The notes under the pieces were generated by a model that saw nothing but the letters and a program-made list of their open reading frames with translations, had not been told where the DNA came from and made no database searches. Positions 1-64,000 of a DNA stretch of 64,000 nt are shown piece after piece. The translations under genes were made by a program, and so were the position numbers. The DNA is from a virus: the UHGV virus genome UHGV-0072281; one strand, 5' to 3'. The stretch's first letter is position 1. Each line of letters opens with the position of its first letter.

Positions 1-1
1 A

Positions 2-217
2 CGGGTAGAAGAACAAGGTAAGAATTGGGACGATGAGGTTCTTACCGTTAAGTATTTAAAAGACAACCAAAGCTGGGAAGCGTTACGTGATCACTACCGT
101 TTCGCCCACCACATTCTCACTGAAGGCGGTTGTCTGCACCATTTATTACTCGTGAAGCAAGACGACGATTACCGTTTAAAAGCGGCTGAAATCGTTGCTT
201 GTATTTTAGAGAATTAA
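2..217 (+). CDS. 3' end of an upstream CDS (5'-truncated by window edge), hypothetical protein
   Basis: Frame 2 is open from the window start to TAA at 215-217 and is followed by a hairpin terminator; no start codon in window. Confidence 0.4.
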   Translation, partial: RVEEQGKNWDDEVLTVKYLKDNQSWEALRDHYRFAHHILTEGGCLHHLLLVKQDDDYRLKAAEIVACILEN

Positions 218-224
218 TCACATA

Positions 225-259
225 CCCCTACCTTCGGGTAGGGGGTTATTTAATTTTTT
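225..259 (+). terminator. Rho-independent terminator
   Basis: Hairpin ccccTACC-ttcg-GGTAgggg followed by T-rich run. Confidence 0.6.
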
Positions 260-260
260 C

Positions 261-300
261 TCAGATATATATTACCTTAGTGAGATTACACAGTAATCTC
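261..300 (+). promoter_or_regulatory. Promoter-like motif TCAGATATATATTACC plus downstream inverted repeat (gagattac/gtaatctc)
   Basis: Same 15-16 nt motif recurs at 20149, 24537, 62581 (variants at 5299, 58236), each followed by a different short hairpin and then an RBS and gene. Confidence 0.5.
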
Positions 301-334
301 TTACGACTTGTTCTACAGATTAGGATTAATTATC

Positions 335-694
335 ATGGCTTACAATCACAACTCTATTGTTTTAGCAAAACGTAAATTCGGTCTTCATCTTTCTTACGTG
401 ATTCGTCATTTGACAGCGAAAGACATTACACAGCGTGAACTTGCCCAGCTTGCGAAAGTTTCACAACCGGTTATTTCATCTATTAAGAACGAACGCAGCG
501 AATGCCTGAGTCTCCCAATAATGATGAAGGTTGCTGATGCGATTCGTCTGAAATATCAGATTACGTTTAATTCTGTTAAAGGGAGTTGCTCAGTAACGGT
601 TCACGTAGAGTCTGCGTTGGACTACGTTGCAAATACGTCCCTTAAACGTACAGCGAAGAATATTCGTTTTGTTACTAACGGCGCAACACACTAA
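335..694 (+). CDS. Helix-turn-helix (XRE-like) DNA-binding protein
   Basis: HTH-like segment ITQRELAQLAKVSQPVISSIKN; AGGA RBS 10 nt upstream of ATG 335 (track ORF begins at in-frame TTG 308). Confidence 0.5.
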   Translation: MAYNHNSIVLAKRKFGLHLSYVIRHLTAKDITQRELAQLAKVSQPVISSIKNERSECLSLPIMMKVADAIRLKYQITFNSVKGSCSVTVHVESALDYVANTSLKRTAKNIRFVTNGATH

Positions 695-715
695 CCAACC
701 TAAAGGAGTATTATC

Positions 716-1402
716 ATGGCACCGAAAACTAAGAAAACTGAAGTTAAAGAAACTGAAGAAAAACCGGTTAACTTCTATAATGACGAACAGGTTAAGCAGA
801 CTGAGCCTAGCAAGAAGCTTGCGCTTATGCCGCCTACCACAGAAATACACGGGGATAAAATCTTAAGTTACACTCCGCGCATGAGTTTAGCGATCGATAT
901 TTACCATTACCCGGTATTCGACCTGTACACGCTTGTCTGTCGACTCGACGATGAGATACTGGCAGTCGTTCCAGGTATCCACAAAGAAAAACTGCTTACG
1001 GGTTCAGTCATTAGCGAGATTTTCCTGCGCCTGATGTTTAAATCAGACGATAAGAGAATCAGCCAGATTGCTGGTAAAATGACTGACTTCTTTGTTGAGG
1101 CTTCAACGTGGTTAGGCTTTCACCCAACGGCTTATTTCATTTTCGACACCAAAATGTTGTATGCTGAAATGGGCGACAGCGTTAAGTATCCTATCTTACT
1201 TAATGAAGAAGTCGTTCCGTTTTCCCTTTCCAGTCCTAACAAACATCTTCGCTTTCATCCGGCGTTAGAAAGCCTGATCGAACACCAACGGTTGGAAAAA
1301 TATTACGCTTATCATCGCATGTTCTTTGAGCTTCTGCGTGATAAATTAAGAGGCAAAGTTCCAGATTCTAGTGTATCGTTCACTAGTTCTAAGCTTTGGT
1401 AG
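716..1402 (+). CDS. Hypothetical protein
   Basis: 228-aa ORF with strong RBS AAAGGAG upstream of ATG. Confidence 0.65.
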   Translation: MAPKTKKTEVKETEEKPVNFYNDEQVKQTEPSKKLALMPPTTEIHGDKILSYTPRMSLAIDIYHYPVFDLYTLVCRLDDEILAVVPGIHKEKLLTGSVISEIFLRLMFKSDDKRISQIAGKMTDFFVEASTWLGFHPTAYFIFDTKMLYAEMGDSVKYPILLNEEVVPFSLSSPNKHLRFHPALESLIEHQRLEKYYAYHRMFFELLRDKLRGKVPDSSVSFTSSKLW

Positions 1403-1414
1403 TTTGTAACAAAC

Positions 1415-1443
1415 AGGGAGCTTCGGCTCCCTTTTTCTTTTTA
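1415..1443 (+). terminator. Rho-independent terminator
   Basis: Hairpin gggagc-ttcg-gctccc followed by TTTTTCTTTTT. Confidence 0.7.
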
Positions 1444-1488
1444 CAACTTTTTCTTTTGTTGTGAGGAAAGCCGATAAGGAGTATTAAA

Positions 1489-2475
1489 ATGGTATATCGT
1501 AAAACGATAGAAAGAACCTCTTCTGATTTAACAGTAGGACGCTTAGCCCGTAGAGATATTCGCAATCCTCAACTTCAGGCATGTTTAATGGGTCCTAACG
1601 GTGCGGTGATTCGTGAAGCACTGTGTAATACCGAGCTGAATACGTTCTCTTTACAAAAAGGAAAAACAATCCAAGGGTTTATCATCACAAAACACATTTA
1701 CGGTGATCCAACGTTACACTGCTTGTATATGCACGAAATTGTACCAGGCTGTTTGAACAAACTGAGTCTTCTATTGGTACTTGACTATACGGGTTTTACG
1801 TACCTTAACCGAATTGCCAGAGGCGTGGAAGAAATTGCTGAGCTTAACGATTTAGGGTTTAGACATACCCACACAGCATATCGTTTAGGTACACGTACGC
1901 TATCGGATGTCACTTTACCGACGAACGTGAAGAACGTCTCCGGCGACTTCTATAAAGACTTAACCGGAGCACAACGTGAGCAGCTCATGACATTGTTTGG
2001 CACTAGTGTCGTTGAAAATATCAATGCTGACCCTGTAACGCGTTCTCGACAAATAATGCCGCAAGTTGAAACATTGGTGGAGTTAGTGCGGCACGTCAAT
2101 CACTACACTTACGTTTGGATGGGCGGTAATGACGTTGTGGGTGTGGTGCAAGTTAAATCACGTAATCTTAGTGAGTGCGAACTAAAAGCCATTGCGGTAA
2201 GTGAATCACACCGGGGCCGTGGGATTGGGCGTGCGTTGCTGTATCGTGCTTTACAGATTGCATCGACAACAGCGGCACCATTAGAAATAGGGTGTTACAA
2301 TAACAATTCAGCATTTAGACACCTGGCTGTAGATTTGTTTAAATTCCGTCCCTACGAGTACGAATTTGTTTTAGTGCGCGACGACGATGTCGTCAGTTGG
2401 GAGCGTCGGAAAAACCGCGTCGCGTTAGTGTTAGGCGACGAAATGTCAACGTTACAAGGCGGAATTAATGCATAA
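1489..2475 (+). CDS. Protein with C-terminal GNAT-like acetyltransferase motif
   Basis: 328-aa ORF; segment IAVSESHRGRGIGRALLYRAL resembles the GNAT acetyl-CoA binding motif; RBS AAGGAG. Confidence 0.45.
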   Translation: MVYRKTIERTSSDLTVGRLARRDIRNPQLQACLMGPNGAVIREALCNTELNTFSLQKGKTIQGFIITKHIYGDPTLHCLYMHEIVPGCLNKLSLLLVLDYTGFTYLNRIARGVEEIAELNDLGFRHTHTAYRLGTRTLSDVTLPTNVKNVSGDFYKDLTGAQREQLMTLFGTSVVENINADPVTRSRQIMPQVETLVELVRHVNHYTYVWMGGNDVVGVVQVKSRNLSECELKAIAVSESHRGRGIGRALLYRALQIASTTAAPLEIGCYNNNSAFRHLAVDLFKFRPYEYEFVLVRDDDVVSWERRKNRVALVLGDEMSTLQGGINA

Positions 2476-3283
2476 ACCAATTATAAAGTGGATGGGTGGC
2501 AAATCGCGGATCATCGACACCTTACTACAAGTCTTACCTGAACGTACAACATTCGTTGAACCGTTTGTTGGTGCAGGGTCGGTGTTTTTGAACACACGTT
2601 ATAAACGTTACATTCTTGCTGACTCTAACCCTGACTTAATACAGTTGCTGAACGTGGCGAAAGACCAACCTGAAGAACTTATCTTAAAGTCGAAACCGCT
2701 ATTCGAAGACGGTAACGATTGTATTAAGTATATGGAGAGACGAGAACTGTTTAATCGCGAAACGGATATGGCCCCGTTAGACCGTGCTGCAATGTTTCTG
2801 TACTTAATGCGTCATGGTTTTAACGGGATGTGTCGTTACAACGGCGGCGGAGGTTTTAACGTTCCGTTTGGTCGCTATCCTAACGGTGTGTATTACCCGT
2901 TAGAAGAGATTCGTGGTTGGGCTAAACGTTGTCAAGAACCGGAATACTTAGAAATTGTTTGTGAAGATTTCCGAACAGTTTTAGAGCGTACACCGGAAGA
3001 CAGCGTGATTTACGCAGACCCACCTTATATACCGCTCTCAGAGACCGCTAAACACGCCCAATACCATCGGAAGGAGTTTTCCCAGGCTGACCATCGGGAA
3101 CTCGCCAGAGCGCTGTTTAAGCAGGTTGAGAAGGGGAATAGCGTTGTGTTGTCCAATGCAGATACGTTACTAACGCGTGAGATTTATTACGGGTTCGAAT
3201 GGCGTTCTGTGGAAGTAGGGCGGTATATGGGTGCATCGGGCGCTGCTCGTAAAACGGTAACGGAATTGTTAGGAGTGCTCTAA
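2468..3283 (+). CDS. dam: DNA adenine (N6) methyltransferase, Dam family
   Basis: Close match to E. coli Dam signature blocks: KWMGGK, VEPFVGAGSVFLNT, YILAD, and catalytic DPPY; overlaps upstream gene by 8 nt. Confidence 0.9.
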   Translation: MHKPIIKWMGGKSRIIDTLLQVLPERTTFVEPFVGAGSVFLNTRYKRYILADSNPDLIQLLNVAKDQPEELILKSKPLFEDGNDCIKYMERRELFNRETDMAPLDRAAMFLYLMRHGFNGMCRYNGGGGFNVPFGRYPNGVYYPLEEIRGWAKRCQEPEYLEIVCEDFRTVLERTPEDSVIYADPPYIPLSETAKHAQYHRKEFSQADHRELARALFKQVEKGNSVVLSNADTLLTREIYYGFEWRSVEVGRYMGASGAARKTVTELLGVL

Positions 3284-4056
3284 TGCGTATAGTGGATATC
3301 CACGATTATCGTAATGACCATTTAGCGATTGGTGTAGAAGGTAAAATGGTTTCGTTAACCCGTGTACGTAAAGGGTTAATGGAAAAGGAAATCATTCGGG
3401 AATCTGAAGACCCTACTTTTATCATCCTTTCGAATACTAACCAGTTACAGGGCATCTTTTCAGGGCGTGCAGACGGTAAGATTTTCTATATGTCCGCGAT
3501 CGTTGTGTTTGCGAAGAAGAACATCAACTTCGCCCAACTCAAACGTTTGTTAAACGTGAAGATGTTCGATGTCACGTACCCTGCTAACGACCTAAAACGT
3601 CGTAATCAATTAATGACGTTTTTAGGTATGCAACCAACGTCTATCGATTATGACCTTACGATTACTGAAAAGCCGGAAGTGCGCACTGACTTACCTGACG
3701 TAGACGATGTTGAATCCTTAACGTTAGAAGAGACGTTTACGATTCCTAAGGTTGTTAATGTCAACCTGGACACGCACTGTTTAGGGTTGTTAGCCGTAGG
3801 TGCAGCAGAAGGGTTGTGTTGTCGTAAAGACGGTAAGGTTGAAGGTATCTTAGTCTATTCGAAAATCAACGAAAAGACATTTGCCACCGAAGGCTTTTTC
3901 TATAACGATTGCACTTACGGAAACGCTCTACTAACCACGTATTTCCGTATTGCTTATCTGAAAGGCGCAACTGTACGCCTCACGTTTCCATACACAGCTC
4001 CACCGTCTATGGGTGGAGTTGAGGTAGAAGCATTAACCGGTCACTTTATCTTTTAA
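3283..4056 (+). CDS. Hypothetical protein
   Basis: 257-aa ORF, start overlaps previous stop (ATG/TAA overlap). Confidence 0.6.
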   Translation: MRIVDIHDYRNDHLAIGVEGKMVSLTRVRKGLMEKEIIRESEDPTFIILSNTNQLQGIFSGRADGKIFYMSAIVVFAKKNINFAQLKRLLNVKMFDVTYPANDLKRRNQLMTFLGMQPTSIDYDLTITEKPEVRTDLPDVDDVESLTLEETFTIPKVVNVNLDTHCLGLLAVGAAEGLCCRKDGKVEGILVYSKINEKTFATEGFFYNDCTYGNALLTTYFRIAYLKGATVRLTFPYTAPPSMGGVEVEALTGHFIF

Positions 4057-4065
4057 GGACGATGA

Positions 4066-4293
4066 ATGGAAATCAAACGTATTGTAACCAAAAACAAACA
4101 GATTGTTTACGTCGCAGGTGATAACGAATTCTCGGCGGTAATTAACAGCGAAAATGCGCTCATTATCGGTTATCCGGGTAAAGTTATTACGCGCAGTCAC
4201 CAACGTGCGATTGACAAACTTATCGCGAAAGCGAAAGCGCGCGACGGTGTTGGTTCAGTACAAACCCACACAGGGTTAACGCTGACCCTCTAG
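4066..4293 (+). CDS. Hypothetical protein
   Basis: 75-aa ORF with GGA-rich RBS. Confidence 0.5.
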   Translation: MEIKRIVTKNKQIVYVAGDNEFSAVINSENALIIGYPGKVITRSHQRAIDKLIAKAKARDGVGSVQTHTGLTLTL

Positions 4294-4332
4294 TCAGCAG
4301 GTAATATGACCTCTTAACTGGAGACTTTAATA

Positions 4333-4839
4333 ATGAGTGAGACTCTGGATTTTAATCAGCTCGAACAACACGATTTTGATCTCGGTGTTCGTGATATCGA
4401 TGCTGATCATGAAACACGTTGTAAAGAGCTGTTTAACCGTTACGGTCAGCTCATCACCGGTGCCTCTGATGACACCGAATTCAGTTTAGATGAGTTTGAA
4501 AAAGTTTTGTCGTGTTTTATCACCGATTGCCTGGCGAAGAAAGCGTTACTTGTAGAACTGAACTTAGACTCCGTCGAACCTACCGATGCCCACGCGGTGT
4601 TGAAAGAATCCATTATCCCAACTGATGAGATTATGGACACGGTAGCAGGTATTCGTGGTACGTTTGAAACCGCTGTAGATGAATACACGGAACAGCTTCG
4701 TGAGTCAGGACTGACGTTGTGTGCGCCAGCAGGCGAGCAATTACCGTCCGACGCAGAAACTGAAGAAGCGCGTAGCCGCTTAGCACGTTATGTTATCACG
4801 TCTATCTTGGTAGATGATCGCGAAGAGAATCTGCTGTAA
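4333..4839 (+). CDS. Hypothetical acidic protein
   Basis: 168-aa ORF, very acidic; followed by terminator. Confidence 0.6.
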   Translation: MSETLDFNQLEQHDFDLGVRDIDADHETRCKELFNRYGQLITGASDDTEFSLDEFEKVLSCFITDCLAKKALLVELNLDSVEPTDAHAVLKESIIPTDEIMDTVAGIRGTFETAVDEYTEQLRESGLTLCAPAGEQLPSDAETEEARSRLARYVITSILVDDREENLL

Positions 4840-4845
4840 GCTGCA

Positions 4846-4880
4846 CCCTCTCTCCAGACGGAGAGAGGGTGTATTTTTTT
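4846..4880 (+). terminator. Rho-independent terminator
   Basis: Hairpin ccctctctcc-agac-ggagagaggg followed by T7 run. Confidence 0.75.
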
Positions 4881-4935
4881 ACGCGTATAGCCGTAGTTAT
4901 GCACAAGTAAACAAAATTAATTGAGGAACAATCTG

Positions 4936-5253
4936 ATGTGGTTAAGTGCTATTCATCGCGATTTACCGAAAACGGCAGTGAGTTTTGCTAAGAAAACTCC
5001 TGTTCCTAACGTTGGTGTTGCTAAATTTGAACGAGTGGAAGAGGGGCAATTCGTTGTAACGGATCATAAAGAAAACGAATTTATGTTGTATCATCCAGAA
5101 GTGGATACCTCTGAAATTTGTGAGGGTGTTTTTTTATTGTCCTGGCAAGACCCTGAAACTAAAGAGTGGAAGTGGTGCACCGCTAAACCATTAAAAGAAA
5201 TCGAAAACGGTTATGGGATTGGAGAAATTTATGTCGAACCAGAACCACACTAA
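4936..5253 (+). CDS. Hypothetical protein
   Basis: ORF with GAGGA RBS before ATG 4936 (track begins at in-frame TTG 4921). Confidence 0.5.
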   Translation: MWLSAIHRDLPKTAVSFAKKTPVPNVGVAKFERVEEGQFVVTDHKENEFMLYHPEVDTSEICEGVFLLSWQDPETKEWKWCTAKPLKEIENGYGIGEIYVEPEPH

Positions 5254-5298
5254 TTTCGATATAACATCAGCATTGCGTTGTTAACGGTCTAAAAAATT

Positions 5299-5331
5299 TA
5301 AGATATATTTCATCTATGTGAGAATTCTCAC
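5299..5331 (+). promoter_or_regulatory. Promoter-like motif variant (AGATATATTTCATC) plus palindrome gtgagaattctcac
   Basis: Resembles the TCAGATATATATTAC family; sits 25 nt upstream of RBS of gene at 5355. Confidence 0.35.
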
Positions 5332-5354
5332 TTAACTAAATGGAGTAATCTAAA

Positions 5355-5624
5355 ATGGCTAAGATTTACATTGTTGAAAAACGTTCAGGTAATGTTCTTT
5401 CTTATCACGAAGAAGGCAAACCCGAAAGAGTTAAAACGCTCAAGCTTGAAGGTTTTGATGTGAAAAGCCTGCGTAAAGGCGTGAAGATTACTTTCAAAGG
5501 TTTGATTCGTGCAAGTAACTTACACATCATTAAAACGGACGGAACGATGGTTGCATTAGCACCGGCTACCGCTGCGAAAACGACAGCCGGTCGGGGTTGC
5601 TACGGCAGCAGTCGTAAGATTTAA
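5355..5624 (+). CDS. Hypothetical protein
   Basis: 89-aa ORF with RBS TGGAG. Confidence 0.6.
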   Translation: MAKIYIVEKRSGNVLSYHEEGKPERVKTLKLEGFDVKSLRKGVKITFKGLIRASNLHIIKTDGTMVALAPATAAKTTAGRGCYGSSRKI

Positions 5625-5630
5625 GCAGTG

Positions 5631-5669
5631 CCCCTCTCTCCTAGCGGAGAGAGGGTACTTTTATTTTTC
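5631..5669 (+). terminator. Rho-independent terminator
   Basis: Hairpin cccctctctcc-tagc-ggagagaggg followed by T-run; near-copy of the 4846 terminator stem. Confidence 0.75.
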
Positions 5670-5682
5670 TTCGAGGTGTGTG

Positions 5683-6171
5683 ATGACAACGGTATTAGTA
5701 ACAAAGGATTACATTTTAGCTGATCGTTTAGTGGAATATAGTGGAACAGTTAAAGAATTGCCCAAACTACACAAACACAAAAACAAGTTTGTTTTCTACA
5801 CGGGGGAACGTGTACTGGACACCGAGTTTTGGAAAATGTCGATGACCGTTACTATAGAAAAATATTTAGACGAGGATAAACGCAAGAAAGTTGAGCCGTT
5901 GCTTGTGGAACTTTTCGAAAAAGAGCAATTGTTTGATCAAATCGTCATTTTTACGGTCAGAGAAACCTATTGGCTAGGATTAGTATCAGATAAGTTTAAA
6001 ACGTTTGTAATAAATAAAAATGCGGTCTGGACGACGGGATCTGGTGGCGGCTTTGCGCGGGCAGCTTGGGCAACAGGAATATCAGAAAAGAAAATTATGC
6101 CATTGGTAGGATCAATTGATACAGCATCATCACAAACGTACGACTTGTTTTACAGGAAGCATTTACGATGA
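5683..6171 (+). CDS. Hypothetical protein
   Basis: ORF with GAGG RBS 6 nt before ATG 5683 (GTG at 5680 also possible). Confidence 0.6.
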   Translation: MTTVLVTKDYILADRLVEYSGTVKELPKLHKHKNKFVFYTGERVLDTEFWKMSMTVTIEKYLDEDKRKKVEPLLVELFEKEQLFDQIVIFTVRETYWLGLVSDKFKTFVINKNAVWTTGSGGGFARAAWATGISEKKIMPLVGSIDTASSQTYDLFYRKHLR

Positions 6172-6689
6172 AAATAAATGCGGTTTTAATTGGCGATGAA
6201 ATATTCGTTAATACAAAAACACAATATATGTGTTACGAAGGTATTACTGTAATAGACGATTATTACGGTAAATACGGTTGGTGGGTTCCGTCTCCTAATT
6301 CTTTACGATTAGAAGAGGCATTAACTGCCGAAGAGAACAAACTGGATGACGAATGGACTTATATCAGCTCCGTAATTGACGTCAGTGGACGAATTAAAGA
6401 CGTCTTCTGGGCTAAAGATATAGGGTGGCGTGTTACACTACACCAACCAACCCCGGTAAGATTGCTCTACGACCACGCCGATACTTCAGAGTTAGCGTTT
6501 ACCATTGAGACGCTCTCGGTACGTAAAGATTTAGATAACGTAGGTAAAGGGAAGTGGTCTATTGAACGCGTAGAGGAAATTCTTAGTCACTTTAAAGCCA
6601 ACAACAAATTTAAACGTTGGTGCACGTTACCTGAATTAGTAGAGGAGTTGAAAAAGCGGGATTGCAAGCCGCTACCTTTTAATCCGTAA
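6168..6689 (+). CDS. Hypothetical protein
   Basis: 173-aa ORF, ATGA overlap with upstream gene. Confidence 0.6.
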   Translation: MKINAVLIGDEIFVNTKTQYMCYEGITVIDDYYGKYGWWVPSPNSLRLEEALTAEENKLDDEWTYISSVIDVSGRIKDVFWAKDIGWRVTLHQPTPVRLLYDHADTSELAFTIETLSVRKDLDNVGKGKWSIERVEEILSHFKANNKFKRWCTLPELVEELKKRDCKPLPFNP

Positions 6690-6733
6690 CTTTTTACGAA
6701 TGTAGCTATTTTAATGATTAGGAGAATATAGAG

Positions 6734-7129
6734 ATGACAGCAATACTAGGTGTAATGACAAGAAAAGCCGATGCCATTGAAACGTTTATTGAACAATACA
6801 ACAACTCACCGTATACGCGTTTTAGATTGCATAAACCGAAGAATAGTACAGAATGGGTTCGTTGGTTTAGGATTTGGGATAAAACAATAAGTAAAATTGA
6901 TCCGTTATTTAGAATAACGGTTGAACCTGCTTATTGGATAGTAATGGAAATTTCGCTATTGCGTATTATCGAAAAACGTCCTATTGACACAAAGACGATG
7001 TTTGGGAATGATACGTATAAAATGTTGACTAACGGTTTTGTAGGTAATGGAGAACACACTTTGTATCAGGCGATGCTGGAAATGTGTTTGTTCGATTTAG
7101 TTACATACGAATTGGAGATTTCAAAATGA
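6734..7129 (+). CDS. Hypothetical protein
   Basis: 131-aa ORF with AGGAG RBS. Confidence 0.6.
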   Translation: MTAILGVMTRKADAIETFIEQYNNSPYTRFRLHKPKNSTEWVRWFRIWDKTISKIDPLFRITVEPAYWIVMEISLLRIIEKRPIDTKTMFGNDTYKMLTNGFVGNGEHTLYQAMLEMCLFDLVTYELEISK

Positions 7130-7590
7130 ATTGCTTCGAATCTAAAGAAATTGTTGAGTTGTTTAAACAGCGTGAGAAAACCTCTTTCCGTGACTTGTAC
7201 GATTCTGATTATCGTCCACTATTTGCGGTATTGTTGAAACTGGATAAAGAACCCGAAATCGCGTTAGCAGAAGTCCAACACCATCATGTCAGTTTCGTGT
7301 TAACTGAAAACAAGGAACGTTGGGTAGATGACATACTGAACCGTATCGCGCTTTTGGAAACGCCACATCGCTGGGAAGTGGTTATTCAGAAATCGTTGTT
7401 CCCGCGTGAAGACATTTTCAACAACTATCGTCCGAAACAATATTACAACCACGATGGGTCGCCAAAACGTGCTTTCCTGGCACCCCAGCATTTCGTAACC
7501 TACGTAACGTTGCGTTACAAAGACACCGTGGTGCCGTTTGACACCTATTTGGAAATGCGTGAGATAATTTTAGGGAAGAATCCGATATGA
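7126..7590 (+). CDS. Hypothetical protein
   Basis: ATGA start/stop overlap with upstream gene at 7126-7129; track ORF extends to 7084. Confidence 0.55.
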   Translation: MNCFESKEIVELFKQREKTSFRDLYDSDYRPLFAVLLKLDKEPEIALAEVQHHHVSFVLTENKERWVDDILNRIALLETPHRWEVVIQKSLFPREDIFNNYRPKQYYNHDGSPKRAFLAPQHFVTYVTLRYKDTVVPFDTYLEMREIILGKNPI

Positions 7591-8069
7591 TTCAATTTTG
7601 TGTTGACGCAGAAAGATTGGCGTCATTTAAAGAGCGTGCTCAGTTTGCAGTTAAAAACGGTTACATTGAGAAAGGTGTTCGTGATACTTGTAAACTAATC
7701 AACGACCATCCGCACCTGGCGACAATGTGGAGCTGTGAAGGCCACGGTATGTATTCTAAGTCGCCTGGAATTCTGCACATTGTTTTTGCAACAGATGCTA
7801 TTGGAAGCCAGCTTCCAATGCAGATTACGTCTGAACTTGCAAAATGCGATCTGCCCAATTTCTGGAATCTTAGTTTGCGTCGCCTTTTTTTACCTGACGA
7901 ATTTTCGGATTTGGTATATCTTGAACCCGATTACGGGTTAAACACAGACGACACTTCCTACTGGGCTTGGAGAGTCGGATACATGCGCTTGATTAATCGT
8001 CCTGCGTTAGTTGAAGCACGACAAGCTCTTTATAAAGCATTTCACACAGTATTAGTTGAGAATAAATAA
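7587..8069 (+). CDS. Hypothetical protein
   Basis: 160-aa ORF, ATGA overlap. Confidence 0.6.
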   Translation: MIQFCVDAERLASFKERAQFAVKNGYIEKGVRDTCKLINDHPHLATMWSCEGHGMYSKSPGILHIVFATDAIGSQLPMQITSELAKCDLPNFWNLSLRRLFLPDEFSDLVYLEPDYGLNTDDTSYWAWRVGYMRLINRPALVEARQALYKAFHTVLVENK

Positions 8070-8761
8070 TGGCTACCAAGCAAAAGAAACCTCGTAACAA
8101 AAAGTATAACCCGAAAGCAGCTGCTAACCGTACAGCACACGCCATTGCTGAAAATGCGCTAAACCGCATTACTTTCGTCGGTAGCTCTATTCGCCCCATC
8201 GGCCCGTATGCAGGACGCGGTTTCCAGTTTACAACGTCGCCGCGTATGCGCATGGCAGCCACCGATATGTTAATCGGTGGTTTGTTTGATGAACCGCGTA
8301 ATTGGAAGCTATGGGTTGCGCATTTGTACGAGATGGATAATGGCGTACAAGCAGAAACCATCGTTGCAACACTTGACGATTATACGTTGGGTGATTTCTG
8401 TCAACATGGTGATAAAATCATTAAGTCGCTACGTGAGACAGAAGAAAATTACTTCGGTTATGCTTTTGTTGCTGCACCTAACGAACGTTATGATTTCGAC
8501 CAGGGAGAAGAGCGCTTACTGGAAAACTTCATGCATTCTGGACTGTTAGACAAATCCTTACACTTACCTGAAGAAGAACTGGTGGTTACGCGTAAGGATA
8601 TGGTAACGTTGCTACTAGCCGATCGTGGTCGTTTTGATATTACTGAACCCCATGTACGTAAAGTACAGAAACTCGTGGATAAAGTAGACGAAACTGACCT
8701 GGACACTAACGAAGTCGCAACACGACTTCAGTCTGTGGTAAACCAGATTGAGGATTACTAA
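8069..8761 (+). CDS. Hypothetical protein
   Basis: 230-aa ORF, TAATG overlap with upstream gene. Confidence 0.6.
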   Translation: MATKQKKPRNKKYNPKAAANRTAHAIAENALNRITFVGSSIRPIGPYAGRGFQFTTSPRMRMAATDMLIGGLFDEPRNWKLWVAHLYEMDNGVQAETIVATLDDYTLGDFCQHGDKIIKSLRETEENYFGYAFVAAPNERYDFDQGEERLLENFMHSGLLDKSLHLPEEELVVTRKDMVTLLLADRGRFDITEPHVRKVQKLVDKVDETDLDTNEVATRLQSVVNQIEDY

Positions 8762-8763
8762 AC

Positions 8764-9294
8764 GTGATAGCGAGACTTATGAGTTGGTTTAAGCAATGTC
8801 GGGCAAAGGCGGTCGAATGGCCGCCTATTACGCACGATGAAAAGGTGGTTGCTTTTCTGAATTATAACAAAGACTTGAAGAGATTAGGCGAGTTAATGCG
8901 CTTAACGGAATGTCAGGTTTTTGCTAAGATTTCAAGTAGTGCTTTACGTAAACAGGTAATTCCCTACCTATCCTTTTCAGGGCAGGTTTATGCAATAACA
9001 GCAGAAGAATTTTTATCGATGGTGGGCAATGAAACCCCACGTATACGGTACTCGGTTGCGGGTTCATCTGATGCGGTCGGTACAGTTGATTTCGGACGGT
9101 TGTATCAGAGCATTAAAAGTGTGGGGCATATACATGTTAAGCGATTATCAGAAACTTCTGTAGTGATTTATCATCGCACTGAGCACGATTTGTTAGGGTG
9201 TGTTATAAGGCTAACAAATTTACATAGTTTTTACGTTGATTTACTTACAGAGTTTTATCCAGAATCATGGTGCTATATAGATGAAAATAAATGA
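8764..9294 (+). CDS. Hypothetical protein
   Basis: 176-aa ORF; GTG 8764 or ATG 8779 start, unresolved. Confidence 0.5.
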   Translation: MIARLMSWFKQCRAKAVEWPPITHDEKVVAFLNYNKDLKRLGELMRLTECQVFAKISSSALRKQVIPYLSFSGQVYAITAEEFLSMVGNETPRIRYSVAGSSDAVGTVDFGRLYQSIKSVGHIHVKRLSETSVVIYHRTEHDLLGCVIRLTNLHSFYVDLLTEFYPESWCYIDENK

Positions 9295-9493
9295 CGGATA
9301 TATCATCTCAGCAATTGTTTCAACTGCGTTGATTGTAGCGATGTTGATGTTCTACGTTAAGACGTTCGACGAATCACGTAGAGAGTCCCTTTATCGTGAA
9401 TGTATGTCAGGTACTACTGTAGATAACCCACGTTACGCTGAATTAGTAATGGCGTGTACGGAATACGCTAAACGAATGGGAGGCGGACGATGA
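9281..9493 (+). CDS. Small membrane protein (one predicted TM helix)
   Basis: 70-aa ORF with hydrophobic stretch IISAIVSTALIVAMLMFYV. Confidence 0.5.
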   Translation: MKINDGYIISAIVSTALIVAMLMFYVKTFDESRRESLYRECMSGTTVDNPRYAELVMACTEYAKRMGGGR

Positions 9494-9687
9494 AAATTTG
9501 GTTGCCGATTGTAGTTTTTATCCTTATCGCAGGGGCACTAGCGAACGCCGAGTACGAGAGTCGTGTTTTAGAAACGAAACGCATGTTGTATCTGAATTGT
9601 ATAAAGGATTATACACCAGGCACAGAGCTTCATGCACAGGCTGTAAAAAGCTGTGCATTGATGGCTGAATCACAGACTCGCTCCTAA
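9490..9687 (+). CDS. Small membrane or secreted protein
   Basis: 65-aa ORF; N-terminal hydrophobic segment WLPIVVFILIAGALANA; ATGA overlap. Confidence 0.5.
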   Translation: MKIWLPIVVFILIAGALANAEYESRVLETKRMLYLNCIKDYTPGTELHAQAVKSCALMAESQTRS

Positions 9688-10061
9688 TGCGTATCTGGAC
9701 GCTACAACTTGCTAAGTGGCGGTTAGCTAAGCAGAAAGGATTTCACGCAGTGGATATTACTGTGAAGTCAGGGCGAAAGGAACTCGCCCCCGACTGGGAT
9801 TTCCTAATGGCGTATAAAGTTTCTGCCCAGGACGCTACCGCTGAACGTGAGTACACGATAAAGTATTTGTACAAACTCGAACAACTGTTAGATACTGATG
9901 CCGAAGTTTTAGTGTCGTTACTCAGGCACGATGACTTGGTTTTGATGTGTTATTGTCCCGCAGGTAAGTTTTGTCATCGTTACTTACTGGCGAACAAACT
10001 TCAAGAAGTAGGAATGATATTCGGTATCGACGTTGAGTTATGTGGAGAATTAACCGAATGA
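9687..10061 (+). CDS. Hypothetical protein, possibly DUF488-like
   Basis: 124-aa ORF; motif LMCYCPAGKFCHRYLLA resembles the C-x-C...CHR block I associate with DUF488 (from memory, unverified). Confidence 0.45.
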   Translation: MRIWTLQLAKWRLAKQKGFHAVDITVKSGRKELAPDWDFLMAYKVSAQDATAEREYTIKYLYKLEQLLDTDAEVLVSLLRHDDLVLMCYCPAGKFCHRYLLANKLQEVGMIFGIDVELCGELTE

Positions 10062-10495
10062 AAGTAAAAGCAGCAGTAGAAGTTATTCCCAAAAAAGAAA
10101 TCGTAGTGTGTTCCGGTTTAGTATTCGAGCTGCCGCGCACTGAATGTTATAATAGCACCAATCCTGAAACGATAATTAGACGCCTTTCAAGACATTGCCT
10201 AAACTACTGTCAAGTTGTTACACCGACAAAGGATGGCGATATAGTCCAAGAACATTTGATTATTAATGAACTCGTGGGCGGTGTCCTTAACGGAATGGAG
10301 CTTGAAGAAGTGAATGGTTCGTTAAAGCTTTATGCCAACTTTCGTCCATGTGGACCACTGGGCAATAAAGTAAATGAATTTATTCAGTCACACGGGTATG
10401 TAAAGCTTAAACCACGTTTACACTATATCGATTCTAAAGTAGCTATGATTTCAGCTATCGATATTGACCTATCAAAACCTTCTGAAAATCACTAA
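10058..10495 (+). CDS. Hypothetical protein
   Basis: ATGA overlap with upstream stop at 10058-10061; track ORF begins at 10040. Confidence 0.5.
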   Translation: MKVKAAVEVIPKKEIVVCSGLVFELPRTECYNSTNPETIIRRLSRHCLNYCQVVTPTKDGDIVQEHLIINELVGGVLNGMELEEVNGSLKLYANFRPCGPLGNKVNEFIQSHGYVKLKPRLHYIDSKVAMISAIDIDLSKPSENH

Positions 10496-10526
10496 CCGTC
10501 CTTGATTTTCAGCTACAGATTAGTTT

Positions 10527-10572
10527 CCTACCGCCCGATTCTATGGGCGGTAGGTGTTTTATTTTTTTTTTT
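10527..10572 (+). terminator. Rho-independent terminator
   Basis: Hairpin cctaccgccc-gattctat-gggcggtagg followed by a long T-run. Confidence 0.8.
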
Positions 10573-10588
10573 GATCTTGGAGGGTTAA

Positions 10589-11152
10589 GTGGCCACATCT
10601 TACGTACCTGATTTGAGTCTGACCTCAGCAGAGCTAGTGGTCGCTTTAATCAATCATGATAACGGGTTACAGCTTACGCTAAACGAAATCCGTATTAGCG
10701 GAACCGTAACAAACCCATCACCAACAACTTCGCGTCGTAACACCATCACCGAAATCAGTAAAATCAGAAAACCGGATGGTGCGTCTGTTGTGGTCTACTA
10801 CGACAGACTTGACGCCGATGAGGTATTAACGTCTGAACCTATTTTGATTTCGTTAGACGGTACCGAAGCGAATATCCGTGACGTTCTGAGTGTTGTAAAT
10901 GAACACTGCGGTACGAACTTACAGCCTGAAGACTTACGCGTTTCTGATATTACTTCAGGTAACGATCCTATTGCCGTTAACGTTGCCGACGATTCACCTG
11001 CGTGGATGAATGCGTTTATGGTGACGTTATTTGATAAAACTGAGCGTGCGTTAGCGAACGAAGAAGATGAAATCTTCTGCATCGGTGACGATAGCGTTCT
11101 TACCTTTGAGGTTCCAGATGACGACTCAGCTGAAGAAAACCCGACTACATGA
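10589..11152 (+). CDS. Hypothetical protein, member of fibre-adjacent paralogue family
   Basis: GTG start with GGAGGG RBS; paralogous to 16883-17395 (shared PDLSLTS...NHD...YYDRLxA...GDDSV(V)LTF). Confidence 0.6.
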   Translation: MATSYVPDLSLTSAELVVALINHDNGLQLTLNEIRISGTVTNPSPTTSRRNTITEISKIRKPDGASVVVYYDRLDADEVLTSEPILISLDGTEANIRDVLSVVNEHCGTNLQPEDLRVSDITSGNDPIAVNVADDSPAWMNAFMVTLFDKTERALANEEDEIFCIGDDSVLTFEVPDDDSAEENPTT

Positions 11153-11357
11153 ACTTGATGATTTTTACCGGTAATGGAGGACAAAGCAAACTTTTATCAA
11201 GACTTAGCAAACCAAAATCATGAAAACGCGAAATTGAACATCGCTTTCACGTTAGAAGATGATGTATTAAAACCAGGGCAATAGTAACCCGCTTATAAAA
11301 AATTGGGGGGTAAACTACTCTCCTGATCTTTTAGCTCCCGATAGAGAATTAAATATC

Positions 11358-14300
11358 ATGGCTAAAGCGGTAAAGAAAATTCGTTTACACGATTTACGTC
11401 CATACACCGGTGATATCGGTGAAGGCGTTTTACTTTTCTCCAAGGATGAGAAAGATTATAAGTTACCAGTCCGTGAGGTTATTGCAGATATTGACACCGT
11501 ACGTAATGCGGTGGCTGATGCACAAACAGCAGCAGCACAATCACAAGAAGCTGCAACTCAGGCTACGCAAGCAAAAGTTTTAGCAGAAGCAGCAAAACAA
11601 CAAACTGACACAGTTGCGGCAACGGTTGCACAACAAGCGCAAACCGTAACCGAAAAAGCAACAGAAGTCAGTACAAAACATACCGAAGTGTTAGCCGCGA
11701 AAACGGCGGTAGACGCTCAGGCTGTGTCCATTAATGAGAAAGCACAAGCGGTAGCGACAAGTGAGGCAAACGTCACACAAGCAGAAACTACCGTTACGAA
11801 GAAAGCAGAAACTGTTGCCACACAAGCCGGGCGGGTCGAACAGTCACTTACGGCAGTTAACGAAGCTGTTGCGTCGGTAGAGTCGTCGAAAGCTGCCGTA
11901 GAAGCTAAAGCAACACAAGTTACTTCAGACAAAGAAACCGCAGAGAATGCGGCAACTCGTTCTGAGGCAGCCGCTAAGCGTGCGGAAGAAATCGTTGCTC
12001 AAGGTACTGTTGATGCAACAACGACCAGTAAAGGTGTCGTTAAACTTAATAATACCTTAACCAGTGACTCTGTTACTGAAGCGGCTACACCGTCAACGGT
12101 TAAGCAGTTAAATGATGAATTGCAGTTAAAAGCAAACCGTCACAACCCAACTTTTACCGGTGTGGTAAAAGCACCGACTCCTGCTTCGGATTCTAACGAC
12201 ACGAGCGTCTCAACGACTGCATGGGTACGGCAAGCGATTGCTGAATTAGTGGACTCTTCACCCGAGACGTTAGATACGTTATCAGAAATTGCAGCCGCGT
12301 TAGGAAACGATCCTAACTTTGCGACAACGATAACGAACCAACTAGCGGGTAAACAGCCGTTAAGTCCGTTACTGACAGCGATTGCCGCAGTCACCACCGC
12401 TGCAAACAAACTCCCTTACTTTACCGGTAGTAATCAGGTAGGGTTAGCGGATTTCACCTCGACTGCTCGCGAATTATTAGCGAAAGGGTCGACGGCCGAT
12501 ATCATCAGCTTCCTGGGGTTGAAAACCACCGTTGATAAAGCTGCGGGCGCTATGCAACGTAGTTCTAACGGTGCCGATATTCCCGATAAAGCCACCTTCG
12601 CGAAGAACATCGGGTTGTCAGCAGAGACGTACCTGAAGTTTAATGGGGAGATGCCAGTAGATGCAGACATCAACACCTTCGGCCCGGTTGAAGCGTTTAT
12701 GGGCGTTTGGTCTAAAGCCACGTCTACGAACGCAACAGTTGCAAAGAATTTTCCAGAAGAAAACGCAGTTGGTTGTTTAGAAGTTTTCAAAGCGGGTAAC
12801 TACAGCGGAAGTCAACGTTTTACTGTACGTAACGGTAACATCTATACACGTCATCTTACTGCTGCATGGAATGGGACAAACGGTCCTTGGTCAGAATGGC
12901 GTAATGTTGCTGGTTCCGCCAGAACGTTGAACGAACAAAATAATCTGAATGACTTGGGTGGTGAGGCCGCACTAGGTGTTTGGAGAAACAGTTCGAGTAC
13001 ATTAGCAACAACCGCGCTGAATTATCCTGAAGAAGGCTCTTTTGCCCAGGGCGTATTAGAAGTTCTCAAAGGTGGCAACTATAGTTACACACAACGCTAC
13101 ACTACCCGCAGAGGCAATGTATACGTTCGTTGTCTACAAGCCACGTGGGACGCTTCAAACCCGCAATGGGAAGAATGGCGCTGTGTTGGTCATCAATCTG
13201 TCAGCACATATTTCGAAGGCGATCTCGACACGTTAACTTCGCCTAACCGTTATAGCATTACTGATAAAGCGACAAACGTTCCTTTAATCGACGGTACTAA
13301 AATTATCGGTATCTTGGACGTCAGTCGTCGTTTTGATAACATTAGTGTCGAACAAAAATTCACCTCGTTTGGTTCTGGGAGCAAAACTACAGGGCGTATT
13401 TTCACACGTGTATTCTCCGGTCAATCAAACGGTAAATGGAGTGAGTGGCGAGAGGTTTTCACCTCGTATTCACTTCCGTTAGTTTTAGGTATCGGTGGGG
13501 TTGCAGCTAAGGTTGACCCGTTAGACTGGCAAACCTACGACTTCGTTCCTGGACAGATGTTAACGACGCCGTTGAACACCATGAAAAACATTCCTGCAGG
13601 AATGGATTGGGGTACTATTGACGGTAACTTAGTTAACATCCTTGTAGGGCCGTCTGACGACACCGGTACTGGTCGGAGTATGCTGGTTTGGCGTAGCACA
13701 GTGTCTGTTGCTAACTATCGCTTCTTTGCGGTACGTATCGCTGGTGAGAAGGGTAGTCGTACGATTACGCCGCGTCAGATGCCTGTGTTGAACGCAGCGC
13801 ACACCTGGTCAGAGAAACAAACGTTCTCTAAAGGTTTAGCGGGTGAATTAACCGGTAATGCTTCTTCAGCAACGAAACTTCAAACAGCCCGTTTAATCGG
13901 CGGCGTAAGTTTCGACGGCACCAAGGACATTGCACTCCCTGGCGTTAACGCACAAGGTACGCAGAACACCACTGGGAATGCGGCTACCGCAACCAAATTA
14001 CAAACGGCTAGAAATATCAACGGTGTGAAATTCGATGGCTCTGGAGACATCAATATCAACACCTTAGTAGGTCGTGGACGTGTCACTGCTCTGGCTGGAT
14101 CAAACAAAGGTACACCTGGTATCCAGATGTACGAGGTTTACAATAACGGTTATCCGACCGCGTATGGTAATTTACTGCATTTAGGTGGTGCTACTGCCGT
14201 AGGTGAAGGTGAACTACTGATCGGTTGGTCTGGTACCAGTGGCGCACACGCACCTGTTTATATCCGTAGTCGTCGAGACACTACAGATGCGCCGTGGTCA

Positions 14301-15674
14301 GAATGGGCGCAAGTTTATACTGCACGAGACAGCATTCCGGGTGTCAACACCACAGGTAATCAGGATACGACCGGAAACGCAGCTACCGCTACAAAACTTA
14401 AAACCACACGTAAAATAGGCGGGGTTAATTTTGACGGAACGGGTGATATTAACCTACCAGGTGTAAACCAGCAGGGCAACCAGAACACAACAGGTAACGC
14501 TGCGACAGCGACTAAACTCCAGACTGCCCGAAATATTGGTGGTGTGGCTTTCGATGGTACTAAAGACATCAGTTTACCTGGGGTAAACCAAACAGGGAAT
14601 CAGTCAACTACGGGGAACGCTGCTACTGCAACGAAGTTGCAGACAGCAAGAAGTATCAACAACGTACCATTCGATGGTTCGAAAGATATTACTCTAACGC
14701 CAAGTAATATCGGTGCGGCTGCCTCCTCAATGACTTGGTTAAATACCGGGGATAATGGTGCAGCGCTTAGTACAGATTCTTTTATTACTTTGTTGCAAAA
14801 TAACGGGGCTTTTAATTCCAGAACTTGGATAGCCCGATGCTCTTGGGCGTATGCTCAAAATGGCGTGATTCCAGATAGTGAAACAAAGTGCGGTACTATT
14901 CCACTTGCAGGCTCAGTTATTGAAGTTGTAAGTTTTGGGATGACCAACTACACCATTCGTATCACAACCCCTACGACGACATCGGTTAGCGGAGCAAAAA
15001 CCAACTCTGAGTTTATTTATTGCTATAATGGTAAAGATTATTCTCCAGGTTGGCGACGGCAGTATAACACTGTTAATAAACCGTCTGCTAGTGACGTTGG
15101 CGCTCTACCAACTGGTGGCGGTACTGTCAGTGGCGATTTGACGGTTAATGGTAAACTGGTTACGAAAAATGCCGATTTTCGAATTGCTTACGGTAGTTAC
15201 GGTTTCATTTTACGTAACGATGGCAATAGCACCTATTTCTTAGTAACAGCATCTGGTCAAGCTGCAACGGGTTCCTGGAATAACTTACGACCGATGTATT
15301 TTAGCAACTCTACCGGTCAAGTAACCTTCGGGCACAACGTTACTGGTAACGGGAACGGTTCGTTTAACGACGTACAGATTCGTTCTGACCGTCGTAACAA
15401 ACGTAATCTGGTGAAACTGGATAATGCATTAGACCGTTTAGAACTCCTTACCGGGTATCTGTACGAAGTTCAACATCCTGACGATGGATGGAATACTTCG
15501 GTAGGCTTAATTGCCCAGGATGCATTAGTTGCGTTACCTGAATTGGTTACTGAAGACGATGACGCTATTTCTGGTGAAAAACGTTTACGTTTGAACTATA
15601 ATGGTGTTATTGCGTTGTTGGTAGAGGGCATTAAAGACCTTCGTCGTGAGCTTAAGGAACTCAAGGGGAAATAA
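11358..15674 (+). CDS. Long tail fibre protein with C-terminal intramolecular chaperone (peptidase S74-like) domain
   Basis: 1438 aa; Ala/Thr/Gln-rich coiled-coil-like N-terminal region, about six copies of a ~30-aa repeat (TTGNAATATKLQTAR...FDG..DI.LPGVN), C-terminal block resembling the self-cleaving chaperone of endosialidase-type fibres. Confidence 0.8.
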   Translation: MAKAVKKIRLHDLRPYTGDIGEGVLLFSKDEKDYKLPVREVIADIDTVRNAVADAQTAAAQSQEAATQATQAKVLAEAAKQQTDTVAATVAQQAQTVTEKATEVSTKHTEVLAAKTAVDAQAVSINEKAQAVATSEANVTQAETTVTKKAETVATQAGRVEQSLTAVNEAVASVESSKAAVEAKATQVTSDKETAENAATRSEAAAKRAEEIVAQGTVDATTTSKGVVKLNNTLTSDSVTEAATPSTVKQLNDELQLKANRHNPTFTGVVKAPTPASDSNDTSVSTTAWVRQAIAELVDSSPETLDTLSEIAAALGNDPNFATTITNQLAGKQPLSPLLTAIAAVTTAANKLPYFTGSNQVGLADFTSTARELLAKGSTADIISFLGLKTTVDKAAGAMQRSSNGADIPDKATFAKNIGLSAETYLKFNGEMPVDADINTFGPVEAFMGVWSKATSTNATVAKNFPEENAVGCLEVFKAGNYSGSQRFTVRNGNIYTRHLTAAWNGTNGPWSEWRNVAGSARTLNEQNNLNDLGGEAALGVWRNSSSTLATTALNYPEEGSFAQGVLEVLKGGNYSYTQRYTTRRGNVYVRCLQATWDASNPQWEEWRCVGHQSVSTYFEGDLDTLTSPNRYSITDKATNVPLIDGTKIIGILDVSRRFDNISVEQKFTSFGSGSKTTGRIFTRVFSGQSNGKWSEWREVFTSYSLPLVLGIGGVAAKVDPLDWQTYDFVPGQMLTTPLNTMKNIPAGMDWGTIDGNLVNILVGPSDDTGTGRSMLVWRSTVSVANYRFFAVRIAGEKGSRTITPRQMPVLNAAHTWSEKQTFSKGLAGELTGNASSATKLQTARLIGGVSFDGTKDIALPGVNAQGTQNTTGNAATATKLQTARNINGVKFDGSGDININTLVGRGRVTALAGSNKGTPGIQMYEVYNNGYPTAYGNLLHLGGATAVGEGELLIGWSGTSGAHAPVYIRSRRDTTDAPWSEWAQVYTARDSIPGVNTTGNQDTTGNAATATKLKTTRKIGGVNFDGTGDINLPGVNQQGNQNTTGNAATATKLQTARNIGGVAFDGTKDISLPGVNQTGNQSTTGNAATATKLQTARSINNVPFDGSKDITLTPSNIGAAASSMTWLNTGDNGAALSTDSFITLLQNNGAFNSRTWIARCSWAYAQNGVIPDSETKCGTIPLAGSVIEVVSFGMTNYTIRITTPTTTSVSGAKTNSEFIYCYNGKDYSPGWRRQYNTVNKPSASDVGALPTGGGTVSGDLTVNGKLVTKNADFRIAYGSYGFILRNDGNSTYFLVTASGQAATGSWNNLRPMYFSNSTGQVTFGHNVTGNGNGSFNDVQIRSDRRNKRNLVKLDNALDRLELLTGYLYEVQHPDDGWNTSVGLIAQDALVALPELVTEDDDAISGEKRLRLNYNGVIALLVEGIKDLRRELKELKGK
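13850..14700 (+). repeat. In-frame tandem repeats inside the tail-fibre gene (coordinates approximate)
   Basis: Recurring nucleotide/peptide unit encoding NTTGNAATATKLQTAR-IGGV-FDG; repetition gives spurious antisense ORFs at 13880-14107 and 14360-14569. Confidence 0.7.
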
Positions 15675-15677
15675 AGG

Positions 15678-16220
15678 ATGGCAGTTGTTGAAGTTCCAGG
15701 TTATATCGGTTCTTCTGCAAAGGAAGTTACTGGCGAAGAGATGATGTCTGAAGCGATGACCGAACTCGGCGTTGTCGTACCAGGGATGATGTCTGAAATG
15801 GCAGGTCTGTCAATGGGTTGCTATGTAACGTTTGAGGAGTGGACTACCGTTGAAGATGGCCTTGATGTTCGATGGATCGGTGCGTCTACTTCCGAGTGGA
15901 CAGACGGCTACGGCAAACCGGTCGTTAAAGGAAAAATATCCGGGGCGAAGATGTTTGGTTTGAATGTCGAAGCGGAGCTGATCGGAATGCACTATAAAAA
16001 GCATCCGCGATTCCCTTGGTCAGTCGAACTAAAATGTCGCTGCGAAAAAGGTAGCAATTTCAGTTATACGTTAGACGGTGTAAGCGGTTCTGTATCGAGT
16101 GATGGTACCGGTACAACCGGAATGCAAATTCGTACATTCAAATTTAACAATTTCAGTGCAGCATTTAAGGAAAAGATAGAGCAAGTTGGTGTCAAGATGC
16201 CAACATCACGTAAATATTAA
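15678..16220 (+). CDS. Small Gly-rich protein immediately after the tail fibre gene (possible adhesin or assembly factor)
   Basis: 180 aa; paralogous to 16277-16780 (shared N-terminus MAV...G.SAK..TGE..MS.A...LG...P.MMS.M.G.SMGC). Confidence 0.6.
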   Translation: MAVVEVPGYIGSSAKEVTGEEMMSEAMTELGVVVPGMMSEMAGLSMGCYVTFEEWTTVEDGLDVRWIGASTSEWTDGYGKPVVKGKISGAKMFGLNVEAELIGMHYKKHPRFPWSVELKCRCEKGSNFSYTLDGVSGSVSSDGTGTTGMQIRTFKFNNFSAAFKEKIEQVGVKMPTSRKY

Positions 16221-16227
16221 AAGAGTA

Positions 16228-16253
16228 GCGTAGGGGTGACCTCCCCCCTACGC
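16228..16253 (+). other. Stem-loop (gcgtagggg...cccctacgc) in intergenic region
   Basis: Inverted repeat with 8-nt loop; no clear T-run. Confidence 0.3.
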
Positions 16254-16264
16254 GAATCTTAACA

Positions 16265-16274
16265 GGGGGGGGGG
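16265..16274 (+). repeat. Homopolymeric G10 tract 2 nt upstream of ATG 16277
   Basis: Direct count of 10 consecutive G; occupies the RBS position. Confidence 0.9.
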
Positions 16275-16276
16275 TA

Positions 16277-16780
16277 ATGGCGGTTAACTCGGGTTGGGTC
16301 GGTTCTTCGGCTAAGAGCGAAACGGGCGAACAGTGGATGAGCGCTGCGGGTGCCAAATTGGGATTGGGTAAACCTTTTATGATGAGTCAAATGGTGGGAC
16401 GATCTATGGGCTGTAAAATTTCAACTGCTGCATATAGTGATTCTTTAGGTAAGAAATGGGGTGCTGTGGGATCAAGTTGGCCATTAACTCAGAAAAATCA
16501 GGGAACCATTCAAAACGCGGGTAACTGCGGGGTGGGAACTTTAGTAGGTATAGAGTTACAATTAACGACGGTAGTTGCCAACGCAACGCCTACTCTAGCG
16601 GTCTATTTACAAGGCGGCAGGGCCTCTAACATCACTGCAAATCTAGGCGGTAACACTTGTGCGCTGACCTATCAGCAGGTTATTAATGGCCAACATTATT
16701 ACTGGACCAATAACATTAGTGCCGCGTTCCAAAACGTGATGAAATCGACCGGTACACTAAGAGATTTCAAAATTAGTTAA
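16277..16780 (+). CDS. Small Gly-rich protein, paralogue of 15678-16220
   Basis: 167-aa ORF; N-terminal similarity to upstream gene; poly-G immediately upstream. Confidence 0.6.
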   Translation: MAVNSGWVGSSAKSETGEQWMSAAGAKLGLGKPFMMSQMVGRSMGCKISTAAYSDSLGKKWGAVGSSWPLTQKNQGTIQNAGNCGVGTLVGIELQLTTVVANATPTLAVYLQGGRASNITANLGGNTCALTYQQVINGQHYYWTNNISAAFQNVMKSTGTLRDFKIS

Positions 16781-16817
16781 TTATTTTTCAAACGAATGTG
16801 TTTGAAAACGTAATCGA

Positions 16818-16827
16818 GGGGGGGGGG
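16818..16827 (+). repeat. Homopolymeric G10 tract in intergenic region
   Basis: Direct count of 10 consecutive G between genes 16277-16780 and 16883-17395. Confidence 0.9.
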
Positions 16828-16882
16828 TGAAGTGTTTTTAGCCAACATTTTATGTCTCCCCAACCGTAGGAGGTAAATATAC

Positions 16883-17395
16883 GTGGAACAATTCACGCCA
16901 GATTTGTCGTTAACTTCACTTAACATGGTTATTTCACTGGTTAACCATGACCTCCAACTTGACTTGCAAGAGAATGAGGTCGAAGTCAGTGACGTAAAGA
17001 CCAGTGACGAAATGGAACGTGACACCACTGCTGTTGTAAAGATAAAACGTTCTGGTAACAGAACGTTACAAATCTACTACAACCGTTTAACTGCAGAGCG
17101 GTGGTTAAACCGACAACCTGTACTTGTAAAAGTAACAGGCGAAGGGTTTAATGCGCACGATCTAATCGAATCCATCAACACCGTTTGTGGTGCTAACTTA
17201 CAAACCGACGATTTAACCGACCAGTCGTTCACGGTGGGTAAAGACGCGGTAATATTTAGCATCGCTCCGAGTTCCCTCGGCTACAAAGGTCAGTTCTCCG
17301 TGGTGGTTTTCGGTCCAGATGAAACACCGTGTGGTATCGGTGACGATTCTGTCGTGCTAACGTTTGACAATAAAATCTTAACCTTTGGAGAGTAA
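16883..17395 (+). CDS. Hypothetical protein, paralogue of 10589-11152
   Basis: GTG start with AGGAGG RBS; shared motifs with 10589 gene; precedes second fibre gene. Confidence 0.6.
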   Translation: MEQFTPDLSLTSLNMVISLVNHDLQLDLQENEVEVSDVKTSDEMERDTTAVVKIKRSGNRTLQIYYNRLTAERWLNRQPVLVKVTGEGFNAHDLIESINTVCGANLQTDDLTDQSFTVGKDAVIFSIAPSSLGYKGQFSVVVFGPDETPCGIGDDSVVLTFDNKILTFGE

Positions 17396-17398
17396 TAG

Positions 17399-19531
17399 AT
17401 GAGTCAGCCAATTGGAAAGAAGCGTATTCATGAGCTGGAAACATTTGAAGGTGAATTAGCAGGAGTCGTTCTGCTGATGTCCAAAGACGACAAAGAATAT
17501 AAACTTGACGCATCTCGTTTACAAAACGATAAGCTGTATCTAGCTTGCGGTACACCTTTTCCTAAACTAGTATTCCAAAACGATAAAACACTTTACAATA
17601 TTAATCCGTACAGTGACTACGACACTTATGAAGTTTCTGCAAATAAAGGTCGGGTATCTAAAGTTACTCGTGCCACATTTAGCGTGATGGCTGGGTCTTT
17701 ATCGGTTGGCGAGAAAATACAACTTACAGTTACGCGCAATGGCGTACCATTTCAATTTGAAGTTACCGTATCGGGACCGCGTATCACTACTCCCACTTGG
17801 ACACTTCCAGTTAATGGCGGTAAATTGAGCGTAACGCCAACCTTTGAAGTAACTGACTATCAAGCCTATCCATATACCAACACCGGTAATCAACAGACCG
17901 CTGCCAGTTGGGAAATTTCCACTAGTGAAGATTTCTCAACTACAGTTTTCCAATCACTGAACGACACCGTCAACAAAACAACCATCAGTATCCCAGAAGG
18001 TAAGTTAGAACCAGGTCAAACTTACTACGCACGTGTTCGCTTCCATAACGCAGTAACCGAAAGTGATTGGTCCGTTGTTCAATTCTCAGTCGGCGAAGCA
18101 TTTATTCAGCGTCCTGCACTGATCGAACCCACCGTAGACATGGTGTTAAGCGCATCGAATATTACACTTAAAACTGATGTTTTTAAATGGGTCGGTGACG
18201 AACCTGCGGAGACCCACGTATCGACTGACTGGCAGGTTACTTACGGTAGCAACGATTTTGACGAAATGAATAATCTCGTTAACCAATTAGAAGATGCGAT
18301 TAACCTGACGTCGCTTAAATTACCGTCTGATCGGGTTTACGTTAATAACAGTTATCGTGCACGCGTGCGTTTTCGTGGTGAGAGAAGCGTCAGTGATTGG
18401 TCTGAACCTTTAACGTTCCGTGTAAGTCGCGGGAACGTACCAACAAGTGAATTCCAGTCAATTTCTGCTTCTGGATTTACAGGTAATTCAATCGGTGCTG
18501 AGTTGGCATGTACTGACGACGGTTTGCTGTTTGCTGCTACTGGCGTTGCACAGAAAGCGAAATTCTTACATATCTTTAAGAAAGACTTCCCGTCTTACAA
18601 CAAAGTTGCCTCTTTAACAGCTGCTACTGAGGTTGACGCAGACAGAGATGGTCGCTGTCCGGTCAGTATGTCAGCCGACGGTAAGATTATTGTTGTCGGT
18701 GTTAGCGCATCTAAAGCTAACGAAGACCACGGCGAAGTTATCGTTTACCGTAACCCAGATAACGCTGAGTGGAGTACAATCAACGGAATAACTTTAGCGG
18801 GATTACCCACAGAAGGGTTCCATGGCCTTGCAGTAAAACTGTCAAAAGACGGCAATCGTTTGATTGTGGGTAACGGTACGAAAGTGCTGTCTATGTATTC
18901 CAATACCGATCAATTTGCTACACGTACGGCTGTGTCGCCGACACTAAGTGCCGAAGACGCCACTTGTGGTGGTATTGGTAGCATTGCAATGTCTGAAGAC
19001 GGTAACGGTTTAGTGCTTGGCGAAACTAACGGAACGAAATTCCACGTACTGGCTTGGGAATCGGATAGTTGGGTGACTAAGGCATCTATTACACCAAAAG
19101 ACTTGACTGAGAAAGCAACGATTAAAGTCGCTGCTTCTTCTGACTTGTCTACGATTCTTGTTTCTGTAGTTGAGACACACAAATACTACGTTTACAAGAA
19201 AACCGGTGATAGTTGGTCTCTGTTCCAAACCTTGGATTATACCGAACTGGATTACTCCATTACTTCTACCCGTTACCCGACGGGAGACATTAATGTTGCG
19301 CCTTCCGGAAGCTGGTTAATTTTCGGTATGGTGGGTTCGTTGGGTTCTATTTTCGAATTTCGTAATAGTACCTACCAACGACAAAATAGCATTTACGGCA
19401 GTAGTCTTAGCGATCCTGAGAATTACCACTTCTATACGTCACAAGCCATCAGTGCACAAAACGATTTGTTCGTCGGTGCTGATGTTAAAGAAAGTGCTTC
19501 GTACTTCCCACAAATCAAAGTTTACATGTAA
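17399..19531 (+). CDS. Tail fibre / tail spike-like protein with probable fibronectin type III-like repeats
   Basis: 710 aa; N-terminus (KKRIHELETFEGELAGVVLLMSKDDKEYKL) parallels N-terminus of 11358 fibre (KKIRLHDLRPYTGDIGEGVLLFSKDEKDYKL); repeated ~90-aa beta-rich units ending ..YYARVRFHN.., ..YRARVRFRG.. Confidence 0.65.
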   Translation: MSQPIGKKRIHELETFEGELAGVVLLMSKDDKEYKLDASRLQNDKLYLACGTPFPKLVFQNDKTLYNINPYSDYDTYEVSANKGRVSKVTRATFSVMAGSLSVGEKIQLTVTRNGVPFQFEVTVSGPRITTPTWTLPVNGGKLSVTPTFEVTDYQAYPYTNTGNQQTAASWEISTSEDFSTTVFQSLNDTVNKTTISIPEGKLEPGQTYYARVRFHNAVTESDWSVVQFSVGEAFIQRPALIEPTVDMVLSASNITLKTDVFKWVGDEPAETHVSTDWQVTYGSNDFDEMNNLVNQLEDAINLTSLKLPSDRVYVNNSYRARVRFRGERSVSDWSEPLTFRVSRGNVPTSEFQSISASGFTGNSIGAELACTDDGLLFAATGVAQKAKFLHIFKKDFPSYNKVASLTAATEVDADRDGRCPVSMSADGKIIVVGVSASKANEDHGEVIVYRNPDNAEWSTINGITLAGLPTEGFHGLAVKLSKDGNRLIVGNGTKVLSMYSNTDQFATRTAVSPTLSAEDATCGGIGSIAMSEDGNGLVLGETNGTKFHVLAWESDSWVTKASITPKDLTEKATIKVAASSDLSTILVSVVETHKYYVYKKTGDSWSLFQTLDYTELDYSITSTRYPTGDINVAPSGSWLIFGMVGSLGSIFEFRNSTYQRQNSIYGSSLSDPENYHFYTSQAISAQNDLFVGADVKESASYFPQIKVYM

Positions 19532-19540
19532 GGAAACGCG

Positions 19541-20101
19541 ATGAAATATGCTTATTTAAAAGACGGTAATGTGATCGACTGGAATGTTACCGAAGACATG
19601 ATTGCTTTGCGTGGCCACACTGTAGATATTTATACGCCTGTAGTAGAATCTGCTAAACCGGTTGTTAACCCTGATTGTTATATCGTGTTCGAAACAACAC
19701 CAAAACTGGTAAAAGGCAAGCTGGTTCAACAGTGGGTGACTGAAGTGCTGCCTAAAGAAACGGTAGTACGTAACCAGAAGGCACGTTTAGCGGAAATTCG
19801 TTATGCGAAAGAAACTGCCGGGATTACGTTTAAAGACCAAACTATTCCTACGACACGTGATGTACGTTATCAGTTAATTCAGTCTAAACACGTTGATTCT
19901 ACGCAACCTATTAACTGGAAGCTAGGCGATACGTGGCTAAGTCTTACTCAGGAAGACATTGATGCGCTGCTGGTTGCAATCGCAACTTATGTTGAGAAAT
20001 GCTACGCGGCAGAACGCACAGTCTCCGAGAAAATCACTAAGGTGAAAGCACCTGAAAAACTGGATGTAGAAACCTTATTTAACGACGCTTTCGCAGCGTA
20101 A
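19541..20101 (+). CDS. Hypothetical protein (possible fibre assembly factor by position)
   Basis: 186-aa ORF immediately downstream of fibre gene; function inferred only from position. Confidence 0.5.
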   Translation: MKYAYLKDGNVIDWNVTEDMIALRGHTVDIYTPVVESAKPVVNPDCYIVFETTPKLVKGKLVQQWVTEVLPKETVVRNQKARLAEIRYAKETAGITFKDQTIPTTRDVRYQLIQSKHVDSTQPINWKLGDTWLSLTQEDIDALLVAIATYVEKCYAAERTVSEKITKVKAPEKLDVETLFNDAFAA

Positions 20102-20104
20102 CAC

Positions 20105-20148
20105 GGTAGCAGGGGCTAAGCCCCTGCTACCTTTTTCTTTATTTTTTC
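20105..20148 (+). terminator. Rho-independent terminator
   Basis: Hairpin ggtagcagggg-ctaag-cccctgctacc followed by T-rich run. Confidence 0.8.
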
Positions 20149-20194
20149 TCAGATATATATTACCTAGAGGAGAGTGAAATTTACATTCACTCCA
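20149..20194 (+). promoter_or_regulatory. Promoter-like motif TCAGATATATATTACC plus downstream inverted repeat (gagtgaa/ttcactc)
   Basis: Exact motif copy; precedes gene 20222. Confidence 0.5.
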
Positions 20195-20221
20195 TTAGTT
20201 ATAGCCGAAAAGGAGGATTAG

Positions 20222-21073
20222 ATGTATCACCCGTATTATCTCCCGCACATTCTAGCAAATAGAGACCCTGGTTATTACTACGAACAAACAAAAGGATCTT
20301 TTAATCGGCTCTACATTCGCGAATTTAATACTGATGAAATGACCGATGACCAGTATCTGGAGTATCTAAAAGACCTCTACGGTTTTTCAAAATCGAATAA
20401 AGGTGGCTTTGGACGTTCCGCAGTTATTAGAGTTGGTGAATATCGTCATTTGGCTAAGCCCGTTACGTATCCTATTGTTACACGCGCTTATACATCGGAT
20501 AGGCAATATATTGCTGAACTAAAATTTCCTTTACGGATAGACGGGCCACAAATTAGCGCTATAGAAGTAGAAATTCAACCAATTGCTGAAGACTATATTG
20601 AAGTCTACTTCAAGAAAGCTAAAGAGGTACTCGAGGAGGGTTTAAGCTACTATGAAGAAGGAACGATTTGTCTTCTTTCGTTACTCACGAAGGCTTATGT
20701 CACAGCAAATTTCCGTATCTCCGACTCCAGTGACTATAACACATTTACCCCCTCTAAGGCAAAACCTGTTTATTGGGACGATCAGTTAGTCGACAGACAA
20801 CGCTGGCTTACTATCTTAGATAAAGTAAAATTCGAACCCCCTAAACACACTGAAGACAACTTTATTCTATCCCACAACTTCGAACCGATCTATATTCCGA
20901 CGCATTTTGAGCAAGCCTTACGTCATCGATTGAAGTATGTGTTGGAATTACGGTACGGGAAGATAAATGGGCTAACTTGTTCTGGTGAATTGAGTGAAGA
21001 AGAACGCGAGAAGATAAAAATCGTGTTTGATAAGTTGGTTGAAGATTACATTAAGAAGGAAGGACAGTTATGA
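20222..21073 (+). CDS. Hypothetical protein
   Basis: 283-aa ORF with AAGGAGG RBS. Confidence 0.65.
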   Translation: MYHPYYLPHILANRDPGYYYEQTKGSFNRLYIREFNTDEMTDDQYLEYLKDLYGFSKSNKGGFGRSAVIRVGEYRHLAKPVTYPIVTRAYTSDRQYIAELKFPLRIDGPQISAIEVEIQPIAEDYIEVYFKKAKEVLEEGLSYYEEGTICLLSLLTKAYVTANFRISDSSDYNTFTPSKAKPVYWDDQLVDRQRWLTILDKVKFEPPKHTEDNFILSHNFEPIYIPTHFEQALRHRLKYVLELRYGKINGLTCSGELSEEEREKIKIVFDKLVEDYIKKEGQL

Positions 21074-21513
21074 AACCAAATACTACTAACGGCATTATGT
21101 TACTTTGTGATTCTGAAACGTTAGCAAACCGTATTCGTGGTTTGATGCAAGTACGTTGGCAGCAAAAGGTTCGCGTGGATTATGCTGCTCCGTTTGTTCA
21201 CGTTAGTTGGTTGCCAGAAGCTAACGATTTCAAAGAAAATATCACCACGAAAAGAATTAAAAATTGGTTAATGGCAATCATTAACAAACAGATTACCGTT
21301 ATCAATTTCCAGTTGTTCGGTAGTAAAGAGGAACATGATACCTTAAAACGCTGTTTAAGGGGATTGGATCTTGCCTTTTCTGTTCGTGGAAATTGTTACA
21401 CAGCGTTCTTCATCGGTTCTCTCGAGTTATTTCAGGGAACATTAAACATTCAACTAAAAGAAGATTACGGGATTGTAAATAAGATTGATTTCGAATTCCC
21501 AGCAATGATTTAA
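21070..21513 (+). CDS. Hypothetical protein
   Basis: 147-aa ORF, ATGA overlap. Confidence 0.6.
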   Translation: MKPNTTNGIMLLCDSETLANRIRGLMQVRWQQKVRVDYAAPFVHVSWLPEANDFKENITTKRIKNWLMAIINKQITVINFQLFGSKEEHDTLKRCLRGLDLAFSVRGNCYTAFFIGSLELFQGTLNIQLKEDYGIVNKIDFEFPAMI

Positions 21514-21524
21514 GGAGTAGTAGC

Positions 21525-22352
21525 ATGTTACAGTTCGAACTCACCGAAGAAAGAAAAGTCGTTAACGAGTTTAAAATTTCCCCTATCCCTACCGAAAAAC
21601 AAATTAAAGAAATCGCTGAGTTACAAAATAAGTACAGCTTTTACTATAAAGTTAAATCGGAAACATTTAATATTTTCTGGACCGAAGACGAGGTCAATTT
21701 CCCTAACAAACTCATTAATGCGGCTCTAGATATTTTAGTACGGCCTGTTGAGACGTCTAAAGATCCAGAACAAACCACTTGTAGGTTGAAAGTCGAGCGC
21801 CCAGCGAAGGATGTTGCTTACTTCACAGACGAGATTCTACTTACCTCCAAACAGGCAGGTAAAATTGGATCAATATTATACCTTTTTTACAGCGACAAAT
21901 TCACTTATCTGGTTGAAAACAACGTACTTAAAGTGAACTATGAATATGCTAGTTATCGTGTTCTTTTAAATCAACTATTGGAAGACATAGAGGGAGAAAA
22001 TGTTCTGGTATTTACAGTTGAATATATTAGCAAAGCCGATGCTGGCGAGTTTATCCGCCGCGTGAAAGATGAACTCGAAGACCGTGAATTTATGATTTAT
22101 CAAAGCAAATATCTTGAAGGTAACTTGAATCTCTTGATCAGAAACGAATCATGGATTCTTAAAGTTTTGGAATCCCATGCGCAGAAAATTAAGAGAGGCA
22201 GTGATTGTTTTAAACAAATTTTCGAGAAATACGAAACGGAAATTAGACAACGGCTTGCATCCCACTGGGCCGTAGATCAGGATGTGGAATACGCCCAGCT
22301 ATTTGATAAGTTTTATAACGAGATGAGGAGGGTTTGGGATCTTAAACAATAG
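21525..22352 (+). CDS. Hypothetical protein
   Basis: 275-aa ORF with AAGGAG RBS. Confidence 0.6.
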   Translation: MLQFELTEERKVVNEFKISPIPTEKQIKEIAELQNKYSFYYKVKSETFNIFWTEDEVNFPNKLINAALDILVRPVETSKDPEQTTCRLKVERPAKDVAYFTDEILLTSKQAGKIGSILYLFYSDKFTYLVENNVLKVNYEYASYRVLLNQLLEDIEGENVLVFTVEYISKADAGEFIRRVKDELEDREFMIYQSKYLEGNLNLLIRNESWILKVLESHAQKIKRGSDCFKQIFEKYETEIRQRLASHWAVDQDVEYAQLFDKFYNEMRRVWDLKQ

Positions 22353-22432
22353 GCCGAAGATCATTTCCGTAAGTATTAAACAGGGGGATTTACGTCCCCT
22401 CAACACAGAGCAAACCCCTAAAGGAGCATTAA

Positions 22433-22948
22433 ATGTCAGTAAATATTAACATGAATCTTTATACTAAACGTGAACGTCAGATTCTGGCGAATCAACCCGG
22501 TGTTACGACTATTGACGGTAAACCCATTGACCGTTTAAAAGTTATCGTTGCGCGAAATTGCCATGAACGCGATTGGGACATTACCTACTTCCGTTGTTGT
22601 TCGGTCGCAAACGCGCTTACCCAACTCTCCAACTACCACCCAGGGCCGTTATTAAAAGACTGGGTTTGGTTAGTACCCAAAACACCTTCGGCGATTGAAT
22701 ACCCCTCAGGGTTGGTTTATATCCGTCCTGTTGCTTATCCAGAACGTCTGAAAGAGTATCTTGAAGTTATCTGGAACCGTCCTCGTAAAGAGCTGGTGAC
22801 GATCATTAATTTACTGCAACAGATCGATATCCCCGGAGTTTTGAATTTGAAACTCACGTCTCGCGATATTAACCAGGCTTACTGGGAACTAGAGTGGACA
22901 GAACCGAAATTCGAAAACACTAACCGTATTTTCTTGCACCGGGGGTAA
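22433..22948 (+). CDS. Hypothetical protein
   Basis: 171-aa ORF with AAAGGAG RBS. Confidence 0.6.
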   Translation: MSVNINMNLYTKRERQILANQPGVTTIDGKPIDRLKVIVARNCHERDWDITYFRCCSVANALTQLSNYHPGPLLKDWVWLVPKTPSAIEYPSGLVYIRPVAYPERLKEYLEVIWNRPRKELVTIINLLQQIDIPGVLNLKLTSRDINQAYWELEWTEPKFENTNRIFLHRG

Positions 22949-22950
22949 AA

Positions 22951-23232
22951 ATGTTAAATTGGTTGTTGGGTTTAATTAACTCACGTCAACAGGAGCTTTA
23001 TAAAGAAAACACACGATTACGGCAGGAACTTAATAACAATCGTCAGACCAAACGACAATTAATTCGGATGGTAAAACAACAGGCGCGTTGTATACGGGAT
23101 ATCGATTATCAGTATCACCGTCTGAATACCTTAGACCCAACAACAAAAGCTTTAGGTAGTACGATTGGACACGCACGTAAAGTCAGTCACGATGCGTTAG
23201 TTCGAATCGATACAATAGAAGAGAAACTGTGA
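22951..23232 (+). CDS. Hypothetical coiled-coil protein
   Basis: 93-aa ORF, basic/Gln-rich heptad-like sequence. Confidence 0.5.
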   Translation: MLNWLLGLINSRQQELYKENTRLRQELNNNRQTKRQLIRMVKQQARCIRDIDYQYHRLNTLDPTTKALGSTIGHARKVSHDALVRIDTIEEKL

Positions 23233-23275
23233 TTAGCACTCCCTCGGTTTTCCCGAGGGAGATAAGGTGTTTTGC

Positions 23276-23665
23276 ATGAAGCGTTTATCTTACTTAAAAA
23301 GACGTTTGTTACTAAAGGTCCAATTATTCATCAATGGGAAAGTTAAAAACTGGCTATGTGGTGAAAGGGTACAACGTATCGTCAGTGAGGGCGACTGGTA
23401 TACGGAAATCGTGGTTTCCCCAAATGGCGAGCTTATAAACGTTACCATTCGTGACGTTTTGGTTAAGATTGGCAGGGAAGGTGGTTTGCTGTTTGAATCG
23501 GAAACTACAAAAGTCGTTGCTAAACAATTGAAAGAAGGTCGGATTATATTCAACGTTGCTGCCCAAAAATACTACGACAATTTATTCGAATGTCAACGAG
23601 CAATAGGCAGAATGACTCGTGAGATGCGAAGAATGCACATCACGGAGATCACTATAGGAGTTTAA
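23276..23665 (+). CDS. Hypothetical protein
   Basis: ATG 23276 with TAAGG RBS (track begins at GTG 23267). Confidence 0.5.
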   Translation: MKRLSYLKRRLLLKVQLFINGKVKNWLCGERVQRIVSEGDWYTEIVVSPNGELINVTIRDVLVKIGREGGLLFESETTKVVAKQLKEGRIIFNVAAQKYYDNLFECQRAIGRMTREMRRMHITEITIGV

Positions 23666-23667
23666 CG

Positions 23668-23976
23668 ATGGAAAATAAAATCGCAAACACAACGGCACCT
23701 GAGAACATCGTCAACTATATTCTCAGTGGCGGGTTATTAGAAGACAACAAAGAAACGTGCGATAAACTCGTTTCACAACTACTGCCTATTCGTTCAGAAT
23801 ACTGCGAAATCGTTATCTTAGGTTCTGAGTATTGCGTACGTTCTTACTGTCGTCGTTTCGAAGCCTTACGCGTTCCACGTACGTTAGGTGGCGTGATACT
23901 CTTAGTCTCTAACTTTCACAGTGCACACGTTCGTGTTGCAACCTGGATTGCAAACGGTGGCGATAATGGTTTTTAA
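23668..23976 (+). CDS. Hypothetical protein
   Basis: 102-aa ORF, TAACGATG overlap region. Confidence 0.5.
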   Translation: MENKIANTTAPENIVNYILSGGLLEDNKETCDKLVSQLLPIRSEYCEIVILGSEYCVRSYCRRFEALRVPRTLGGVILLVSNFHSAHVRVATWIANGGDNGF

Positions 23977-24065
23977 TTTATTTAAACGTAAGGAATGTCC
24001 TGTCTGCGAAACCTGCGAAAAAAATTATCTCTACGCAAGATGAGCTAATCAAACAGCAAGATAAG

Positions 24066-24254
24066 TTGCTCACTGAAATGGGCGAACTCTATTTTAAACT
24101 TTGTGCTATTACCGAACTGGTTAGTGAAGGTGTGTTAACGAAAGACGGTGGATTAGAGTTGGTCAAGAAGGCAACGATTCACTGTCGTCCTGAAGTAGAA
24201 AAATATAAACTTGAAGTGAAACGTGAAATGTGGGAGATTATTAATGAAGCGTGA
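24066..24254 (+). CDS. Hypothetical small protein (start uncertain)
   Basis: 62-aa ORF from TTG; weak RBS. Confidence 0.3.
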   Translation: MLTEMGELYFKLCAITELVSEGVLTKDGGLELVKKATIHCRPEVEKYKLEVKREMWEIINEA

Positions 24255-24525
24255 AACAGTTGTATTTCGTAGTAATGGTGATGTGGTTTTGTATCGTGGT
24301 AAGAAACGTATTCGTACGTTAGAATACCGTGAAGCAAAACGTTTTGTTGAAGAGTGTGCATGGTTAATGCATTACGAAGGGAACTATCGTGCTATCTTAG
24401 AAGCTCCGCGTTTAGAACGTGCGGTTGCACAGATGGCAATAGGTAATCCTAAGAACTGTTACCTGGCCCGTAAGCCAAAATACTTACAGCGTCTTTCGTT
24501 AGGCAGCTTTATTGCTGGATTTTAA
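24244..24525 (+). CDS. Hypothetical protein
   Basis: ATG 24244 with GGAG RBS, overlapping upstream stop; track ORF begins 24223. Confidence 0.45.
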   Translation: MKRETVVFRSNGDVVLYRGKKRIRTLEYREAKRFVEECAWLMHYEGNYRAILEAPRLERAVAQMAIGNPKNCYLARKPKYLQRLSLGSFIAGF

Positions 24526-24536
24526 TAAAAATAATT

Positions 24537-24577
24537 TCAGATATATATTACCTAGGTGAGAGTTCAGTTACTCTCAC
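24537..24577 (+). promoter_or_regulatory. Promoter-like motif TCAGATATATATTACC plus downstream inverted repeat (gtgagagt/actctcac)
   Basis: Exact motif copy; precedes gene 24608. Confidence 0.5.
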
Positions 24578-24607
24578 TTAACCAAAACCATTTTAGGAGC
24601 ATATACC

Positions 24608-25102
24608 ATGAACTTCACTAGACTTGACTACACTAACGAATTAGTCGACAAAGAAAAATACAAATTCACCGTTGGCTTGGGTTACGGATTACTGGACGTA
24701 GAAAAAGACGTCCTGCACAAAGAATTCCGTGAACAGTTCGGTGCTCTGTTCTGCGCAGGTTTCCGCAGAAACACTATCGATATCGGTTATAGCGCAACAG
24801 CGTATACCGACGAAGAAATGTTTAAGCTGGTAACACAGATTATCGGTACGCGTGGAGCCAAACGACTCAACTATTCCAACGAACTTGTTTCGAAAGAACA
24901 TTACAAGTTCACCGTTAGACTACCTGTTCCCCTCACAGAAGAGGATAAGAACATCCTCTATAAAGCCCTTCAAACCGAATTCGGTAAAACGCTCAAAGTA
25001 GGGTTCCGTAATCGTAGTATCGATATCGGAATTAGTGTAGACGTATGCAGTGACGATGACCTTTACGAACTAGTTTCGGAAGTTATCGGAAAACATCTTT
25101 AA
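24608..25102 (+). CDS. Hypothetical protein built from two tandem ~80-aa repeats
   Basis: Two internal copies: L(D/N)Y(T/S)NELV(D/S)KE(K/H)YKFTV.L....E.....L...F...FG...(C/K).GFR(R/N)(N/R)(T/S)IDIG(Y/I)S..........(M/L)(F/Y)(K/E)LV(T/S)..IG. Confidence 0.65.
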   Translation: MNFTRLDYTNELVDKEKYKFTVGLGYGLLDVEKDVLHKEFREQFGALFCAGFRRNTIDIGYSATAYTDEEMFKLVTQIIGTRGAKRLNYSNELVSKEHYKFTVRLPVPLTEEDKNILYKALQTEFGKTLKVGFRNRSIDIGISVDVCSDDDLYELVSEVIGKHL

Positions 25103-25145
25103 CGTAAATTAACACTTCGACTTGTAAATCTAAAAGGAAAATAAA

Positions 25146-25937
25146 ATGGCTACTTTAACTATTGCTAATACTCTTACTCCTCGTAAAATGAAACGTCTTA
25201 CGACTTTTATCTCTCGCTGCACACCTAGCGTCAAATTGGAAACGACCTCTGACAAAATCACGTTTTGGACTTATAGTGACGTAGAACTTGAAACTGTGAA
25301 AGGGTTTGTTAATGGGCTAGTTGAAAATACCGCATCATCACTCGTTATTAGCTTCACTAGCGAAAATAGCGAGATGAACGAAGCAACAATTTCGGATGCA
25401 ATCTATTACGCGACTGGCAATAATTTTGATACCGCCGACAGACTTAATCTTTCTAATAACCTTTGTAAAATCGACGACAAGACTTACATCCTGTATTTTA
25501 ATAGTCCGTTCCCACAAATCGGAGGTTTTAAACATTATCTTTCAATGAAACCTATCTTGGGTATAGAAGTTTTCTCTACGGATCTTGAAGACAATGTACA
25601 GCTAAACCGTATTCGTTATCGTGGTAAACGTCCAACCGAAACAGATTCTGAATACGGTGCTTGTGCTGAATGTATTCTGGTTCATAAAGATCGCTTCGCT
25701 TACTACAACCAAGACGATATTGAACGTCTTGTAGAAGCCGTCAATTTATACACTCGCGATTTTGCATTCCGATTGGTTTATAACACTTATCCGAATGGTG
25801 TAACGGCTTTCTATATCCCTCCCTACCTTTTCGACAAGGTTTATTGTATTCTGTCTAAAGAACTGGAAAAAATTAAACCGGTTTTCGTGGGCGAAGACGC
25901 TATGGCTTATATCAGGAGTGGTGCTAATGTCCTCTAA
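25146..25937 (+). CDS. Hypothetical protein
   Basis: 263-aa ORF with AGGAAAA RBS-like region. Confidence 0.6.
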   Translation: MATLTIANTLTPRKMKRLTTFISRCTPSVKLETTSDKITFWTYSDVELETVKGFVNGLVENTASSLVISFTSENSEMNEATISDAIYYATGNNFDTADRLNLSNNLCKIDDKTYILYFNSPFPQIGGFKHYLSMKPILGIEVFSTDLEDNVQLNRIRYRGKRPTETDSEYGACAECILVHKDRFAYYNQDDIERLVEAVNLYTRDFAFRLVYNTYPNGVTAFYIPPYLFDKVYCILSKELEKIKPVFVGEDAMAYIRSGANVL

Positions 25938-26358
25938 ACTTAAAGATGAATTGCGTGATTACATTCGTAAATACCCAGCCAGTATTCCGGTACTGGCTTC
26001 ACTCTCTCTGTCGGGTATGGACCTTAATACCTTAACGGTAGAAAAATTCCACGAAGTGGTAAAATCATCGTACCAAATTGTTACCGATATGTCAGTGCGG
26101 AAACGTGCTGACTACCCAGACGGTGATTTCGGTACGGAGATGTTCACAGACTACGCAGTTGCGTATCTGATGGGACGTCACTTTATCGATAAACTCAATA
26201 CGGCTGTAGAAGGAGAAACAGTTTCGGAAATTGTCAATGCTTGGCAACAACGTACTGTGAGTGATGCTTACTGTCGTCAAGCCTTAAAGAAAATGTCGGC
26301 AGTAGCGCTAACCAATGACCAACGTGCTTTAGAGTTCCTTAAGCACAATTACGAATAA
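25927..26358 (+). CDS. Hypothetical protein, paralogue of 27642-28073
   Basis: ATG 25927 with GGAG RBS; N-terminus LKDELRDYIRKYPASIPVLA parallels LKDDIRNYIRNNPIALGVLA. Confidence 0.55.
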   Translation: MSSKLKDELRDYIRKYPASIPVLASLSLSGMDLNTLTVEKFHEVVKSSYQIVTDMSVRKRADYPDGDFGTEMFTDYAVAYLMGRHFIDKLNTAVEGETVSEIVNAWQQRTVSDAYCRQALKKMSAVALTNDQRALEFLKHNYE

Positions 26359-26379
26359 TTTACCAAAAGGAAAAGTACC

Positions 26380-27564
26380 ATGTTTAATATTGAAATTACC
26401 CCGCTCGTTAAAACTAAAATCCGTCCGGTTCCCGAAGCACAATTACTCGTACAGCTTTATCATGTATTCCTAGATAAAGGTGTGGATTTCCGTGTAGAAC
26501 AGGTCAACGATGAAAGCATCGTATTCTACTGGACTCACAGCAATGATTACCTTTACACTATCGTGAAAGAAATCGGTGAGTTACTCAACCCAGTAGCCAC
26601 GAACGCCTGGGTAGAATCGACCGAGACTGAACAACCGAAAGTCGAAGAACAGCAACAGTCTATAAACAAGAGTCACGACCCGTACGTTTGCCGATATGAT
26701 GTCGAAACGATCGAGAAAATTAAAGAAGTGTTAGAGATCTTCTATCCTGATGACTTATACATCAGTCGGCAATACGACATGTTAGCTGTCAGTATGAAGG
26801 AATTCGATCCTAAGATCATGAAAGATATTCGTAGCATCATTGCTTCGATTGTTTACGACACCGTTCGACTTATTTCGTTTCAAGGTATCGGAAAAGGTGA
26901 AGCGGACGAATTCATGCGTATGGCTGTTCACGAACACAAGGAGAAAATTCGCCAGTCTAATTACGCTAACGATACTTTAACTGTGCTTGTTGATAATGAC
27001 CCTGTTGTTATTAACCAGCTGAACATCCGTATGCGTCAGTTAACAAAGAAAATTTTTCTTAAAGAGGAGCAATCGCTTGAAGAGTCCAAAGTGTCGAAAG
27101 TCTTTACTTACACTGGCCCAGATGCCAAAGCGATTGACGATACTTTGACAGCTTTCTATTCTAGCAAAGTGGAGACTAAACTCGAGGGCGAAGAACTCAC
27201 TATTAAATGGAAATGGTGGGACATTGCTCTTGAAGAAGAAATTCATAGTCTCATTAAAGAGATTGTTGACGACCGTCTACGTCTTCTAACAATCACTACT
27301 ATTGGGAAAGAAGATGCCGATACGTTTATGCGTGGTATCACTCGTTGGTTCCCTGAGAAAGTCCGTCAGTGGACTTACACAAACGATACACTTACCATTC
27401 TGCTCAATTATGAACCCGGTATTATTGGAAAGTTAAAAACTCATCTGCGTGACTTGTGGTCAGTTCGTTTTCTTAATAATAACGAGCACTTACTCGACGC
27501 GTACTTTAGAGAAATATCTTCTGGCGTAGGTTGCAACTGCCCTAACTGTCAAAAACGTCGTTAA
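26380..27564 (+). CDS. Hypothetical protein with internal repeats and C-terminal Cys motif
   Basis: 394 aa; repeated (I/T)GK(G/E)(E/D)AD.FMR.......EK(I/V)RQ..Y.NDTLT(V/I)L(V/L) units; ends GCNCPNCQKRR. Confidence 0.6.
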   Translation: MFNIEITPLVKTKIRPVPEAQLLVQLYHVFLDKGVDFRVEQVNDESIVFYWTHSNDYLYTIVKEIGELLNPVATNAWVESTETEQPKVEEQQQSINKSHDPYVCRYDVETIEKIKEVLEIFYPDDLYISRQYDMLAVSMKEFDPKIMKDIRSIIASIVYDTVRLISFQGIGKGEADEFMRMAVHEHKEKIRQSNYANDTLTVLVDNDPVVINQLNIRMRQLTKKIFLKEEQSLEESKVSKVFTYTGPDAKAIDDTLTAFYSSKVETKLEGEELTIKWKWWDIALEEEIHSLIKEIVDDRLRLLTITTIGKEDADTFMRGITRWFPEKVRQWTYTNDTLTILLNYEPGIIGKLKTHLRDLWSVRFLNNNEHLLDAYFREISSGVGCNCPNCQKRR

Positions 27565-27587
27565 TTAACGACTTTCTAAATTCATCT

Positions 27588-27625
27588 AGAGGGGTGGTTT
27601 ACCACCCCTCTATTATTGTATTTAC
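27588..27625 (+). terminator. Rho-independent terminator (probable)
   Basis: Hairpin agaggggtgg-ttt-accacccctct followed by T-rich sequence. Confidence 0.6.
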
Positions 27626-27641
27626 CTAAAGGAGTATTAAA

Positions 27642-28073
27642 ATGTTTTTCGTATTAAAAGATGATATCCGTAACTACATTCGTAACAACCCTATTGCTCT
27701 GGGCGTTTTAGCAGGTTTCTGTCGTCCAAATACTGATTTCGATTTAGTTAAGTTAGAAGAATATCAGGAAATTGTGAATACTAACTACATGCACATCTGT
27801 AGCTGGGGTAAACGTCCTCGCGAAGAGTACCCTGTAGGTGAGTTAGGTGACACTATGCATCGTGACCAGAATCTGATGCACGAATTCGTTGAATACACAC
27901 TGGAAAATCTTAACTATCCGCTTCTGGTCGACACTGTACCAGAAATGGTTGACGAATGGTTAAGTCGTGTTTACAATGACCCTACTGCCAGCACTCTACT
28001 GAGTCAGATGTCGCAAACTTCTCGTGATATCGACACCCGGACCCTGATGTACCTAGCACACAACGTTCGCTAA
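27642..28073 (+). CDS. Hypothetical protein, paralogue of 25927-26358
   Basis: 143-aa ORF with AAAGGAG RBS. Confidence 0.6.
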   Translation: MFFVLKDDIRNYIRNNPIALGVLAGFCRPNTDFDLVKLEEYQEIVNTNYMHICSWGKRPREEYPVGELGDTMHRDQNLMHEFVEYTLENLNYPLLVDTVPEMVDEWLSRVYNDPTASTLLSQMSQTSRDIDTRTLMYLAHNVR

Positions 28074-28080
28074 CCTTACT

Positions 28081-28140
28081 CCGCTATAGGCTTCGGTCTA
28101 TAGCGGAATTAATTTTCTTTCCCTTTTCTTTTTTGTTATT
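28081..28140 (+). terminator. Rho-independent terminator
   Basis: Hairpin ccgctatagg-cttcgg-tctatagcgg followed by long T-rich tract. Confidence 0.7.
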
Positions 28141-28239
28141 TTGACACCACTTTACTTACACCCTACCCGACTATTCCTATGCTGGCTGAGGGATGTAAAA
28201 CGACCTCTTAAACCTTTTTACTTACTGTGAGTTAACGCG

Positions 28240-29088
28240 ATGTCTCTTACGTCAAAACAGAAACTGCTAAAACTCATCAACACTGAAAACAATATTAGTC
28301 CACCGTTGACTTTCAGTGATGTTGATATCGGAGAACCTACTGGTACTGGGGTTGATACCCAGGTGGTTCTGACCTCTAAACTCAAAGGCGATGAGTCTAC
28401 TACTTTAACAGTGACTTACCACCGTCGTAATTTACCTGACTACTTAACCGGTGAGTTGGTTTTCGGTAACGACAGTGTGGTAACCGCATCAGATTTGCTT
28501 AATGCGATCAACGCAAAATACAACCTAAATATTTTACCCTCGGATATCGTTGACGCAAAAGTTGAAGGTGAAACCCATCAGCTTACCGCTAACGAGAAAT
28601 CTTACGAGTGGTGCGGTGTAGTAACACTTACGCTGCGTGATCCTATTGACCTGACTGAACTGTTACCAGTTACTCAATTAGAGAATCTGGTAGAGTATCC
28701 GTCCACTAAGAAAGGTAACGCTGCGGTTTATTCTCACCCGATCGATTTCACCGCAGAAAAAGATTACCTTGACCCGATTACTATCAACGACACCGTAGAC
28801 TTGGTCGAGTTAGCCGCTAAACTGGATGGCGTCGTTGACGAGAAATGGGTAAGTGTGCCTAAGAACGCGACTAACAACCTGTACGGTGCGAAGGTTATTT
28901 ACGATGGCCCAACCGCAGGTTACGAAGGCGCAAATACGAAGTTCACTCGTGTGTTGGTGCTGACGCTCAGCCCGCTGTGTTCTAACCTGACAGGTAATCT
29001 GTTAATCCACTTTAACGGTACCGATCGTCCGAAGTCGAAGATTGAATTAGCACAGACTAATCCGGTCTTACCGGGATTCTTAGATTAA
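28240..29088 (+). CDS. Hypothetical protein, fibre-adjacent-type paralogue family
   Basis: 282-aa ORF; N-terminal region similar in pattern to 29102 and 32238/32820/33394 family. Confidence 0.55.
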   Translation: MSLTSKQKLLKLINTENNISPPLTFSDVDIGEPTGTGVDTQVVLTSKLKGDESTTLTVTYHRRNLPDYLTGELVFGNDSVVTASDLLNAINAKYNLNILPSDIVDAKVEGETHQLTANEKSYEWCGVVTLTLRDPIDLTELLPVTQLENLVEYPSTKKGNAAVYSHPIDFTAEKDYLDPITINDTVDLVELAAKLDGVVDEKWVSVPKNATNNLYGAKVIYDGPTAGYEGANTKFTRVLVLTLSPLCSNLTGNLLIHFNGTDRPKSKIELAQTNPVLPGFLD

Positions 29089-29101
29089 GAGGATTACAGT
29101 A

Positions 29102-29581
29102 ATGACCAATCAAGAAACTATCTTCGACCTTATTAAAAAGGCTAACCCAGACGCTGAGTTCGACACCACCAAAGTCACACTGGGTGACCCGGTCGTAACC
29201 ACCGGTACGTACAATACCGAAATCACAGTTGCGTCAATTAAGAATCTCGGTTATACTAACGAACAAACGTTCCAGTATAACCGGATCGACGCAGGTTTGT
29301 ATTTCCTGAACGTATTACCGAAACTGTTGGTGGAATCGGCAACAACGACCGCTGACTTACTGCCTGTCATTAACGAGCAGTACAGCCTAACCCTTACAGA
29401 AGACGATGTATGGGTAGAGCAGGTTGGTGAGTTACCGTTAGACGGAAGCGCAATCGAACACGGTATTTTCTTCCGTCCTGAGTGTCTGACCTGGGTTGGC
29501 GGTTTTACAGTGCGAGTTGCGCGTAAACCGGCTGGCGCTACGCCACCCGAGACGGGGGCTCGCGCTAAGAAGAAAAAATAA
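29102..29581 (+). CDS. Hypothetical protein, same family
   Basis: 159-aa ORF, GAGGA RBS; basic C-terminal tail ARAKKKK. Confidence 0.55.
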   Translation: MTNQETIFDLIKKANPDAEFDTTKVTLGDPVVTTGTYNTEITVASIKNLGYTNEQTFQYNRIDAGLYFLNVLPKLLVESATTTADLLPVINEQYSLTLTEDDVWVEQVGELPLDGSAIEHGIFFRPECLTWVGGFTVRVARKPAGATPPETGARAKKKK

Positions 29582-29585
29582 TTAC

Positions 29586-29620
29586 AGGGTGGGGTAATCC
29601 CCACCCTCTTTTCTTTTTTG
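29586..29620 (+). terminator. Rho-independent terminator
   Basis: Hairpin agggtgggg-taat-ccccaccct followed by T-run. Confidence 0.8.
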
Positions 29621-29643
29621 TGTAAAATAGGAGTTAAACGAAA

Positions 29644-30234
29644 ATGGCTGAACGTTGGACTAAAGAAGGTATTATTGAATCCAAAACCGATTTGGAAGGT
29701 GGGTACGTAAACGACCCTGACGACAAAGGTGGAGAAACCTGTCACGGGGTAACCTTAAAAACTGCACGCGAGTACGGATACACAGGGAAAATGAAAGACC
29801 TAACGCGCGCACAAGCGTTTGATATTTACGATCGGGGTTGGTGGAAGAAACTCAAACTCGATGAAATTTTCGCTATCTCACCGTTACTCGCAGACCGGAT
29901 GTTTGATTTTGGTATTAACGCAGGGCGTGCTAACTGTGTGAAATCGTTACAACGTATTCTCAACGTTTTAAACAACGAAGGGAAACTTTACGCAGATATT
30001 GACACCGACGGCGGTATGGGTCCTAAGACACTGGGTGCGTTGAACGCGTACCTGAAATATCGTAAAGATGAAGGATTGAGCATTTTAATCTTTGCGTTAA
30101 TCTCTCACCAAGTAACTTACTACACGGAAATCTCCGAAAAACGTAAGAGAAACGAGAAATACACCTACGGCTGGTACGCACGTGTGTTTAGAGAAATGGC
30201 AGATTATACGGTAAAAGCGGGATTAGTAAAATGA
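29644..30234 (+). CDS. Endolysin, glycoside hydrolase family 108-like with C-terminal peptidoglycan-binding region
   Basis: N-terminal motif EGGYVNDPDDKGGETCHGVT matches GH108 signature (EGGY..DP.D.GG.T..GIT); C-terminal W/G-containing region. Confidence 0.75.
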   Translation: MAERWTKEGIIESKTDLEGGYVNDPDDKGGETCHGVTLKTAREYGYTGKMKDLTRAQAFDIYDRGWWKKLKLDEIFAISPLLADRMFDFGINAGRANCVKSLQRILNVLNNEGKLYADIDTDGGMGPKTLGALNAYLKYRKDEGLSILIFALISHQVTYYTEISEKRKRNEKYTYGWYARVFREMADYTVKAGLVK

Positions 30235-30335
30235 ACTGGTTTGCTAAACTCTTAGCGTTATTGTGGAAAGCGTTAACGTCTGGTCGAAAACGTAAAGACG
30301 AAAAACGTGGGCAAGAGTTCTTCTGGTTTTTGTAA
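30231..30335 (+). CDS. 34-aa amphipathic/basic peptide (MNWFAKLLALLWKALTSGRKRKDEKRGQEFFWFL), candidate lysis accessory
   Basis: ATG overlaps endolysin stop (ATGA); too short for ORF track; hydrophobic N-half and highly basic C-half. Confidence 0.35.
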   Translation: MNWFAKLLALLWKALTSGRKRKDEKRGQEFFWFL

Positions 30336-30350
30336 GGAAAGGTGTGGGTA

Positions 30351-31016
30351 ATGGAGAAGCTTCAATATAAACGTTTAGACAATAAGTGGTTTGTATTAAC
30401 GGAGGATTACCATTATCCGTTTACGTTACGTGAGATTTATCACGACCACGTACACTTAGACCGTGCGGTTTATTTAACGGGTGTATTGCCTGACACGCAA
30501 CTGTGGTTAACAGCACCTAAAGGGTTCGTTACTGATTTAGCGTCAATTCCTGAACACCTCCAGGGAATTTTCCATCCTGACGGACCGTGGGCACCTGCGG
30601 CCTGCATTCACGACTTACTGTATCAAAAATGTAACACGGAGCGTAGCTATCCCATGACACCGGGTGGTAACGTTTCGCGTATTATCGATAAAGAGTTCTC
30701 TGACTTAACATTCCTGCGTATTATGCAGTCGTTGGAAATCTCACCGTATATCTGCCAAACGTTTTATAAAGCCGTGGCGGGGTTCGGTTGGGATGCTTAC
30801 GTAGACCCTAACGCGAAACCGTCTTATACCACTAACGATTACCGTACGTTAGATTACAATCGAAACTATTTGTTCGTTCGTGAGTTTAAGGAGCCTGCTA
30901 TTCCTGACCACGAACGTGTTGATATCACCACAGGTTGTCCCGTTAATGTCAAATACCTGAACATCAAACGGGCTTTTCTGTCTGGGAGGGAAGATGTTTC
31001 ATCCAAATCCGAGTAA
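30351..31016 (+). CDS. DUF1353-like protein
   Basis: Motif FVTDLASIP resembles the TDxASIP block of DUF1353 (from memory); ATG 30351 with AAGGAAAGG RBS (track begins at GTG 30342). Confidence 0.45.
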   Translation: MEKLQYKRLDNKWFVLTEDYHYPFTLREIYHDHVHLDRAVYLTGVLPDTQLWLTAPKGFVTDLASIPEHLQGIFHPDGPWAPAACIHDLLYQKCNTERSYPMTPGGNVSRIIDKEFSDLTFLRIMQSLEISPYICQTFYKAVAGFGWDAYVDPNAKPSYTTNDYRTLDYNRNYLFVREFKEPAIPDHERVDITTGCPVNVKYLNIKRAFLSGREDVSSKSE

Positions 31017-31509
31017 CTTTAAACTCAAAGAGTTAGTACCACAATCGTACATCGCCAAATACGGTGATTCTGCAATTCGGTTTATGAACCCGTTGTTAAT
31101 GATCTCCCTACAACAGATTCGTAACCGTTTCGGCAGAATGGTGATTAACTCGTCTGCTGCGCAACAGCGTGGCCTAAGAACCTTAGACTTTTTCATCAAC
31201 CAAGAAAAGCCTAAGGGTGGTAACTATAAACAACGTGCGTTACAACTCTACTCTGATTCAGGGAGTCAACACAAGTTCGGTAATGCATTTGACGCGACAC
31301 TGTTAGACTCAACGGTAAAACAAGTCCACGACTATATCGCCGCTAATCCTGACGAATTTCCGTTCATTCATTTTATCGAATGCGACATCAGTTGGTTGCA
31401 TATCGACGTTCGTAACCAACCGAATATCACGTTCTGGTCACCGAATCGCGGTACTGTGAAAGTCGTGAAACAAAGCCCTATCGATTGGAGCGCCTTAGTT
31501 AAAATCTAA
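30994..31509 (+). CDS. Peptidase M15-like cell-wall hydrolase (L-Ala-D-Glu endopeptidase / carboxypeptidase fold)
   Basis: Motif SQHKFGNAFD fits the Zn-binding S.H..G.A.D block of M15 peptidases; GGGAGGG RBS. Confidence 0.5.
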   Translation: MFHPNPSNFKLKELVPQSYIAKYGDSAIRFMNPLLMISLQQIRNRFGRMVINSSAAQQRGLRTLDFFINQEKPKGGNYKQRALQLYSDSGSQHKFGNAFDATLLDSTVKQVHDYIAANPDEFPFIHFIECDISWLHIDVRNQPNITFWSPNRGTVKVVKQSPIDWSALVKI

Positions 31510-31579
31510 GCGCATAATCCTTAACTTAGGGTGATTGTACCTTATTTTGTATAAACCGTCTTAGAACGCGTTCTACGGA

Positions 31580-31625
31580 CAAAATAAGCCTACCCTCCTG
31601 CTAAGCAGGAGGGTATTTATTATTC
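31580..31625. terminator. Bidirectional rho-independent terminator between convergent genes
   Basis: Hairpin accctcctgc-taa-gcaggagggt flanked by A-run upstream and T-run downstream. Confidence 0.75.
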
Positions 31626-32099
31626 TACCGGGTGCAGCATAGTGCCGGTATCCGGAATGCTGCCTTCGTGACATCTGAAGAACGTTACACCTTTACCTTC
31701 ACCCGTTTTGTAGCTGATGCTAGAATAGGCAAACGTTGGGGTTTTTGACAGTAACCCGTTTACACGGTAATAGCGCTCACCGGTAACGACGTTTAAGTTA
31801 CTGTCCACCTTACCTAACAAATCTTTATAAAGTTGCGGAGATTCGATTTTACCTTCGTTCCATGTAGCGACCCAATTCGCCCCTGTATCCATGACTAACA
31901 CCGAAAGGGGCATCAGTTTTAGACTAGACGGTACCGGTTTAAAATCCACGAATTCTTGAGAAGCACCTGTACAGGTGTAAATGACCATATCGTGTTGGTC
32001 AACAGGTACGGTGGAGAACTGACCTTCTGCGTTCGGCTGAATAGCACAACTTGCCAATGTCATTACAAAAGCAACGACCACGAGAATGCGTTTTAGCAT
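31620..32099 (-). CDS. Putative lipoprotein
   Basis: N-terminus MLKRILVVVAFVMTLASC has signal peptide plus lipobox-like LASC; lone minus-strand gene among plus-strand genes. Confidence 0.6.
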   Translation of the reverse strand: MLKRILVVVAFVMTLASCAIQPNAEGQFSTVPVDQHDMVIYTCTGASQEFVDFKPVPSSLKLMPLSVLVMDTGANWVATWNEGKIESPQLYKDLLGKVDSNLNVVTGERYYRVNGLLSKTPTFAYSSISYKTGEGKGVTFFRCHEGSIPDTGTMLHPVE

Positions 32100-32237
32100 A
32101 ATCTCACCCTTATTAAAATTAAGAAAAAATATTTTTTCAGGTTAGCGCCTACTGCCAACCGTCATATCTATATTTTACGAAATGTCTAAAATAACATTCT
32201 TATGCAATCCACCCCTACCACTTACGAGGTAAAAACG

Positions 32238-32768
32238 ATGGCTAAAGCCTTCAATCAGCAGCTTATCGAAGCTGTAAAAGCCAAAAACCCTGAAACTTCT
32301 TCTAATCTAACCGTAGAAGACGTTGACTTTGGTGCCGTGGAAGCACATAGCGGAAATGGTGGCCGTAACACCAAAGTTACGCTGACTGCAAAAGAAGAAA
32401 GTGCTAACTTTACTGGCAGCAAAGAATTCCACTACACTCGTCTGGCTTCCCAAGACTTGATCGGTGCCAAAGCTTACGAACAAGCTGGTAATCTCGATCT
32501 GGAAAACTCAGCCATCGTAACCAAACTCAACGAAGAAATGGTTACTAAAGGTTATACCGACGACGCGTTTGTCGAAAATGAACTGACAATTGAGAAAACT
32601 GACGGCGATAGCGGTGCTAAAGTTTACACTATCAAAGTAAAAGATGCCCACATCAAATTCTTGACCGGCACCATTGCCACTTTCACTTATACCAACCCAG
32701 CGCCTGAAAAAGTAGCCCTTAGCGGTCTGGAAGGTGAACTTGATGGCTTCACAGCCCCAAAAGACTAA
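32238..32768 (+). CDS. Hypothetical protein, first of three tandem paralogues
   Basis: ATG 32238 with GAGG RBS (track begins 32202); shared core ..NTKVT(L/M)TA...S.NF.G...(L/F).Y.RL....GELDGF(T/K). Confidence 0.6.
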   Translation: MAKAFNQQLIEAVKAKNPETSSNLTVEDVDFGAVEAHSGNGGRNTKVTLTAKEESANFTGSKEFHYTRLASQDLIGAKAYEQAGNLDLENSAIVTKLNEEMVTKGYTDDAFVENELTIEKTDGDSGAKVYTIKVKDAHIKFLTGTIATFTYTNPAPEKVALSGLEGELDGFTAPKD

Positions 32769-32819
32769 TGCTTTAACAACCAAACTAAGGCGGTAAATCC
32801 GCCTTATTAGGAGAAAAAA

Positions 32820-33359
32820 ATGGATAGTCAAGCTACTAACCAAATGCAGCTAGTCGAGTTATATAACGCTGCCAACACTGGTTTGCCGCACAAATTGGTG
32901 TCGTCTGAAGTAAAATTTGGTCTGCCCTCTGCAAACGACGACGGTGAAAAAAATACCAAAGTTACAATGACCGCTTTACCCGGCTCAGAAAATTTCCGTG
33001 GTCAGATTGAACTTAAGTACGACCGATTAAACCCCTCCATAATTTCTGATTCTCTGGGAGTGGTCAAACTCGAGGGGGAGATAGAAAAATGGCGGGAAGA
33101 TAACTATGTTCGCGCCTATCTGCAACATTATATTAACCAAGTAAAACCCAGAGACACAATAGCCACAGGCGATATTGTTTATAGTTACGAAGAAGTAAAA
33201 GAACAGGATAAACTTGTCGCACTACGAGTTACCTGCACTGTCGCTGAAAGAAACCATAAATATCTGCAAGGCGTAATGCTTGTCTTTGAAGTTAGTCCAG
33301 AAAAGATCGATCTTTCCACCACTAACGGAGAGTTGGACGGCTTTAAACCGACCGAGTAA
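32820..33359 (+). CDS. Hypothetical protein, tandem paralogue
   Basis: 179 aa; strong similarity to 33394 gene (QM.LV.LYNAANTGLPH...KNTKVTMTAL.GSENF.G.IELKYDRL). Confidence 0.65.
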   Translation: MDSQATNQMQLVELYNAANTGLPHKLVSSEVKFGLPSANDDGEKNTKVTMTALPGSENFRGQIELKYDRLNPSIISDSLGVVKLEGEIEKWREDNYVRAYLQHYINQVKPRDTIATGDIVYSYEEVKEQDKLVALRVTCTVAERNHKYLQGVMLVFEVSPEKIDLSTTNGELDGFKPTE

Positions 33360-33393
33360 CCACTAACAACCAACTTTTATAGAGATTAAATTA

Positions 33394-33924
33394 ATGGCAG
33401 CTACTAACCAGATGATGTTGGTCGCGTTGTATAATGCTGCTAATACTGGGCTACCGCATCAGATTACTGATAAAGAAGTGTCCTTTGGTCAACCTGTTGC
33501 GCTGGAAGGCGAAGGTAAAAACACCAAAGTTACCATGACAGCATTGGCGGGTTCCGAAAACTTTAAAGGCTCAATCGAACTGAAATACGATCGACTGGAA
33601 CCGGGTGTTGTAGGGCGTATTGAACTAACTGACGATCTGTCTCGTTGGGTAGAAGAGAACGAACTGCGAGCCTGGTTACAGTATTATATCAACAAAGTAA
33701 AACCTAACGACACGATCGCGCCGGGAGATGTTGTTTATTCTACAGAAGACCAAAAAGACGAGCATGAAAACGTTACTCTGCGAACAGTAACGTGTACCGT
33801 TACCGAAAGAAACCTCCGTTATAAACCAGGTGTAATGGCAACTTTCGTAATTACACCGAAGGTTGTCGATAATCGTATTGACCTGGCCACCACCAACGGT
33901 GAATTGGACGGTTTTACTGCTTAA
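33394..33924 (+). CDS. Hypothetical protein, tandem paralogue
   Basis: 176 aa; see previous. Confidence 0.65.
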   Translation: MAATNQMMLVALYNAANTGLPHQITDKEVSFGQPVALEGEGKNTKVTMTALAGSENFKGSIELKYDRLEPGVVGRIELTDDLSRWVEENELRAWLQYYINKVKPNDTIAPGDVVYSTEDQKDEHENVTLRTVTCTVTERNLRYKPGVMATFVITPKVVDNRIDLATTNGELDGFTA

Positions 33925-33944
33925 TCGCTAAGTCAACTACTATA

Positions 33945-34000
33945 ACAAAAAAAAACAATAAGTTTACCTACCTCCTTTACGGAGGTAGGTATTTTTTATT
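33945..34000. terminator. Bidirectional rho-independent terminator between convergent operons
   Basis: A9 run, hairpin cctacctcc-tttac-ggaggtagg, T-run. Confidence 0.75.
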
Positions 34001-34670
34001 CTAATCCCATTTCCAGTGCAAGTGCACGGATAGTGTCGTAGTCACGCTGTTCAGCTAAGAGGCGAAGCTCTTTTTTCTGTGCGGTCATTTGTCCATGCAA
34101 CTTCTGATCACGTTTTACGATCTCGGACAATAATTCCTTACACTCTTCTAATGTAAAGGGTTCTAAACGTGTATTGGCGGTATCCAACCAATATTCTGGC
34201 GCAGTTTCAGATTGGATGTATTGCCCTAACATTTGTCGGGAGATTGCATCAGCCTGAAAATGACGTTCATTTAGCTGAATTGGTTCGTAACGTTGTGCTT
34301 CGTAACGCTTCTCCAACGCCATCATGATCTTTTGAACATCTAAATAAATATATCGTGCTGTTGAACGAACGTTACTTCGAATCTCATCCAGATCTATCTC
34401 CAATTTATCTGAAATGAACTCTTTTGCTTTTTTCAAGGTGAAATTTGCTTCAATATCTGACATATTGTAACTACGCATTTGATCTAACGCGTCTTCATCG
34501 GACATGCCGTCGAGTAGTTTGTAATGAAGCAGTGTACAAAAACCCGTTCTGCCGCGATCTTCAGTACCTATATGGCCCAAAAAGTTTCCGTGGCGATCAA
34601 TTGGGGAAAGTCGGCTAAAAAATCTGGCGCGAATATCTTCGTTTATTAAGCTTTTGTCAAGAGCAGGCAT
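33996..34670 (-). CDS. Hypothetical protein, last gene of the radical SAM/peptide locus
   Basis: 224-aa ORF, overlaps upstream gene by 25 nt (translational coupling). Confidence 0.55.
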   Translation of the reverse strand: MPALDKSLINEDIRARFFSRLSPIDRHGNFLGHIGTEDRGRTGFCTLLHYKLLDGMSDEDALDQMRSYNMSDIEANFTLKKAKEFISDKLEIDLDEIRSNVRSTARYIYLDVQKIMMALEKRYEAQRYEPIQLNERHFQADAISRQMLGQYIQSETAPEYWLDTANTRLEPFTLEECKELLSEIVKRDQKLHGQMTAQKKELRLLAEQRDYDTIRALALEMGLE

Positions 34671-35218
34671 TCGTCTTCTCCTTTAATTAAACCCAGCTCG
34701 ATCAGAAGATCAAAATCGATTTTACGAAACTTACTATCAAAATTTGAGTCCCAGTCAATATGTAGTCCTTGACGTTCGTCTTCTGTAAACTCGGGATAAA
34801 CTAAACTATGAAAAGTTTCCCTTTCATCGTAAAAACCATCGATGGTGGACTCTGGGTTTCGTGTGACATAAATTGTTACACCGGGAAACGATAAGCCTAG
34901 GGCGGCTACAGATTCAACACTCGGCTCTTGCAAAGCGCGTCGCAAAAGAACGATTTTATGTTTAGGGAATTCCAGCACGCGCTGTTCAAAACCTGGGTTT
35001 CGTTTCTCGATTTCAGCCACAGAAAGATCGGTAAGTTCTGTACAATACATCGGAATAACAACGGTAACTCCGTGACGAATTAATAATCGCTTAACATCGT
35101 CATTGAAATCTTCGCCGTTAATCTGTACATAACAGCCAAACAGTTTCGTAGTTTCTAAAAACTTTTCCAGAAAACGGAATTTACGCTTCGTAATATTGTG
35201 GATCAGAATTGGCTTCAT
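34646..35218 (-). CDS. Hypothetical protein in radical SAM/peptide locus
   Basis: 190-aa ORF overlapping the SPASM rSAM gene end. Confidence 0.5.
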   Translation of the reverse strand: MKPILIHNITKRKFRFLEKFLETTKLFGCYVQINGEDFNDDVKRLLIRHGVTVVIPMYCTELTDLSVAEIEKRNPGFEQRVLEFPKHKIVLLRRALQEPSVESVAALGLSFPGVTIYVTRNPESTIDGFYDERETFHSLVYPEFTEDERQGLHIDWDSNFDSKFRKIDFDLLIELGLIKGEDECLLLTKA

Positions 35219-36503
35219 CTTTGGCTTCTCTCAATTGTTTTTCTTTCTGGGCGCGTTCACGTACACAGCGAGGACAGTAACACATGCTATTATCGTGAAA
35301 ATCCTTCACGGATGTTGTGCCCATTTTCTGCTTCCAATATTCCGCAACCATCAATTTTGCAGTTGTCCAACCACACTGACGACGTTCAGCGTGATATGCT
35401 TTACGGTCTTCTAACGTCCCTTCCCCATTCTCGTAGGAAGCTGCTGCACAGCTACCACAAGCGTGTTTCATTGGACAACCTAAGCACGTCTCAGGATAGT
35501 TGGTGTATTGCGTCTGAATCTCTTCCAGCAGTTTCCCACCGTCTAAACTAACGAATTCGCGACCGACTAACTCAAATACCGCAGAGCGTGACGTTACAGT
35601 CGACATGAAACGGTTACAACCGAAAATCTTCCTGTCAAACCCTAAACAAGTCATGTGCGTTAATGTCCCGCAGAACGGGCGCAAGCGTTCCGGGTTTAAA
35701 CGTACAGTATCGTTGTAAAGTAGCTGATCACGCCAGTTCGGTTCCCAGATAGTGTCGAAATCTAACCCTTCCGGGATGATATGCGAAAGGGTATTACGTG
35801 GGTTGGTGTGTAAACCCTTTTCAACCCAATAATCGACTACATCCATCATTTGTAGCGCTATCGACGTAGCCATACTCCGTGGCATAATGTCTTCGAAGGT
35901 TACGTTACCAGAAATGGTTCCACCTCCCGCCAAATCGATTAGGGATTTCATACCCGCCGCATAATGTGGGAGTGTCTCCAAAGTAAATGTCGCTTTAACC
36001 CCAAGCTCCGCGATACCTACTTCTTTTAGATAATTGTAACCACGTACAGCGGCCTCGTAGGAACCTTCGCGACTCGTTGTAAAAATACGGTACTTATCGT
36101 GCGACTCAGGTAACCCATCAATAGATACCCCGATAGAAAGTCTGTCCTTCCAACGTTCAATAATTTCCCTGTTCAACGGCCTATCTAATAATGTCCCATT
36201 AGTAGAGATACTAAACATAAACGGACGTTTATGTTCTTCACACAACTGCTCGGCTGTTTCGAAAGCAGTCATTAGAAGCTTAGGCTGCATAAACGGTTCA
36301 CCGCCGATAATGTCAATGATGACTTCTACGTTTGGTAAATCTTTATCGCGTTCAAAGCAGGCATGAAGAAAGTCTACAATATCCGCTGCTTTGTTATTGC
36401 GGGGATATTTACGCTCGTAACAATACTCACAGTCCAAATTACACGACAAGTTTGTAACAATCTGGTAAGTCAACTGTTTCGGGTAATTATTTTCTTGGTT
36501 CAT
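35181..36503 (-). CDS. Radical SAM enzyme with C-terminal SPASM-like Cys-rich domain (putative peptide-modifying maturase)
   Basis: N-terminal CNLDCEYC (C-x3-C-x2-C), IIGGEPF glycine-rich SAM motif, C-terminal Cys clusters incl. CLGCPMKHACGSC. Confidence 0.8.
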   Translation of the reverse strand: MNQENNYPKQLTYQIVTNLSCNLDCEYCYERKYPRNNKAADIVDFLHACFERDKDLPNVEVIIDIIGGEPFMQPKLLMTAFETAEQLCEEHKRPFMFSISTNGTLLDRPLNREIIERWKDRLSIGVSIDGLPESHDKYRIFTTSREGSYEAAVRGYNYLKEVGIAELGVKATFTLETLPHYAAGMKSLIDLAGGGTISGNVTFEDIMPRSMATSIALQMMDVVDYWVEKGLHTNPRNTLSHIIPEGLDFDTIWEPNWRDQLLYNDTVRLNPERLRPFCGTLTHMTCLGFDRKIFGCNRFMSTVTSRSAVFELVGREFVSLDGGKLLEEIQTQYTNYPETCLGCPMKHACGSCAAASYENGEGTLEDRKAYHAERRQCGWTTAKLMVAEYWKQKMGTTSVKDFHDNSMCYCPRCVRERAQKEKQLREAKDEANSDPQYYEA

Positions 36504-37410
36504 TTAATACTCCACTATTACGGTTGGCCATAACCACTCGTCGAATATACTCGTAGGCTTCTAACCCGATGGAACAAGCTAATTGGTTACATCCCGATTC
36601 TAATAATCTCGGGGCATTTTGCAACTGATATTCGGTTCCATCTGCTCTTAACCATAAACTATTGCTGCATACGTTACACCCACCATCAAAAACTTTGCTT
36701 ACGACATAGTCACACCTTTTCGAGTTGGAAACATTCAGTCTTTCTATATTTTCCTGAATTCTAAAATACCCGTAAATAAAGTTCATAACGTGATCGGGAG
36801 ATAACGGTTTTGGCATATTTGCGTCTAACAGCAACGTCATGGTACGATAACCGTAGTGATAGATCGCATTATGAAGCTCAATAATGTCTTCATGCCACCG
36901 TTTGTTACCCAACTGTTCTCGAGTTAAAACGGCCCATGTATGAACATTTTCAAGCTCATGCATTACTTCTAAAGCTTCGTAGCAATCATCGCTAATAAAA
37001 CGCTTAAAAGGGCGTTCAGACAACTCAAACCCGTCGATGCTAACATATACGTTATCAAATTGTTTTAACAACGGTAGATGCGTTTTACGCATCTTTAAGC
37101 CATTGGTGTATAACTGATGTTTGAGTTCTGGGCGAACTGCTTTTAACTCGTCAACAAACGCCTCAATTTTACGAGTGGCTAACAAAGGCTCACCACCCGT
37201 CCATTGAATCTCGGTAATTGTTGGGTTAGCTTCTAACGCCTCCATAATTCGGTCACGTTGAAACTCTCGAGAAGAATCTTCACGATTCATGTAATAGGCT
37301 CCGCCGCAGAAACTACAGTCCAGATTACATTTGGATGTAGTAATAACGGCTAATATAGTTGGATTATCAAATAGCTGATCTGATAATTTTGGTTCCGCAT
37401 TGGTCGCCAT
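36487..37410 (-). CDS. Radical SAM enzyme (paralogue B)
   Basis: VITTSKCNLDCSFCGG (C-x3-C-x2-C), WTGGEPLL; C-terminal Cys residues; paralogue of 39018-39929 with blocks of perfect nucleotide identity. Confidence 0.8.
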   Translation of the reverse strand: MATNAEPKLSDQLFDNPTILAVITTSKCNLDCSFCGGAYYMNREDSSREFQRDRIMEALEANPTITEIQWTGGEPLLATRKIEAFVDELKAVRPELKHQLYTNGLKMRKTHLPLLKQFDNVYVSIDGFELSERPFKRFISDDCYEALEVMHELENVHTWAVLTREQLGNKRWHEDIIELHNAIYHYGYRTMTLLLDANMPKPLSPDHVMNFIYGYFRIQENIERLNVSNSKRCDYVVSKVFDGGCNVCSNSLWLRADGTEYQLQNAPRLLESGCNQLACSIGLEAYEYIRRVVMANRNSGVLNEPRK

Positions 37411-37432
37411 TGCAGGTGACTCCGTTAATTAT

Positions 37433-38320
37433 TTAATTATAGTCGATAGCGAACAATGGATCTTCGTCGAAATTGACTCCAGGTTTTAAAACCTTAGTCG
37501 AATTATACGCCTCTAGCAACCGATTAAGATCGTTATAACGACTATTCATTCTTTTGAGGTCTTCTAAGGTCACAATACGATCAAGCATCGGCTTAACGGC
37601 CTCGGCTTCTTCATCAGTCAATTCAACCTTAGACAACAAAAAACTAACAAGTTTAGAAATATCAGCCTCGGTTACTGGACTTTGGCCAAATCGTATTTGA
37701 ACAAGATGTTGCATCCATGGTTTACGAATACGCTTCGTAATAACATGCTCATCAGTAATGGCTTTCCAAACAGAACGTTCACGAATCCATTCGAACTTAT
37801 AGCTATAGGCCATTAAATCAGCTAAATGTGCAATCCCGAGGTCCTGATAACCTTCAATGTTGGTGTATGGTTCACTGTCGGAATACTCTTCAACATCCTT
37901 ACCAACAAGAGTATAGTAATACGGAAAAGCCCCCATGTAATCTGGACTCCACCATCTCCGAACCATAGGCTTAGCGTCAAGCTCAGCAAACGGTGTAAAA
38001 AAAAGTTCTAAATCGCTACCAGCATTTAGAACTCCGTCACTGAAGAAGTATTTACCATCAACAATCATTCCATAAAGTTCATCATCTCCTGTAAAAACTA
38101 TCACACGTTCGACCGGCAGATCACGAATTGTAAAAGTATTTTCTACAGAGATATTATCACGGTTGACGATATCACGACCCCGTAATTTCGGCCATTCGCC
38201 AGGTAGCATGGTAATTAAACGAACGTCGTCACTTAAATGATAACGTACAGAATCTGGAGAAGAGATTTGCAAAGGATGGTTAAATGTAGTGTTATATGCT
38301 AAATGTAAATCGTTTTTCAT
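37433..38320 (-). CDS. Hypothetical protein between precursors and radical SAM gene
   Basis: 295-aa ORF; no recognisable motif. Confidence 0.55.
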   Translation of the reverse strand: MKNDLHLAYNTTFNHPLQISSPDSVRYHLSDDVRLITMLPGEWPKLRGRDIVNRDNISVENTFTIRDLPVERVIVFTGDDELYGMIVDGKYFFSDGVLNAGSDLELFFTPFAELDAKPMVRRWWSPDYMGAFPYYYTLVGKDVEEYSDSEPYTNIEGYQDLGIAHLADLMAYSYKFEWIRERSVWKAITDEHVITKRIRKPWMQHLVQIRFGQSPVTEADISKLVSFLLSKVELTDEEAEAVKPMLDRIVTLEDLKRMNSRYNDLNRLLEAYNSTKVLKPGVNFDEDPLFAIDYN

Positions 38321-38343
38321 TGAATACCTCTGACACGTTTCTA

Positions 38344-38553
38344 CTACTTATTACCGCCAGCACCACGGCTACAACTACCGCTACAGGACCAGCTACACCC
38401 ACCGTTACAGTTATAGTGACTCAACGGTAAACCAGAAAGGTTATTAGTGGACGACACCGTACCCTGGTTTGCAATATAGTTGTTTGCTCCTGCTGTGGTA
38501 ATGTATCCTTCCGCCGTTACTAATCTGTCGCGTATGTTTTTAAGACTTATCAT
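38344..38553 (-). CDS. Cys-rich precursor-like peptide A (leader + short CxxxC core)
   Basis: 69 aa: leader MISLKNIRDRL...HYN then core CNGGCSWSCSGSCS; conserved leader and junction shared with B and C. Confidence 0.65.
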   Translation of the reverse strand: MISLKNIRDRLVTAEGYITTAGANNYIANQGTVSSTNNLSGLPLSHYNCNGGCSWSCSGSCSRGAGGNK

Positions 38554-38556
38554 TTC

Positions 38557-38955
38557 TCATCTTCCCGTACACGATTGCGAACAGCCACCATGACAGGTAC
38601 GACTACATGTACCTGTACATGTAGTCGTACATTGACCTATACATGTCCCCGTGCACCCACCAGAACATGAACTAGTACAACCTGAACATCCAGAACTACA
38701 ACCAGAAACACAGTTTGCTGAACATGAGGAACCACAACCTCCAGAAGCATTACCGGTACAACCACCAGAACAACTGGAGCACGTCCAGCTACAGCTACCA
38801 CCACAGTCGTAATGATTTTTAGGTTGCCCGCCAAATAGGTCGACATTATTCGTAGCCTTTCCACGAATATAGTTCTGTACTGCTCCAGTGTTTTTTAGCG
38901 CGGAAGAATCTATATTATCCAAGCGCGCTTTTAAAGAAGATAAACCAATCGCCAT
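38557..38955 (-). CDS. Cys-rich precursor-like peptide B (leader + long CxxxC-periodic core)
   Basis: 132 aa: ~50-aa leader then ~80-aa core with about 20 Cys at regular 4-residue spacing in G/S/T background, beginning DCGGSCSWTCS. Confidence 0.7.
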   Translation of the reverse strand: MAIGLSSLKARLDNIDSSALKNTGAVQNYIRGKATNNVDLFGGQPKNHYDCGGSCSWTCSSCSGGCTGNASGGCGSSCSANCVSGCSSGCSGCTSSCSGGCTGTCIGQCTTTCTGTCSRTCHGGCSQSCTGR

Positions 38956-39017
38956 TTTAACACCTACTGGTTCAGTGCCAGCTAAGGCACATTATAATTC
39001 ATTCTCTGTAAAAAATA

Positions 39018-39929
39018 TCACAATTTTGCCGGAATCCTATTCTTAGCCCCTACTACTCGTCGTATATAATCGTAAGCATCTAAGCCAACCTTTCTGGCTA
39101 AGTCACTACAGCCATGTTGCGTTACGATTTCAACGTTTTTTACTTGATTCTGGACACCGTCAGACTCGATACGTAAACAACGACTACATGTATTACAGGG
39201 TTCATCAAATAACGCGTTTAGCGTAAACGCGCACTCGCTTCGATTGGACGAATTCAGTCTTTCTATATTTTCCTGAATTCTAAAATACCCGTAAATAAAG
39301 TTCATAACGTGATCGGGAGATAACGGTTTTGGCATGTTTTTGTCCAAAACTAGCGACATCTCGCAAAAACCGTAATGGTAGATGTGATTATGTAGCGCAA
39401 TTATATCCTCATACCAGCGTTTATCACCGATACGTTCTCGTGTCAAGACTGCCCAGGTACGAATATTTTTCAATTCGTAAATTGTCTCCAACACCTCGTA
39501 TTGTTTTTCTTCGATAATCCGCATAAATGGACGCTCTGATTCTTTGAATCCGTCCATGCTAAAAAAGATGCTATCGAAACCCTTTAACAACGGTAGATGC
39601 GTTTTACGCATCTTTAAGCCATTGGTGTACAGGTAATGATCACAGCGAGGATACTTCTCCCTTATCTCTTCTATAAGGGCATCAATTTTACGCGAAGCGA
39701 GTAATGGTTCACCTCCCGACCACTGAATATTTGTGATGGTCGGGTTATTTTCCAGCGCCTCGATAATACTTTTCTTTTGTACTTCTGCGGTTGTATCCTC
39801 TCTATGCATGTAATAGGCTCCGCCGCAGAAACTACAGTCCAGATTACATTTGGATGTAGTAATAACATTTAACGTTCTTGGTTCAGAATACAATTGATCG
39901 GATACTGTCGGTGTGGTTAACTCTATCAT
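39018..39929 (-). CDS. Radical SAM enzyme (paralogue C)
   Basis: VITTSKCNLDCSFCGG, WSGGEPLL; immediately downstream of precursor C. Confidence 0.8.
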   Translation of the reverse strand: MIELTTPTVSDQLYSEPRTLNVITTSKCNLDCSFCGGAYYMHREDTTAEVQKKSIIEALENNPTITNIQWSGGEPLLASRKIDALIEEIREKYPRCDHYLYTNGLKMRKTHLPLLKGFDSIFFSMDGFKESERPFMRIIEEKQYEVLETIYELKNIRTWAVLTRERIGDKRWYEDIIALHNHIYHYGFCEMSLVLDKNMPKPLSPDHVMNFIYGYFRIQENIERLNSSNRSECAFTLNALFDEPCNTCSRCLRIESDGVQNQVKNVEIVTQHGCSDLARKVGLDAYDYIRRVVGAKNRIPAKL

Positions 39930-39953
39930 CAGTAATAGTACCTATCTGTTAAA

Positions 39954-40346
39954 TTAAGTCGGTCCTGAACAAGACGCACATGCGCCACTACATCCCGAGC
40001 TACAACGCCCGGAGCATCTACCACTGCATGTAGCGCTGCAACCAGTGCACCCACCAGAACACGTAGCGCTGCAACCAGTGCATTGATTACCGCAGGCGGA
40101 TGAACAGCTTCCAACACACACTGAGGTGCACGTACCAGAACAACTTGTACAACCATGCGTACAACCGTTCGAGCACGTCCAGCTACAGCTACCACCACAG
40201 TCTAATCGACCCGGTGTCCAGCCTGAAAAAGAATCTGCGGCATTGTGAGCTTTTGATGCAACCTGTGGATCGACGCGGGGTCCTGTCGCCATTTGATTCT
40301 CTACGTTGGTGATTCGATCGCGAACGTTTTTAACACTAATCGCCAT
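39954..40346 (-). CDS. Cys-rich precursor-like peptide C (leader + long CxxxC-periodic core)
   Basis: 130 aa: leader MAISVKNVRDRI...GRLD then core CGGSCSWTCS... with about 21 Cys; AAGGA RBS. Confidence 0.7.
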   Translation of the reverse strand: MAISVKNVRDRITNVENQMATGPRVDPQVASKAHNAADSFSGWTPGRLDCGGSCSWTCSNGCTHGCTSCSGTCTSVCVGSCSSACGNQCTGCSATCSGGCTGCSATCSGRCSGRCSSGCSGACASCSGPT

Positions 40347-40358
40347 TCCGTATCCTTA

Positions 40359-40400
40359 AAATAAAAAAAGAGGAGGACTACGCCCATAAGCATAGTTCCT
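40359..40400 (-). terminator. Rho-independent terminator (minus strand) after gene 40413-41618
   Basis: On minus strand: hairpin aggaggaact...agtcctcct followed by TTTTTTTATTTT. Confidence 0.6.
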
Positions 40401-40412
40401 CCTGTAATAAAG

Positions 40413-41618
40413 TTATTTCGTACCCGCTTCCGCCTGTACGTCATCACGAGACGTCAAGTTAGCGTTAACGTGTACTGGGGCCTGAACCACACCACCGTAT
40501 TTCTTGTGGAGATAACCGGTATGTGGGTTATCTGCCGCAATGTGGTTTTGTAGGTTCTGGTTCGCCTGACTGATTGCGTTCGTGTTGTTAGCAACTTGCT
40601 TTTTGAGCGCATCCAGGTTCTGTTGTAACTGATCGATTTTCTGATCGGTTTCTTGACCCTGTTGCTCTAACGCGTCAACACGCTGAATAACCTGATTCAG
40701 TTTCGTGTTCAAATCGTTAATGCTCTTTTGCAGCTGTAACACTAACGAGTTCAGGTTCGCTAACGCTAAAGCCATTTTCTGGTAGTTTTGAGCAACCACG
40801 TTAAGTTGGTCGTTCCACGCTTCCAGAGAGTTGACAACAGCGTCAATACGCTTACCTAAAGCTTCATCTGCTTTCTTCAGTGCATTGATTTCCGTAATCG
40901 TTGCGTCGATAGCAGACTGGACGTCACGAATAAGCGCACGGATTTCAGTTTCTGTTAACCCGTTAACCTGATGAATATCAAGATGGTGAACGTTACCGGT
41001 TGCGTTAATGTGTGCATTTAAAGCGTCTAAGAAGTCATTTTTCAGGCTTTCTAAAATCGCTTTAATGTTCTCTAACTGTACCGCGTCACCAGAACTGATC
41101 GCATCTTTAATACCCGCCAATACGGTAATGATATATTCAAAACCGTAAATATCACCTACGTCTTTATACGTCGGTGCAGAAGGGAATGTATCTGGTACGT
41201 TACGCAGGTCTTTAAACGCAACCGTACGGTTATCGAGGTTTAATTCAGCAATCGCCTGTTCGATAGCCACGATGTTCGCAGACTGTGGGCCACCAACGAC
41301 CTGCGCAGATACCGTAATATCTGTTGGAATCGCTGTGTTAGTGACCACCACCGCCATAACAATCTCGCGGTTTTTAGTCAGCTTTTCATAAGTCGGGTGT
41401 GCAAAAATCAACTCATAATCGGTACCACGTTCGTAGGTTGCATCCGGTCGGTTAGCAACGCGTAAACGGAACGTGTCCGCAAAGAACGGGCCGTCAGGAA
41501 AAGCAAAAGCACGGTTTACTTTACCTGTACCTAACGTAATCTGACGCTCCACAGCGTTAGACGTTAGCGAGCCCGTTAAATCTAAAGGATATTGATAAAC
41601 AATGGAGGCCATGGCCAC
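40413..41618 (-). CDS. Fibre-like structural protein with N-terminal shared anchor module and coiled coil
   Basis: 401 aa; N-terminal block (FPDGPFFADTFRLRV...GTDYEL) shared with the three giant proteins upstream; long heptad-like segment; C-terminal NPH motif. Confidence 0.6.
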   Translation of the reverse strand: MAMASIVYQYPLDLTGSLTSNAVERQITLGTGKVNRAFAFPDGPFFADTFRLRVANRPDATYERGTDYELIFAHPTYEKLTKNREIVMAVVVTNTAIPTDITVSAQVVGGPQSANIVAIEQAIAELNLDNRTVAFKDLRNVPDTFPSAPTYKDVGDIYGFEYIITVLAGIKDAISSGDAVQLENIKAILESLKNDFLDALNAHINATGNVHHLDIHQVNGLTETEIRALIRDVQSAIDATITEINALKKADEALGKRIDAVVNSLEAWNDQLNVVAQNYQKMALALANLNSLVLQLQKSINDLNTKLNQVIQRVDALEQQGQETDQKIDQLQQNLDALKKQVANNTNAISQANQNLQNHIAADNPHTGYLHKKYGGVVQAPVHVNANLTSRDDVQAEAGTK

Positions 41619-41652
41619 TCTCCTTTATTCGAGACGTCCTTGTCCCGAGTCA

Positions 41653-44600
41653 TTAAGATGTAAACATAAGATTGAACTGGAGTTTGTCGATATCGCGAGT
41701 TTCTGCTGGATTCACGCCGTCGTACGCGGTCGCTACGTAAACCGTTAGCGTACCGTCAGCGTACGAGGATATTACCGGTGGGTTAGTTCCGGTCTGACCA
41801 TCTCGCACAATGAGTGCAGGCTCGCTGGGAAGATTATCAAACTGCCCTTTAACCGCTTTGTATACCAAACCGGACTGTGCAGATAACTCCGTGTCTGTGT
41901 ACACACAGAACGGTGTATCGATGTCAGCTTGTTTGATAGTGGTACCGGATTCGACATCAACCAACTGTACTGCTCCAAACTTCGTGCGATAACTTTCATA
42001 TTCGTTCTTCGGAATAACAAAAGTAACGTGAACACGAACTTCTTCAGCGGGCTTAAAGCCAGTATGTTCTTTTTCCAAATACTGGTTGGCTGATAGTGTC
42101 ACTTTTTGTTCGGCCATCGAACCACCTGCCTGATTTATTCCGTACCGGGCTTCAACAATACCGGTTGGTGCAGCAAGTCGCAATTTCAGAGTCCGATTCG
42201 CCGTTCCTGGATTACCTGGCACTTGAACGCGCAAACTCAATGCTAAGTAAGCATACGTTCCGGTAGTCGGTTTCGTATACGCACCTATCCATTTCATGTT
42301 CGCAGACGCTGCCTGCGTGTTCTCAGAAGCAATGGCTGTCGTAATGTTAGCAGCTACCGCTTTCTGCCAGAATTGGTCGGCGCAGTTCTCATACGCTACT
42401 CTGGCCACGCTCTTATAACCCGAATACGTTTCCTGAATTGGTAACTTAGGACGCGTCGTGATGCCAGACAATGAACCCCATTTTTGACCGTCAACATACC
42501 CTTCGCCCTTCGACGCAGCCGCCGTAGGTGCTTTAACGGGCTTGTTAACCAGGGTTAATAGAGGACCCGTCTTTCTGTCAAACGCTGCTGCTACATCGTG
42601 TTGGTCGATAATTGCTGCGTGGTCTTCCAGCTCTTTCACACGACCCAAGCGTTTTACTTTGTCGATACTGATATCAGTAATACGGCTGGAATCGGTGGTT
42701 ACTGTCCCGACGAACAGTCTCGTTGAAGTATCGGCTAACTGCTCCAAACCGATGCGGTATTGTGCGGTAGAATCCGACACCTCAGCGTGCACGTAGAACG
42801 TCTGGTTAGCGTGATTGGACGGGAACTCGCTGCTTAAATCCACAGACCACGTTGGGAGTGTGTAGCTGCTGCTACCGAAGTCTAATTTGACTTCTTCTGT
42901 CAAATACAGAATCCAACCTTCCGCTGTCTCCACACCAGCAATAATAACCGCCTGACCACCGGTTGAGAACGTCGTGTCGTTAACGAACTCTGCGGCTGTA
43001 TACGCGTTACCTGAACAGAAAACACGGTCAGCTTTAGAGAAAATCAACGCCATCTTGTCCCAATTACCGGCACCCATATAGCATCCAGATTCTGGGTTAT
43101 GCGCAGGAGCCATCTGACGTAACTGCGACTTACCAGGAACGCGAGACCAACCTGAACCTGGGTCGTAGGTATACTTCGCGGCGTAACCTAGTGCGTTTAA
43201 GTCCCCGATATTTCGGATAGTTAACGTATAAGGTAGCCAGATACCGAAGTTAGTTCCATCCGCAGAAGCGAAAATAGGCTGTCCGACGCGACGGGTCTTA
43301 TTACCAGCCTCCTCTCTTAACGACTGATAACTTAAACCGTAGTCTTTATCCAGGAACCAATCCACCAACTTAAAGTTAGCGGAGTTGAACCGTAAGTAAC
43401 CATTCTCTTTAGATGGACTCACCATGAAGTAATAGATGTCAAGAATTCGACGACCGTTACTTAAGGTTTTCATGCACGAAACTTGCAACAAGTCAAATTC
43501 GCACACGGTGTTGATACCCAACATCCAAAGAGCAAACAATGCATTACCGGTTTGATGGGCAGCACTAATACGTTCGTTCGCGTATCCGTTCGCTTGGCCA
43601 GAAGGTGCACCGTCAACGATCATCCGAATCATTTTCTGTCGATCGGCTTCTTCTAGCGTTAAGCGTTCGGAAGACAACGCGAAGTTACCGTAGATGTTAC
43701 GATACGGGAACGTTTCTGCTTTGGTCAAATACCAACCGTTTAACTGTCCGTGACGCTCCTCAGGAGTCATGCACGCAGCCATACAGCTAAGCTGCTCATA
43801 TAGCGTTGGATCGACTTCACGACGGTTGTTGTTCGGACCGTATCCGCTATAACCCGGAACATCGTAAGGTTTGTTCGGATCAACTTCTACTTCGATGGTG
43901 TAACGGTTACGTGGGTTAGACATCCACACTTTGTTCGAACCACCAATCCCAACAGGATGGGAAAGACCAATGGTATAAATAGAACCACGACCTTTATCCC
44001 AGGTAAACGTTCCTTCGCCTGAGGTATTGTTTGGGTTATCGTAACGCAGATAATCGAAAAATTCTTTGCCTTGTGTTCCTTTAATAGAAACGTTAGGCAT
44101 TTGGTCCGCGTCGTTAATCTGCCAGCAGGAAAGCATCATTCCTGTTCCATTAGGCTTAGCGTACGTTGCAAAACAACGATTGTTTGCTTGACCACCGCCC
44201 CACTTACGGCTGGTTTCTACAGTTGAACCATCCGCGAAAGAGAGTGTAGTAGCATCAGCCTTGATGGGAAAGCGTTCGCGGCCTTCTAACGTAACCTTGC
44301 CCGTCGACGTATCGATTGTAAAACTTGTTGCCCACTGACGAAAGTTAATTTGTGAGCTGTCAGCCGCTGCAAACCACACAGTAGGCATATGGTTCACACG
44401 AATCACGCCGTCGCGCACTGCACAAGCATGGTTACATTCTGGACCGTGAACAAAGTTGCAACCAATTGTCCATTTAGCCCGTGCTTCCGGCGTCAAATAC
44501 GTAAAGAACTGACCCGTTTGTGACTCTTCGGTTTTCTGGCCAATGCGTAGGCAGAGGTTATCTCCGAATTGTCCCATCTCCCCGTTTAGTGTTACGCGTT

Positions 44601-46836
44601 CAAACTCCAGCGTGGTGCTAGTAGACAAATCGTCCTTACGTAGACGCCAAGCTGCTACTGCGTAAGCAGAGTTATTTACCGTAGAGCGGAGAAGATAAAC
44701 GTAATCCTCAACCAACACAACATCATCGGCTTCTGGCCACGGATTCCAGGTTTGTTCCACAGTACCGCTGGGGTTGCCGTTACGGTACACGGGCATCGTA
44801 ACGCGACATACCACCGTGTGTTTAGTGTGATCCATCGAACCATTAAACAACACCAAATAACGGTTATTATCAGAACCCAGACAAATAATCGCTTCCTGAC
44901 CACCGATCAATATAGCTTTCAGGGTCACTCCAGGATATTTACTCATCCCGGCAGGGTGATATTTCACTGAGGTCTGCTGCGGATTTACAAACGCGTTTGA
45001 CGTGTTAATGTCAGCATAGCCGTAATAAATGGCTTCTGTACCCGGTACGCCGTTAGAACCGTTACGGAGCGAATAAACCTTACCCTGCTGATACCCAACA
45101 ACCCCTTTTTGATAAGACTGGTTTTTGGTATAACCCGAATAGTTACCTAGCGCTGGGATAGGTAAGAAGTTCTTGTTACCGAACTTCGCACCACCTACCG
45201 TCCACGCCGGTAAGATGGTATTCAGTTTATCAGAGACTTTCTTAATCTCTTTTGCGAACAGCCACCCTTGACGCGACGTGACAGCTTTATCGTTAGTAGT
45301 GTCAATCGCATCCCAGAGCTGCAAGATACCGTCAACCGATGCACTACCAATTGGAATGTTATCCAAGTCAGCAGTGGTGTGTGTATGCGTCTTCAAACTC
45401 TTGTTTTTCAACACGTTCGTTAACGCTTTCGTCACCGGCTTAGCACTTGGCGTGGTGTTATCCATCTTATCGGTACCGAAATCGGTTTTCGTTAAGGTTA
45501 ACACCATACTGTCGCCTACCTTAACAAACCCTTTACCGTTAACGGTATAGTCATCGTCAACGTACAGGTCCAAGCGGTCTTTTAATTCGGTTACGGCTTT
45601 CTGGGAGATAGCAGTACCTAACGCCGCAGACGTGGAGATATTCGTAATCGAGAACAACCCATAAACTGATTCGGTCGCTGTGGGAATATTCGCGTTTAAC
45701 GTAACCGGGTTAGTCTGTTTTGCGGTACCGTACGGTTTTACAGTGTCTGACGCTTTGAAATACGCGTTTGCTTCGAGCAACGTTACTGACGTCAGGTACA
45801 TGTTCACCATTTCTGGCGTAACCAGATACACGGAGTTATAAACCGGCGCTAATACATCCTGTTCTGACCCCGAGTGAACCCAAAGCGTATTCAGACCCGC
45901 ACTGAATTCAACCGCTAAACCTGATTCGTTGTTGTCCTGGTCTGCTTTAATCACCAACGGTTGTGGCGAGGTAATTAACCACTTATCACCGCGAATACTG
46001 ATGATGTGGCCACCTGACGTTTTAAACGTTAATTCAATACCGTTAGTAGTGCCCCATCGACCGTAAACAGTACCGAGGGCTTCACCCATTAACTGGTCAA
46101 CGTCTGATTGCTCAATACCCGCTGAACCCATCAGCGTAGCCAACTCGTCAATCGTCAACCCAAACGCTTTTGTAGCGTCAACAGCGCGGCCTAATACCGG
46201 GAGAGCAGCAATGTCGTCAGTGGTATAATGATGAGCGTTAGGATTCCGGTGGTGTTGGTATAACTCTTCGTCGAAAACCTTTTTACCGTTCTCGTAAATC
46301 AGGTTAGTAACTTCACTAAACGCAGCATCTAACTCTGTAGAACGCTTAATGATTTTCTTACGAATGTCTTCTAACGCCTTAACAACCTCATCTCTCAGAA
46401 TAGCTTCTTCTAAGTTAGCAGGCGGGTCGATTGGTTGAATAACCGGCGCATACGCCATTAGTTCAGACCAGTCCACGTTACGTGGGTCTTTCAGGTCAGT
46501 ACGAACTAAGAACTTCCCGATTTCAGATTGCGGTACACGATATTGACGTGCTACCCCTAAAATCTCATATTCGATTTCTGTTGCAGTAAGCAACATAAAC
46601 CCGCCGTAAATCTGATCTTGTTCAGCTTCTGCGAGTTCTTTAAAGTAATAGCCTAAATAGTAGTCCAACCCCTCAATCAGAGTACGACGTCCGTTAGGCG
46701 CGGTATCGTCGGCTACTGTGAGTTTTAATCCGATACGATAAAAAGGTCCTTCAGGTGGAATGACCACGTTAAATCGGTTAGGGTACGTTGCTGTGCTTAG
46801 CGTACCGTTAAACTGCGCCGCGTCTTCTCTCGGCAT
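41653..46836 (-). CDS. Giant tail fibre / tail spike-like structural protein
   Basis: 1727 aa; N-terminal block PPEGPFYRIGLKL...GLDYYL homologous to neighbours; AGGAG RBS. Confidence 0.65.
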   Translation of the reverse strand: MPREDAAQFNGTLSTATYPNRFNVVIPPEGPFYRIGLKLTVADDTAPNGRRTLIEGLDYYLGYYFKELAEAEQDQIYGGFMLLTATEIEYEILGVARQYRVPQSEIGKFLVRTDLKDPRNVDWSELMAYAPVIQPIDPPANLEEAILRDEVVKALEDIRKKIIKRSTELDAAFSEVTNLIYENGKKVFDEELYQHHRNPNAHHYTTDDIAALPVLGRAVDATKAFGLTIDELATLMGSAGIEQSDVDQLMGEALGTVYGRWGTTNGIELTFKTSGGHIISIRGDKWLITSPQPLVIKADQDNNESGLAVEFSAGLNTLWVHSGSEQDVLAPVYNSVYLVTPEMVNMYLTSVTLLEANAYFKASDTVKPYGTAKQTNPVTLNANIPTATESVYGLFSITNISTSAALGTAISQKAVTELKDRLDLYVDDDYTVNGKGFVKVGDSMVLTLTKTDFGTDKMDNTTPSAKPVTKALTNVLKNKSLKTHTHTTADLDNIPIGSASVDGILQLWDAIDTTNDKAVTSRQGWLFAKEIKKVSDKLNTILPAWTVGGAKFGNKNFLPIPALGNYSGYTKNQSYQKGVVGYQQGKVYSLRNGSNGVPGTEAIYYGYADINTSNAFVNPQQTSVKYHPAGMSKYPGVTLKAILIGGQEAIICLGSDNNRYLVLFNGSMDHTKHTVVCRVTMPVYRNGNPSGTVEQTWNPWPEADDVVLVEDYVYLLRSTVNNSAYAVAAWRLRKDDLSTSTTLEFERVTLNGEMGQFGDNLCLRIGQKTEESQTGQFFTYLTPEARAKWTIGCNFVHGPECNHACAVRDGVIRVNHMPTVWFAAADSSQINFRQWATSFTIDTSTGKVTLEGRERFPIKADATTLSFADGSTVETSRKWGGGQANNRCFATYAKPNGTGMMLSCWQINDADQMPNVSIKGTQGKEFFDYLRYDNPNNTSGEGTFTWDKGRGSIYTIGLSHPVGIGGSNKVWMSNPRNRYTIEVEVDPNKPYDVPGYSGYGPNNNRREVDPTLYEQLSCMAACMTPEERHGQLNGWYLTKAETFPYRNIYGNFALSSERLTLEEADRQKMIRMIVDGAPSGQANGYANERISAAHQTGNALFALWMLGINTVCEFDLLQVSCMKTLSNGRRILDIYYFMVSPSKENGYLRFNSANFKLVDWFLDKDYGLSYQSLREEAGNKTRRVGQPIFASADGTNFGIWLPYTLTIRNIGDLNALGYAAKYTYDPGSGWSRVPGKSQLRQMAPAHNPESGCYMGAGNWDKMALIFSKADRVFCSGNAYTAAEFVNDTTFSTGGQAVIIAGVETAEGWILYLTEEVKLDFGSSSYTLPTWSVDLSSEFPSNHANQTFYVHAEVSDSTAQYRIGLEQLADTSTRLFVGTVTTDSSRITDISIDKVKRLGRVKELEDHAAIIDQHDVAAAFDRKTGPLLTLVNKPVKAPTAAASKGEGYVDGQKWGSLSGITTRPKLPIQETYSGYKSVARVAYENCADQFWQKAVAANITTAIASENTQAASANMKWIGAYTKPTTGTYAYLALSLRVQVPGNPGTANRTLKLRLAAPTGIVEARYGINQAGGSMAEQKVTLSANQYLEKEHTGFKPAEEVRVHVTFVIPKNEYESYRTKFGAVQLVDVESGTTIKQADIDTPFCVYTDTELSAQSGLVYKAVKGQFDNLPSEPALIVRDGQTGTNPPVISSYADGTLTVYVATAYDGVNPAETRDIDKLQFNLMFTS

Positions 46837-46931
46837 CGTAAAGACTCCTACTTTTTAAATAAAATGGATACCCCTCCCCATTACAGGGAGGGGTTACCTA
46901 CGGACACACAACTGCCCGCAGGCAGCCTGTC

Positions 46932-49900
46932 CTAAGTACGATCCCCTAACTGCTTCCCGTTAAGTTCTCGTTTCAGTACAGAAAGTATCCATTTCCACGC
47001 TTTACTCGTGATATGGTACGGATTGCGTTTCTCCATTAAGAACTGCTTTTCACCGCTACGCAGTTCAAAGCTCTGCGCATTAAGGTAGTCCTGACGATAG
47101 ATTTTCTCATCAAAAACTTCCAATGAACAGGTAAAGTTAAGTTCGTACCCTTCAGGATTATTACCCGGCGGGTCTAAGACAATATAGATGTCCTGGCCTA
47201 CACGTAAATCCGTTGGAGTGATGGTAATCGCTTTACCCACATCGGCGTTAGTCGACAGAGCAAACTCCGCACTGTCCGTAGACGCTAAGAATGGGTCTTT
47301 CCCTGCGTCGCCAATAATCACTTTACCTGGCCAGTTACTTTTTATCGTTCCCGTCACTTTTGCAATTCGATATTGCTGTTTATCAACACCTTGTGCAAAA
47401 CGGAGAATGAGTTTGTGACGATAACGACTTGCAGCAACCTTAGTCGTACTCCACACATTGTTCCAGGAAGTGTGCAGTTCATTGTTCTTCGCCATCAACG
47501 CACCACGAGACAGTTTACGGTCAAAGAACTGCGCAGGTAACTGCCCATCGTGAGAAACCGCAACACTTCCCTGACCAGTTGGCAAGGCAATGCTCTCCGT
47601 GGCACGGTATTTTTGACTAATCTCATAAGTCGCAGGGTCAATCACAGACTGACTATAATCAGCGTCTTTGTTATCAGCCAAATACCCAACGGATGAATCC
47701 AGATACGACTCAAACAACGAACGTAAGTAATGATACTTATCAATGTCGATATTGTTCGTAACCGGATCAATCAGTGCGTGGCTAATCGTTACTCGGCATT
47801 TCGCGCTCAGTTCTTTAAACGATAATCCTATTCCGTCACCGGTGAAATAATCCACTAAGTCGAACGGGAATTGAATTTCCAACTGACGTTGTTTAACTGT
47901 CGTCGTCCCAAACTGCGAGAACGACAACGCTAAACGTAACACACGCGTACTTACGTTATAACGGTAACGAATCATCCCACGAGGTGCATGGTTTGCAGAG
48001 ATTTTATCTCGGGCGGCGCCCCAGCCAATCAAATCGAGAATCGCAGCATTCGTTTCTTCACCGTTGAACAACACATCCTTAAACGTTGCATTCACCGCTG
48101 TTTCCCCAGACTCTTCCATTACCAACGGAATGTCAGTAACGGCAGAATCTGAACGGGAACCAATCCCCAGCTTACACGCTTTGGCAGTTAGGTCAATGCG
48201 CAGATAGCGACGTTTAACGCTACTCCCTTGCGTTGACGAGCATAGAACCAAATCCGGCGCAGCAGCAAGGGCTTGCGTCCCACCAACATCGTCAACATCG
48301 AATGCAAACGAGCCTTCGAAAGTCGGTGCGTTGTTTTCTTTCGGGTTAAACGGTGTAAACCAACAATACGGCGTAGCACCTTCAGGTATCACAACGTATT
48401 GAAGACTGGATTTCACGTTTTGGTTGTGTGCGTAAGTATAAAGACCGCGACTGACAAGATGGAAAACATCACCTGTACCGGCTGTTAACGCTTTCCTAAA
48501 GATACACGCTCTCGGTTCGGCAATAGCACGGTTTAATAACGGCAAACGTGGGTTATCCGTTAGCGTCCAGTCCACAGAACTGAGTCCGTGCGCTTTACGA
48601 GTGTCGATGTGTTCACTAACCTCGGCACTTTTCCCGAAATCGAACGTGGTTTCGAACCCAACTGTTTTATTCGCGTAATTCTCACCAGCAACAATATCAA
48701 CGTAACCGATATAACCACGTTCAGGATCAACTGCGATGCTCTGAATAGGTTCAGCACGCGAATATAGAGAGCCTGTGAGCATGTTAACGTACAGATAGTG
48801 ACGAATCCCTACGTGGGTTGTAACAAACTCCTGGAGAAGCTCTACGCGCGTTTCAGGGCCACTGAAGTAAACAGGGTAATCACCGTCGTAAACTTCAAAT
48901 TGCACAGCTGCTGATTTTGCAGTGTCACTGCATTCTGCTTTAACAGCGATTGTGTAATTTTCAACATCTAACGACGTTGTGTAGTTCATTAACAACGGAG
49001 ATTCACCGGTAGCGGCCACAACACCATTTACATAAATGGTTATCCTTCCACCGCCAGCGGCGTAAACAAACAGCCTATTCTGATAAGCTTTGACCCGTAT
49101 TTTAGCCAACACTGATACAACGGACTGTTCACCCATCTGTGTAGCGCTTTTACCTACCGGAACTGACTGAAACCCCATTGTTGGAGGATCAACAATTCCA
49201 TCCCAACTAATCCCAGTACCTCTACTAACTTTCCCCGTAGGCCAAGTCAGCTCAAGCTGGTTGTTCGGTGAGAACCAGTTAAACATCGGGGTGGTTTGTA
49301 AGTCAATCGCACCAGTAACGACACCGTCGGCCTTTCCTCCATTCAGCAAATAGAAGTATTTCAAATCCTGAACGGAGATTGTCGTACCCTGGCTATTAAA
49401 ACGCCAGTCTGCGCCTTTTACAGCAGCGAAATCAGTTACTGTTCCTTCTTTCGCGTTTGCTATCGCAGCGGCCACCACATCTAAACGTGCTGAAAGCTCT
49501 TTTAAGATGTTCGGTACCACTGCTCGGTTTTCAACTAAACCGTTCTGGTTAGTTGCGTAACGGCCAATACCGTAAATAGACTGCGAGGCTTTATAAATGC
49601 CTAACTCTGACCAGCCGTGATGGTGGCCGACATCTGCTAAACCGCTAACCGATGTATTCAATGCGGTAGACAACGGTTTGTCAAGGTCTGCGGTGTTGTC
49701 CGCTTGCCCTAATCCCAGATCGGCTTTCGTGATTGTCCTGGAACCGTCGTCCATCGCTTTACCGTTAATCATGGTCGTTTTAGTCACGTACCCTGATAAG
49801 TCGGTTGAATACGGCGTTAATGACGCAGGGGTTGCAGCAACCCCAACCGTTTCTGTGCCTTTACCGGTTTTAAGTTTAACGACACCTTTTTCAGTGGTTG

Positions 49901-51116
49901 ACGCTTTCGTCGGGTCGATAGCCCCCACGATAGGATCGGCTCGAGAACCTTTACCAGTGAAACTGATCCCATTACGGCCTTCGATATACACTTTGGAGTC
50001 ATCAGGGTCGCTACCGCCACCAGAACCCGCATCAGGGTCTTGTTGGTATTCCATAAGTGCGGTGGTGGTCAGTAACGGGTTACCGTTCAGGGTGAGTTTG
50101 TTCATCCCTAAAACATCGCCCGTTGACTCGATGCGTAACATGTTTTTACCCGCACGCCAGTTAATGTAACGTCCCGCGCTAGTGCCTTCCAAATGACCTA
50201 CCGCCAATACCACAGAACCGTTGGATTTTAACGTAAAGCCGTCATTCGCAAAAATGATTTCTGACTCACCGTTTTTCGAACGGAATTGTGCGCGGTTTCC
50301 TGACACCGTACAGTTAAACACACCCCGTACTTCCGAAGAAATCCAGTGGGAGATATACGTGTCAATAACCGACTGTGGTAAACGAAACGCTTTCAGCTCA
50401 TCCGTCAACGCTTTCAACTTTAACCCGTACGCCATAAAGGTGTCAGGGGTTTTCAGGTTAACGGGATGTGCATTAATTTGTGCACTTGTGGTTTCGTGTG
50501 GGTTCGTCGCGGCAATATGTGCTGGGTAGTTAAACGCTTCGATTTCTTTACCCAACGCGGTCACTAACGCTTTAACTTCAGCTAATTTATCTTTAATTAG
50601 CTGGTTAGCGTCATCGGTTTTCAGCTCGATATCGTGAATCGCCGACGCTAAGTATTTTTTGTTCAGCAAATCCGCCCAGGACGTTGCCGCAGGCGTAGCT
50701 GGGTATAGCGACGGTCTACCGTCTAACAACAACCAGTCTGCACTGACTGGGTTATTCAAATATTTCACCAACTCGTCGAGCATCTCAACGAACGGGTCGT
50801 AGAACGTACCGCCGAGCATTTGTCCTTCAAAGGTTACGATGCCTTTGATGGATGGGTTGATAAGGTGTACCCCACAATACACGTTGGCTGCTACCGAGTC
50901 ATCCAGTTCCGTCAGCTGATATTGTAGTTCGTAGTCCACCCCACGACTCAGTGGGGTGGTTGAACCCGGTTGTCTGACGACTAAGTCTTCAAAGAACGGG
51001 CGATGGTCTAAAATCACCACCCGGTCGTTGTTGTTTTCTGACCCGATGATACGCTCCTCTAAGAAGTGATTCTCGGTTTTCGTCCCCCGAGGATCGTAAG
51101 GATACGCTTTCATCAA
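46932..51116 (-). CDS. Giant tail fibre / tail spike-like structural protein
   Basis: 1394 aa; N-terminal block DHRPFFEDLVVRQ...GVDYEL homologous to neighbours. Confidence 0.65.
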   Translation of the reverse strand: MMKAYPYDPRGTKTENHFLEERIIGSENNNDRVVILDHRPFFEDLVVRQPGSTTPLSRGVDYELQYQLTELDDSVAANVYCGVHLINPSIKGIVTFEGQMLGGTFYDPFVEMLDELVKYLNNPVSADWLLLDGRPSLYPATPAATSWADLLNKKYLASAIHDIELKTDDANQLIKDKLAEVKALVTALGKEIEAFNYPAHIAATNPHETTSAQINAHPVNLKTPDTFMAYGLKLKALTDELKAFRLPQSVIDTYISHWISSEVRGVFNCTVSGNRAQFRSKNGESEIIFANDGFTLKSNGSVVLAVGHLEGTSAGRYINWRAGKNMLRIESTGDVLGMNKLTLNGNPLLTTTALMEYQQDPDAGSGGGSDPDDSKVYIEGRNGISFTGKGSRADPIVGAIDPTKASTTEKGVVKLKTGKGTETVGVAATPASLTPYSTDLSGYVTKTTMINGKAMDDGSRTITKADLGLGQADNTADLDKPLSTALNTSVSGLADVGHHHGWSELGIYKASQSIYGIGRYATNQNGLVENRAVVPNILKELSARLDVVAAAIANAKEGTVTDFAAVKGADWRFNSQGTTISVQDLKYFYLLNGGKADGVVTGAIDLQTTPMFNWFSPNNQLELTWPTGKVSRGTGISWDGIVDPPTMGFQSVPVGKSATQMGEQSVVSVLAKIRVKAYQNRLFVYAAGGGRITIYVNGVVAATGESPLLMNYTTSLDVENYTIAVKAECSDTAKSAAVQFEVYDGDYPVYFSGPETRVELLQEFVTTHVGIRHYLYVNMLTGSLYSRAEPIQSIAVDPERGYIGYVDIVAGENYANKTVGFETTFDFGKSAEVSEHIDTRKAHGLSSVDWTLTDNPRLPLLNRAIAEPRACIFRKALTAGTGDVFHLVSRGLYTYAHNQNVKSSLQYVVIPEGATPYCWFTPFNPKENNAPTFEGSFAFDVDDVGGTQALAAAPDLVLCSSTQGSSVKRRYLRIDLTAKACKLGIGSRSDSAVTDIPLVMEESGETAVNATFKDVLFNGEETNAAILDLIGWGAARDKISANHAPRGMIRYRYNVSTRVLRLALSFSQFGTTTVKQRQLEIQFPFDLVDYFTGDGIGLSFKELSAKCRVTISHALIDPVTNNIDIDKYHYLRSLFESYLDSSVGYLADNKDADYSQSVIDPATYEISQKYRATESIALPTGQGSVAVSHDGQLPAQFFDRKLSRGALMAKNNELHTSWNNVWSTTKVAASRYRHKLILRFAQGVDKQQYRIAKVTGTIKSNWPGKVIIGDAGKDPFLASTDSAEFALSTNADVGKAITITPTDLRVGQDIYIVLDPPGNNPEGYELNFTCSLEVFDEKIYRQDYLNAQSFELRSGEKQFLMEKRNPYHITSKAWKWILSVLKRELNGKQLGDRT

Positions 51117-51126
51117 AAAATTCTCC

Positions 51127-54100
51127 TTAATCGCGAATGATTACCGCCTGCACTAAATTGTTGGTGTCGATAAACGACATTACGCGCTCCTTGTTAAGAT
51201 AAGGAGGTATCGGTAACGCAGCGTAATCCGCCAGGTTGTTATTAAACTCGGTTGCCACTAGCGCATTAAGCGTTTCAGGGTCTGAGCTTGTCCCGGCCAA
51301 TTCCATAACACGTACACGATTTAACGAGGAATAGTTGCTGATATAATCCAACAGCGTACCGTAGAGTTTATTCCCGGTTATGCTGTCCGCCGTAGAGCGG
51401 ATATTGGCACGCACTTCGTCCTCATAAAGTCCCCCTAATCCGTAGTAAATAGGGGTATACGGATCGTTAACGATAGGCGCGAGGTTGAACCCGGTTAAAC
51501 GGTCGGTCAGCGAGATTTTCTGCGTAGTACCACCTACCGCCGTACAGCTTACGTATTTATCTGCGGCAGATAAATACACCACAATAGTGTAAACAGTACC
51601 TGCTAAGGTCAGCGTTGCGTTAAACGTTAATTCGTTATTCGCATCACGCGTATGGCTAAATGACACATCGGGTTGTAACGTACTCCACGGTGCAGGTGTA
51701 ACACGTTTCGTTGGCGTGAAACCTAACACCACAGATTTCCCGTTACCGAAGTTTAAACCAAACCCGGCGTAACAATATTCACCATTACTGTCAGTTAAAC
51801 GATAGCCGCGAGTGATAAGTAACGACAACCGCATAAACTCGCCATCGGTGTTTTTCCAACAACCTAAAATGGTTTCTAACACCGTGCCGGTTTTTGCGTT
51901 GCTTTCGGTTTCCCAACTGACTCGCATCCCCGCATTGCTAAATAGGGGGAACAGGTTGTGGATAAATCCATGAACGTTATCACTTACCCCTTTCGCGTCA
52001 AACATCCACTTCGCCGTAAGCTGATCGTATTTCACACCGTCGAGCGCTTTATAACCGTCTCCAACCACATAACGCCAGTCTGCTTCACCACGCACAACCG
52101 CTTGGAGTCCAGAAGCCCAGCAGGGCGCACCTACTGTTAAATTGCTTAACCCCAACACCGCGCGCGAGGCATAACGTTGAATGTGTGCGTTATCGTTAGC
52201 GACGTGGTCTTTCAGCTCACGGAAATCGCCTAACCGCGTCACGTTACGCAACTCCACTACGTCCACTTCGGAAAGATCATTAACAACGAGCCTTCCCACA
52301 CGCGTCATGGTATCCGTCTCAGCTTGATTATAGCTGTCGTGAATAATGTACTTCGCTTTGTTATCGACAATGTCAACAAAAATCCCTGCGTAAACTTCCT
52401 TATTCAGATTCGGGAAACGTTCGGTGACGTTAACCGACATCAACGGTACGTCGTACGTTTCACCACCAATGAAATACGTGGAAGCAGGAAGTGTCACCAG
52501 GATATTGTCTTTAACCGTAACGTCAATTAAGTCGTTACCAGACTTACCAAAACGAATAATGTCAATGCGAGCGCCTGAGTCAACACCACCGACAGTGTTC
52601 TCCAAATCTTCAATCTGGGAAGTCTGCGCCATCACCACACTACTATCGAGTGCTAAAGTGTCATCATCCACATCCAGACCGAATTTAATCAGACCCCGTT
52701 TCGTGGTGTCTGCGTTAGCAACACCGAATACGGAAGACGGGTGTTGGTGAACCTTCGGTGAGTATTTGTCCAGCTCGGTCTGCTGTGCAACAGAAATCGG
52801 TAAGTCAACGTCCGGGGTATTCGCAACGTTACCTAAACCAAAGGTAATTTTGTCGATAGTAACCGAACTGGTAAGCTGCATGTCGTTGATGTACGACTTG
52901 GCGGCAACTAACTTACCGGTAAACTCTGCGTCCAGTTTTTCAATTAACGCGGGTGTCGCTGCAAGGTTTTCAGCCGTACCGAATTCGTCCGTTAACTGCC
53001 AGCAGGCTAAGGTAGTAACGTCATTGGCAACCGGAAGGATAAACGTTACGACAAAGGGCGATGCTTTAATCCCGCTGCCAGTAAGTTCTACGGTAGACGT
53101 AGACGCACCGTAGAACAGACCTGTACCGCCTGCGGTATTACCCGGCAAATACGGCCCGACTGTAGTGGGGTCTAAGAGCTTCTTACCACGCCACAGTAAT
53201 CCACGGTCATCAGGATATAGCACAAGCTGGTTATCGCCCGCCTGTAACGTTACCGGGTTGTTACCCACGTTAACGTCAGTAGAACCTTGACCGATGAACT
53301 TAATGGATTTCGGATCAACGACAAACTGGGCACCTAAACGTGTCTCGTCAACAACATCAGGTGCTTTCTTAATGGTAACCGTGTTACCTTTGTTTTGCGA
53401 ACTAATGGTGACAGCATCAGCAACGTTGTTAATCCACGTTTTAAAATGATATTGATTTTCCAACGCTTCTAGCGCAGAATCCATGTTATCAAAATTAATT
53501 CTGGCACTGTAAGTTTTACCGTTTACCGTAACGACAGCATCGAACACGTTCCCCGTGCGCTTCAACTGGAAACGTAATGAGAAATCGCTGTTAGGTATTG
53601 CCGGATCAGGAGCTTGAGAAATATACCTTACCTGCGGAACTGTACCAACAGTATTAAGGCTTAGCGAAACTTCAATAGAGATAGTATCGCCCCAGATTCC
53701 GGCTTTTATCTCGACAAACTTGCCAGCGATTGTGCCCGGGTTCTCGTAAAACCGCATAATCGCGGAACCGACCGCCTCATTACCCGACGCAGTTTTTATA
53801 CCAGTGACAATAAAGTCAATATCTTGCAGGTTAGCGGGTACCGCATTAAAAGAAGCACTAAATCCATTCTTCGTTCCTGTGTAACGAAGCGCGCCGTGAT
53901 ACCTGTGACCACTACTAACATAGTTTTCGCTAAAATAAGGGTTCACGTATTTAGACATCGAAACCGGATCAACTTCTGTCGTGAACGAAGTAAAACCGGG
54001 CAGCGTTCCAATGGTTCCGTCGGCCGTTTTCGTAGTTGACGTGCGCAGTAGTTTCTTTTGCGCAATCAATGTTTCTTGCGTTGGATACTTAGCATTAACA

Positions 54101-55452
54101 TAATCTGTTAACTGCGGCTTCGTTTTTCCGTAAGCTAACGCTGTATCCGTCGCAATACCATTCAACTCTAACGCACGGATCGCCCCCCACGTGTCGCTGT
54201 GCGGGTTGTCCTTACGTGTAACGTGTTCGTGTGCGGGTGCGTTACGATACAACTGCTCAACTAACTGATGGTACTTAACGATTAACTGATAAACGTCATT
54301 ACTTACGTCAGCTTCTGGCGAACCAGGTAACGCAAGGAATTGAGCGTAATCGTTTTCAGCCGCCCACCAGTTTAAGTTAACGTTGGTTTTGTATTTCAGC
54401 CACTTCGCAACGTCTGTTTTGCTGTAACCTGCTGAGAATTCGTCTGGCGGTGTGTCAACGTTAAACGTATAGTCCATGGACTGTTTGTTAGTCGTCACCT
54501 CGATAACGTATACACCGTTACCCGGTTGACGGACAACGCTAAACGTTAACTCGCCTTTTAATTCATCGTCGGTCAAACCGTTGATTAACGTATAATCGTA
54601 ATCGGTTGAACCACTGCCTAACGCAACCGTCAGTCGTAGGCCAATTTTACGTTGTTTTAATTGGAGACGAAGGATACTTGCGCCACCGTTCGCGTAGCAC
54701 AACATCCAATCGATTTGTTCATTCGGGTTAATACTCCCCATATTCGGAAAAATAGCCGGAATACGGTATTTCATCGACAGGGAATATTCATTTAACGTGG
54801 TGGTTTTGTACGTAACGGAGAAACGACGTTTGGCGGTGTTGTAGGTATACCCACCTTTGTTATCGTACGTTGCGTACTGTTCAGACGTGATAACCGTACC
54901 ATTAGCACGATGTTCGATATCTAACGTGTTGCGCGCAATCGGGTCTAACCGATTCACCACGTTGCCTAACGAATCACCTAAGCCTGCAATGGCCTGCATT
55001 AATTCCAGTTCACCTTTCCAGTTTTCCCAGTCGAACTGAATGTCAACCGGTGGAAAGTAAACATCACCAATAACGGTATCCCATTGACACGCAGACGGGT
55101 ATTTATCTTTATTGAGTTCGCGTTCTGCGGTAATCTGTTCTTGGGTCGCTTCACCACAACCTACGGCGTGGTAATCTACCGTGAAATTCGATTTGTATTT
55201 GTCGTTAACAATCCAAATCATCCCGTGCACGAGATAGGCTGTGCGCAACATACCGGTCTCGTACGGGTGTGTAATAACGTAATCGTCGCCTAAGGTCAGT
55301 ATTTTGCCGCCGCTCTTGACCACCAGGGATGTGGTGAAAAAAGGGGCGTGGGCAGGTACCAACATTCGGTACTTCGTACCAATGACGGCGACCGCTTCAC
55401 CGGTTATTTTATTCCCCGGTTCTTTGAAGTGTGGGTCTAGGACGACAGCCAT
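51127..55452 (-). CDS. Giant tail fibre / tail spike-like structural protein
   Basis: 1441 aa; N-terminal block AHAPFFTTSLVVK...GDDYVI homologous to neighbours; first gene of minus-strand operon. Confidence 0.65.
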   Translation of the reverse strand: MAVVLDPHFKEPGNKITGEAVAVIGTKYRMLVPAHAPFFTTSLVVKSGGKILTLGDDYVITHPYETGMLRTAYLVHGMIWIVNDKYKSNFTVDYHAVGCGEATQEQITAERELNKDKYPSACQWDTVIGDVYFPPVDIQFDWENWKGELELMQAIAGLGDSLGNVVNRLDPIARNTLDIEHRANGTVITSEQYATYDNKGGYTYNTAKRRFSVTYKTTTLNEYSLSMKYRIPAIFPNMGSINPNEQIDWMLCYANGGASILRLQLKQRKIGLRLTVALGSGSTDYDYTLINGLTDDELKGELTFSVVRQPGNGVYVIEVTTNKQSMDYTFNVDTPPDEFSAGYSKTDVAKWLKYKTNVNLNWWAAENDYAQFLALPGSPEADVSNDVYQLIVKYHQLVEQLYRNAPAHEHVTRKDNPHSDTWGAIRALELNGIATDTALAYGKTKPQLTDYVNAKYPTQETLIAQKKLLRTSTTKTADGTIGTLPGFTSFTTEVDPVSMSKYVNPYFSENYVSSGHRYHGALRYTGTKNGFSASFNAVPANLQDIDFIVTGIKTASGNEAVGSAIMRFYENPGTIAGKFVEIKAGIWGDTISIEVSLSLNTVGTVPQVRYISQAPDPAIPNSDFSLRFQLKRTGNVFDAVVTVNGKTYSARINFDNMDSALEALENQYHFKTWINNVADAVTISSQNKGNTVTIKKAPDVVDETRLGAQFVVDPKSIKFIGQGSTDVNVGNNPVTLQAGDNQLVLYPDDRGLLWRGKKLLDPTTVGPYLPGNTAGGTGLFYGASTSTVELTGSGIKASPFVVTFILPVANDVTTLACWQLTDEFGTAENLAATPALIEKLDAEFTGKLVAAKSYINDMQLTSSVTIDKITFGLGNVANTPDVDLPISVAQQTELDKYSPKVHQHPSSVFGVANADTTKRGLIKFGLDVDDDTLALDSSVVMAQTSQIEDLENTVGGVDSGARIDIIRFGKSGNDLIDVTVKDNILVTLPASTYFIGGETYDVPLMSVNVTERFPNLNKEVYAGIFVDIVDNKAKYIIHDSYNQAETDTMTRVGRLVVNDLSEVDVVELRNVTRLGDFRELKDHVANDNAHIQRYASRAVLGLSNLTVGAPCWASGLQAVVRGEADWRYVVGDGYKALDGVKYDQLTAKWMFDAKGVSDNVHGFIHNLFPLFSNAGMRVSWETESNAKTGTVLETILGCWKNTDGEFMRLSLLITRGYRLTDSNGEYCYAGFGLNFGNGKSVVLGFTPTKRVTPAPWSTLQPDVSFSHTRDANNELTFNATLTLAGTVYTIVVYLSAADKYVSCTAVGGTTQKISLTDRLTGFNLAPIVNDPYTPIYYGLGGLYEDEVRANIRSTADSITGNKLYGTLLDYISNYSSLNRVRVMELAGTSSDPETLNALVATEFNNNLADYAALPIPPYLNKERVMSFIDTNNLVQAVIIRD

Positions 55453-55519
55453 TATCTACTCCTATAGTCCGTGGGCGTCGAGTTCATACTATGACTTGAA
55501 TCTATTGAGGAAAAGAGCT

Positions 55520-56782
55520 GTGACTACTGCTTATCAAGTACGGCCTGACAGCGCTTTTGGCTTCTCTCGAGAGACCCGTACCTGGGGAGCCATCGACGTC
55601 ACGCAACCCTTAGAAACCTTGTGTTCTGATTACCATATTTTCGAAGTCGGTCTGAGTGCGCTTGGTAAAGACTATACGTTAATTAGCCAATATCACCTCG
55701 CTGACTTACAAAACCGTACCGATACTTTACAAGACTGGCTGAATGAAAAAGCCGGTATCGTTATCTCTGAGTTGAATGACGGTTTACCGACGTTAGAGTT
55801 TGATTGGGCACACTACCAATCGATTAATGCCGATGTTCCGGTAGAAACCTACCTGTGTCCTCCCGGTTATCACTACAGTCAAGATTTCAGTATAGACGAT
55901 GCTGACGACGTTGTGATAGTGTGTGAAGATAAATGGAAAGACAAATACCGTAACGGGGTGTTGTACAACATCAACGGACAGTGGGTACCGCATCAATCCG
56001 ATACTGTTGGTGTACGTTTACCAGGTGCGGGTAAGATAGTACGTCGTGCAGGGACACCGGATATCGGGTGCATGGTCTTTAGTAAATTGGGGAATGTTAA
56101 AACGTACCCCATTGCTAACTTGACCTTAAACAAGCTCGACACCACCCGTGACTATTATTCCACGTTAATGATTTCTTTACCGGAATCTATTACGGGTAAA
56201 ACCGTGGGGTTTGTTATCGGGGGACTGATACACTGGTTGCCTGTTACTGGGTACTTCTCCGACAAAGCCATTATGGTGTCGCTACCGAACTTTGACGTTG
56301 CGCGTACTGTGTTAGAAACGCGTCGTTATTACGACTGGGATAGCATAGGCGTTGGCGATTTGTCATCACCGACCAGTGTGCAGCGTATCCGTAACCCAGA
56401 AACGTTAAAGGCGCTTTTAACCCACGAGTCGTCGTTTATCTTTACGGTGGATAATCCGTACCTGGAAGAAGAAGTTGTGGGGGTTTCTCACAACGCTATC
56501 TGGGGACGTTTATACCTTAAAGATCCTAATGACCCTGACGGTGAGAAACAACTGGGGTATCTGTTAAACCGCTTCGGTAAAACTGTTGCTTATTGGCCGA
56601 CGTGGGAAGAAGGGGAATGGGTATTTAACACCACGGAATTCGACAGTCAAAACTACGTGTTCCGTGAGGCCCGTTGGTATAACCAGAATAAAATTAACGA
56701 TGCACAGGCAATCGTAGGGCCTTTCGGTCCCTGGGAAAAAGTCTATTTGGAAATGCATCGTTTCCGTGCAAGAAAAAAATAA
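55520..56782 (+). CDS. Hypothetical protein
   Basis: GTG 55520 with GAGGA RBS; track ORF begins at 55304 but that would overlap the divergent minus-strand gene by ~150 nt. Confidence 0.5.
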   Translation: MTTAYQVRPDSAFGFSRETRTWGAIDVTQPLETLCSDYHIFEVGLSALGKDYTLISQYHLADLQNRTDTLQDWLNEKAGIVISELNDGLPTLEFDWAHYQSINADVPVETYLCPPGYHYSQDFSIDDADDVVIVCEDKWKDKYRNGVLYNINGQWVPHQSDTVGVRLPGAGKIVRRAGTPDIGCMVFSKLGNVKTYPIANLTLNKLDTTRDYYSTLMISLPESITGKTVGFVIGGLIHWLPVTGYFSDKAIMVSLPNFDVARTVLETRRYYDWDSIGVGDLSSPTSVQRIRNPETLKALLTHESSFIFTVDNPYLEEEVVGVSHNAIWGRLYLKDPNDPDGEKQLGYLLNRFGKTVAYWPTWEEGEWVFNTTEFDSQNYVFREARWYNQNKINDAQAIVGPFGPWEKVYLEMHRFRARKK

Positions 56783-56830
56783 GTAACCTCCTACCCTCTA
56801 AGAGGGTAGGAGTAGCACGTTTTTTTTTTC
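56770..56830. terminator. Bidirectional rho-independent terminator
   Basis: A-run, hairpin cctaccctc-taag-agggtagg, then T10 run. Confidence 0.75.
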
Positions 56831-56832
56831 AC

Positions 56833-57042
56833 TTAGTCTTTTTTGTAGACAATCGCGTTACCGTGCAGTTTGTTGTTACCGGAAATACCGATAACTTTAA
56901 ACGCTTCACCGCCGATCTTTTCAGCTTCGACAGCCAGCTTAGCAGTAACGTCGTCTACGGTATCACCGAAAGCGCTTACGTTACCAATTTTCTTGAACTC
57001 TTCAGGAATGTGTTCAGCAGAAGAGAATTCTTTAATAGCCAT
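56833..57042 (-). CDS. Small protein resembling the DUF1471 (YdgH/BhsA/McbA) domain, without signal peptide
   Basis: 69 aa; C-terminal ISGNNKLHGNAIVYKK resembles the conserved G.NnkL.GTA..YK end of that family (from memory); GGAGAG RBS. Confidence 0.45.
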   Translation of the reverse strand: MAIKEFSSAEHIPEEFKKIGNVSAFGDTVDDVTAKLAVEAEKIGGEAFKVIGISGNNKLHGNAIVYKKD

Positions 57043-57103
57043 AGCTACTCTCCAGTTAAAGAAAGGAAGGACTGTATCGTGTTACAACCAAAGCATATGA
57101 TAG

Positions 57104-57124
57104 CTCCTCCCCGAAGGGAGGAGA
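57104..57124. other. Stem-loop ctcctcccc-gaa-gggaggag
   Basis: Perfect 8-9 bp inverted repeat between two minus-strand genes; T-run geometry not canonical for either strand. Confidence 0.3.
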
Positions 57125-57241
57125 GAGTGCGCGAAAAAAGTGGCCTGCTTAACTAAACGATGAGGTTTAAGAAAAGTGTTGATAAGAAGCTTACCAACGT
57201 CAGGTCACAATATATAATACCAACGTAAGAAAAAGGGGAAA

Positions 57242-58207
57242 TCAGCGTGGGCCTGAAGTTGGGCCATGGACGCCGTCATGGATGTGTACGCTGAAGGTAA
57301 TACCGGAAATAACCGCATCCTTAACCGTAAAGATACCCACGCCTTCGCCCGTACCACCGTATTTGAAGTTCTTAGCAACTTCCAAATTACCGGTGAACAT
57401 CGCTTCTTTACCTTCTTGCTTAAAGTTCGGCGTTTTATACGTTGTTGAACCAGAAGCTTCAGTTAGCCAGGTTTCTGTTTTAAAGGTGACCGATTTCGAC
57501 GCTTCGGTATTCCGAACTTCGCATTTCTCATTAATCGTTTTCGTTTCCAGGTTAATCGAACGTTTTGCGTAAATGAATGCATCTTCTTTATTGATGTTCA
57601 CTTTTGAAAGCATCGCGTTCTCAAAACCTAAATCGTCTTCCACCGAGTTAATGTAATACTTATTCCCTTTATGGTCAACGCACTGCCACGACCCGTTAGC
57701 GTTATCGAATTGGAATAACCACGCCGCTTTCTCCCCATTCACCATACTTGTTCTTAGGGTAACGTGTTTGTCAATCGTTGAGACGTTTAACACATACGCG
57801 TTCGACAAGTCATCCGCCATCTGGTTTTCAGGGTCAGCCGACCACGCGTAAACCGCATCTTCTAATCGCTTAACGTTAGCGAAATTCAGATCAATCCAAA
57901 AATAAATATCCGTTTTCCCCAAACGTAACAAGATAACGTAATCTTCTCGTTTAACGTCAGGGGAATTAATTCGGTTGGAGTTAAACTTCCACCACTTTGC
58001 CGTTATCGTGTTACCCGTCTTAATGGTTAGGTTATCTGTTGCACCAGATGTTTCATGCGTCTTTTCAGTTGCTGAAGAAACAGATTGTACCACGGTAGGG
58101 TTAGCAAAGTTAGTTTCAATTGGTATCACTTTTACCCGATCTGTACCACGGGGTTTGTCTTCCGCGACGATACCAATTGAGAAAAAATCAACGCTGGATT
58201 TCTCCAT
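57242..58207 (-). CDS. Hypothetical protein
   Basis: 321-aa ORF on minus strand. Confidence 0.55.
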   Translation of the reverse strand: MEKSSVDFFSIGIVAEDKPRGTDRVKVIPIETNFANPTVVQSVSSATEKTHETSGATDNLTIKTGNTITAKWWKFNSNRINSPDVKREDYVILLRLGKTDIYFWIDLNFANVKRLEDAVYAWSADPENQMADDLSNAYVLNVSTIDKHVTLRTSMVNGEKAAWLFQFDNANGSWQCVDHKGNKYYINSVEDDLGFENAMLSKVNINKEDAFIYAKRSINLETKTINEKCEVRNTEASKSVTFKTETWLTEASGSTTYKTPNFKQEGKEAMFTGNLEVAKNFKYGGTGEGVGIFTVKDAVISGITFSVHIHDGVHGPTSGPR

Positions 58208-58235
58208 TAGGTCGTTCCTTAGATCGGAAATAGAT

Positions 58236-58290
58236 TCAGATATATTTTACTTAAGTGAATAGGAGCTGAAGTGCGAATTCAGCTCCTATA
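58236..58290 (+). promoter_or_regulatory. Promoter-like motif variant (TCAGATATATTTTAC) plus 11-bp-stem hairpin (taggagctgaa/ttcagctccta)
   Basis: Motif family member; sits in divergent intergenic region. Confidence 0.4.
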
Positions 58291-58595
58291 GGCACGTTTC
58301 TTTCGAAACGGAGTTACCACGTGATTAAGAGACAGACCAATGTCTACTGAGAAGAAAAGCGGATTGGACGAAGTCATCGAACTGTTCAAACGCTACAACC
58401 CAGCTATTCCTCGGTAATCATAGTATTACTTAAAATTTACAGATTGTCCCTTTATTCTGCTACTCGGGATACCGGTAGGGGGTAGGGGGCAATATGTATA
58501 CGGATATAAATAGCGGAGGTATACGTAGTATACCGACATACTCTTCCCAGAGGAACGTAGTGACTTCCTTATTCCAGTTTAGGAGAATAAACCCC

Positions 58596-59330
58596 ATGAG
58601 AGAATTATTAGACGATATCTTTACCAACACCAGTTTAGAACTTTCTTCTACGCTGGTTAACGAGCTAATAAAACAATACCAACCTGCTAAGTTAATCTCT
58701 GTCTGGATAGTTAAACCCGAAGAATATCCAGACAGTGACATTATCGACTGTATGATTGACGAATACGCTATAGGCAGTTACGCCAACCAGATCTACTTTA
58801 TTCTTAATACCGAAACCAGCATCATGTTAATCTATAAGTTGATCAGTGACGCCGAACTTGAAGTTGTGGCTGACCACATTCGTCTTCTTGCGAATGCGCC
58901 TACTGGTTACAAAGTTGCGCTTATTGGTGACGGTTGGCCTTTGCCACCGCTATTCACTTACTTCCCTCTGTTTAAACATGGGATAGGGTTACTCCGTCAT
59001 GCAGAAAATCTTCCCGATAACGTAGAGTTATCACTGCTTGGGCCCGGCATCGATCTTTATCCATTAAAAGACGAGGGCACGCTATATGGTTTGCGCATCT
59101 ATGTTTCTGTGTTAAAGGGATACCGCGTTATTGAATTGATTGCATCAGACTTAGCAAAACAGATCCCCGAAGCAGAAACGATTTCTAAAGCCACCCACCT
59201 GGTTGAAATTAACCCGGACGATCCGTTATTACGGTATCACAAAGAAATTGACCTTCGTAAAATCGCCACGATAAGAGGATGGGATTGTGCTGAGATTACG
59301 AATAATAACCTGTTACTAGTACGTAAGTAA
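58596..59330 (+). CDS. Hypothetical protein (possible member of tandem paralogue family)
   Basis: ATG 58596 with AGGAG RBS (track begins 58494); C-terminus GW...NNNLLLV loosely matches family motif. Confidence 0.5.
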   Translation: MRELLDDIFTNTSLELSSTLVNELIKQYQPAKLISVWIVKPEEYPDSDIIDCMIDEYAIGSYANQIYFILNTETSIMLIYKLISDAELEVVADHIRLLANAPTGYKVALIGDGWPLPPLFTYFPLFKHGIGLLRHAENLPDNVELSLLGPGIDLYPLKDEGTLYGLRIYVSVLKGYRVIELIASDLAKQIPEAETISKATHLVEINPDDPLLRYHKEIDLRKIATIRGWDCAEITNNNLLLVRK

Positions 59331-59350
59331 AAAACCTAAAGGAGAATAAA

Positions 59351-59908
59351 ATGTCTACTATTGAACTGAAACAACAAGTTATTGGGTTTATTAAGCTGGG
59401 TACAGGTAAACACCGACTTGATTATCCTTGCGTTATACAGTCTAACATTATCCCGGTCGATACAATGATTACCGGTCTTCAGGTTGAAGAATTTGATGGA
59501 GATGCTGTGGTTTGGGAACGCCATTTCACACGACTTAATTATCGTAAAGTCGGAGATAGTTTTACCGAAATATTCCGTCATCTGTTTTCCGGTACCGGAT
59601 GGAAAGTAACGAGTGCGTTCTACGGTGGCAATGTTGTTACGCTTCTAGACAGAGGAGATGCACGTTATCTCGTGAACTTTACTTTCGCAAGACACTATGC
59701 GTATTTCCCTAACCCTCTTACGTGTACGTTAAGTAACCCAGGAATACTACTAACAGATAAAGAAGCAGACGTTCTACTCGCCGAACTGCGAAAAGACGGT
59801 TGCGACGTTGACGATTGGGAAACATTAATCGCGGTTGCCAAAGCACACGGTTGGTACAGCGTACGTAAAATCGGTCAGCAGTTATTATTCTTAGCTTACC
59901 CTGTTTAA
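59351..59908 (+). CDS. Hypothetical protein, tandem paralogue family
   Basis: 185 aa; C-terminal HGWYSVRKIGQQLLFLA; conserved upstream CCTAAAGGAGAATAAAATG. Confidence 0.6.
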   Translation: MSTIELKQQVIGFIKLGTGKHRLDYPCVIQSNIIPVDTMITGLQVEEFDGDAVVWERHFTRLNYRKVGDSFTEIFRHLFSGTGWKVTSAFYGGNVVTLLDRGDARYLVNFTFARHYAYFPNPLTCTLSNPGILLTDKEADVLLAELRKDGCDVDDWETLIAVAKAHGWYSVRKIGQQLLFLAYPV

Positions 59909-59938
59909 GTAACAAAAAAACCTAAAGGAGAGTAAAAA

Positions 59939-61090
59939 ATGCGAAATATTATTTCTAAACCAGGACATGTCAAGATCCTAAAAGAACTGATGGACAGATG
60001 CTATAATCGGACTTGGCCTCTGCCAAGCTTAACCATCGAGTCTTCATTACAACGCGAGTTGTTTGGTTATAACTTGGGCTGCTGCGTACTGAGTGAATAC
60101 GATGAGATTATCGCGCCTGTCGATGTCTGTACTTACGATGAAGAAATTGAAGGTTACCAGTTCGAGGTTTACACAAATTCTGGACTAAATTACCGTAAAC
60201 TCGTTGTTAGAGAAAAGAGTAGCGGCCGGAAGATTATGTTTAAGGTCTTCCCAAGCGGTAAAGTCAGTAGTTTATGTTTTCAGCTTGAGCAAGTGTCCTT
60301 TCACGGCGCAGCTATTTTAACTAAAGCAGAACGTGCGTTATTAAGCGGGTTAATCGGCTTTGAAGCAAAAACCATCAAAGTAGAACAGGAACTCACACGA
60401 AACGATTTCGGCTCGACCTGGTACGAAAGTTTCTTCCGCTACGAAATTTTAAGTGATAAAGCTATCAAACTCACTTACCGTTCTACCGACGATCTCGTTT
60501 ACCACATTTTAATTAGCGGCGAACCCCATCTGATTATTGAAGACAAAGGAGAAAATCAAATGTCTGGCTTAAGAGACGAATTAGCCCAATTCATTCGTGA
60601 CGTCGAAGAGAAAAGCAAGAGCGATCACATTTTCTCACAACGCTATCCTGAACTTATTGACGAAACCACCGATAGTGTCGTCGATGTTATACGCATTTTC
60701 CCAAGTGGTTTTGCAATCTACCGACTGCCTAGCGTTAATCAGCTTAAAGTCATGGAAATGCTAAAAGACGTTTTAGCAGAAGCGGGTTGGGAATATCGTT
60801 TCGATTGCAATTTCGAAGGGATGGCGTTATTCGTTACAAAGAAAAATTATACGTTGTCAATCGATCTGCCCAAAAGTCAATATTACAGTTTCTTCCCAAA
60901 AGCGTATGACCGCACTGAAAAAGAACCTGCGTTGTTACTCGATGCGGCAGAATCCAATACGCTAATGATGCGTCTGCGGATGGTTGACAAAAAGTTAAAT
61001 ACCGGCCATCTAACGACGATCGGTAAAGATTACGGTTGGAAATCTGTCGAACCGTACGGCAGTCAGCTGCTGTTTGTTGCTGACCTTTAA
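59939..61090 (+). CDS. Hypothetical protein, tandem paralogue family
   Basis: 383 aa; C-terminal YGWKSVEPYGSQLLFVA. Confidence 0.6.
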   Translation: MRNIISKPGHVKILKELMDRCYNRTWPLPSLTIESSLQRELFGYNLGCCVLSEYDEIIAPVDVCTYDEEIEGYQFEVYTNSGLNYRKLVVREKSSGRKIMFKVFPSGKVSSLCFQLEQVSFHGAAILTKAERALLSGLIGFEAKTIKVEQELTRNDFGSTWYESFFRYEILSDKAIKLTYRSTDDLVYHILISGEPHLIIEDKGENQMSGLRDELAQFIRDVEEKSKSDHIFSQRYPELIDETTDSVVDVIRIFPSGFAIYRLPSVNQLKVMEMLKDVLAEAGWEYRFDCNFEGMALFVTKKNYTLSIDLPKSQYYSFFPKAYDRTEKEPALLLDAAESNTLMMRLRMVDKKLNTGHLTTIGKDYGWKSVEPYGSQLLFVADL

Positions 61091-61117
61091 TAAGTAAAAA
61101 TACACTTTCTCTAACTG

Positions 61118-61143
61118 CCGCGCTTTAGTCGCGGCTTTTGTTA
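61118..61143 (+). terminator. Rho-independent terminator (probable)
   Basis: Hairpin gccgcg-ctttagt-cgcggc followed by TTTTGTT. Confidence 0.55.
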
Positions 61144-61157
61144 AGAAGGAAAAAGAA

Positions 61158-61931
61158 ATGAAAATCCATTTAGATCACCTCTTTAAATCTGAACCGTATA
61201 TGGTTAAAGGTTCGCTGGCTTCATTGTTGCTAGACGATAGATTTCATCGAACGCTGCAATTACAATCGGTCGAATCCGCGCCAACAGAAGACGTGGGTCT
61301 TTATCAACGTATCACTTATACACGTGGAGAATATCGGCGATATAAACCTGATACGCTAACCGTTAAGCTCTGGCAAGTGGCCACAGGCAAAGTATTAACT
61401 TATCGCGCTGTTGGTCTGTACTACGTTGAACGTGCCTACGCATGGTTAGAAGAAGTTAAAGAAATGGATTACGACCGTTTAAGCAAAAGACTACGCGATA
61501 ATAACGCCAGTTTACCGCTACGTAATTATTTCTCCACAATTGAAAATAGTCGTTGTTTCGTTTCACGCGAATCCATGATATTGCCTGGGGCTGATGTTCA
61601 GACGACACTAAAAGATGTGGTTGTGAGGAAAATCTTTCATGAATCTGAACACGTTGGATTTCGTATCTATTTAACGCACAAGAGGCCATTTACCGTGATT
61701 CATCTTGTTACCGTACCCGAAGGCTCGGCAGTCGTACGTGAACTTCCTGACGCACGTGACCGTAGCCCTAATGAGCCACTTTACTTAATGTCAGGAACAA
61801 AATCAGAATCTTTGATGTCCCGTTACAGCATGGTTGATGTTGTTGATACTGCTATGAAATTAGGTTGGAAAGAAGTACAGCAACACGGCAAACAATTGCT
61901 GTTTATCGCAGATGTAAATCTCAATAACTAA
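61158..61931 (+). CDS. Hypothetical protein, tandem paralogue family
   Basis: 257 aa; C-terminal LGWKEVQQHGKQLLFIA. Confidence 0.6.
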   Translation: MKIHLDHLFKSEPYMVKGSLASLLLDDRFHRTLQLQSVESAPTEDVGLYQRITYTRGEYRRYKPDTLTVKLWQVATGKVLTYRAVGLYYVERAYAWLEEVKEMDYDRLSKRLRDNNASLPLRNYFSTIENSRCFVSRESMILPGADVQTTLKDVVVRKIFHESEHVGFRIYLTHKRPFTVIHLVTVPEGSAVVRELPDARDRSPNEPLYLMSGTKSESLMSRYSMVDVVDTAMKLGWKEVQQHGKQLLFIADVNLNN

Positions 61932-61943
61932 AGAGGTGGTACC

Positions 61944-62522
61944 GTGTACCGATTAATAGAAATGAGAAAAGACGTTTGGTTGGAAAACCTCGTCGATGGG
62001 GAGCTTGAGGGAATAGAGCTTTCCTTACCAGAGAGAGCGGACACGGTATTGGCCTTTCTGGTAAAACAGGCAGACCGTGAACCGGTAGGAATCTTCACTG
62101 TGGACTATAAAGACCCGCGAGGGATTCATTTACGGAACATTTGCAGTGGTTTGGAAAACTTACCGGCTAATCCGTTCTTAAACTACGCAAAACGTAAACT
62201 CCGACCGGGACAACACCTCTGGGTAACGTTAGCGCCTGACATTAGAATCATGCGTGACGATTACTCGGCGTTTGTACAGGCAACGAAAGTCAGTCTGTAT
62301 AACCCGAACGCAGAGCGTACCGATATGCCGTTTATAATTACCTTAGAAGACGATGGAACGCAAGAAGGTATTGAGGCAATTACGGAATTAGTAAACTCTT
62401 ATCCGGTTGCCACTATCGAGTTAGAAAACCCAGGTCGTTTACAACTGGGTGACCTGCTCGAATGGATTGAACTGAATACAGAATTCTTAATCAATTCTCG
62501 TCAGTATCGATTCGACGTTTAA
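61944..62522 (+). CDS. Hypothetical protein
   Basis: GTG start with AAGAGGTGG RBS. Confidence 0.55.
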   Translation: MYRLIEMRKDVWLENLVDGELEGIELSLPERADTVLAFLVKQADREPVGIFTVDYKDPRGIHLRNICSGLENLPANPFLNYAKRKLRPGQHLWVTLAPDIRIMRDDYSAFVQATKVSLYNPNAERTDMPFIITLEDDGTQEGIEAITELVNSYPVATIELENPGRLQLGDLLEWIELNTEFLINSRQYRFDV

Positions 62523-62526
62523 CAAC

Positions 62527-62560
62527 GGTGGGGTGTAAACCCCACCTTTTATTTTTTGTT
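62527..62560 (+). terminator. Rho-independent terminator
   Basis: Hairpin ggtggggt-gtaa-accccacc followed by T-run. Confidence 0.8.
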
Positions 62561-62580
62561 CTCTAACATTAAAAATAATC

Positions 62581-62620
62581 TCAGATATATATTACTTAGG
62601 TGAGAGTTAAGATTAACTCT
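62581..62620 (+). promoter_or_regulatory. Promoter-like motif TCAGATATATATTAC plus downstream inverted repeat (gagagttaa/ttaactct)
   Basis: Exact motif copy directly after terminator; precedes gene 62652. Confidence 0.5.
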
Positions 62621-62651
62621 TTTACTTGTTAACCCCACGAGGAGAAAAACA

Positions 62652-63113
62652 ATGAAAATTTTCACTTCCTTTTTAATCGTTCTTTTCGCAATCGGATTCA
62701 ATACTGCACACGCTGCAATCAATAGTTGGGAACAACTACAGAACCCAGGTCAGGCTGTTTACGAAATTGAAGACACCGCCGGAAACGGACTGTCTATCAA
62801 CTGTGACACTGAAACTGCGAATCGCAAATTTTACGGTCGCATGGTTTGGTATTACGGGGAACCTGTAGGTGCAACTAACGCTGAAGACAACACGCTGGAT
62901 ATCGTCGTAAATGGCAAAACTTACAACATCCCTACCGTGGATGGTAGTGACAAAGCAGAACACGCTTGGGTGGCTTTCGTTAATGCTATCGGCAATGCCA
63001 AAACTTTCAGTGTGAATATCAACGGAAACGAAGCCGCTAACTTTACCGTAGAAGGTGAACGTCTGTCTGAAACTTTCTTCCAGAACTGTGGACACACCCG
63101 TCCTAACAAATAA
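62652..63113 (+). CDS. Secreted protein (signal peptide)
   Basis: N-terminus MKIFTSFLIVLFAIGFNTAHA-A typical Sec signal with AxA site; GAGGAG RBS. Confidence 0.6.
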   Translation: MKIFTSFLIVLFAIGFNTAHAAINSWEQLQNPGQAVYEIEDTAGNGLSINCDTETANRKFYGRMVWYYGEPVGATNAEDNTLDIVVNGKTYNIPTVDGSDKAEHAWVAFVNAIGNAKTFSVNINGNEAANFTVEGERLSETFFQNCGHTRPNK

Positions 63114-63141
63114 GTATTAATCTTTTTTAGAGTGCGTGAAA

Positions 63142-63528
63142 ATGAATATCAGAACTATACTTTATACCATCATTATTTTCTGTGCAGTCGGTATTACTGC
63201 CACTTATGCTTTCGGTGAATCGGATGTCCGCTATTACGAACCGGCTCCTGACTCACCGATTATCAACCCGGATGAGACGCCTACGTTAATGCGCAGTTTC
63301 GGTAAACTGCAAGTTTATCGTTTAGTGCGTGGTGAAACGTGTACGGGATTGCTCATTGCTGACACTCGTGCACAAGTCTACCAACGTCTGACGGATATCG
63401 CCTGCGAACAACCAAAAGTCATGTCGGTCAGTATTCATCCGTTAGAGGTCGGTAACTATACTGCTGTGGACTTCTTCCATAATGCAGAACTGATTGGTCG
63501 TATTACTTTAAATCGTAGCGCTGAATAA
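63142..63528 (+). CDS. Secreted or membrane-anchored small protein
   Basis: N-terminal hydrophobic segment ILYTIIIFCAVGITATYA; ATG 63142 (track begins GTG 63136). Confidence 0.55.
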   Translation: MNIRTILYTIIIFCAVGITATYAFGESDVRYYEPAPDSPIINPDETPTLMRSFGKLQVYRLVRGETCTGLLIADTRAQVYQRLTDIACEQPKVMSVSIHPLEVGNYTAVDFFHNAELIGRITLNRSAE

Positions 63529-63546
63529 TTTAATGGAGAATTTACA

Positions 63547-64000
63547 ATGAAACGTTTACATACCCTGATGCTCTTCGTGGCTATTCTGTTCACGGGCTTT
63601 AACTTTAACGCAGAAGCGGCTAGTGTAAAACAAGCACTTAGCTGTAACCCGGAAGCCTGGGCTGAACAACCTGGTGCGTGTCCTGATATCAATACGCTCT
63701 ATACCGACGACGCTACTTATAAAGCCGCAATCGATAAAGCGTTGAAACCTGTCGGACTAGACGGGTTATTCGGTAAAGATGGCGTGATGGATGGTCCTGG
63801 CGGCGATGTTTTCCCTGTACAAATCAACGGCAAAGTCTGGCTTGAGTCTACCTCTTGCAAAAGCAATGCTTGTGGTTGGGAATACATCACGACGCTTTAT
63901 AACCCGCAGACCCATGTCGTGGTAGGTTACTATTACAACGTCGACCCAGGTTACCTGGTTTGGTTTGGCGATATCGGCGTTAATGAATTCGCCTATCTGG
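63547..64000 (+). CDS. Secreted protein, 3'-truncated by window edge
   Basis: ATG 63547 with GGAGAA RBS; signal peptide MKRLHTLMLFVAILFTGFNFNAEA; frame open to window end. Confidence 0.55.
   Translation, partial: MKRLHTLMLFVAILFTGFNFNAEAASVKQALSCNPEAWAEQPGACPDINTLYTDDATYKAAIDKALKPVGLDGLFGKDGVMDGPGGDVFPVQINGKVWLESTSCKSNACGWEYITTLYNPQTHVVVGYYYNVDPGYLVWFGDIGVNEFAYL

What the first reader, a model, noticed from the sequence alone, without database searches (positions are those of the whole stretch)
31620..32099. Lone minus-strand lipoprotein gene inside a plus-strand block (moron-like)
Seen in sequence: 159-aa ORF with signal peptide and LASC lipobox, bracketed by a bidirectional terminator (31580-31625) and a ~100-nt AT-rich upstream region. 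Inference: candidate superinfection-exclusion or receptor-masking lipoprotein (as for T5 Llp), or an unusually large outer-membrane spanin component.
Basis: partly seen in the sequence, partly recalled or inferred. Interest (0 to 1): 0.45.

Follow-up and report, generated by a model that had tools for sequence, protein, structure and literature searches.

The report
Conserved jumbo-phage outer-membrane lipoprotein gene
This is a real gene for a small protein that a giant Salmonella-type phage anchors under the host's outer membrane; related giant phages carry it too, nobody has characterised it, and it most plausibly shields infected cells or new phage particles from wasteful re-infection, which has not been tested.

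Summary
ORF 31620-32099(-) encodes a 159-aa prolipoprotein (lipobox LASC, Cys18). It is the only lipobox ORF in the 64-kb window and the only minus-strand gene between 46 and 3 plus-strand genes. A strong bidirectional terminator hairpin (31591-31615) lies downstream and a 138-nt, 33% GC region lies upstream.

The window is an undeposited relative of the nucleus-forming jumbo phages SPN3US and phiEaH2. The gene is the ortholog of SPN3US gp159 (phrog_9559, function unknown).

- All 23 family members keep the lipobox, a non-Asp +2 residue and two further cysteines.
- The model is an eight-stranded beta-barrel on a tether.
- gp159 is not among the proteins detected in SPN3US virions.
- Every ortholog has its own terminator and a conserved TATGAC-plus-hairpin element, the phiKZ-type late promoter motif.
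- Composition is native and dN/dS is about 0.1, but the cassette is missing at the same site in Derbicusvirus.

So it is a native accessory cassette, not a foreign moron.

An envelope-level exclusion or anti-readsorption role fits the gene layout (like T5 llp/oad; next to the tail fibre in Goslar) but is unproven, and the protein is not an Llp homolog. The spanin reading is unlikely: SPN3US has a separate transmembrane-protein plus lipoprotein pair. Interest is moderate to low.

The parts
31620..32099 (-). Prolipoprotein CDS, 159 aa; ortholog of SPN3US gp159 (SPN3US_0159 / ACQ60_gp107); member of phrog_9559
   Evidence: ORF. phrog_9559 match at E 4.7e-68. 52-59% identity to SPN3US, phiEaH2, Asesino and STsAS orthologs. 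dN/dS 0.08-0.13.
32049..32099 (-). Signal peptide, aa 1-17 (MLKRILVVVAFVMTLAS): positive n-region and hydrophobic core
   Evidence: Hydropathy and PS51257-type rule. All 23 family members fit the rule.
32046..32057 (-). Lipobox L15-A16-S17-C18. Cys18 would be the lipid-modified first residue of the mature protein. The +2 residue is Ala, which under the E. coli Lol rule predicts outer-membrane sorting
   Evidence: Read from the sequence. L15 and C18 are invariant. +2 residues across the family are A, S, V, Q or K, never D.
31623..32048 (-). Mature protein, aa 18-159: a tether of about 20 residues, an eight-stranded all-beta barrel (aa ~39-145) with invariant Cys43 and Cys143 (probable disulfide), then a short disordered tail
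31591..31615 (.). Bidirectional intrinsic-terminator hairpin shared with the convergent M15-like peptidase gene (30994-31509, +)
   Evidence: A hairpin plus T-run directly follows the stop codon in every ortholog, with different stem sequences.
32161..32166 (-). TATGAC, 67 nt upstream of the ATG: predicted phiKZ-type (T-3 A T G+1) late promoter and transcription start for the non-virion phage RNA polymerase
   Evidence: Present once, at -38 to -70, in all 11 orthologous upstream regions. Chance is about 4% per region, and the flanks are only 30% identical. The motif definition comes from review PMC7598289. The same hexamer lies upstream of the SPN3US tail sheath, gp171 and gp61 genes.
32140..32160 (-). 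Hairpin at the predicted 5' end of the mRNA (GGUUGGC-7 nt-GCUAACC), followed by an A-rich stretch
   Evidence: -9.8 kcal/mol, z -2.8. All 11 orthologs have a hairpin starting at +1 to +4 with unrelated stem sequences, mean z -1.8.
32103..32111 (-). Ribosome-binding site AAGGGTGAG, 3 nt before the ATG
   Evidence: Read from the sequence.
32238..32768 (+). Divergent neighbour: small DUF7941 paralog, counterpart of SPN3US gp160 (an abundant head-associated virion protein). It has its own TATG at 32201-32204. This divergent pairing with the lipoprotein gene is kept in all SPN3US/Erwinia-type loci
   Evidence: Pfam DUF7941. Synteny. gp160 in SPN3US virions and tailless particles. Conserved yTATGmA element.

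Best explanation
Shown: 31620-32099(-) is a functional gene for a secreted, lipid-anchored protein, the SPN3US gp159 / phrog_9559 family.

Predicted pathway and location: after Sec export, lipidation at Cys18 and signal peptidase II cleavage, the Lol pathway should place it in the inner leaflet of the outer membrane, because +2 is Ala. There, a tether of about 20 residues would hold a disulfide-stapled eight-stranded beta-barrel in the periplasm.

Transcription unit (elements read from the sequence, function inferred): the gene is monocistronic, made of a TATGAC start element with a 5' hairpin, a ribosome-binding site, the ORF and a terminator. From the motif I infer that the phage's own non-virion RNA polymerase transcribes it together with late structural genes.

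Status: gp159 is not among the proteins detected in SPN3US virions, and the cassette is absent at the same site in Derbicusvirus, so it is an accessory gene.

Most likely function (inference, about 35-40%): an envelope-level self-protection factor. It would bind, from the periplasmic face, a conserved component of the adsorption or entry route. That component could be a host outer-membrane receptor or secondary receptor, or the incoming tail tip. Late-infected cells and their debris would then stop capturing and triggering phages of the same kind. This is Llp/Cor-like in logic, built on an unrelated, larger protein.
For: Gene and lipoprotein nature:
- 23 of 23 members have a lipobox, +2 is never Asp, and each mature protein has exactly two further conserved Cys.
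- Purifying selection.
- Fold: pLDDT 81.7; eight-stranded barrels, many of them bacterial lipoprotein barrels.

Non-virion: gp159 is missing from the SPN3US virion mass-spectrometry table, while gp160 and gp138-155 are present.

Autonomous unit:
- Terminators in all orthologs.
- TATGAC in 11 of 11 upstream regions despite random flanks, each followed by a 5' hairpin.
- The motif equals the phiKZ late promoter and lies upstream of SPN3US tail sheath, gp171 and gp61, which are virion proteins.
- The early promoter motif CAGATATATATTACC is absent here.

Accessory status: CR5 and Phobos keep DUF4376-DUF1353-M15A-DUF7941 but have no lipoprotein gene there, and tblastn finds none elsewhere in them.

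Link to virion surface and host-recognition genes:
- Always next to DUF7941 virion-protein paralogs.
- In Goslar, directly after the gpS-like tail fibre and its assembly protein.
- In metagenomic relatives, between DUF7941 proteins carrying LRR_5 or DUF285 domains.
- The layout mirrors T5 oad/llp, which are divergent across a shared promoter region.
Against: - No functional test exists in anything I could read.
- No homology to Llp beyond the signal peptide, and no match to any Pfam, NCBIfam, PADLOC or PDB sequence family.
- T5 Llp is made early, whereas the promoter motif here predicts late expression. That suits protection of progeny from debris better than classical superinfection exclusion.
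- The protein is conserved (45-60% identity) across phages of Salmonella, E. coli, Proteus and Erwinia, and dN/dS is low. Receptor-specific blockers usually co-vary with the receptor-binding protein; as recalled from the literature, not checked here, T5 and BF23 Llp are reported to share no homology.
- SPN3US is reported to use flagella as its receptor, which a periplasmic lipoprotein cannot mask directly.
- In SPN3US the DUF7941 neighbours are head-associated, not tail fibres, so the adjacency argument is weaker in this lineage than in Goslar.
Confidence: 0.4

Rival explanations
1. Lysis accessory. The lipoprotein would take part in outer-membrane disruption or in timing of lysis, either as an unusually large o-spanin-like component whose partner is encoded elsewhere, or as a regulator of the nearby GH108 endolysin or M15-like peptidase.
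For: - The predicted late-type promoter matches lysis timing.
- It is an outer-membrane lipoprotein.
- In the window, SPN3US and phiEaH2 it lies within 2 kb of a GH108 plus PG_binding_3 endolysin and an M15-like peptidase.
- In ChrisDB-type phages GH108 and DUF1353 are still within about 3 kb and on the same strand.
Against: - No gene for a type-II membrane protein lies next to it or on its strand.
- It is a folded, disulfide-containing barrel of 142 residues, unlike the short proline-rich o-spanins.
- It has no C-terminal transmembrane segment, so it is not a unimolecular spanin.
- SPN3US has a textbook separated pair elsewhere: 180017-180487 encodes an N-terminal transmembrane protein and 180497-180976 a lipoprotein. 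That lipoprotein is conserved in 73 phages, including those lacking this family.
- The gene is absent from Derbicusvirus, which still has to lyse its host.
- No peptidoglycan hydrolase lies within 8 kb in Goslar-type loci.
Confidence: 0.15
2. Peptidoglycan-hydrolase inhibitor. The barrel would be an MliC/PliC-like lipoprotein that, from the outer membrane, neutralises a muralytic enzyme. This could be the tail-associated lysin of superinfecting phages, which is T4 Spackle logic, or the phage's own enzymes until lysis.
For: - MliC is likewise an outer-membrane lipoprotein with an eight-stranded barrel (from my own knowledge of that family).
- Peptidoglycan hydrolase genes are neighbours in several lineages.
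- SPN3US gp158, the M15-like protein, is a low-copy virion protein not found in tailless heads.
Against: - No member of the family hits Pfam MliC even at E up to 10.
- No PDB sequence relation.
- The hydrolase neighbourhood is lost in Goslar-type loci.
Confidence: 0.12
3. Small-ligand binder or envelope modulator. A lipocalin/YceI-like barrel would bind a lipid, isoprenoid or other hydrophobic molecule and adjust outer-membrane physiology during the long jumbo-phage cycle, with no direct role in exclusion or lysis.
For: - Weak Foldseek hits are lipocalins.
- Conservation across hosts with low dN/dS fits a conserved small ligand.
Against: - All matches sit at the level expected for any eight-stranded up-and-down barrel.
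- No family-level sequence match.
- Invariant charged residues (D71, E86, R109, R112) and the Y111/GxGxG loops suggest a polar binding surface rather than a greasy cavity. This is inferred from the alignment only.
- It does not explain the constant placement among virion genes.
Confidence: 0.15
4. A chance antisense ORF or decaying remnant with no function.
For: None beyond its isolated orientation.
Against: - Orthologs in 55 phage genomes.
- 23 of 23 members have intact lipoboxes and conserved cysteines.
- dN/dS about 0.1.
- A confident fold.
- Conserved promoter element and terminators.
Confidence: 0.01

Closest known systems
SPN3US gp159 (SPN3US_0159 / ACQ60_gp107) and Goslar_00088; PHROG family phrog_9559
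   Same: True orthologs. 53% (SPN3US) and about 32% (Goslar) identity, with the same lipobox, the same two cysteines and the same RYYR and GxGxG signatures. SPN3US also has the same position and orientation.
   Different: None in kind. All are annotated 'hypothetical protein' or 'lipoprotein', with no function assigned.
Phage T5 Llp (FhuA-blocking lipoprotein; the RefSeq record labels the product 'Cor superinfection exclusion protein')
   Same: A phage-encoded outer-membrane lipoprotein. Its gene is divergent from a virion gene across a shared promoter region. The mature part contains cysteines. The logic of acting from the periplasmic side would be the same.
   Different: No homology beyond the signal peptide. 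Mature Llp is about 61 aa against 142 aa here. Llp is expressed early (literature), whereas here a late-type promoter is predicted. The T5 partner gene is the receptor-binding protein, whereas here it is a DUF7941 head-associated paralog. No receptor is known for this protein.
Cor of phi80/N15/HK022/T1 (FhuA-dependent exclusion)
   Same: A small envelope protein encoded just downstream of tail fibre genes, as in the Goslar ortholog.
   Different: No sequence-family match. Different size and a different predicted fold. Function untested here.
Two-component spanin outer-membrane subunit (lambda Rz1, T4 PseT.3) and unimolecular spanin (T1 gp11)
   Same: An outer-membrane lipoprotein made by a phage, with late timing predicted.
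   Different: No embedded, overlapping or adjacent i-spanin gene. A globular barrel instead of a short proline-rich chain. No C-terminal transmembrane helix. A better spanin candidate pair exists in SPN3US at 180017-180976.
MliC/PliC lysozyme inhibitors (e.g. Brucella PhiA, PDB 7dpy) and, by logic only, T4 Spackle
   Different: No Pfam MliC hit in any member. The match is no better than to many unrelated barrels. T4 Spackle, by my recollection, is a soluble helical periplasmic protein and not a lipoprotein.

Membership tests
Bacterial lipoproteins (signal peptidase II substrates) | Positive n-region, hydrophobic core and lipobox [LVI][ASTVI][GAS]C with the Cys at positions 15-35 | tested here: met
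   MLKR-ILVVVAFVMT-LASC; the PS51257-type rule is met, in 23 of 23 family members.
Bacterial lipoproteins (signal peptidase II substrates) | Actual diacylglyceryl modification and globomycin-sensitive cleavage | not testable with these tools
   Needs labelling or globomycin experiments.
Outer-membrane (Lol-sorted) lipoproteins of Enterobacterales | No Asp at +2 after the lipid-modified Cys | tested here: met
   +2 is Ala here; across the family it is A, S, V, Q or K, never D. The rule itself is established E. coli knowledge.
phrog_9559 / SPN3US gp159 family | Full-length profile match | tested here: met
   E 4.7e-68 over residues 2-150. Invariant C18, C43, C143, R109, Y111, R112, G133 and G135.
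T5 Llp family | Sequence homology of the mature domain | tested here: not met
   hhalign aligns only the 18-residue signal peptide, probability 50%.
T5 Llp family | Gene divergent from a virion or receptor-binding gene with a shared promoter region | tested here: met
   T5 oad(-)/llp(+) with promoters at 110349-110449. Here the lipoprotein(-) is divergent from the DUF7941 paralog(+) across 32100-32237. The partner is not a known receptor-binding protein.
T5 Llp family | Binds and inactivates the phage's receptor; gives exclusion when expressed alone | not testable with these tools
   Requires expression and adsorption assays.
Cor family | Profile match to Cor proteins | tested here: not met
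   No Pfam or PHROG family other than phrog_9559 is hit.
Two-component spanin, o-spanin subunit | Gene embedded in, overlapping or adjacent to an i-spanin gene (type-II membrane protein) on the same strand | tested here: not met
   It is the sole minus-strand gene. Its neighbours are the M15-like peptidase and DUF7941 genes on the other strand.
Two-component spanin, o-spanin subunit | Short, largely unstructured, proline-rich periplasmic domain | tested here: not met
   A 142-aa mature protein with a confident eight-stranded barrel.
Unimolecular spanin (T1 gp11 type) | N-terminal lipobox plus a C-terminal transmembrane helix | tested here: not met
   No hydrophobic segment after residue 20.
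MliC/PliC lysozyme inhibitors | Match to Pfam MliC (PF09864) | tested here: not met
   No hit in any of 23 members at E up to 10.
MliC/PliC lysozyme inhibitors | Eight-stranded barrel fold | tested here: inconclusive
Moron (autonomous accessory gene in a late operon) | Own promoter and own terminator | tested here: met
   Conserved TATGAC element and terminator hairpins. Promoter activity itself is inferred.
Moron (autonomous accessory gene in a late operon) | Patchy distribution among related phages | tested here: met
   Absent at the syntenic site of Derbicusvirus CR5 and Phobos; present in the other lineages listed above.
Moron (autonomous accessory gene in a late operon) | Atypical base composition or codon usage indicating foreign origin | tested here: not met
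   GC 0.456 against 0.433 +/- 0.028; GC3 0.463 against 0.425 +/- 0.047; CAI-like index 0.756 against 0.743 +/- 0.035.

The most novel reading that the evidence does not exclude
The gp159 family could be a new class of envelope factor specific to enterobacterial nucleus-forming jumbo phages. It would be a late-made, outer-membrane-tethered beta-barrel that binds a conserved element of the phage's own entry machinery, or a conserved host envelope machine, rather than a variable receptor. It would thereby block re-entry or loss of progeny, or act in a so far undescribed step of envelope breakdown. Either mechanism would differ from Llp, Cor, Spackle and the spanins.
Probability: 0.15. Interest if true: 0.6.

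Novelty: new variant of a known kind. Interest (0 to 1): 0.33.

Why it matters
Phage-encoded envelope lipoproteins decide who can infect an already infected cell and how many progeny are lost on debris. Only a few have been studied (Llp, Cor, Rz1).

This family is conserved in therapeutically relevant Salmonella, E. coli and Erwinia jumbo phages and has no assigned function. It is easy to test by expressing it and measuring adsorption and plating.

If it is an exclusion factor, it would matter for designing cocktails that contain SPN3US-like phages. It would also identify a conserved step in the still poorly known entry route of nucleus-forming phages.

The conserved TATGAC-plus-hairpin element is additionally a usable late-promoter signature for this phage group.

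Tried and rejected
- Megablast of the locus against deposited phages found nothing. Only the 'distant' mode and protein searches placed the window.
- Sequence-family searches for the lipoprotein were all empty or chance-level apart from phrog_9559: Pfam, NCBIfam, PADLOC, and PDB by single sequence and by profile. The recurring P5C-reductase PDB hit (E 0.03) is a chance match to a different fold.
- The first structure model, built from 11 sequences, was too poor to use (pLDDT 54).
- The afdb50 fold library was unavailable. Foldseek against the PDB was not significant. BFVD returned only the family itself plus weak hits to other phage lipoproteins.
- I suspected at first that the AT-rich upstream element was a degenerate early promoter. 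The early motif CAGATATATATTACC does not occur there within 3 mismatches, so I dropped this.
- I first noted that the link to peptidoglycan hydrolase genes is lost in ChrisDB-type phages. This was too strong, because GH108 and DUF1353 are still within about 3 kb there. The link is truly lost only in Goslar-type loci.
- I first read the DUF7941 neighbours as tail-fibre-like. SPN3US mass spectrometry shows the family is head-associated.
- Literature searches found no functional study of gp159, Goslar gp088 or any jumbo-phage lipoprotein.
- Rfam found nothing relevant; the only hit was a sub-threshold twister-P3 match inside the CDS, E 0.16.
Full report
**1. What is in the sequence**

- The N-terminus MLKRILVVVAFVMTLAS-C has two basic residues, a 12-residue hydrophobic core and the lipobox L-A-S-C, with the cysteine at position 18. 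It satisfies the PROSITE PS51257-type rule.
- It is the only ATG-started ORF of at least 50 codons, in any frame of the 64-kb window, that satisfies this rule. A looser scan with all start codons and a 30-codon minimum again returned only this ORF.
- Crude gene calling shows 46 plus-strand genes before it, this single minus-strand gene, three plus-strand genes after it, and then a 15-gene minus-strand block.
- Downstream, an 11-bp stem with 7 G-C pairs (31591-31615) has T-rich tails on both strands. The scanner flagged it on both strands. It folds at -24.0 (plus strand) and -29.1 (minus strand) kcal/mol, z about -6. It serves both this gene and the convergent gene 30994-31509.
- Upstream, 138 nt (32100-32237) separate the ATG from the probable start of the divergent gene. 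This region is 33% GC against 44% for the window.

**2. Which genome this is**

Megablast finds no deposited phage. Blastn and tblastn place the window among the nucleus-forming jumbo phages of Enterobacterales: SPN3US (Seoulvirus), phiEaH2 (Erskinevirus), Asesino and others, at roughly 70% nucleotide and 50-60% protein identity. An IMG/VR contig encodes an identical protein, and two others encode it at 97%.

The lipoprotein is the ortholog of SPN3US_0159 (gp159; RefSeq ACQ60_gp107) and matches phrog_9559, 'unknown function', at E 4.7e-68.

Gene order around it is shared with SPN3US and phiEaH2:
- DUF7941 virion-protein paralogs;
- a GH108 plus PG_binding_3 endolysin;
- a DUF1353 protein;
- an M15-like peptidase (not in phiEaH2);
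- the antisense lipoprotein;
- one or more small DUF7941 paralogs;
- then an antisense block starting with a DUF4376 protein and two radical-SAM proteins.

**3. The protein family**

A word-indexed search of 5.8 billion proteins found 11 clusters. An exhaustive profile search of 1.8 billion representatives found 16. A profile search seeded with the distant hits gave 25 clusters at 90% identity, most of the well-assembled ones on contigs of 220-250 kb. There are no cellular homologs. The single 'Salmonella Agona' entry sits on a 227-kb contig, which is phage DNA in an isolate assembly.

- All 23 full-length members fit the lipobox rule.
- The residue after the lipid-modified cysteine is A, S, V, Q or K, never D.
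- Each mature protein has exactly two further cysteines at conserved positions (C43 and C143 here).
- Other invariant residues are Y41, D71, G73, E86, R109, Y111, R112, S126, G133 and G135.
- dN/dS against two 97%-identical relatives is 0.08 and 0.13.

This is a real protein under purifying selection.

**4. Structure**

With 11 sequences AlphaFold2 failed (pLDDT 54). With 23 sequences it gave mean pLDDT 81.7, with most 10-residue blocks of residues 31-140 above 88. The model has a signal helix, a low-confidence tether (residues ~18-38), eight beta strands between 39 and 145, and a disordered tail. C43 lies in the first strand and C143 in the last, which suits a disulfide closing the barrel in the oxidising periplasm (inference).

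- Foldseek against the PDB finds nothing significant.
- BFVD finds the family itself and weak matches to other phage lipoproteins.
- No sequence family is hit in Pfam, NCBIfam, PADLOC or the PDB, even with the profile or at E up to 10.

The fold therefore says 'small periplasmic barrel lipoprotein' and nothing more specific.

**5. Transcription signals**

Every ortholog, including Goslar-type and metagenomic ones, has a G+C-rich hairpin plus T-run right after its stop codon, with different stem sequences.

Upstream element:
- All 11 SPN3US/Erwinia-type loci contain the hexamer TATGAC exactly once, 38-70 nt before the ATG.
- The chance of one occurrence in such a region is about 4%, and the 20+20 nt flanking the motif are only 30% identical between lineages.
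- In each case the predicted transcript, starting at the G, opens with a hairpin of unrelated sequence followed by an A-rich run.
- Goslar-type and metagenomic orthologs show TATG followed by a hairpin about 35 nt before the ATG.

Interpretation:
- In phiKZ the late promoters of the non-virion RNA polymerase consist of T-3 A T G+1. All four bases are required in vitro, and an undefined contribution comes from the downstream region (review PMC7598289).
- In SPN3US, TATG is depleted genome-wide (observed/expected 0.60). TATGAC lies in sense orientation upstream of the tail sheath gene and of genes 158739-160001 and 59713-61215. By position I take these two to be gp171 and gp61, which are virion proteins.
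- The window phage's early promoter motif, CAGATATATATTACC (five strong copies, each followed by a hairpin), is not present upstream of the lipoprotein.

I therefore infer, but have not shown, that the gene is a monocistronic late-type unit read by the phage's own polymerase. The divergent DUF7941 gene has its own conserved yTATGmA element.

**6. Native or foreign**

GC, GC3 and a codon-adaptation index computed against 32 window genes are all within one standard deviation of the mean. The gene is kept at the same place in the SPN3US-like, phiEaH2-like, Asesino-, Wellington- and ChrisDB-type phages and, in a different arrangement, in Goslar.

It is nonetheless accessory. Derbicusvirus phages CR5 and Phobos keep the flanking DUF4376, DUF1353, M15A and DUF7941 genes but have no lipoprotein gene there, and tblastn finds none elsewhere in them.

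'Moron-like' is thus right for the architecture and the patchy distribution, and wrong if it implies recent foreign origin.

**7. Context clues to function**

- SPN3US virion mass spectrometry lists gp138-155 and gp160 (the DUF7941 paralogs, present even in tailless particles) but not gp156, gp157 or gp159. gp158 was seen at low level and not in heads. The lipoprotein is therefore non-structural, as expected for an exported protein.
- The one neighbour that never changes in SPN3US/Erwinia-type phages is a small DUF7941 paralog transcribed divergently. The GH108 and DUF1353 genes move to the other side in ChrisDB-type phages, though they stay within about 3 kb.
- In Goslar the gene follows, on the same strand, a gpS-like long tail fibre (Phage_tail_fib, Gp34_trimer domains) and a tail-fibre assembly protein. 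It precedes a DUF7941 protein fused to a TIM-barrel domain.
- In a metagenomic relative it lies between DUF7941 proteins carrying LRR_5 or DUF285 domains.
- T5 llp and the receptor-binding gene oad are likewise divergent across a shared promoter region.

These placements among virion-surface and host-recognition genes are the main positive argument for an exclusion or anti-readsorption role.

**8. Weighing the mechanisms**

Spanin reading:
- There is no partner gene, the domain is a folded barrel, and there is no C-terminal transmembrane helix.
- SPN3US carries a textbook separated pair elsewhere: 180017-180487 encodes a protein with one N-terminal transmembrane segment and a proline-rich tail, and 180497-980 encodes a lipoprotein with LLLTGC. 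That lipoprotein is conserved in 73 phages, including Derbicusvirus.
- I rate a lysis role at about 0.15.

Ligand-binding or other envelope role: it cannot be excluded, and I rate it at about 0.15.

Envelope-level self-protection: I commit to this as the most likely function, at about 0.35-0.4. The caveats are:
- predicted late expression fits protection of progeny from debris better than classical early exclusion;
- the protein is too conserved across hosts to be a blocker of a variable receptor, so its target should be a conserved host envelope component or the phage's own entry apparatus;
- SPN3US is reported to use flagella as its receptor;
- the protein is unrelated to Llp beyond the signal peptide.

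No functional study of this family was found.

**9. Novelty and verdict**

The gene and its orthologs are already in databases as hypothetical proteins or 'lipoprotein'. What is added here:
- the family definition (lipobox, disulfide, barrel);
- its restriction to enterobacterial nucleus-forming jumbo phages;
- its non-virion, accessory status;
- the conserved late-type promoter element;
- the exclusion of the spanin and Llp-homolog readings.

It is a new variant of a known kind, namely phage envelope lipoproteins. The finding is real and well defined, ordinary in kind, and of unknown function. It is of moderate to low interest, with cheap decisive experiments available.

Noticed in passing
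SPN3US NC_027402 180017-180976 (loci L026 35017-35976): Two adjacent same-strand genes: a 156-aa protein with one N-terminal transmembrane segment and a proline-rich tail, then a 159-aa lipoprotein (LLLTGC). They match phrog_8719 and phrog_8165, both 'unknown', and are annotated hypothetical. This is the architecture of a separated two-component spanin. The lipoprotein is conserved in 73 phage records, including Derbicusvirus.
   Followed up: partly
window 262-276, 20150-20164, 24538-24552, 58237-58251, 62582-62596 (+): A recurrent CAGATATATATTACC motif (8 matches at up to 3 mismatches against 1.7 expected). At least three of the five strong copies are followed by an inverted repeat and lie 50-70 nt before a gene start. 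This is probably the early (virion RNA polymerase) promoter of this phage.
   Followed up: partly
SPN3US whole genome; window intergenic regions: TATG is depleted genome-wide in SPN3US (observed/expected 0.60 under a first-order Markov model) but 2.5-fold richer in sense-oriented upstream regions than the genome average. TATGAC precedes the tail sheath, gp171, gp61 and gp157 genes. This is consistent with a phiKZ-type late promoter signal that is avoided elsewhere.
   Followed up: partly
window 28240-29581 and 32238-33924 (+): Five DUF7941 paralogs flank the locus. In SPN3US this family (17 members, gp138-154, plus gp160) is head-associated by mass spectrometry. In Goslar-type and metagenomic relatives the same N-terminal domain is fused to TIM-barrel, LRR_5 or DUF285 domains, which hints at ligand-binding head or surface fibres.
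   Followed up: partly
L028 (CR5) 7726-9547; L029 (Phobos) 7723-11344: Derbicusvirus phages keep DUF4376-DUF1353-M15A-DUF7941 in one orientation with no lipoprotein gene. The site shows presence/absence and inversion polymorphism between genera.
   Followed up: yes
SPN3US NC_027402 175058-175780: The annotated 'transglycosylase' (ACQ60_gp068) starts with a typical cleavable signal peptide (MFRTILFLLVAVTTFNSNA), so it is a secreted muralytic enzyme. It lies about 5 kb from the candidate spanin pair.
   Followed up: no
window 34646-37410 (-): Two radical-SAM proteins and two small conserved proteins form an antisense block next to the locus. The block is conserved from SPN3US to CR5 and its function is unknown.
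   Followed up: no
window ~16230-16276 and ~16800-16830 (+): Runs of 10 consecutive G in two intergenic regions, upstream of genes 16277 and 16883. These are unusual homopolymers that could be slippage-prone.
   Followed up: no
protein cluster P0001 (98% identical to the window protein): The cluster has 308 member sequences and 23 contigs, including a 227-kb contig labelled Salmonella enterica serovar Agona. Relatives of this phage therefore turn up in bacterial isolate assemblies, either as a carrier state or as contamination.
   Followed up: no
proteins P0016, P0020, P0037, P0038 (SPFM phage records): These are scrambled versions of the lipoprotein, with segments in permuted order, from some SPFM Salmonella phage assemblies. 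They look like assembly artefacts in those records.
   Followed up: no

What the first reader, a model, noticed from the sequence alone, without database searches (positions are those of the whole stretch)
33996..40400. Phage-encoded radical SAM / Cys-rich peptide locus (putative RiPP-type modification system) inside the tail structural operon
Seen in sequence: on the minus strand, directly downstream of four fibre-like structural genes, lie precursor-like peptide C (39954-40346), radical SAM C (39018-39929), precursor-like peptides B and A (38557-38955, 38344-38553), an unknown 295-aa protein, radical SAM B (36487-37410), a SPASM-type radical SAM (35181-36503) and two more unknowns, ending at a bidirectional terminator. 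All three enzymes carry C-x3-C-x2-C and a GGEP-type motif. Established knowledge: a leader-core peptide next to a radical SAM (often SPASM) maturase is the hallmark of RiPP pathways such as sactipeptides, ranthipeptides and SCIFF. Inference: the phage makes heavily cross-linked Cys-rich peptides; co-transcription with fibre genes suggests a virion-associated or host-envelope-directed role rather than a classical bacteriocin. I do not recall a described phage locus with this architecture.
Basis: partly seen in the sequence, partly recalled or inferred. Interest (0 to 1): 0.95.

Follow-up and report, generated by a model that had tools for sequence, protein, structure and literature searches.

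The report
Radical-SAM cysteine-repeat phage tail-fibre module
A giant phage carries, right after its tail-fibre genes, three small proteins with a cysteine at every fourth residue plus three radical SAM enzymes. In other phages the same cysteine repeat is fused to the end of the tail fibre itself, so this is probably an undescribed enzymatic modification of a virion fibre part, not an antibiotic-like peptide pathway.

Summary
The ORFs are real and sit where the finding says. All three enzymes are radical SAM proteins. The 440-aa one has the seven-Cys SPASM signature. Its best matches are the CXXX-repeat maturase family (TIGR04115), PapB and CteB, all below the family cut-offs. The three Cys-rich ORFs are genuine genes: 84% of substitutions between related phages fall on third codon positions.

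The window is a new SPN3US-like jumbo phage. The whole cassette is conserved across that clade, but the Cys-rich genes are unannotated or annotated in the wrong frame in GenBank.

Relatives of the SPASM enzyme sit in tail modules of P2-like, lambda-like and T7-like prophages. There the same C-(S/T)-G-x repeat, often with the same junction motif, is the C-terminus of tail-fibre or fibre-like proteins. It is followed by a homologue of the 295-aa unknown protein and the same two enzyme types. Among 83 related loci, 78 have a Cys-repeat ORF nearby.

Best reading: RiPP-like enzymes modify, probably cross-link, a cysteine-repeat module belonging to tail fibres. The chemistry and virion location are inferred, not shown. 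I found no RRE, protease or exporter, so a classical diffusible RiPP is unlikely. I found no published description.

The parts
39954..40346 (-). pepC-type Cys-repeat protein (130 aa). It has an N-terminal ~49-aa module with a predicted helix at residues 5-18, then the junction DCGGSCSWTC, then 21 Cys spaced mostly C-x3-C.
   Evidence: It belongs to PHROG 6085 at E 2e-40. Codon-position test. It is conserved in every SPN3US-like locus. The AF2 monomer model is low confidence, pLDDT 41.
39018..39929 (-). Short radical SAM enzyme 'C' (303 aa), a 63%-identical paralogue of rSAM-B. This extra copy is specific to the lineage of this phage.
   Evidence: Pfam Radical_SAM. Pairwise 63% identity to rSAM-B. 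Among the fetched jumbo-phage loci it is present only in the window and its 95%-identical IMG/VR relative L020; it is absent from L011, SPN3US and the others.
38557..38955 (-). pepB-type Cys-repeat protein (132 aa), with junction NNVDLFGGQPKNHYDCGGSCSWTC and 20 Cys.
   Evidence: Weak sub-threshold hits to TIGR04114/TIGR04117 CXXX-repeat target models, E 0.005. The junction is shared with fibre-like proteins of other phages.
38344..38553 (-). pepA-type short paralogue (69 aa), with the same N-terminal module and junction but only 4 Cys.
   Evidence: It is a conserved 68-72-aa gene directly upstream of the 295-aa gene in all jumbo-clade loci. In Derbicusvirus-type phages only the C-x-G-S-C-S-W junction is kept.
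37433..38320 (-). 295-aa accessory protein of unknown fold; a conserved partner of the cassette.
36487..37410 (-). Short radical SAM enzyme 'B' (307 aa), with CxxxCxxC, GGEPL and conserved C-terminal Cys (C245, C248, C274), suggesting one auxiliary cluster.
   Evidence: Full-length homology to the short rSAM of the Campylobacter prophage. It is present in the jumbo and prophage clades.
35181..36503 (-). SPASM-type radical SAM enzyme (440 aa).
   Evidence: Pfam Radical_SAM. Best NCBIfam hits are TIGR04115 at 120 bits (cut-off 350) and PapB at 113 bits (cut-off 340). The closest solved structure by sequence is CteB, 5WGG. Seven C-terminal Cys are invariant.
34646..35218 (-). 190-aa protein of unknown function; its gene overlaps the SPASM gene by 38 nt.
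   Evidence: PHROG 7988. Found only in the jumbo clade. Overlaps.
33996..34670 (-). 224-aa DUF4376 protein, the last gene of the block.
   Evidence: Pfam DUF4376 at 29.2 bits, above its cut-off of 25. PHROG 8169, plus a weak tail-fibre PHROG hit. Found only in the jumbo clade.
33965..33991 (.). Hairpin between convergent gene blocks; a likely bidirectional terminator.
40413..55452 (-). Context: four upstream fibre or baseplate-periphery structural genes (401, 1727, 1394 and 1441 aa), homologues of SPN3US gp167-170.
   Evidence: SPN3US virion mass spectrometry. gp168 is a tail protein similar to phiKZ gp131.

Best explanation
This is a tail-fibre accessory cassette. Three small paralogous proteins (types A, B and C) each consist of a short N-terminal module, a conserved junction (N-x-x-[DN]-x-[FL]-x-G ... 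Y/L-x-C-x-G-x-C-S-W) and a fixed-length C-(S/T)-G-x repeat.

Shown:
- They are co-encoded with tail-fibre genes.
- They sit next to one SPASM radical SAM enzyme, one or two short radical SAM enzymes, and a 295-aa partner protein.

Inferred:
- The enzymes act on the Cys-repeat module in the reducing cytoplasm.
- The most likely product is sulfur-to-carbon (thioether) cross-links, by analogy with the nearest characterised relatives PapB, CteB and QhpD. This would turn an otherwise unstructured Cys/Ser/Gly/Thr stretch into a rigid, redox-insensitive, protease-resistant element.
- The modified proteins join the fibre or baseplate apparatus as a distal component. Elsewhere the same module is the C-terminal end of a homotrimeric fibre; here three separate genes might form a small heterotrimeric fibre. 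This last point is speculative.
- The 295-aa protein sits where P2-like phages place the fibre-assembly chaperone (established gene order, recalled from memory). It may present the substrate to the enzymes in place of an RRE.
For: 1. Enzyme placement. Radical_SAM for all three. The 440-aa enzyme aligns over residues 10-370 with TIGR04115 and scores next best with PapB; it scores far higher there than with anSME, QueE, NrdG or MoaA models. The closest PDB sequence is the thioether-forming CteB. The seven SPASM Cys are invariant.

2. Enzyme-substrate linkage. 78 of 83 loci holding a relative of the SPASM enzyme have a Cys-repeat ORF. In the 76 loci where distance was measured, it is always on the same strand and within 3 kb, at a median of 834 bp.

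3. Fibre linkage.
- In a Campylobacter pinnipediorum P2-like prophage the repeat is the C-terminus of a bona fide tail fibre (PF12571; PHROG tail-fibre families at E 1e-55). It is followed by a 250-aa protein, a SPASM rSAM and a short rSAM, all lying between the baseplate and sheath genes.
- In lambda-like prophages (Deferribacter abyssi L008, and L092) a fibre-like protein after the GpJ-type gene ends ...LGGQ..YYRCS.CSWTC + repeat, followed by the same partners.
- L025 is a repeat fused to a protein resembling the long-tail-fibre distal subunit.
- L091 is a 76-aa repeat ORF directly after a T7-tail-fibre-like gene.
- True TIGR04115 members (386-497 bits) sit after baseplate-wedge and tail-fibre genes.

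4. Conserved partners. The 295-aa protein and the short rSAM have homologues in the prophage cassettes.

5. Selection. Strong purifying selection on the core, and 20 invariant Cys columns at fixed length across phages of Salmonella, Erwinia and Cronobacter.

6. Structure. The unmodified monomer has no confident fold, which is compatible with a need for modification or oligomerisation.
Against: - There is no biochemical or proteomic evidence for any modification, or for the proteins being in virions.
- SPN3US virion mass spectrometry lists gp160 and gp167-171 but not gp161-166. This is uninformative for the Cys-repeat proteins, because none was correctly annotated in the reference. It does fit non-structural roles for the enzymes and the 295-aa protein.
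- The window's enzymes fall well below every curated family cut-off, so the chemistry cannot be transferred with confidence.
- The core contains no Asp or Glu, the acceptor residues used by PapB and QhpD.
- The window's small proteins share only the junction and repeat with real fibre proteins. No other window protein shares their N-terminal module, so how they attach to the virion is unknown.
- Many of the 83 loci are near-duplicates, so the co-occurrence rests on roughly 30 distinct lineages, not 83.
Confidence: 0.55

Rival explanations
1. Classical diffusible RiPP. The N-terminal ~49 aa is a leader that is cleaved off, and the cross-linked Cys-rich core is released at lysis as a bacteriocin-like or signalling peptide.
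For: The architecture of small Cys-rich ORFs next to rSAM/SPASM enzymes matches that of RiPP clusters. The best family matches are RiPP maturases. Prokka even labelled one orthologue AlbA.
Against: No RRE, leader peptidase or exporter is found in the locus. The core is more conserved than the N-terminus, the reverse of the usual RiPP pattern (established knowledge). The same repeat is covalently part of tail-fibre proteins in other phages. The cassette lies in tail modules in every clade examined.
Confidence: 0.08
2. The Cys repeat is a metal-binding or disulfide-forming structural module, comparable to iron-binding fibre tips or to the CX3C domains of minicollagen. On this reading it needs no radical chemistry, and the rSAM enzymes act on another target such as the large fibre proteins or a host envelope component.
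For: Cys-rich repeats commonly bind metals or form disulfide networks. There is a weak compositional resemblance to the NOWA CX3C domains (E 0.44, not significant). No modification has been shown.
Against: The near-obligate linkage between the enzyme and the Cys repeat holds across very different phages whose other tail proteins are unrelated. NCBI's curated naming of TIGR04115 as targeting CXXX repeats rests on the same association. Disulfides cannot form during cytoplasmic assembly (established knowledge).
Confidence: 0.15
3. The modified Cys-repeat proteins act only inside the infected cell and are absent from the finished virion. Possible roles are a transient assembly scaffold or chaperone for the giant fibres, a redox or sulfur buffer, or an anti-defence factor.
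For: None of gp161-166 is in the SPN3US virion list. In jumbo phages the proteins are separate small genes rather than fusions.
Against: The mass-spectrometry database lacked the correct ORFs. Where the repeat is fused, it is part of the structural fibre gene itself, which is hard to reconcile with a purely intracellular role unless it is cleaved off.
Confidence: 0.15
4. The published reading: the radical SAM genes are auxiliary metabolic genes that enhance host metabolism during infection.
For: This is stated for SPN3US-like phages in PMC6614189, citing Lee et al. 2011.
Against: The family placement is with peptide maturases, not metabolic rSAM enzymes. The genes are embedded in the late structural tail block and tightly linked to Cys-repeat genes.
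Confidence: 0.03

Closest known systems
CXXX-repeat radical SAM maturase system (NCBIfam TIGR04115 enzyme with TIGR04114/TIGR04117 Cys-rich repeat targets)
   Same: A SPASM rSAM sits next to proteins with Cys at every fourth residue. It is the best-scoring family for the 440-aa enzyme, with an alignment covering nearly the whole model. True members in viral contigs also lie after baseplate and tail-fibre genes.
   Different: The window enzyme scores 120 bits against a cut-off of 350, and pepB scores 17 bits against 20. The window clade adds a second (here also a third) short rSAM, a 250-295-aa partner protein and, in most members, a CSW-type junction, all of which TIGR04115-type loci lack. To my knowledge, and in the searched library, the family is defined only bioinformatically: no chemistry and no link to phage tails has been described.
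PapB / freyrasin (ranthipeptide; Cys-Asp thioethers in repeated C-x3-D motifs)
   Same: It is the second-best family hit at 113 bits. Both have a SPASM enzyme without an N-terminal extension, and a substrate with a repeated four-residue Cys register.
   Different: The score is below the cut-off of 340. The window cores have no Asp or Glu acceptors. The PapA precursor is a short secreted-type RiPP precursor, not a fibre-linked protein.
CteB / SCIFF (Cys-to-Thr thioether) and QhpD / QhpC
   Same: CteB is the closest solved structure by sequence, and Thr and Ser are abundant after each Cys. QhpD sets a precedent for a SPASM enzyme cross-linking a protein subunit for structural purposes rather than making a natural product (established knowledge).
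   Different: Both score far below their family cut-offs: SCIFF 55 bits against 425, QhpD 57 bits against 453. CteB has an N-terminal RRE, which is absent here.
Covalent or metal-based stabilisation of phage structural proteins (HK97 capsid isopeptide chainmail; His-coordinated iron in the T4 gp37 fibre tip)
   Same: The functional idea is the same: extra bonds that rigidify virion parts assembled in the cytoplasm.
   Different: The chemistry and proteins are entirely different. No dedicated radical enzyme is involved in those cases (established knowledge).

Membership tests
TIGR04115 CXXX-repeat rSAM maturase | HMM score at or above the curated cut-off (350 bits) | tested here: not met
   120.2 bits for the 440-aa enzyme. 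Viral-contig enzymes L032, L045 and L048 reach 386-497 bits.
TIGR04115 CXXX-repeat rSAM maturase | CxxxCxxC radical SAM core plus a SPASM auxiliary-cluster Cys set | tested here: met
   C21/C25/C28 and seven invariant C-terminal Cys: C278, C296, C340, C343, C349, C352, C377. The Pfam SPASM model itself is not hit.
TIGR04115 CXXX-repeat rSAM maturase | A neighbouring protein with CXXX repeats | tested here: met
   pepB and pepC: 16 of their 19-20 Cys-Cys gaps are 3 residues. However, the TIGR04114 score is 17.0 bits against a cut-off of 20.
PapB-family ranthipeptide maturase (NF047865) | HMM score at or above 340 bits; Cys-Asp/Glu acceptor motif in the substrate | tested here: not met
   112.9 bits. 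There is no Asp or Glu in the cores.
SCIFF maturase (TIGR03974) / sactipeptide maturases | HMM cut-off; N-terminal RRE domain | tested here: not met
   55 bits against 425. The CxxxCxxC motif begins at residue 21, leaving no room for an RRE.
RiPP biosynthetic cluster (general) | A leader peptide that is removed; a dedicated protease and/or exporter; a conserved leader with a variable core | tested here: not met
   No protease or transporter family is found in any of the nine proteins. The core is more conserved than the N-terminus. Leader removal itself cannot be tested here.
RiPP biosynthetic cluster (general) | Post-translational modification of the peptide by the neighbouring enzyme | not testable with these tools
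   Needs mass spectrometry. Only co-occurrence supports it.
Phage tail-fibre component | Encoded in the tail or fibre gene block | tested here: met
   The cassette lies directly downstream of the gp167-170 homologues on the same strand, with gaps of at most 66 nt. The same position is seen in P2-like, lambda-like and T7-like contexts.
Phage tail-fibre component | Sequence homology to recognised tail-fibre proteins | tested here: inconclusive
   Only the junction and repeat are shared with fibre or fibre-like proteins (L008, L009, L024, L025, L027, L092). The N-terminal module has no match outside its own family.
Phage tail-fibre component | Physical presence in the virion | not testable with these tools
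   The SPN3US virion proteome did not include the correct ORFs in its search database.
   The short enzymes score at most 39 (QueE), 35 (NrdG) and 47 bits (MoaA), against cut-offs of 126-284. The SPASM enzyme scores 56 bits against anSME, cut-off 349.

The most novel reading that the evidence does not exclude
A widespread, undescribed class of virion post-translational modification. Radical SAM enzymes install covalent cross-links, probably thioethers, in a Cys-every-fourth-residue module at the distal end of phage tail fibres. The module is fused to the fibre in P2-, lambda- and T7-like phages and split into three small proteins in SPN3US-like jumbo phages. If so, the bioinformatically defined 'CXXX-repeat RiPP' family would really be a phage tail-fibre maturation system.
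Probability: 0.4. Interest if true: 0.9.

Novelty: new variant of a known kind. Interest (0 to 1): 0.8.

Why it matters
If the inference holds, phages use radical SAM chemistry to harden or functionalise part of their host-recognition apparatus. That kind of virion modification was not described in the literature I could search.

- It would give the orphan CXXX-repeat rSAM family a biological role.
- It would explain the long-puzzling radical SAM genes of SPN3US-like phages, so far attributed to host metabolism.
- It would add three unannotated genes to a well-used model phage.
- It would matter for engineering the stability and host range of therapeutic jumbo phages.
- It would offer enzymologists a repetitive, protein-embedded substrate with two cooperating enzyme types.

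The hypothesis can be tested directly in SPN3US, which has genetics and established virion proteomics.

Tried and rejected
- Megablast of the locus against GenBank phages found no match. Homology appears only at the protein level, at 81-84% identity to Seoulvirus.
- The Campylobacter CP220-type and Vibrio nt-1-type phage rSAM genes match only the core domain (23-33% identity over 29-41% of the query) and are not the same system.
- AF2 of pepC gave pLDDT 41, so no usable fold.
- A profile of the Cys-repeat proteins against PDB sequences gave only non-significant NOWA hits.
- An HMM of the N-terminal module against all window ORFs found no other carrier.
- I considered that the short rSAM is specific to the C-x-x-C-S-W junction. 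I rejected this as a strict rule, because the Campylobacter prophage and L029 have the short enzyme without a Trp junction.
- Open-frame counting cannot identify the coding frame, since the +1 and -1 frames are also nearly stop-free. The codon-position test did.
- Ten literature searches found no paper on CXXX-repeat maturases or on rSAM enzymes linked to tail fibres. The Haft & Basu 2011 paper was not available.
- Sigma-70 promoter scanning is at background level (28 sites found, 25.5 expected). It is not informative for a phiKZ-like phage anyway.

Full report
**1. What is there**

- pepC (39954-40346, 130 aa)
- rSAM-C (39018-39929, 303 aa)
- pepB (38557-38955, 132 aa)
- pepA (38344-38553, 69 aa)
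- a 295-aa protein (37433-38320)
- rSAM-B (36487-37410, 307 aa)
- a 440-aa rSAM (35181-36503)
- a 190-aa protein (34646-35218)
- a 224-aa protein (33996-34670)

Gaps between genes range from -38 to +66 nt, and most genes have a Shine-Dalgarno-like sequence upstream. The block ends at an 11-bp-stem hairpin (33965-33991) that faces a convergent gene block.

Upstream on the same strand are four large structural genes: 40413-41618, 41653-46836, 46932-51116 and 51127-55452.

**2. The Cys-rich ORFs are real genes**

pepB and pepC have 20 and 21 Cys within about 81 residues. Sixteen of their 19-20 Cys-Cys gaps are exactly three residues, and the consensus unit is C-(S/T)-G-x. In the whole 64-kb window only these ORFs match a Cys-repeat pattern.

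Counting stop codons cannot identify the coding frame, because the +1 (Val-rich) and -1 frames of the repeat are also almost free of stops. The substitution pattern does identify it. Between related phages, differences in the core fall 87/65/786 on codon positions 1/2/3 of the Cys frame; for example 0/0/20 for L014 versus L015. The Cys frame is therefore translated and under strong purifying selection, stronger than on the N-terminal ~49 residues (156/120/459).

An alignment of 23 pepB/pepC-type proteins has 20 invariant Cys columns and a nearly constant length.

**3. The enzymes**

All three hit Pfam Radical_SAM and Fer4_12.

The 440-aa enzyme:
- Its best NCBIfam match is TIGR04115, 'radical SAM peptide maturase, CXXX-repeat target family' (120 bits, residues 10-370 against model positions 3-344 of 359).
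- The next matches are PapB (113 bits), then the geopeptide, HxsB, SCIFF, QhpD and anSME models. All are far below their cut-offs.
- The Pfam SPASM model is not hit. However, seven C-terminal Cys (C278, C296, C340, C343, C349, C352, C377) are invariant across 20 relatives down to 30% identity.
- The closest solved structure by sequence is the SCIFF thioether synthase CteB, 5WGG.
- CxxxCxxC begins at residue 21, so there is no N-terminal RRE domain.

The two short enzymes:
- They are 63% identical paralogues.
- They keep CxxxCxxC, GGEPL and three C-terminal Cys (C245, C248, C274), suggesting one auxiliary cluster.
- They score only 35-53 bits against any family, including MoaA, QueE and NrdG.

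**4. Where the window comes from, and how the locus is annotated elsewhere**

No GenBank phage matches at the nucleotide level. At the protein level the window is an SPN3US-like jumbo phage. The SPASM enzyme is 81-84% identical to the Seoulvirus enzymes and 60-73% identical to those of Erwinia and Cronobacter relatives. An IMG/VR contig (UViG_3300045988_078609, L020) is about 95% identical in DNA.

All nine gene families are present in every locus of this clade. The extra rSAM-C is the exception: it occurs only in the window and L020.

In SPN3US the enzymes are gp163 and gp164. The annotated 'gp166' is the wrong (Val-rich) frame of the pepB-type gene, and the pepC- and pepA-type genes are not annotated. 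Several Erwinia and Cronobacter phage records carry opposite-strand calls over the repeat.

SPN3US virion mass spectrometry lists gp158, gp160 and gp167-171 but not gp161-166 (PMC5694885 supplement). gp168 is a tail protein resembling phiKZ gp131 (PMC5105663). Because the three Cys-repeat proteins were not in the reference annotation, their absence from the list says nothing about them.

The only published statement I found on these rSAM genes is that they are 'involved in enhancing host metabolism' (PMC6614189).

**5. The decisive comparative evidence**

A search of 5.8 billion proteins found relatives of the SPASM enzyme at 30-40% identity over about 88% of its length in bacterial assemblies. 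Their contexts are prophage tail modules.

- *Campylobacter pinnipediorum*, P2-like prophage (L009). The gene order is gp25-like protein, baseplate J, tail protein I, tail fibre, a 250-aa protein, SPASM rSAM, short rSAM, DUF1353, sheath, tube. The tail fibre (PF12571; PHROG tail-fibre families at E 1e-55) ends in GCNGCSGSCSGSCSSGCTACSGCSGSCSG....
- *Deferribacter abyssi*, lambda-like prophage (L008). After the GpJ-type gene comes a 302-aa fibre-like protein ending KATNADQLGGQAGSYYRCSDCSWTCSSSC, plus about 25 more repeat Cys. It is followed by a 250-aa protein, a short rSAM and a SPASM rSAM.
- The junction in L008 is the same as in pepB (KATNNVDLFGGQPKNHYDCGGSCSWTCSS).
- L092, lambda-like, has the same kind of fibre plus two short rSAMs and one SPASM rSAM.
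- L091 has a 76-aa repeat ORF directly after a T7-tail-fibre-like gene.
- L024, L025 and L027 are further fusions. L025's N-terminal part resembles long-tail-fibre distal subunits.
- L029 has a minimal 97-aa substrate with the same partner genes.

The 295-aa protein's C-terminal half is homologous to the 250-267-aa proteins in these cassettes (E 3e-10 pairwise). The short rSAMs align over their full length.

**6. The wider family**

A scan of IMG/VR with the enzyme alignment confirmed 368 relatives, of which the best 80 were fetched. Including three bacterial loci, 78 of 83 loci have a Cys-repeat ORF. In the 76 loci where distance could be measured, the nearest such ORF is always on the same strand and within 3 kb, at a median of 834 bp.

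Many loci are near-duplicates, so this amounts to roughly 30 lineages. Three groups emerge:
1. Jumbo phages with all nine genes.
2. Prophage-type cassettes with the repeat fused to fibre or fibre-like proteins, plus the 250-aa protein and two enzyme types.
3. True TIGR04115 members (386-497 bits) with a single enzyme and repeat proteins of 48-574 aa.

In the loci of group 3 that I checked, the cassette follows baseplate-wedge, baseplate and tail-fibre genes.

**7. Interpretation**

Shown:
- The genes, motifs, family placements, conservation and enzyme-repeat linkage.
- The fusion of the repeat to tail-fibre proteins and the tail-module context.

Inferred:
- The enzymes modify the repeat.
- The modification is a set of thioether-type cross-links, by analogy with PapB, CteB and QhpD.
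- The products are part of the fibre apparatus.

One rationale from established knowledge is that virions assemble in the reducing cytoplasm. Disulfides cannot form there, whereas radical SAM thioether formation can.

The high conservation of the core across phages of unrelated hosts argues that it is a generic structural or physicochemical element, not the host-specific receptor-binding determinant.

Jumbo phages always carry exactly three paralogues with a predicted N-terminal helix, which suggests a heterotrimeric mini-fibre. This is speculation.

The roles of the 295-aa, 190-aa and DUF4376 proteins remain open. The 295-aa protein has a confident AF2 model (pLDDT 86.7) with no structural relatives. 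In the P2-like prophage its homologue sits immediately after the tail-fibre gene. From memory, that is where P2-like phages place the fibre-assembly chaperone.

**8. Rivals**

- A diffusible RiPP is unlikely. There is no RRE, protease or exporter, the core is conserved while the N-terminus is less so, and the repeat is fused to structural proteins elsewhere.
- A metal-binding or disulfide module with the enzymes acting on another target cannot be excluded, but it does not explain the near-obligate linkage.
- An intracellular-only role remains possible until virion data exist.
- The 'host metabolism' reading has no support from family placement or gene context.

**9. Novelty and verdict**

Pairing a SPASM rSAM with CXXX-repeat proteins is a catalogued kind of system (NCBIfam). 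The window's enzymes are not members by score. The features below are not described in any paper I could find:
- the two-enzyme plus partner-protein cassette
- the junction motif
- above all, the tail-fibre association

I file this as a new variant of a known kind. Interest is high because it turns an orphan enzyme family and a set of unannotated phage genes into a directly testable hypothesis about virion modification.

Noticed in passing
window 32202-32768, 32820-33359, 33394-33924 (+): Three tandem paralogues (188, 179 and 176 aa; Pfam DUF7941), all ending in an (N/E)GELDGF motif. They are homologues of SPN3US gp160, an abundant virion protein. Copy number differs between relatives: one in SPN3US, about four in SPAsTU. 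Parts of them are divergence hot-spots relative to L020.
   Followed up: partly
window 30342-31016 (+); L009 8068-8433: A DUF1353 protein lies near the cassette in the window. A DUF1353 gene also directly follows the short rSAM in the Campylobacter prophage. RefSeq names the SPN3US homologue 'tail assembly chaperone'.
   Followed up: no
SPN3US JN641803/NC_027402 143191-144220; Phobos, Huxley and CR5 loci (L004, L005, L007): Database annotation errors. SPN3US gp166 is the Val-rich +1 frame of the pepB-type gene. The pepC- and pepA-type genes are missing from the annotation. Several Erwinia and Cronobacter phage records carry opposite-strand hypothetical genes over the repeat.
   Followed up: yes
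window 40000-40249: The pepC core is a patch of about 13% nucleotide divergence from the otherwise ~95%-identical IMG/VR relative L020. Yet 27 of the 29 core differences are at third codon positions, which suggests recombination with another lineage under tight protein constraint.
   Followed up: partly
L092 5306-8134; L024 4065-8110: Other tail-module cassettes also carry more than two rSAM genes. L092 has two short rSAMs plus one SPASM rSAM, like the window. L024 has an extra 472-aa rSAM-motif ORF and an apparently split short rSAM.
   Followed up: no
L029 5883-9074 (IMG/VR contig of 279 kb): A minimal version of the cassette in another very large viral contig. A 97-aa protein ends in only GCESCAMGCHGPQ and is followed by a 267-aa homologue of the 295-aa protein, a SPASM rSAM and a short rSAM.
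   Followed up: partly
window 29644-30234 (+) and 30994-31509 (+): A GH108 + PG_binding_3 endolysin. Next to it is a 171-aa protein whose Phobos counterpart is annotated as peptidase M15A.
   Followed up: no
A4 profile against PDB (2hm6, 2hm3, 2hm4): A non-significant (E about 0.5) compositional resemblance of the repeat to the CX3C cysteine-rich domains of Hydra NOWA/minicollagen. From memory, those domains cross-link a structural wall through disulfides.
   Followed up: no

What the first reader, a model, noticed from the sequence alone, without database searches (positions are those of the whole stretch)
33996..38320. Three unknown proteins embedded in the rSAM/peptide locus
Seen in sequence: ORFs 37433-38320 (295 aa), 34646-35218 (190 aa) and 33996-34670 (224 aa) are co-oriented and translationally coupled with the rSAM genes and have no motif I recognise. 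Inference: candidates for leader peptidase, transporter-independent export factor, immunity, or a partner that attaches the modified peptides to the virion.
Basis: inference. Interest (0 to 1): 0.55.

Follow-up and report, generated by a model that had tools for sequence, protein, structure and literature searches.

The report
Helper genes for radical-SAM-matured tail fibres
The three "unknown" genes are real, conserved, non-virion helpers of a gene cassette that appears to cross-link cysteine-rich tail-fibre proteins with radical-SAM enzymes, an arrangement that recurs next to tail-fibre genes in unrelated phages and has apparently not been described.

Summary
The three ORFs exist as described and are genuine genes. 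Each has a PHROG family and orthologues in the same 62 SPN3US-like jumbo phages.

- **C (224 aa)** is not motif-free. It carries Pfam DUF4376, the domain of experimentally required tail-fibre assembly chaperones.
- **B (190 aa)** models confidently as a radical-SAM-like (β/α)6 half-barrel. It lacks the CX3CX2C cluster motif and any sequence link to rSAM enzymes. Only 29 relatives exist in 1.84 billion proteins.
- **A (295 aa)** has a confident model with no structural match. It has distant homologues directly before the same rSAM pair in a P2-like tail module, where the Cys-rich repeat is fused to the tail fibre's C-terminus. The same is seen in a T7-like phage region.

SPN3US proteomics classes the B and C orthologues as non-virion and never detects A. 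The Cys-rich genes are mis-annotated there, so they could not have been seen.

The cassette, from Cys-rich gene 1 through C, is exchanged as one unit among near-identical phages, independently of the large fibre's tip.

Best reading: these are cytoplasmic maturation and assembly factors for rSAM-cross-linked, CxxxC-rich fibre components. Peptidase, export and immunity roles are not supported. The chemistry and the virion location of the Cys-rich proteins remain unproven.

The parts
41653..46836 (-). 1727-aa baseplate/tail-fibre protein (orthologue of SPN3US gp168). First gene of the operon shown here.
   Evidence: 49% identical to SPN3US gp168. gp168 is a tail protein by MS of tailless particles. 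Its C-terminal part varies independently of the cassette.
40413..41618 (-). 401-aa virion tail structural protein with a coiled coil (orthologue of SPN3US gp167).
   Evidence: phrog_2163 'virion structural protein', 2.5e-103. gp167 is present in virions and absent from tailless particles.
39954..40346 (-). Cys-rich protein 1 (130 aa). A 49-residue N-terminal region is followed by 21 Cys at CxxxC/CxxC spacing.
   Evidence: phrog_6085, 2.2e-40. Cys spacing of 3-4 residues. Conserved in all related loci.
39018..39929 (-). Extra small radical-SAM enzyme (303 aa). It is a paralogue of rSAM307 and is present only in this phage lineage.
   Evidence: PF04055, 2e-13. 63% identical to rSAM307. A second copy is found only in L005/L006.
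38557..38955 (-). Cys-rich protein 2 (132 aa).
   Evidence: phrog_6085, 1.4e-38. Weak TIGR04114/TIGR04117 CXXX-repeat hits. Cys spacing.
38344..38553 (-). Cys-rich protein 3 (69 aa, four Cys).
   Evidence: phrog_6085, 1.7e-24. 91% identical to an unannotated SPN3US ORF.
37433..38320 (-). Protein A (295 aa). An orphan-fold accessory protein that always lies between the Cys-rich gene(s) and the rSAM pair. The conserved core is residues ~151-271 (window 37508-37870).
36487..37410 (-). Small radical-SAM enzyme (307 aa; orthologue of SPN3US gp164), with CX3CX2C and C-terminal Cys pairs.
   Evidence: PF04055, 9.7e-14. Alignment with L038 and L062 small rSAMs.
35181..36503 (-). Radical-SAM/SPASM-type maturase (440 aa; orthologue of SPN3US gp163).
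   Evidence: Best NCBIfam hits are TIGR04115 CXXX-repeat maturase (1.3e-34, below cutoff) and PapB (1.8e-32). phrog_1802, 9.3e-115.
34646..35218 (-). Protein B (190 aa). A radical-SAM-like (β/α)6 half-barrel without the Fe-S motif, specific to the jumbo-phage clade.
33996..34670 (-). Protein C (224 aa). A clade-specific N-terminal domain plus a C-terminal DUF4376 domain (residues 120-209, window 34044-34313). Tail-fibre-assembly-chaperone type.
   Evidence: PF14301, 1.4e-6, 29.2 bits against a 25-bit cutoff. 14 of 15 family members match, best 9.4e-12. Weak phrog_1807 tail-fibre hit. Orthologue gp161 is non-virion.
33965..33991 (.). Bidirectional terminator-like hairpin (11-bp stem) between the converging genes. 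It marks the 3' end of the operon immediately after C.

Best explanation
The three ORFs encode cytoplasmic, non-structural accessory factors of a tail-fibre maturation cassette. The cassette lies downstream of the baseplate/fibre genes of an SPN3US-like jumbo phage. It contains CxxxC-repeat proteins, one SPASM-type rSAM enzyme and one or two small rSAM enzymes, plus A, B and C.

Proposed mechanism:
1. The Cys-rich proteins are fibre-associated components, either a tip or an adaptor.
2. In the cytoplasm the rSAM enzymes install intramolecular cross-links in the CxxxC repeats. These are most likely Cys-derived thioethers, as in the nearest enzyme families.
3. A is the dedicated partner of the rSAM pair. 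Its conserved C-terminal half would dock the enzymes and its lineage-specific N-terminal half would hold the substrate. It thereby replaces the RRE domain that these enzymes lack.
4. B is a cluster-less rSAM-fold protein made in translational coupling with the SPASM enzyme. It acts as a non-catalytic subunit or scaffold.
5. C is a Tfa-type chaperone with a variable client-binding N-domain and a conserved DUF4376 domain. It oligomerises or mounts the matured Cys-rich proteins on the fibre and then leaves.

What is shown:
- The genes are real, co-inherited and co-exchanged.
- The domain and fold assignments hold.
- The orthologues are non-virion.
- The cassette recurs in tail-fibre modules, and in one phage the Cys repeat is fused to a fibre.

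What is inferred: the chemistry, the physical interactions, and the presence of the Cys-rich proteins in the virion.
For: **Same distribution.** A, B, C and the Cys-rich N-termini each occur in the same 62 of 50,697 phage records, and rSAM440 relatives above 60% identity fall in essentially the same records (61 at ≥60% identity). Gene order is invariant in 16 loci.

**One recombination unit.**
- Against L007, the flanking genes are 92-98% identical but Cys1 through C are only 53-85%.
- L007 against L008 has cassettes 89-100% identical, while the fibre C-terminus is 77%.
- C's divergence tracks rSAM440, A and Cys2 (rho 0.90-0.91), not the fibre tip (rho 0.22-0.57).

**C.** DUF4376 is present. 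DUF4376 proteins are required fibre chaperones in Alteromonas phage V22 and for the CJIE1 H-fibre (PMC7289586, PMC10579305, PMC7882524).

**Non-virion status in SPN3US.** gp167-171 are tail proteins. gp161, gp162 and gp163 are 'Non-virion' with trace PSMs. gp165 is absent.

**Independent phage contexts.**
- L038 is a P2-like module: gpV, gpW, Baseplate_J and Tail_P2_I, then a tail fibre (PF12571, 1.8e-40) ending in ...GCNGCSGSCSGSCSSGCTACSGCSGSCSG.... An A-like protein, the SPASM rSAM, the small rSAM, DUF1353 and the sheath follow.
- L062 has a T7-type fibre (PF03906), a 76-aa Cys-rich ORF, an A homologue, the small rSAM, the SPASM rSAM, a second fibre and a PF16778 chaperone.
- Gut phages place a CxxxC protein (phrog_6085) and an rSAM (phrog_1802) among tail-fibre genes. 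21 of 23 distant loci have the pair.
- 25 of the 58 bacterial loci that carry long CxxxC ORFs (80 loci scanned) also carry Baseplate_J, PF12571 fibre or lysin genes.

**B.** Its fold is closest to rSAM cores and its gene overlaps rSAM440 by 38 nt.

**Enzyme family.** The nearest families are the CXXX-repeat maturase and PapB.
Against: - No Cys-rich protein has been shown to be in a virion. SPN3US MS could not test this, because the genes are mis-annotated and fixed carbamidomethylation was used.
- rSAM440 scores far below the TIGR04115 cutoff (120 against 350 bits), so even the enzyme's reaction is unproven.
- A shows no RRE-like fold. Its link to L038 is weak on its own (hhalign 40%) and rests on transitivity through L062.
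- C lies about 7 kb from the large fibre gene. It could serve another client, such as gp167 or a DUF7941 protein.
- B and C are absent from the non-jumbo cassettes, so they are not essential to the core chemistry.
- Many bacterial relatives of the enzyme sit in non-phage, RiPP-like or secreted-protein contexts.
Confidence: 0.5

Rival explanations
1. Classical RiPP pathway. The Cys-rich ORFs would be leader-plus-core precursors of a diffusible, rSAM-modified peptide such as a toxin, signal or host-takeover factor released at lysis. A, B and C would be the leader peptidase, an export or handling factor, and an immunity or self-protection protein.
For: - The nearest enzyme families are RiPP maturases: the CXXX-repeat family, PapB, SCIFF and others.
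- The Cys-rich proteins share a conserved ~49-residue N-terminal region ahead of the repeats.
- Many bacterial relatives sit beside 60-80 aa Cys-rich peptides or TAT-signal Cys-rich proteins with no phage genes nearby.
Against: - There are no conserved catalytic Cys, His or Ser residues in A or B.
- None of the three has a membrane segment or signal peptide.
- No transporter or peptidase lies in the operon.
- C is a fibre-chaperone-type protein.
- The cassette lies inside tail-fibre modules in at least four unrelated phage groups, and in L038 the repeat is part of the fibre polypeptide itself.
- In L062 the 'leader' is only 13 residues long.
Confidence: 0.12
2. Loose neighbours. C would be simply the assembly chaperone of the large gp168/gp167-type fibres. 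A and B would have functions unrelated to the rSAM chemistry, for example general virion assembly or host interaction. They would sit in the operon only because of late co-expression.
For: - DUF4376 chaperones normally act on the fibre encoded upstream in the same operon.
- C is the last gene of an operon that starts with fibre genes.
- B and C are missing from the non-jumbo cassettes.
Against: - C's divergence follows the cassette and not the fibre or its tip. L007 against the window: fibre 96%, C 71%. L007 against L008: fibre C-terminus 77%, C 89%, the rest of the cassette 95-100%.
- Recombination breakpoints fall exactly at Cys1 and just after C.
- A is conserved next to the same rSAM pair in P2-like and T7-like contexts.
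- B overlaps the SPASM enzyme gene by 38 nt.
Confidence: 0.15
3. B is an active, non-radical enzyme. It would be a small TIM-like barrel, such as a hydrolase, isomerase or transferase, that adds or removes a further modification on the Cys-rich proteins. It would not be a dead rSAM-like scaffold.
For: - There is an invariant stretch SVAEIEKRNPGFExR...P.HK among close homologues. S66 is near-invariant and RNPG is semi-conserved across the whole family.
Against: - Across the family's 23 diverse members only one residue is near-invariant, and no acid/base or metal-binding constellation is conserved.
- There is no Pfam, NCBIfam or PDB sequence match.
Confidence: 0.15
4. The Cys-rich proteins are intracellular metal- or Fe-S-handling, metallothionein-like proteins, or redox or anti-defence effectors used during infection. 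A, B and C would assist that role rather than virion assembly.
For: - Cys content is very high, at 15-16%.
- Jumbo phages carry many host-takeover genes (general knowledge).
- Nothing yet shows the Cys-rich proteins in virions.
Against: - The position within tail modules is constant in unrelated phages, and the repeat is fused to a tail fibre in L038.
- The cassette shows allelic, module-like exchange typical of host-recognition genes.
- No PADLOC match.
- A DUF4376 chaperone lies at the end of the cassette.
Confidence: 0.06

Closest known systems
Tail-fibre assembly chaperones with DUF4376 (Alteromonas phage V22 gp27 and A5 gp9, the CJIE1 prophage H-fibre partner; described as TfaMu-like)
   Same: - C has the DUF4376 domain at its C-terminus behind a lineage-specific N-terminal domain.
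- It is encoded at the 3' end of a fibre operon.
- Its SPN3US orthologue is not a virion component. This matches intermolecular chaperones that leave the fibre (PMC7289586, PMC10579305, PMC7882524).
   Different: - C is separated from the fibre genes by a ~6-kb rSAM/Cys-rich cassette and co-evolves with that cassette rather than with the fibre tip.
- It has no sequence-detectable match to any solved Tfa structure.
- Its client is unknown.
CXXX-repeat radical-SAM maturase/target systems (NCBIfam TIGR04115 / TIGR04114) and PapB-type ranthipeptide maturases
   Same: - The 440-aa enzyme's best hits are TIGR04115 (1.3e-34) and PapB (1.8e-32).
- The substrates are CxxxC/CxxC repeats encoded next to the enzyme.
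   Different: - Scores are far below the family cut-offs.
- There is a second, small rSAM enzyme plus A, B and C.
- The substrates are proteins, or a fibre C-terminus, embedded in phage tail modules.
- No peptidase or transporter is present.
- The phage-tail context was not found in the searchable literature.
QhpD/QhpC of quinohemoprotein amine dehydrogenase: an rSAM/SPASM enzyme that cross-links a small Cys-rich subunit which then becomes part of a protein complex (from general knowledge of the family)
   Same: It is a precedent for rSAM thioether cross-linking of a structural subunit rather than a secreted peptide. TIGR03906 is among the enzyme's hits at 1.6e-15.
   Different: The substrate architecture differs (CxxxC repeats), as does the cellular destination (proposed virion fibre). 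There is no QhpE/QhpG-type partner. The analogy is functional only.
RiPP recognition elements (PqqD-like RRE) as substrate-presenting partners of rSAM maturases
   Same: A sits where a stand-alone RRE gene would, between precursor and enzymes. The enzymes start directly with the CX3CX2C motif, so they have no N-terminal RRE.
Cluster-less radical-SAM-like proteins (e.g. the structural-genomics 'PFL-AE domain' 3CAN; NCBIfam 'pseudo-SAM/SPASM' TIGR04347)
   Different: B has no sequence similarity to any rSAM or pseudo-SAM family. It is a 190-aa stand-alone protein restricted to one phage clade.

Membership tests
DUF4376 / Tfa-type tail-fibre assembly chaperone (protein C) | Pfam PF14301 domain scoring above the gathering threshold | tested here: met
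   29.2 bits against a 25-bit cutoff, residues 120-209. 14 of 15 family members match, best E 9.4e-12. Precomputed PF14301 on 14 of the 15 true orthologues listed first.
DUF4376 / Tfa-type tail-fibre assembly chaperone (protein C) | Two-domain layout: lineage-specific N-terminal client-binding domain plus conserved C-terminal domain | tested here: met
   The domain occupies only the C-terminal 90 residues. Residues 1-110 have no match outside the clade.
DUF4376 / Tfa-type tail-fibre assembly chaperone (protein C) | Encoded immediately downstream of its client fibre gene | tested here: inconclusive
   C is the last gene of the fibre operon, but ten genes (about 7 kb) downstream of the large fibre gene. 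It co-varies with the cassette, not the fibre tip.
DUF4376 / Tfa-type tail-fibre assembly chaperone (protein C) | Not a stable component of the mature virion (for the intermolecular type) | tested here: met
   Orthologue SPN3US gp161 is listed 'Non-virion' with 4 PSMs (PMC10052503 supplement) and is absent from the Table S4 virion list. This is evidence from an orthologue, not from this phage.
DUF4376 / Tfa-type tail-fibre assembly chaperone (protein C) | Required for folding or trimerisation of the client fibre | not testable with these tools
   Needs co-expression or knock-out experiments.
Radical SAM superfamily (protein B) | CX3CX2C (or variant) motif ligating the [4Fe-4S] cluster | tested here: not met
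   There are only three Cys, none in a cluster motif, and none conserved across the family.
Radical SAM superfamily (protein B) | Partial (β/α)6 TIM-barrel core | tested here: met
Radical SAM superfamily (protein B) | Sequence-profile match to PF04055 or to the neighbouring rSAM enzymes | tested here: not met
   No Pfam or NCBIfam hit. hhalign probability 0.1-1.2%.
RiPP recognition element / PqqD-like (protein A) | Winged-helix β3-α3 fold resembling PqqD | tested here: not met
Leader peptidase (proteins A or B) | Conserved catalytic residues (Cys/His, Ser/His/Asp, or HExxH) | tested here: not met
   A has no Cys at all, and no invariant His or Ser among 34 sequences. In B only S66 is near-invariant across 23 diverse members. 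Aspartic or glutamic mechanisms are not excluded.
Transporter / membrane immunity protein (A, B, C) | Transmembrane segments or a signal peptide | tested here: not met
   Maximum 19-residue Kyte-Doolittle hydropathy is 0.82, 1.32 and 0.44. pI is 4.9-5.3.
CXXX-repeat rSAM maturase system TIGR04115/TIGR04114 (the cassette) | Enzyme scores above the curated TIGR04115 cutoff | tested here: not met
   120.2 bits against a cutoff of 350. It is nevertheless the best-scoring family.
CXXX-repeat rSAM maturase system TIGR04115/TIGR04114 (the cassette) | Adjacent target with tandem Cys-Xaa-Xaa-Xaa repeats | tested here: met
   20-21 Cys at a spacing of 3-4 residues in Cys1 and Cys2. The pair is conserved in 21 of 23 distant phage loci and 58 of 80 bacterial loci.
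A-family (new; phrog_8030 plus L038/L062 homologues) | Homologous C-terminal core, with the gene placed between the Cys-rich ORF and an rSAM pair next to a tail-fibre gene | tested here: met
   hhalign of A1 against L062: 96.6%, E 5.8e-10. tblastn of L062-A against jumbo A: 5e-8. L038 against L062 by BLASTP: 3e-17. Contexts.

The most novel reading that the evidence does not exclude
The cassette would represent a previously unrecognised and widespread way of building phage host-recognition fibres. CxxxC-repeat fibre tips or adaptors would be covalently knotted by radical-SAM enzymes before assembly. The pattern is seen in jumbo, P2-like, T7-like and Firmicutes/gut phages. On this reading:
- A founds a new family of RRE-independent substrate-presenting partners of a two-rSAM module.
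- B is a phage-specific pseudo-radical-SAM subunit.
- C is a Tfa-type chaperone recruited to post-translationally cross-linked clients.

It would also mean that a sizeable part of the bioinformatically defined 'CXXX-repeat rSAM target' systems are virion-maturation systems and not natural-product pathways.
Probability: 0.4. Interest if true: 0.85.

Novelty: new variant of a known kind. Interest (0 to 1): 0.68.

Why it matters
If correct, radical-SAM chemistry, so far linked to cofactors, RiPP natural products and a few enzyme subunits, is also used to mature virion receptor-binding structures. That would have several consequences.

- It would explain why rSAM genes sit in many phage and prophage tail modules.
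- It would re-interpret part of the orphan 'CXXX-repeat' rSAM family.
- It would add three accessory protein families (A, B, C) to the toolkit.
- It would suggest a source of unusually stable, engineerable fibre tips.

It is directly testable in SPN3US, which already has amber-mutant genetics and virion proteomics. The Cys-rich genes there were simply never in the search database because they are mis-annotated.

Tried and rejected
**Searches that found nothing useful**
- Near-identity DNA search of the phage collection found nothing. The phage itself is only in IMG/VR, as L005/L006.
- PDB sequence searches with single sequences and with profiles for A, B and C gave only noise.
- PADLOC gave no hits.
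- A genome-wide scan with the L038 A-like protein alone found nothing. A viral scan found only itself.

**Homology tests that failed**
- I tested B as a decayed paralogue of the local rSAM enzymes. hhalign gave 0.1-1.2%. The 'GEDF ~ GGEP' resemblance is not conserved in distant B members. I keep only the fold resemblance.
- The spacer proteins at the 'A position' in gut and Firmicutes phages are not detectably related to A, B or C.
- The N-terminal regions of the jumbo-phage Cys-rich proteins are not detectably related to the conserved ~95-aa N-domain of the Firmicutes and gut-phage Cys-rich proteins.

**Analyses and literature**
- A residual co-variation analysis, intended to pair A, B or C with particular partners, was uninformative.
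- sigma-70 promoter scanning was at background and is irrelevant for a phage with its own RNA polymerases.
- The SPN3US infection-proteome paper (PMC6384053) could not be read.
- Literature searches for rSAM plus tail fibre, jumbo phage or CXXX repeat found nothing relevant.

**Readings rejected:** leader peptidase, export factor, immunity protein and virion structural protein. Reasons are given in the interpretation check.

Full report
**What the window is**

The region belongs to an SPN3US-like (Seoulvirus-related) jumbo myovirus known only from metagenomes. IMG/VR contigs L005 and L006 are 96-100% identical at protein level. No GenBank phage is close at DNA level.

On the minus strand a single tightly packed gene string runs in this order:
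- a 1727-aa baseplate/fibre protein (41653-46836, orthologue of SPN3US gp168);
- a 401-aa tail structural protein (40413-41618, gp167);
- Cys-rich protein 1 (39954-40346);
- an extra small rSAM (39018-39929);
- Cys-rich proteins 2 and 3 (38557-38955 and 38344-38553);
- A (37433-38320);
- a small rSAM (36487-37410);
- a SPASM-type rSAM (35181-36503);
- B (34646-35218);
- C (33996-34670).

An 11-bp hairpin directly after C ends the string.

Coordinates, orientation and lengths are exact. B and C overlap their upstream genes by 38 and 25 nt. A is flanked by 22-23-nt gaps. Each of the three matches a PHROG of unknown function over its full length. Each has orthologues in the same 62 phage records, from Erwinia, Salmonella, Escherichia, Cronobacter and Proteus jumbo phages. 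The rSAM440 relatives above 60% identity fall in essentially the same records, and the Cys-rich N-termini fall in the same 62.

**Protein C**

C is not motif-free. It carries Pfam DUF4376 at residues 120-209, above the gathering score, and 14 of 15 family members match.

In the literature, DUF4376 proteins are intermolecular tail-fibre chaperones:
- V22 gp27 is essential for its fibre.
- A5 gp9 caps its fibre transiently.
- The CJIE1 H-fibre works only when its downstream DUF4376 gene is co-expressed.
- The domain is described as the conserved C-terminal module of Tfa proteins, behind a variable client-binding N-domain.

C has exactly that layout.

**Protein B**

B nevertheless has no CX3CX2C motif and no conserved Cys. 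It has no profile similarity to the neighbouring rSAM enzymes. An exhaustive HMMER search found only 29 representatives among 1.84 billion proteins, all stand-alone proteins (most 170-204 aa; a few shorter partial matches). I therefore call it rSAM-fold-like but not a member of the superfamily.

**Protein A**

The informative result is comparative:
- An HMM of A finds a homologue in L062, a Thalassospiraceae MAG (hhalign 96.6%, E 5.8e-10, A residues 151-271).
- It finds a weaker homologue in L038, which is clearly related to the L062 protein (BLASTP 3e-17, full length).

**Those two loci explain the cassette**

L038 is a P2-like tail module. It carries gpV, gpW (PF04965), Baseplate_J and Tail_P2_I. 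Next comes a tail fibre with the PF12571 N-terminal domain (1.8e-40), whose last ~45 residues are the Cys-rich repeat. The A-like protein, the SPASM rSAM, the small rSAM, a DUF1353 protein and the tail sheath follow. This block sits in the slot immediately downstream of the fibre gene, where (from general knowledge of P2-like genomes, not tested here) the fibre assembly gene is normally found.

L062 has a T7-type tail fibre (PF03906). It is followed, with an ATGA overlap, by a 76-aa Cys-rich ORF. Then come the A homologue, the small rSAM, the SPASM rSAM, a second fibre-like protein, a PF16778 tail assembly chaperone and a T7-like terminase.

So the four-gene core (CxxxC protein, A, small rSAM, SPASM rSAM) is attached to tail-fibre genes in three different virion architectures. 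In one of them the substrate is the fibre itself.

**Wider pattern**

- More distant rSAM relatives (24-26% identity) in ~110-200-kb gut phages are preceded by a CxxxC protein in 21 of 23 loci. In L019 the pair lies among Ig-domain tail proteins and tail-fibre proteins, and it hits the same PHROGs as in the window.
- In bacterial genomes, 58 of 80 related loci have a long CxxxC ORF. In 25 of these, Baseplate_J, PF12571 fibre or lysis genes lie within 7 kb. Pfam confirmed this for ten proteins.
- The rest look like non-phage RiPP or secreted-protein systems, so the enzyme family serves both contexts.
- The non-Cys parts of the substrates and the proteins at the 'A position' are lineage-specific.
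- B and C occur only in the jumbo clade.

**Evidence that A, B and C belong to the cassette and not to the large fibre**

Among otherwise near-identical phages the cassette behaves as an allele.
- Against L007, fibre, gp167, DUF7941, lipoprotein, DUF1353 and endolysin are 92-98% identical. Cys1 through C are 53-85%, with B at 53% and C at 71%.
- L007 and L008 share the cassette (89-100% identity) but differ in the fibre C-terminus (77%).
- Across 120 locus pairs, C's identity correlates with rSAM440, A and Cys2 (rho 0.90-0.91). It correlates poorly with the fibre's last 500 or 250 residues (rho 0.57 and 0.22).

**Experimental anchor**

In SPN3US virion proteomics, gp167-gp171 are tail proteins. 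gp161, gp162 and gp163 (orthologues of C, B and the SPASM rSAM) are 'Non-virion' with trace spectra. gp165 (A) is never seen.

The Cys-rich proteins could not have been found. SPN3US 'gp166' is called in the wrong frame, and the three real ORFs are unannotated. The searches also assumed carbamidomethylated Cys.

**Interpretation**

The simplest model consistent with all this is that A, B and C are cytoplasmic helpers for the maturation and mounting of rSAM-cross-linked Cys-rich fibre components.
- A is a partner of the rSAM pair, acting as an RRE substitute.
- B is a cluster-less rSAM-fold subunit coupled to the SPASM enzyme.
- C is a Tfa-type chaperone for the matured product.

The chemistry is inferred only from the nearest families, the CXXX-repeat maturase and PapB, both below cutoff. 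The interactions and the virion location are also inferred. Peptidase, export and immunity roles lack any support.

I found no publication on rSAM enzymes acting on tail fibres or on this cassette.

**Verdict**

Its specifics are wrong. The finding is more interesting at cassette level than as three orphan genes. I rate interest at 0.68 and classify it as a new variant of known kinds (Tfa chaperones plus CXXX-repeat rSAM systems). There is roughly a 40% chance that it reflects a genuinely new and widespread mode of fibre maturation.

Noticed in passing
L001 (SPN3US NC_027402) 11192-12221; L003 (Kwan) 6979-7849; L004 (CR5) 7237-8048: The Cys-rich genes are mis-annotated in reference genomes. 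SPN3US gp166 (111 aa) is called in the wrong frame, and the three real ORFs (130, 134 and 68 aa) are unannotated. Kwan gp183 and CR5_157 are called on the opposite strand. Published virion proteomics therefore could not detect these proteins.
   Followed up: yes
window 39018-39929: A third rSAM gene (303 aa, 63% identical to rSAM307) is inserted between Cys-rich genes 1 and 2. It occurs only in this phage lineage (L005/L006). All other related loci have a single small rSAM. It looks like a recent paralogue duplication, perhaps dedicated to one substrate.
   Followed up: partly
window 31620-32099 (minus strand): A 159-aa predicted lipoprotein has a hydrophobic N-terminus followed by Cys. Its divergence tracks the large fibre (rho 0.82) and its C-terminal 250 residues (rho 0.63), and not the cassette (rho 0.14-0.35 with the Cys-rich genes, A, rSAMs and B; 0.50 with C). 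This is reminiscent of receptor-masking or superinfection-exclusion lipoproteins such as T5 Llp (from memory, not tested).
   Followed up: partly
window 28240-29088, 29102-29581, 32202-32768, 32820-33359, 33394-33924: Five paralogous DUF7941 proteins flank the cassette. A 2026 Goslar preprint proposes that DUF7941 proteins form an extended 'fibre cloud' for host recognition, whereas SPN3US gp160 (same family) was assigned to the head by MS. The number of copies differs between closely related phages.
   Followed up: partly
window 30342-31016; L038 10047-10412: A DUF1353 protein, named 'tail assembly chaperone' by RefSeq, lies near the cassette in the jumbo phages. In CR5 and its relatives (L004, L016, L017) it is directly next to C. 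One lies immediately after the rSAM pair in the P2-like L038 module. It may be a further, more widely shared member of the cassette.
   Followed up: no
L038 6049-7203 (IMGVR_UViG_2791355308_000003): This is a bona fide P2-type tail fibre (PF12571 N-terminal domain) whose C-terminus is a CxxC/CxxxC repeat. It is followed by an A-like protein and two rSAM enzymes. It is a natural fusion showing that the Cys repeat can be part of a fibre polypeptide.
   Followed up: yes
L063-L141 (bacterial genomes), e.g. L132 3295-9863, L105, L139, L066, L134: Many Firmicutes CXXX-repeat/rSAM pairs lie in prophage tail modules. The typical order is Baseplate_J, Mu Gp48, PF12571 fibre, Cys-rich protein, a variable ~180-aa protein, the rSAM, then a GH25 or amidase lysin. 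Their Cys-rich proteins share a conserved ~95-aa N-terminal domain (LKxxVKxExxRR...GS..Y.G..Y). Other relatives, in Bacteroidota/Ignavibacteria with TAT-like signals and in Anaerococcus/Peptoniphilus with 731-aa fused enzymes, show no phage markers.
   Followed up: partly
L001 9346-10260 (SPN3US gp164): The annotated start of SPN3US gp164 (264 aa) cuts off the CX3CX2C motif. tblastn aligns 304 residues up to position 10260, so the true start is about 40 codons upstream.
   Followed up: partly
window 33996-40346 compared with L007, L008, L009: The cassette exists in at least three 'alleles' (53-93% protein identity) in phage backbones that are 90-99% identical. There is further mosaicism inside the cassette. 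Against L009, A is 69% and C 61%, but rSAM440 is 93% and Cys1 is 92%. The pattern resembles diversifying host-recognition modules.
   Followed up: partly
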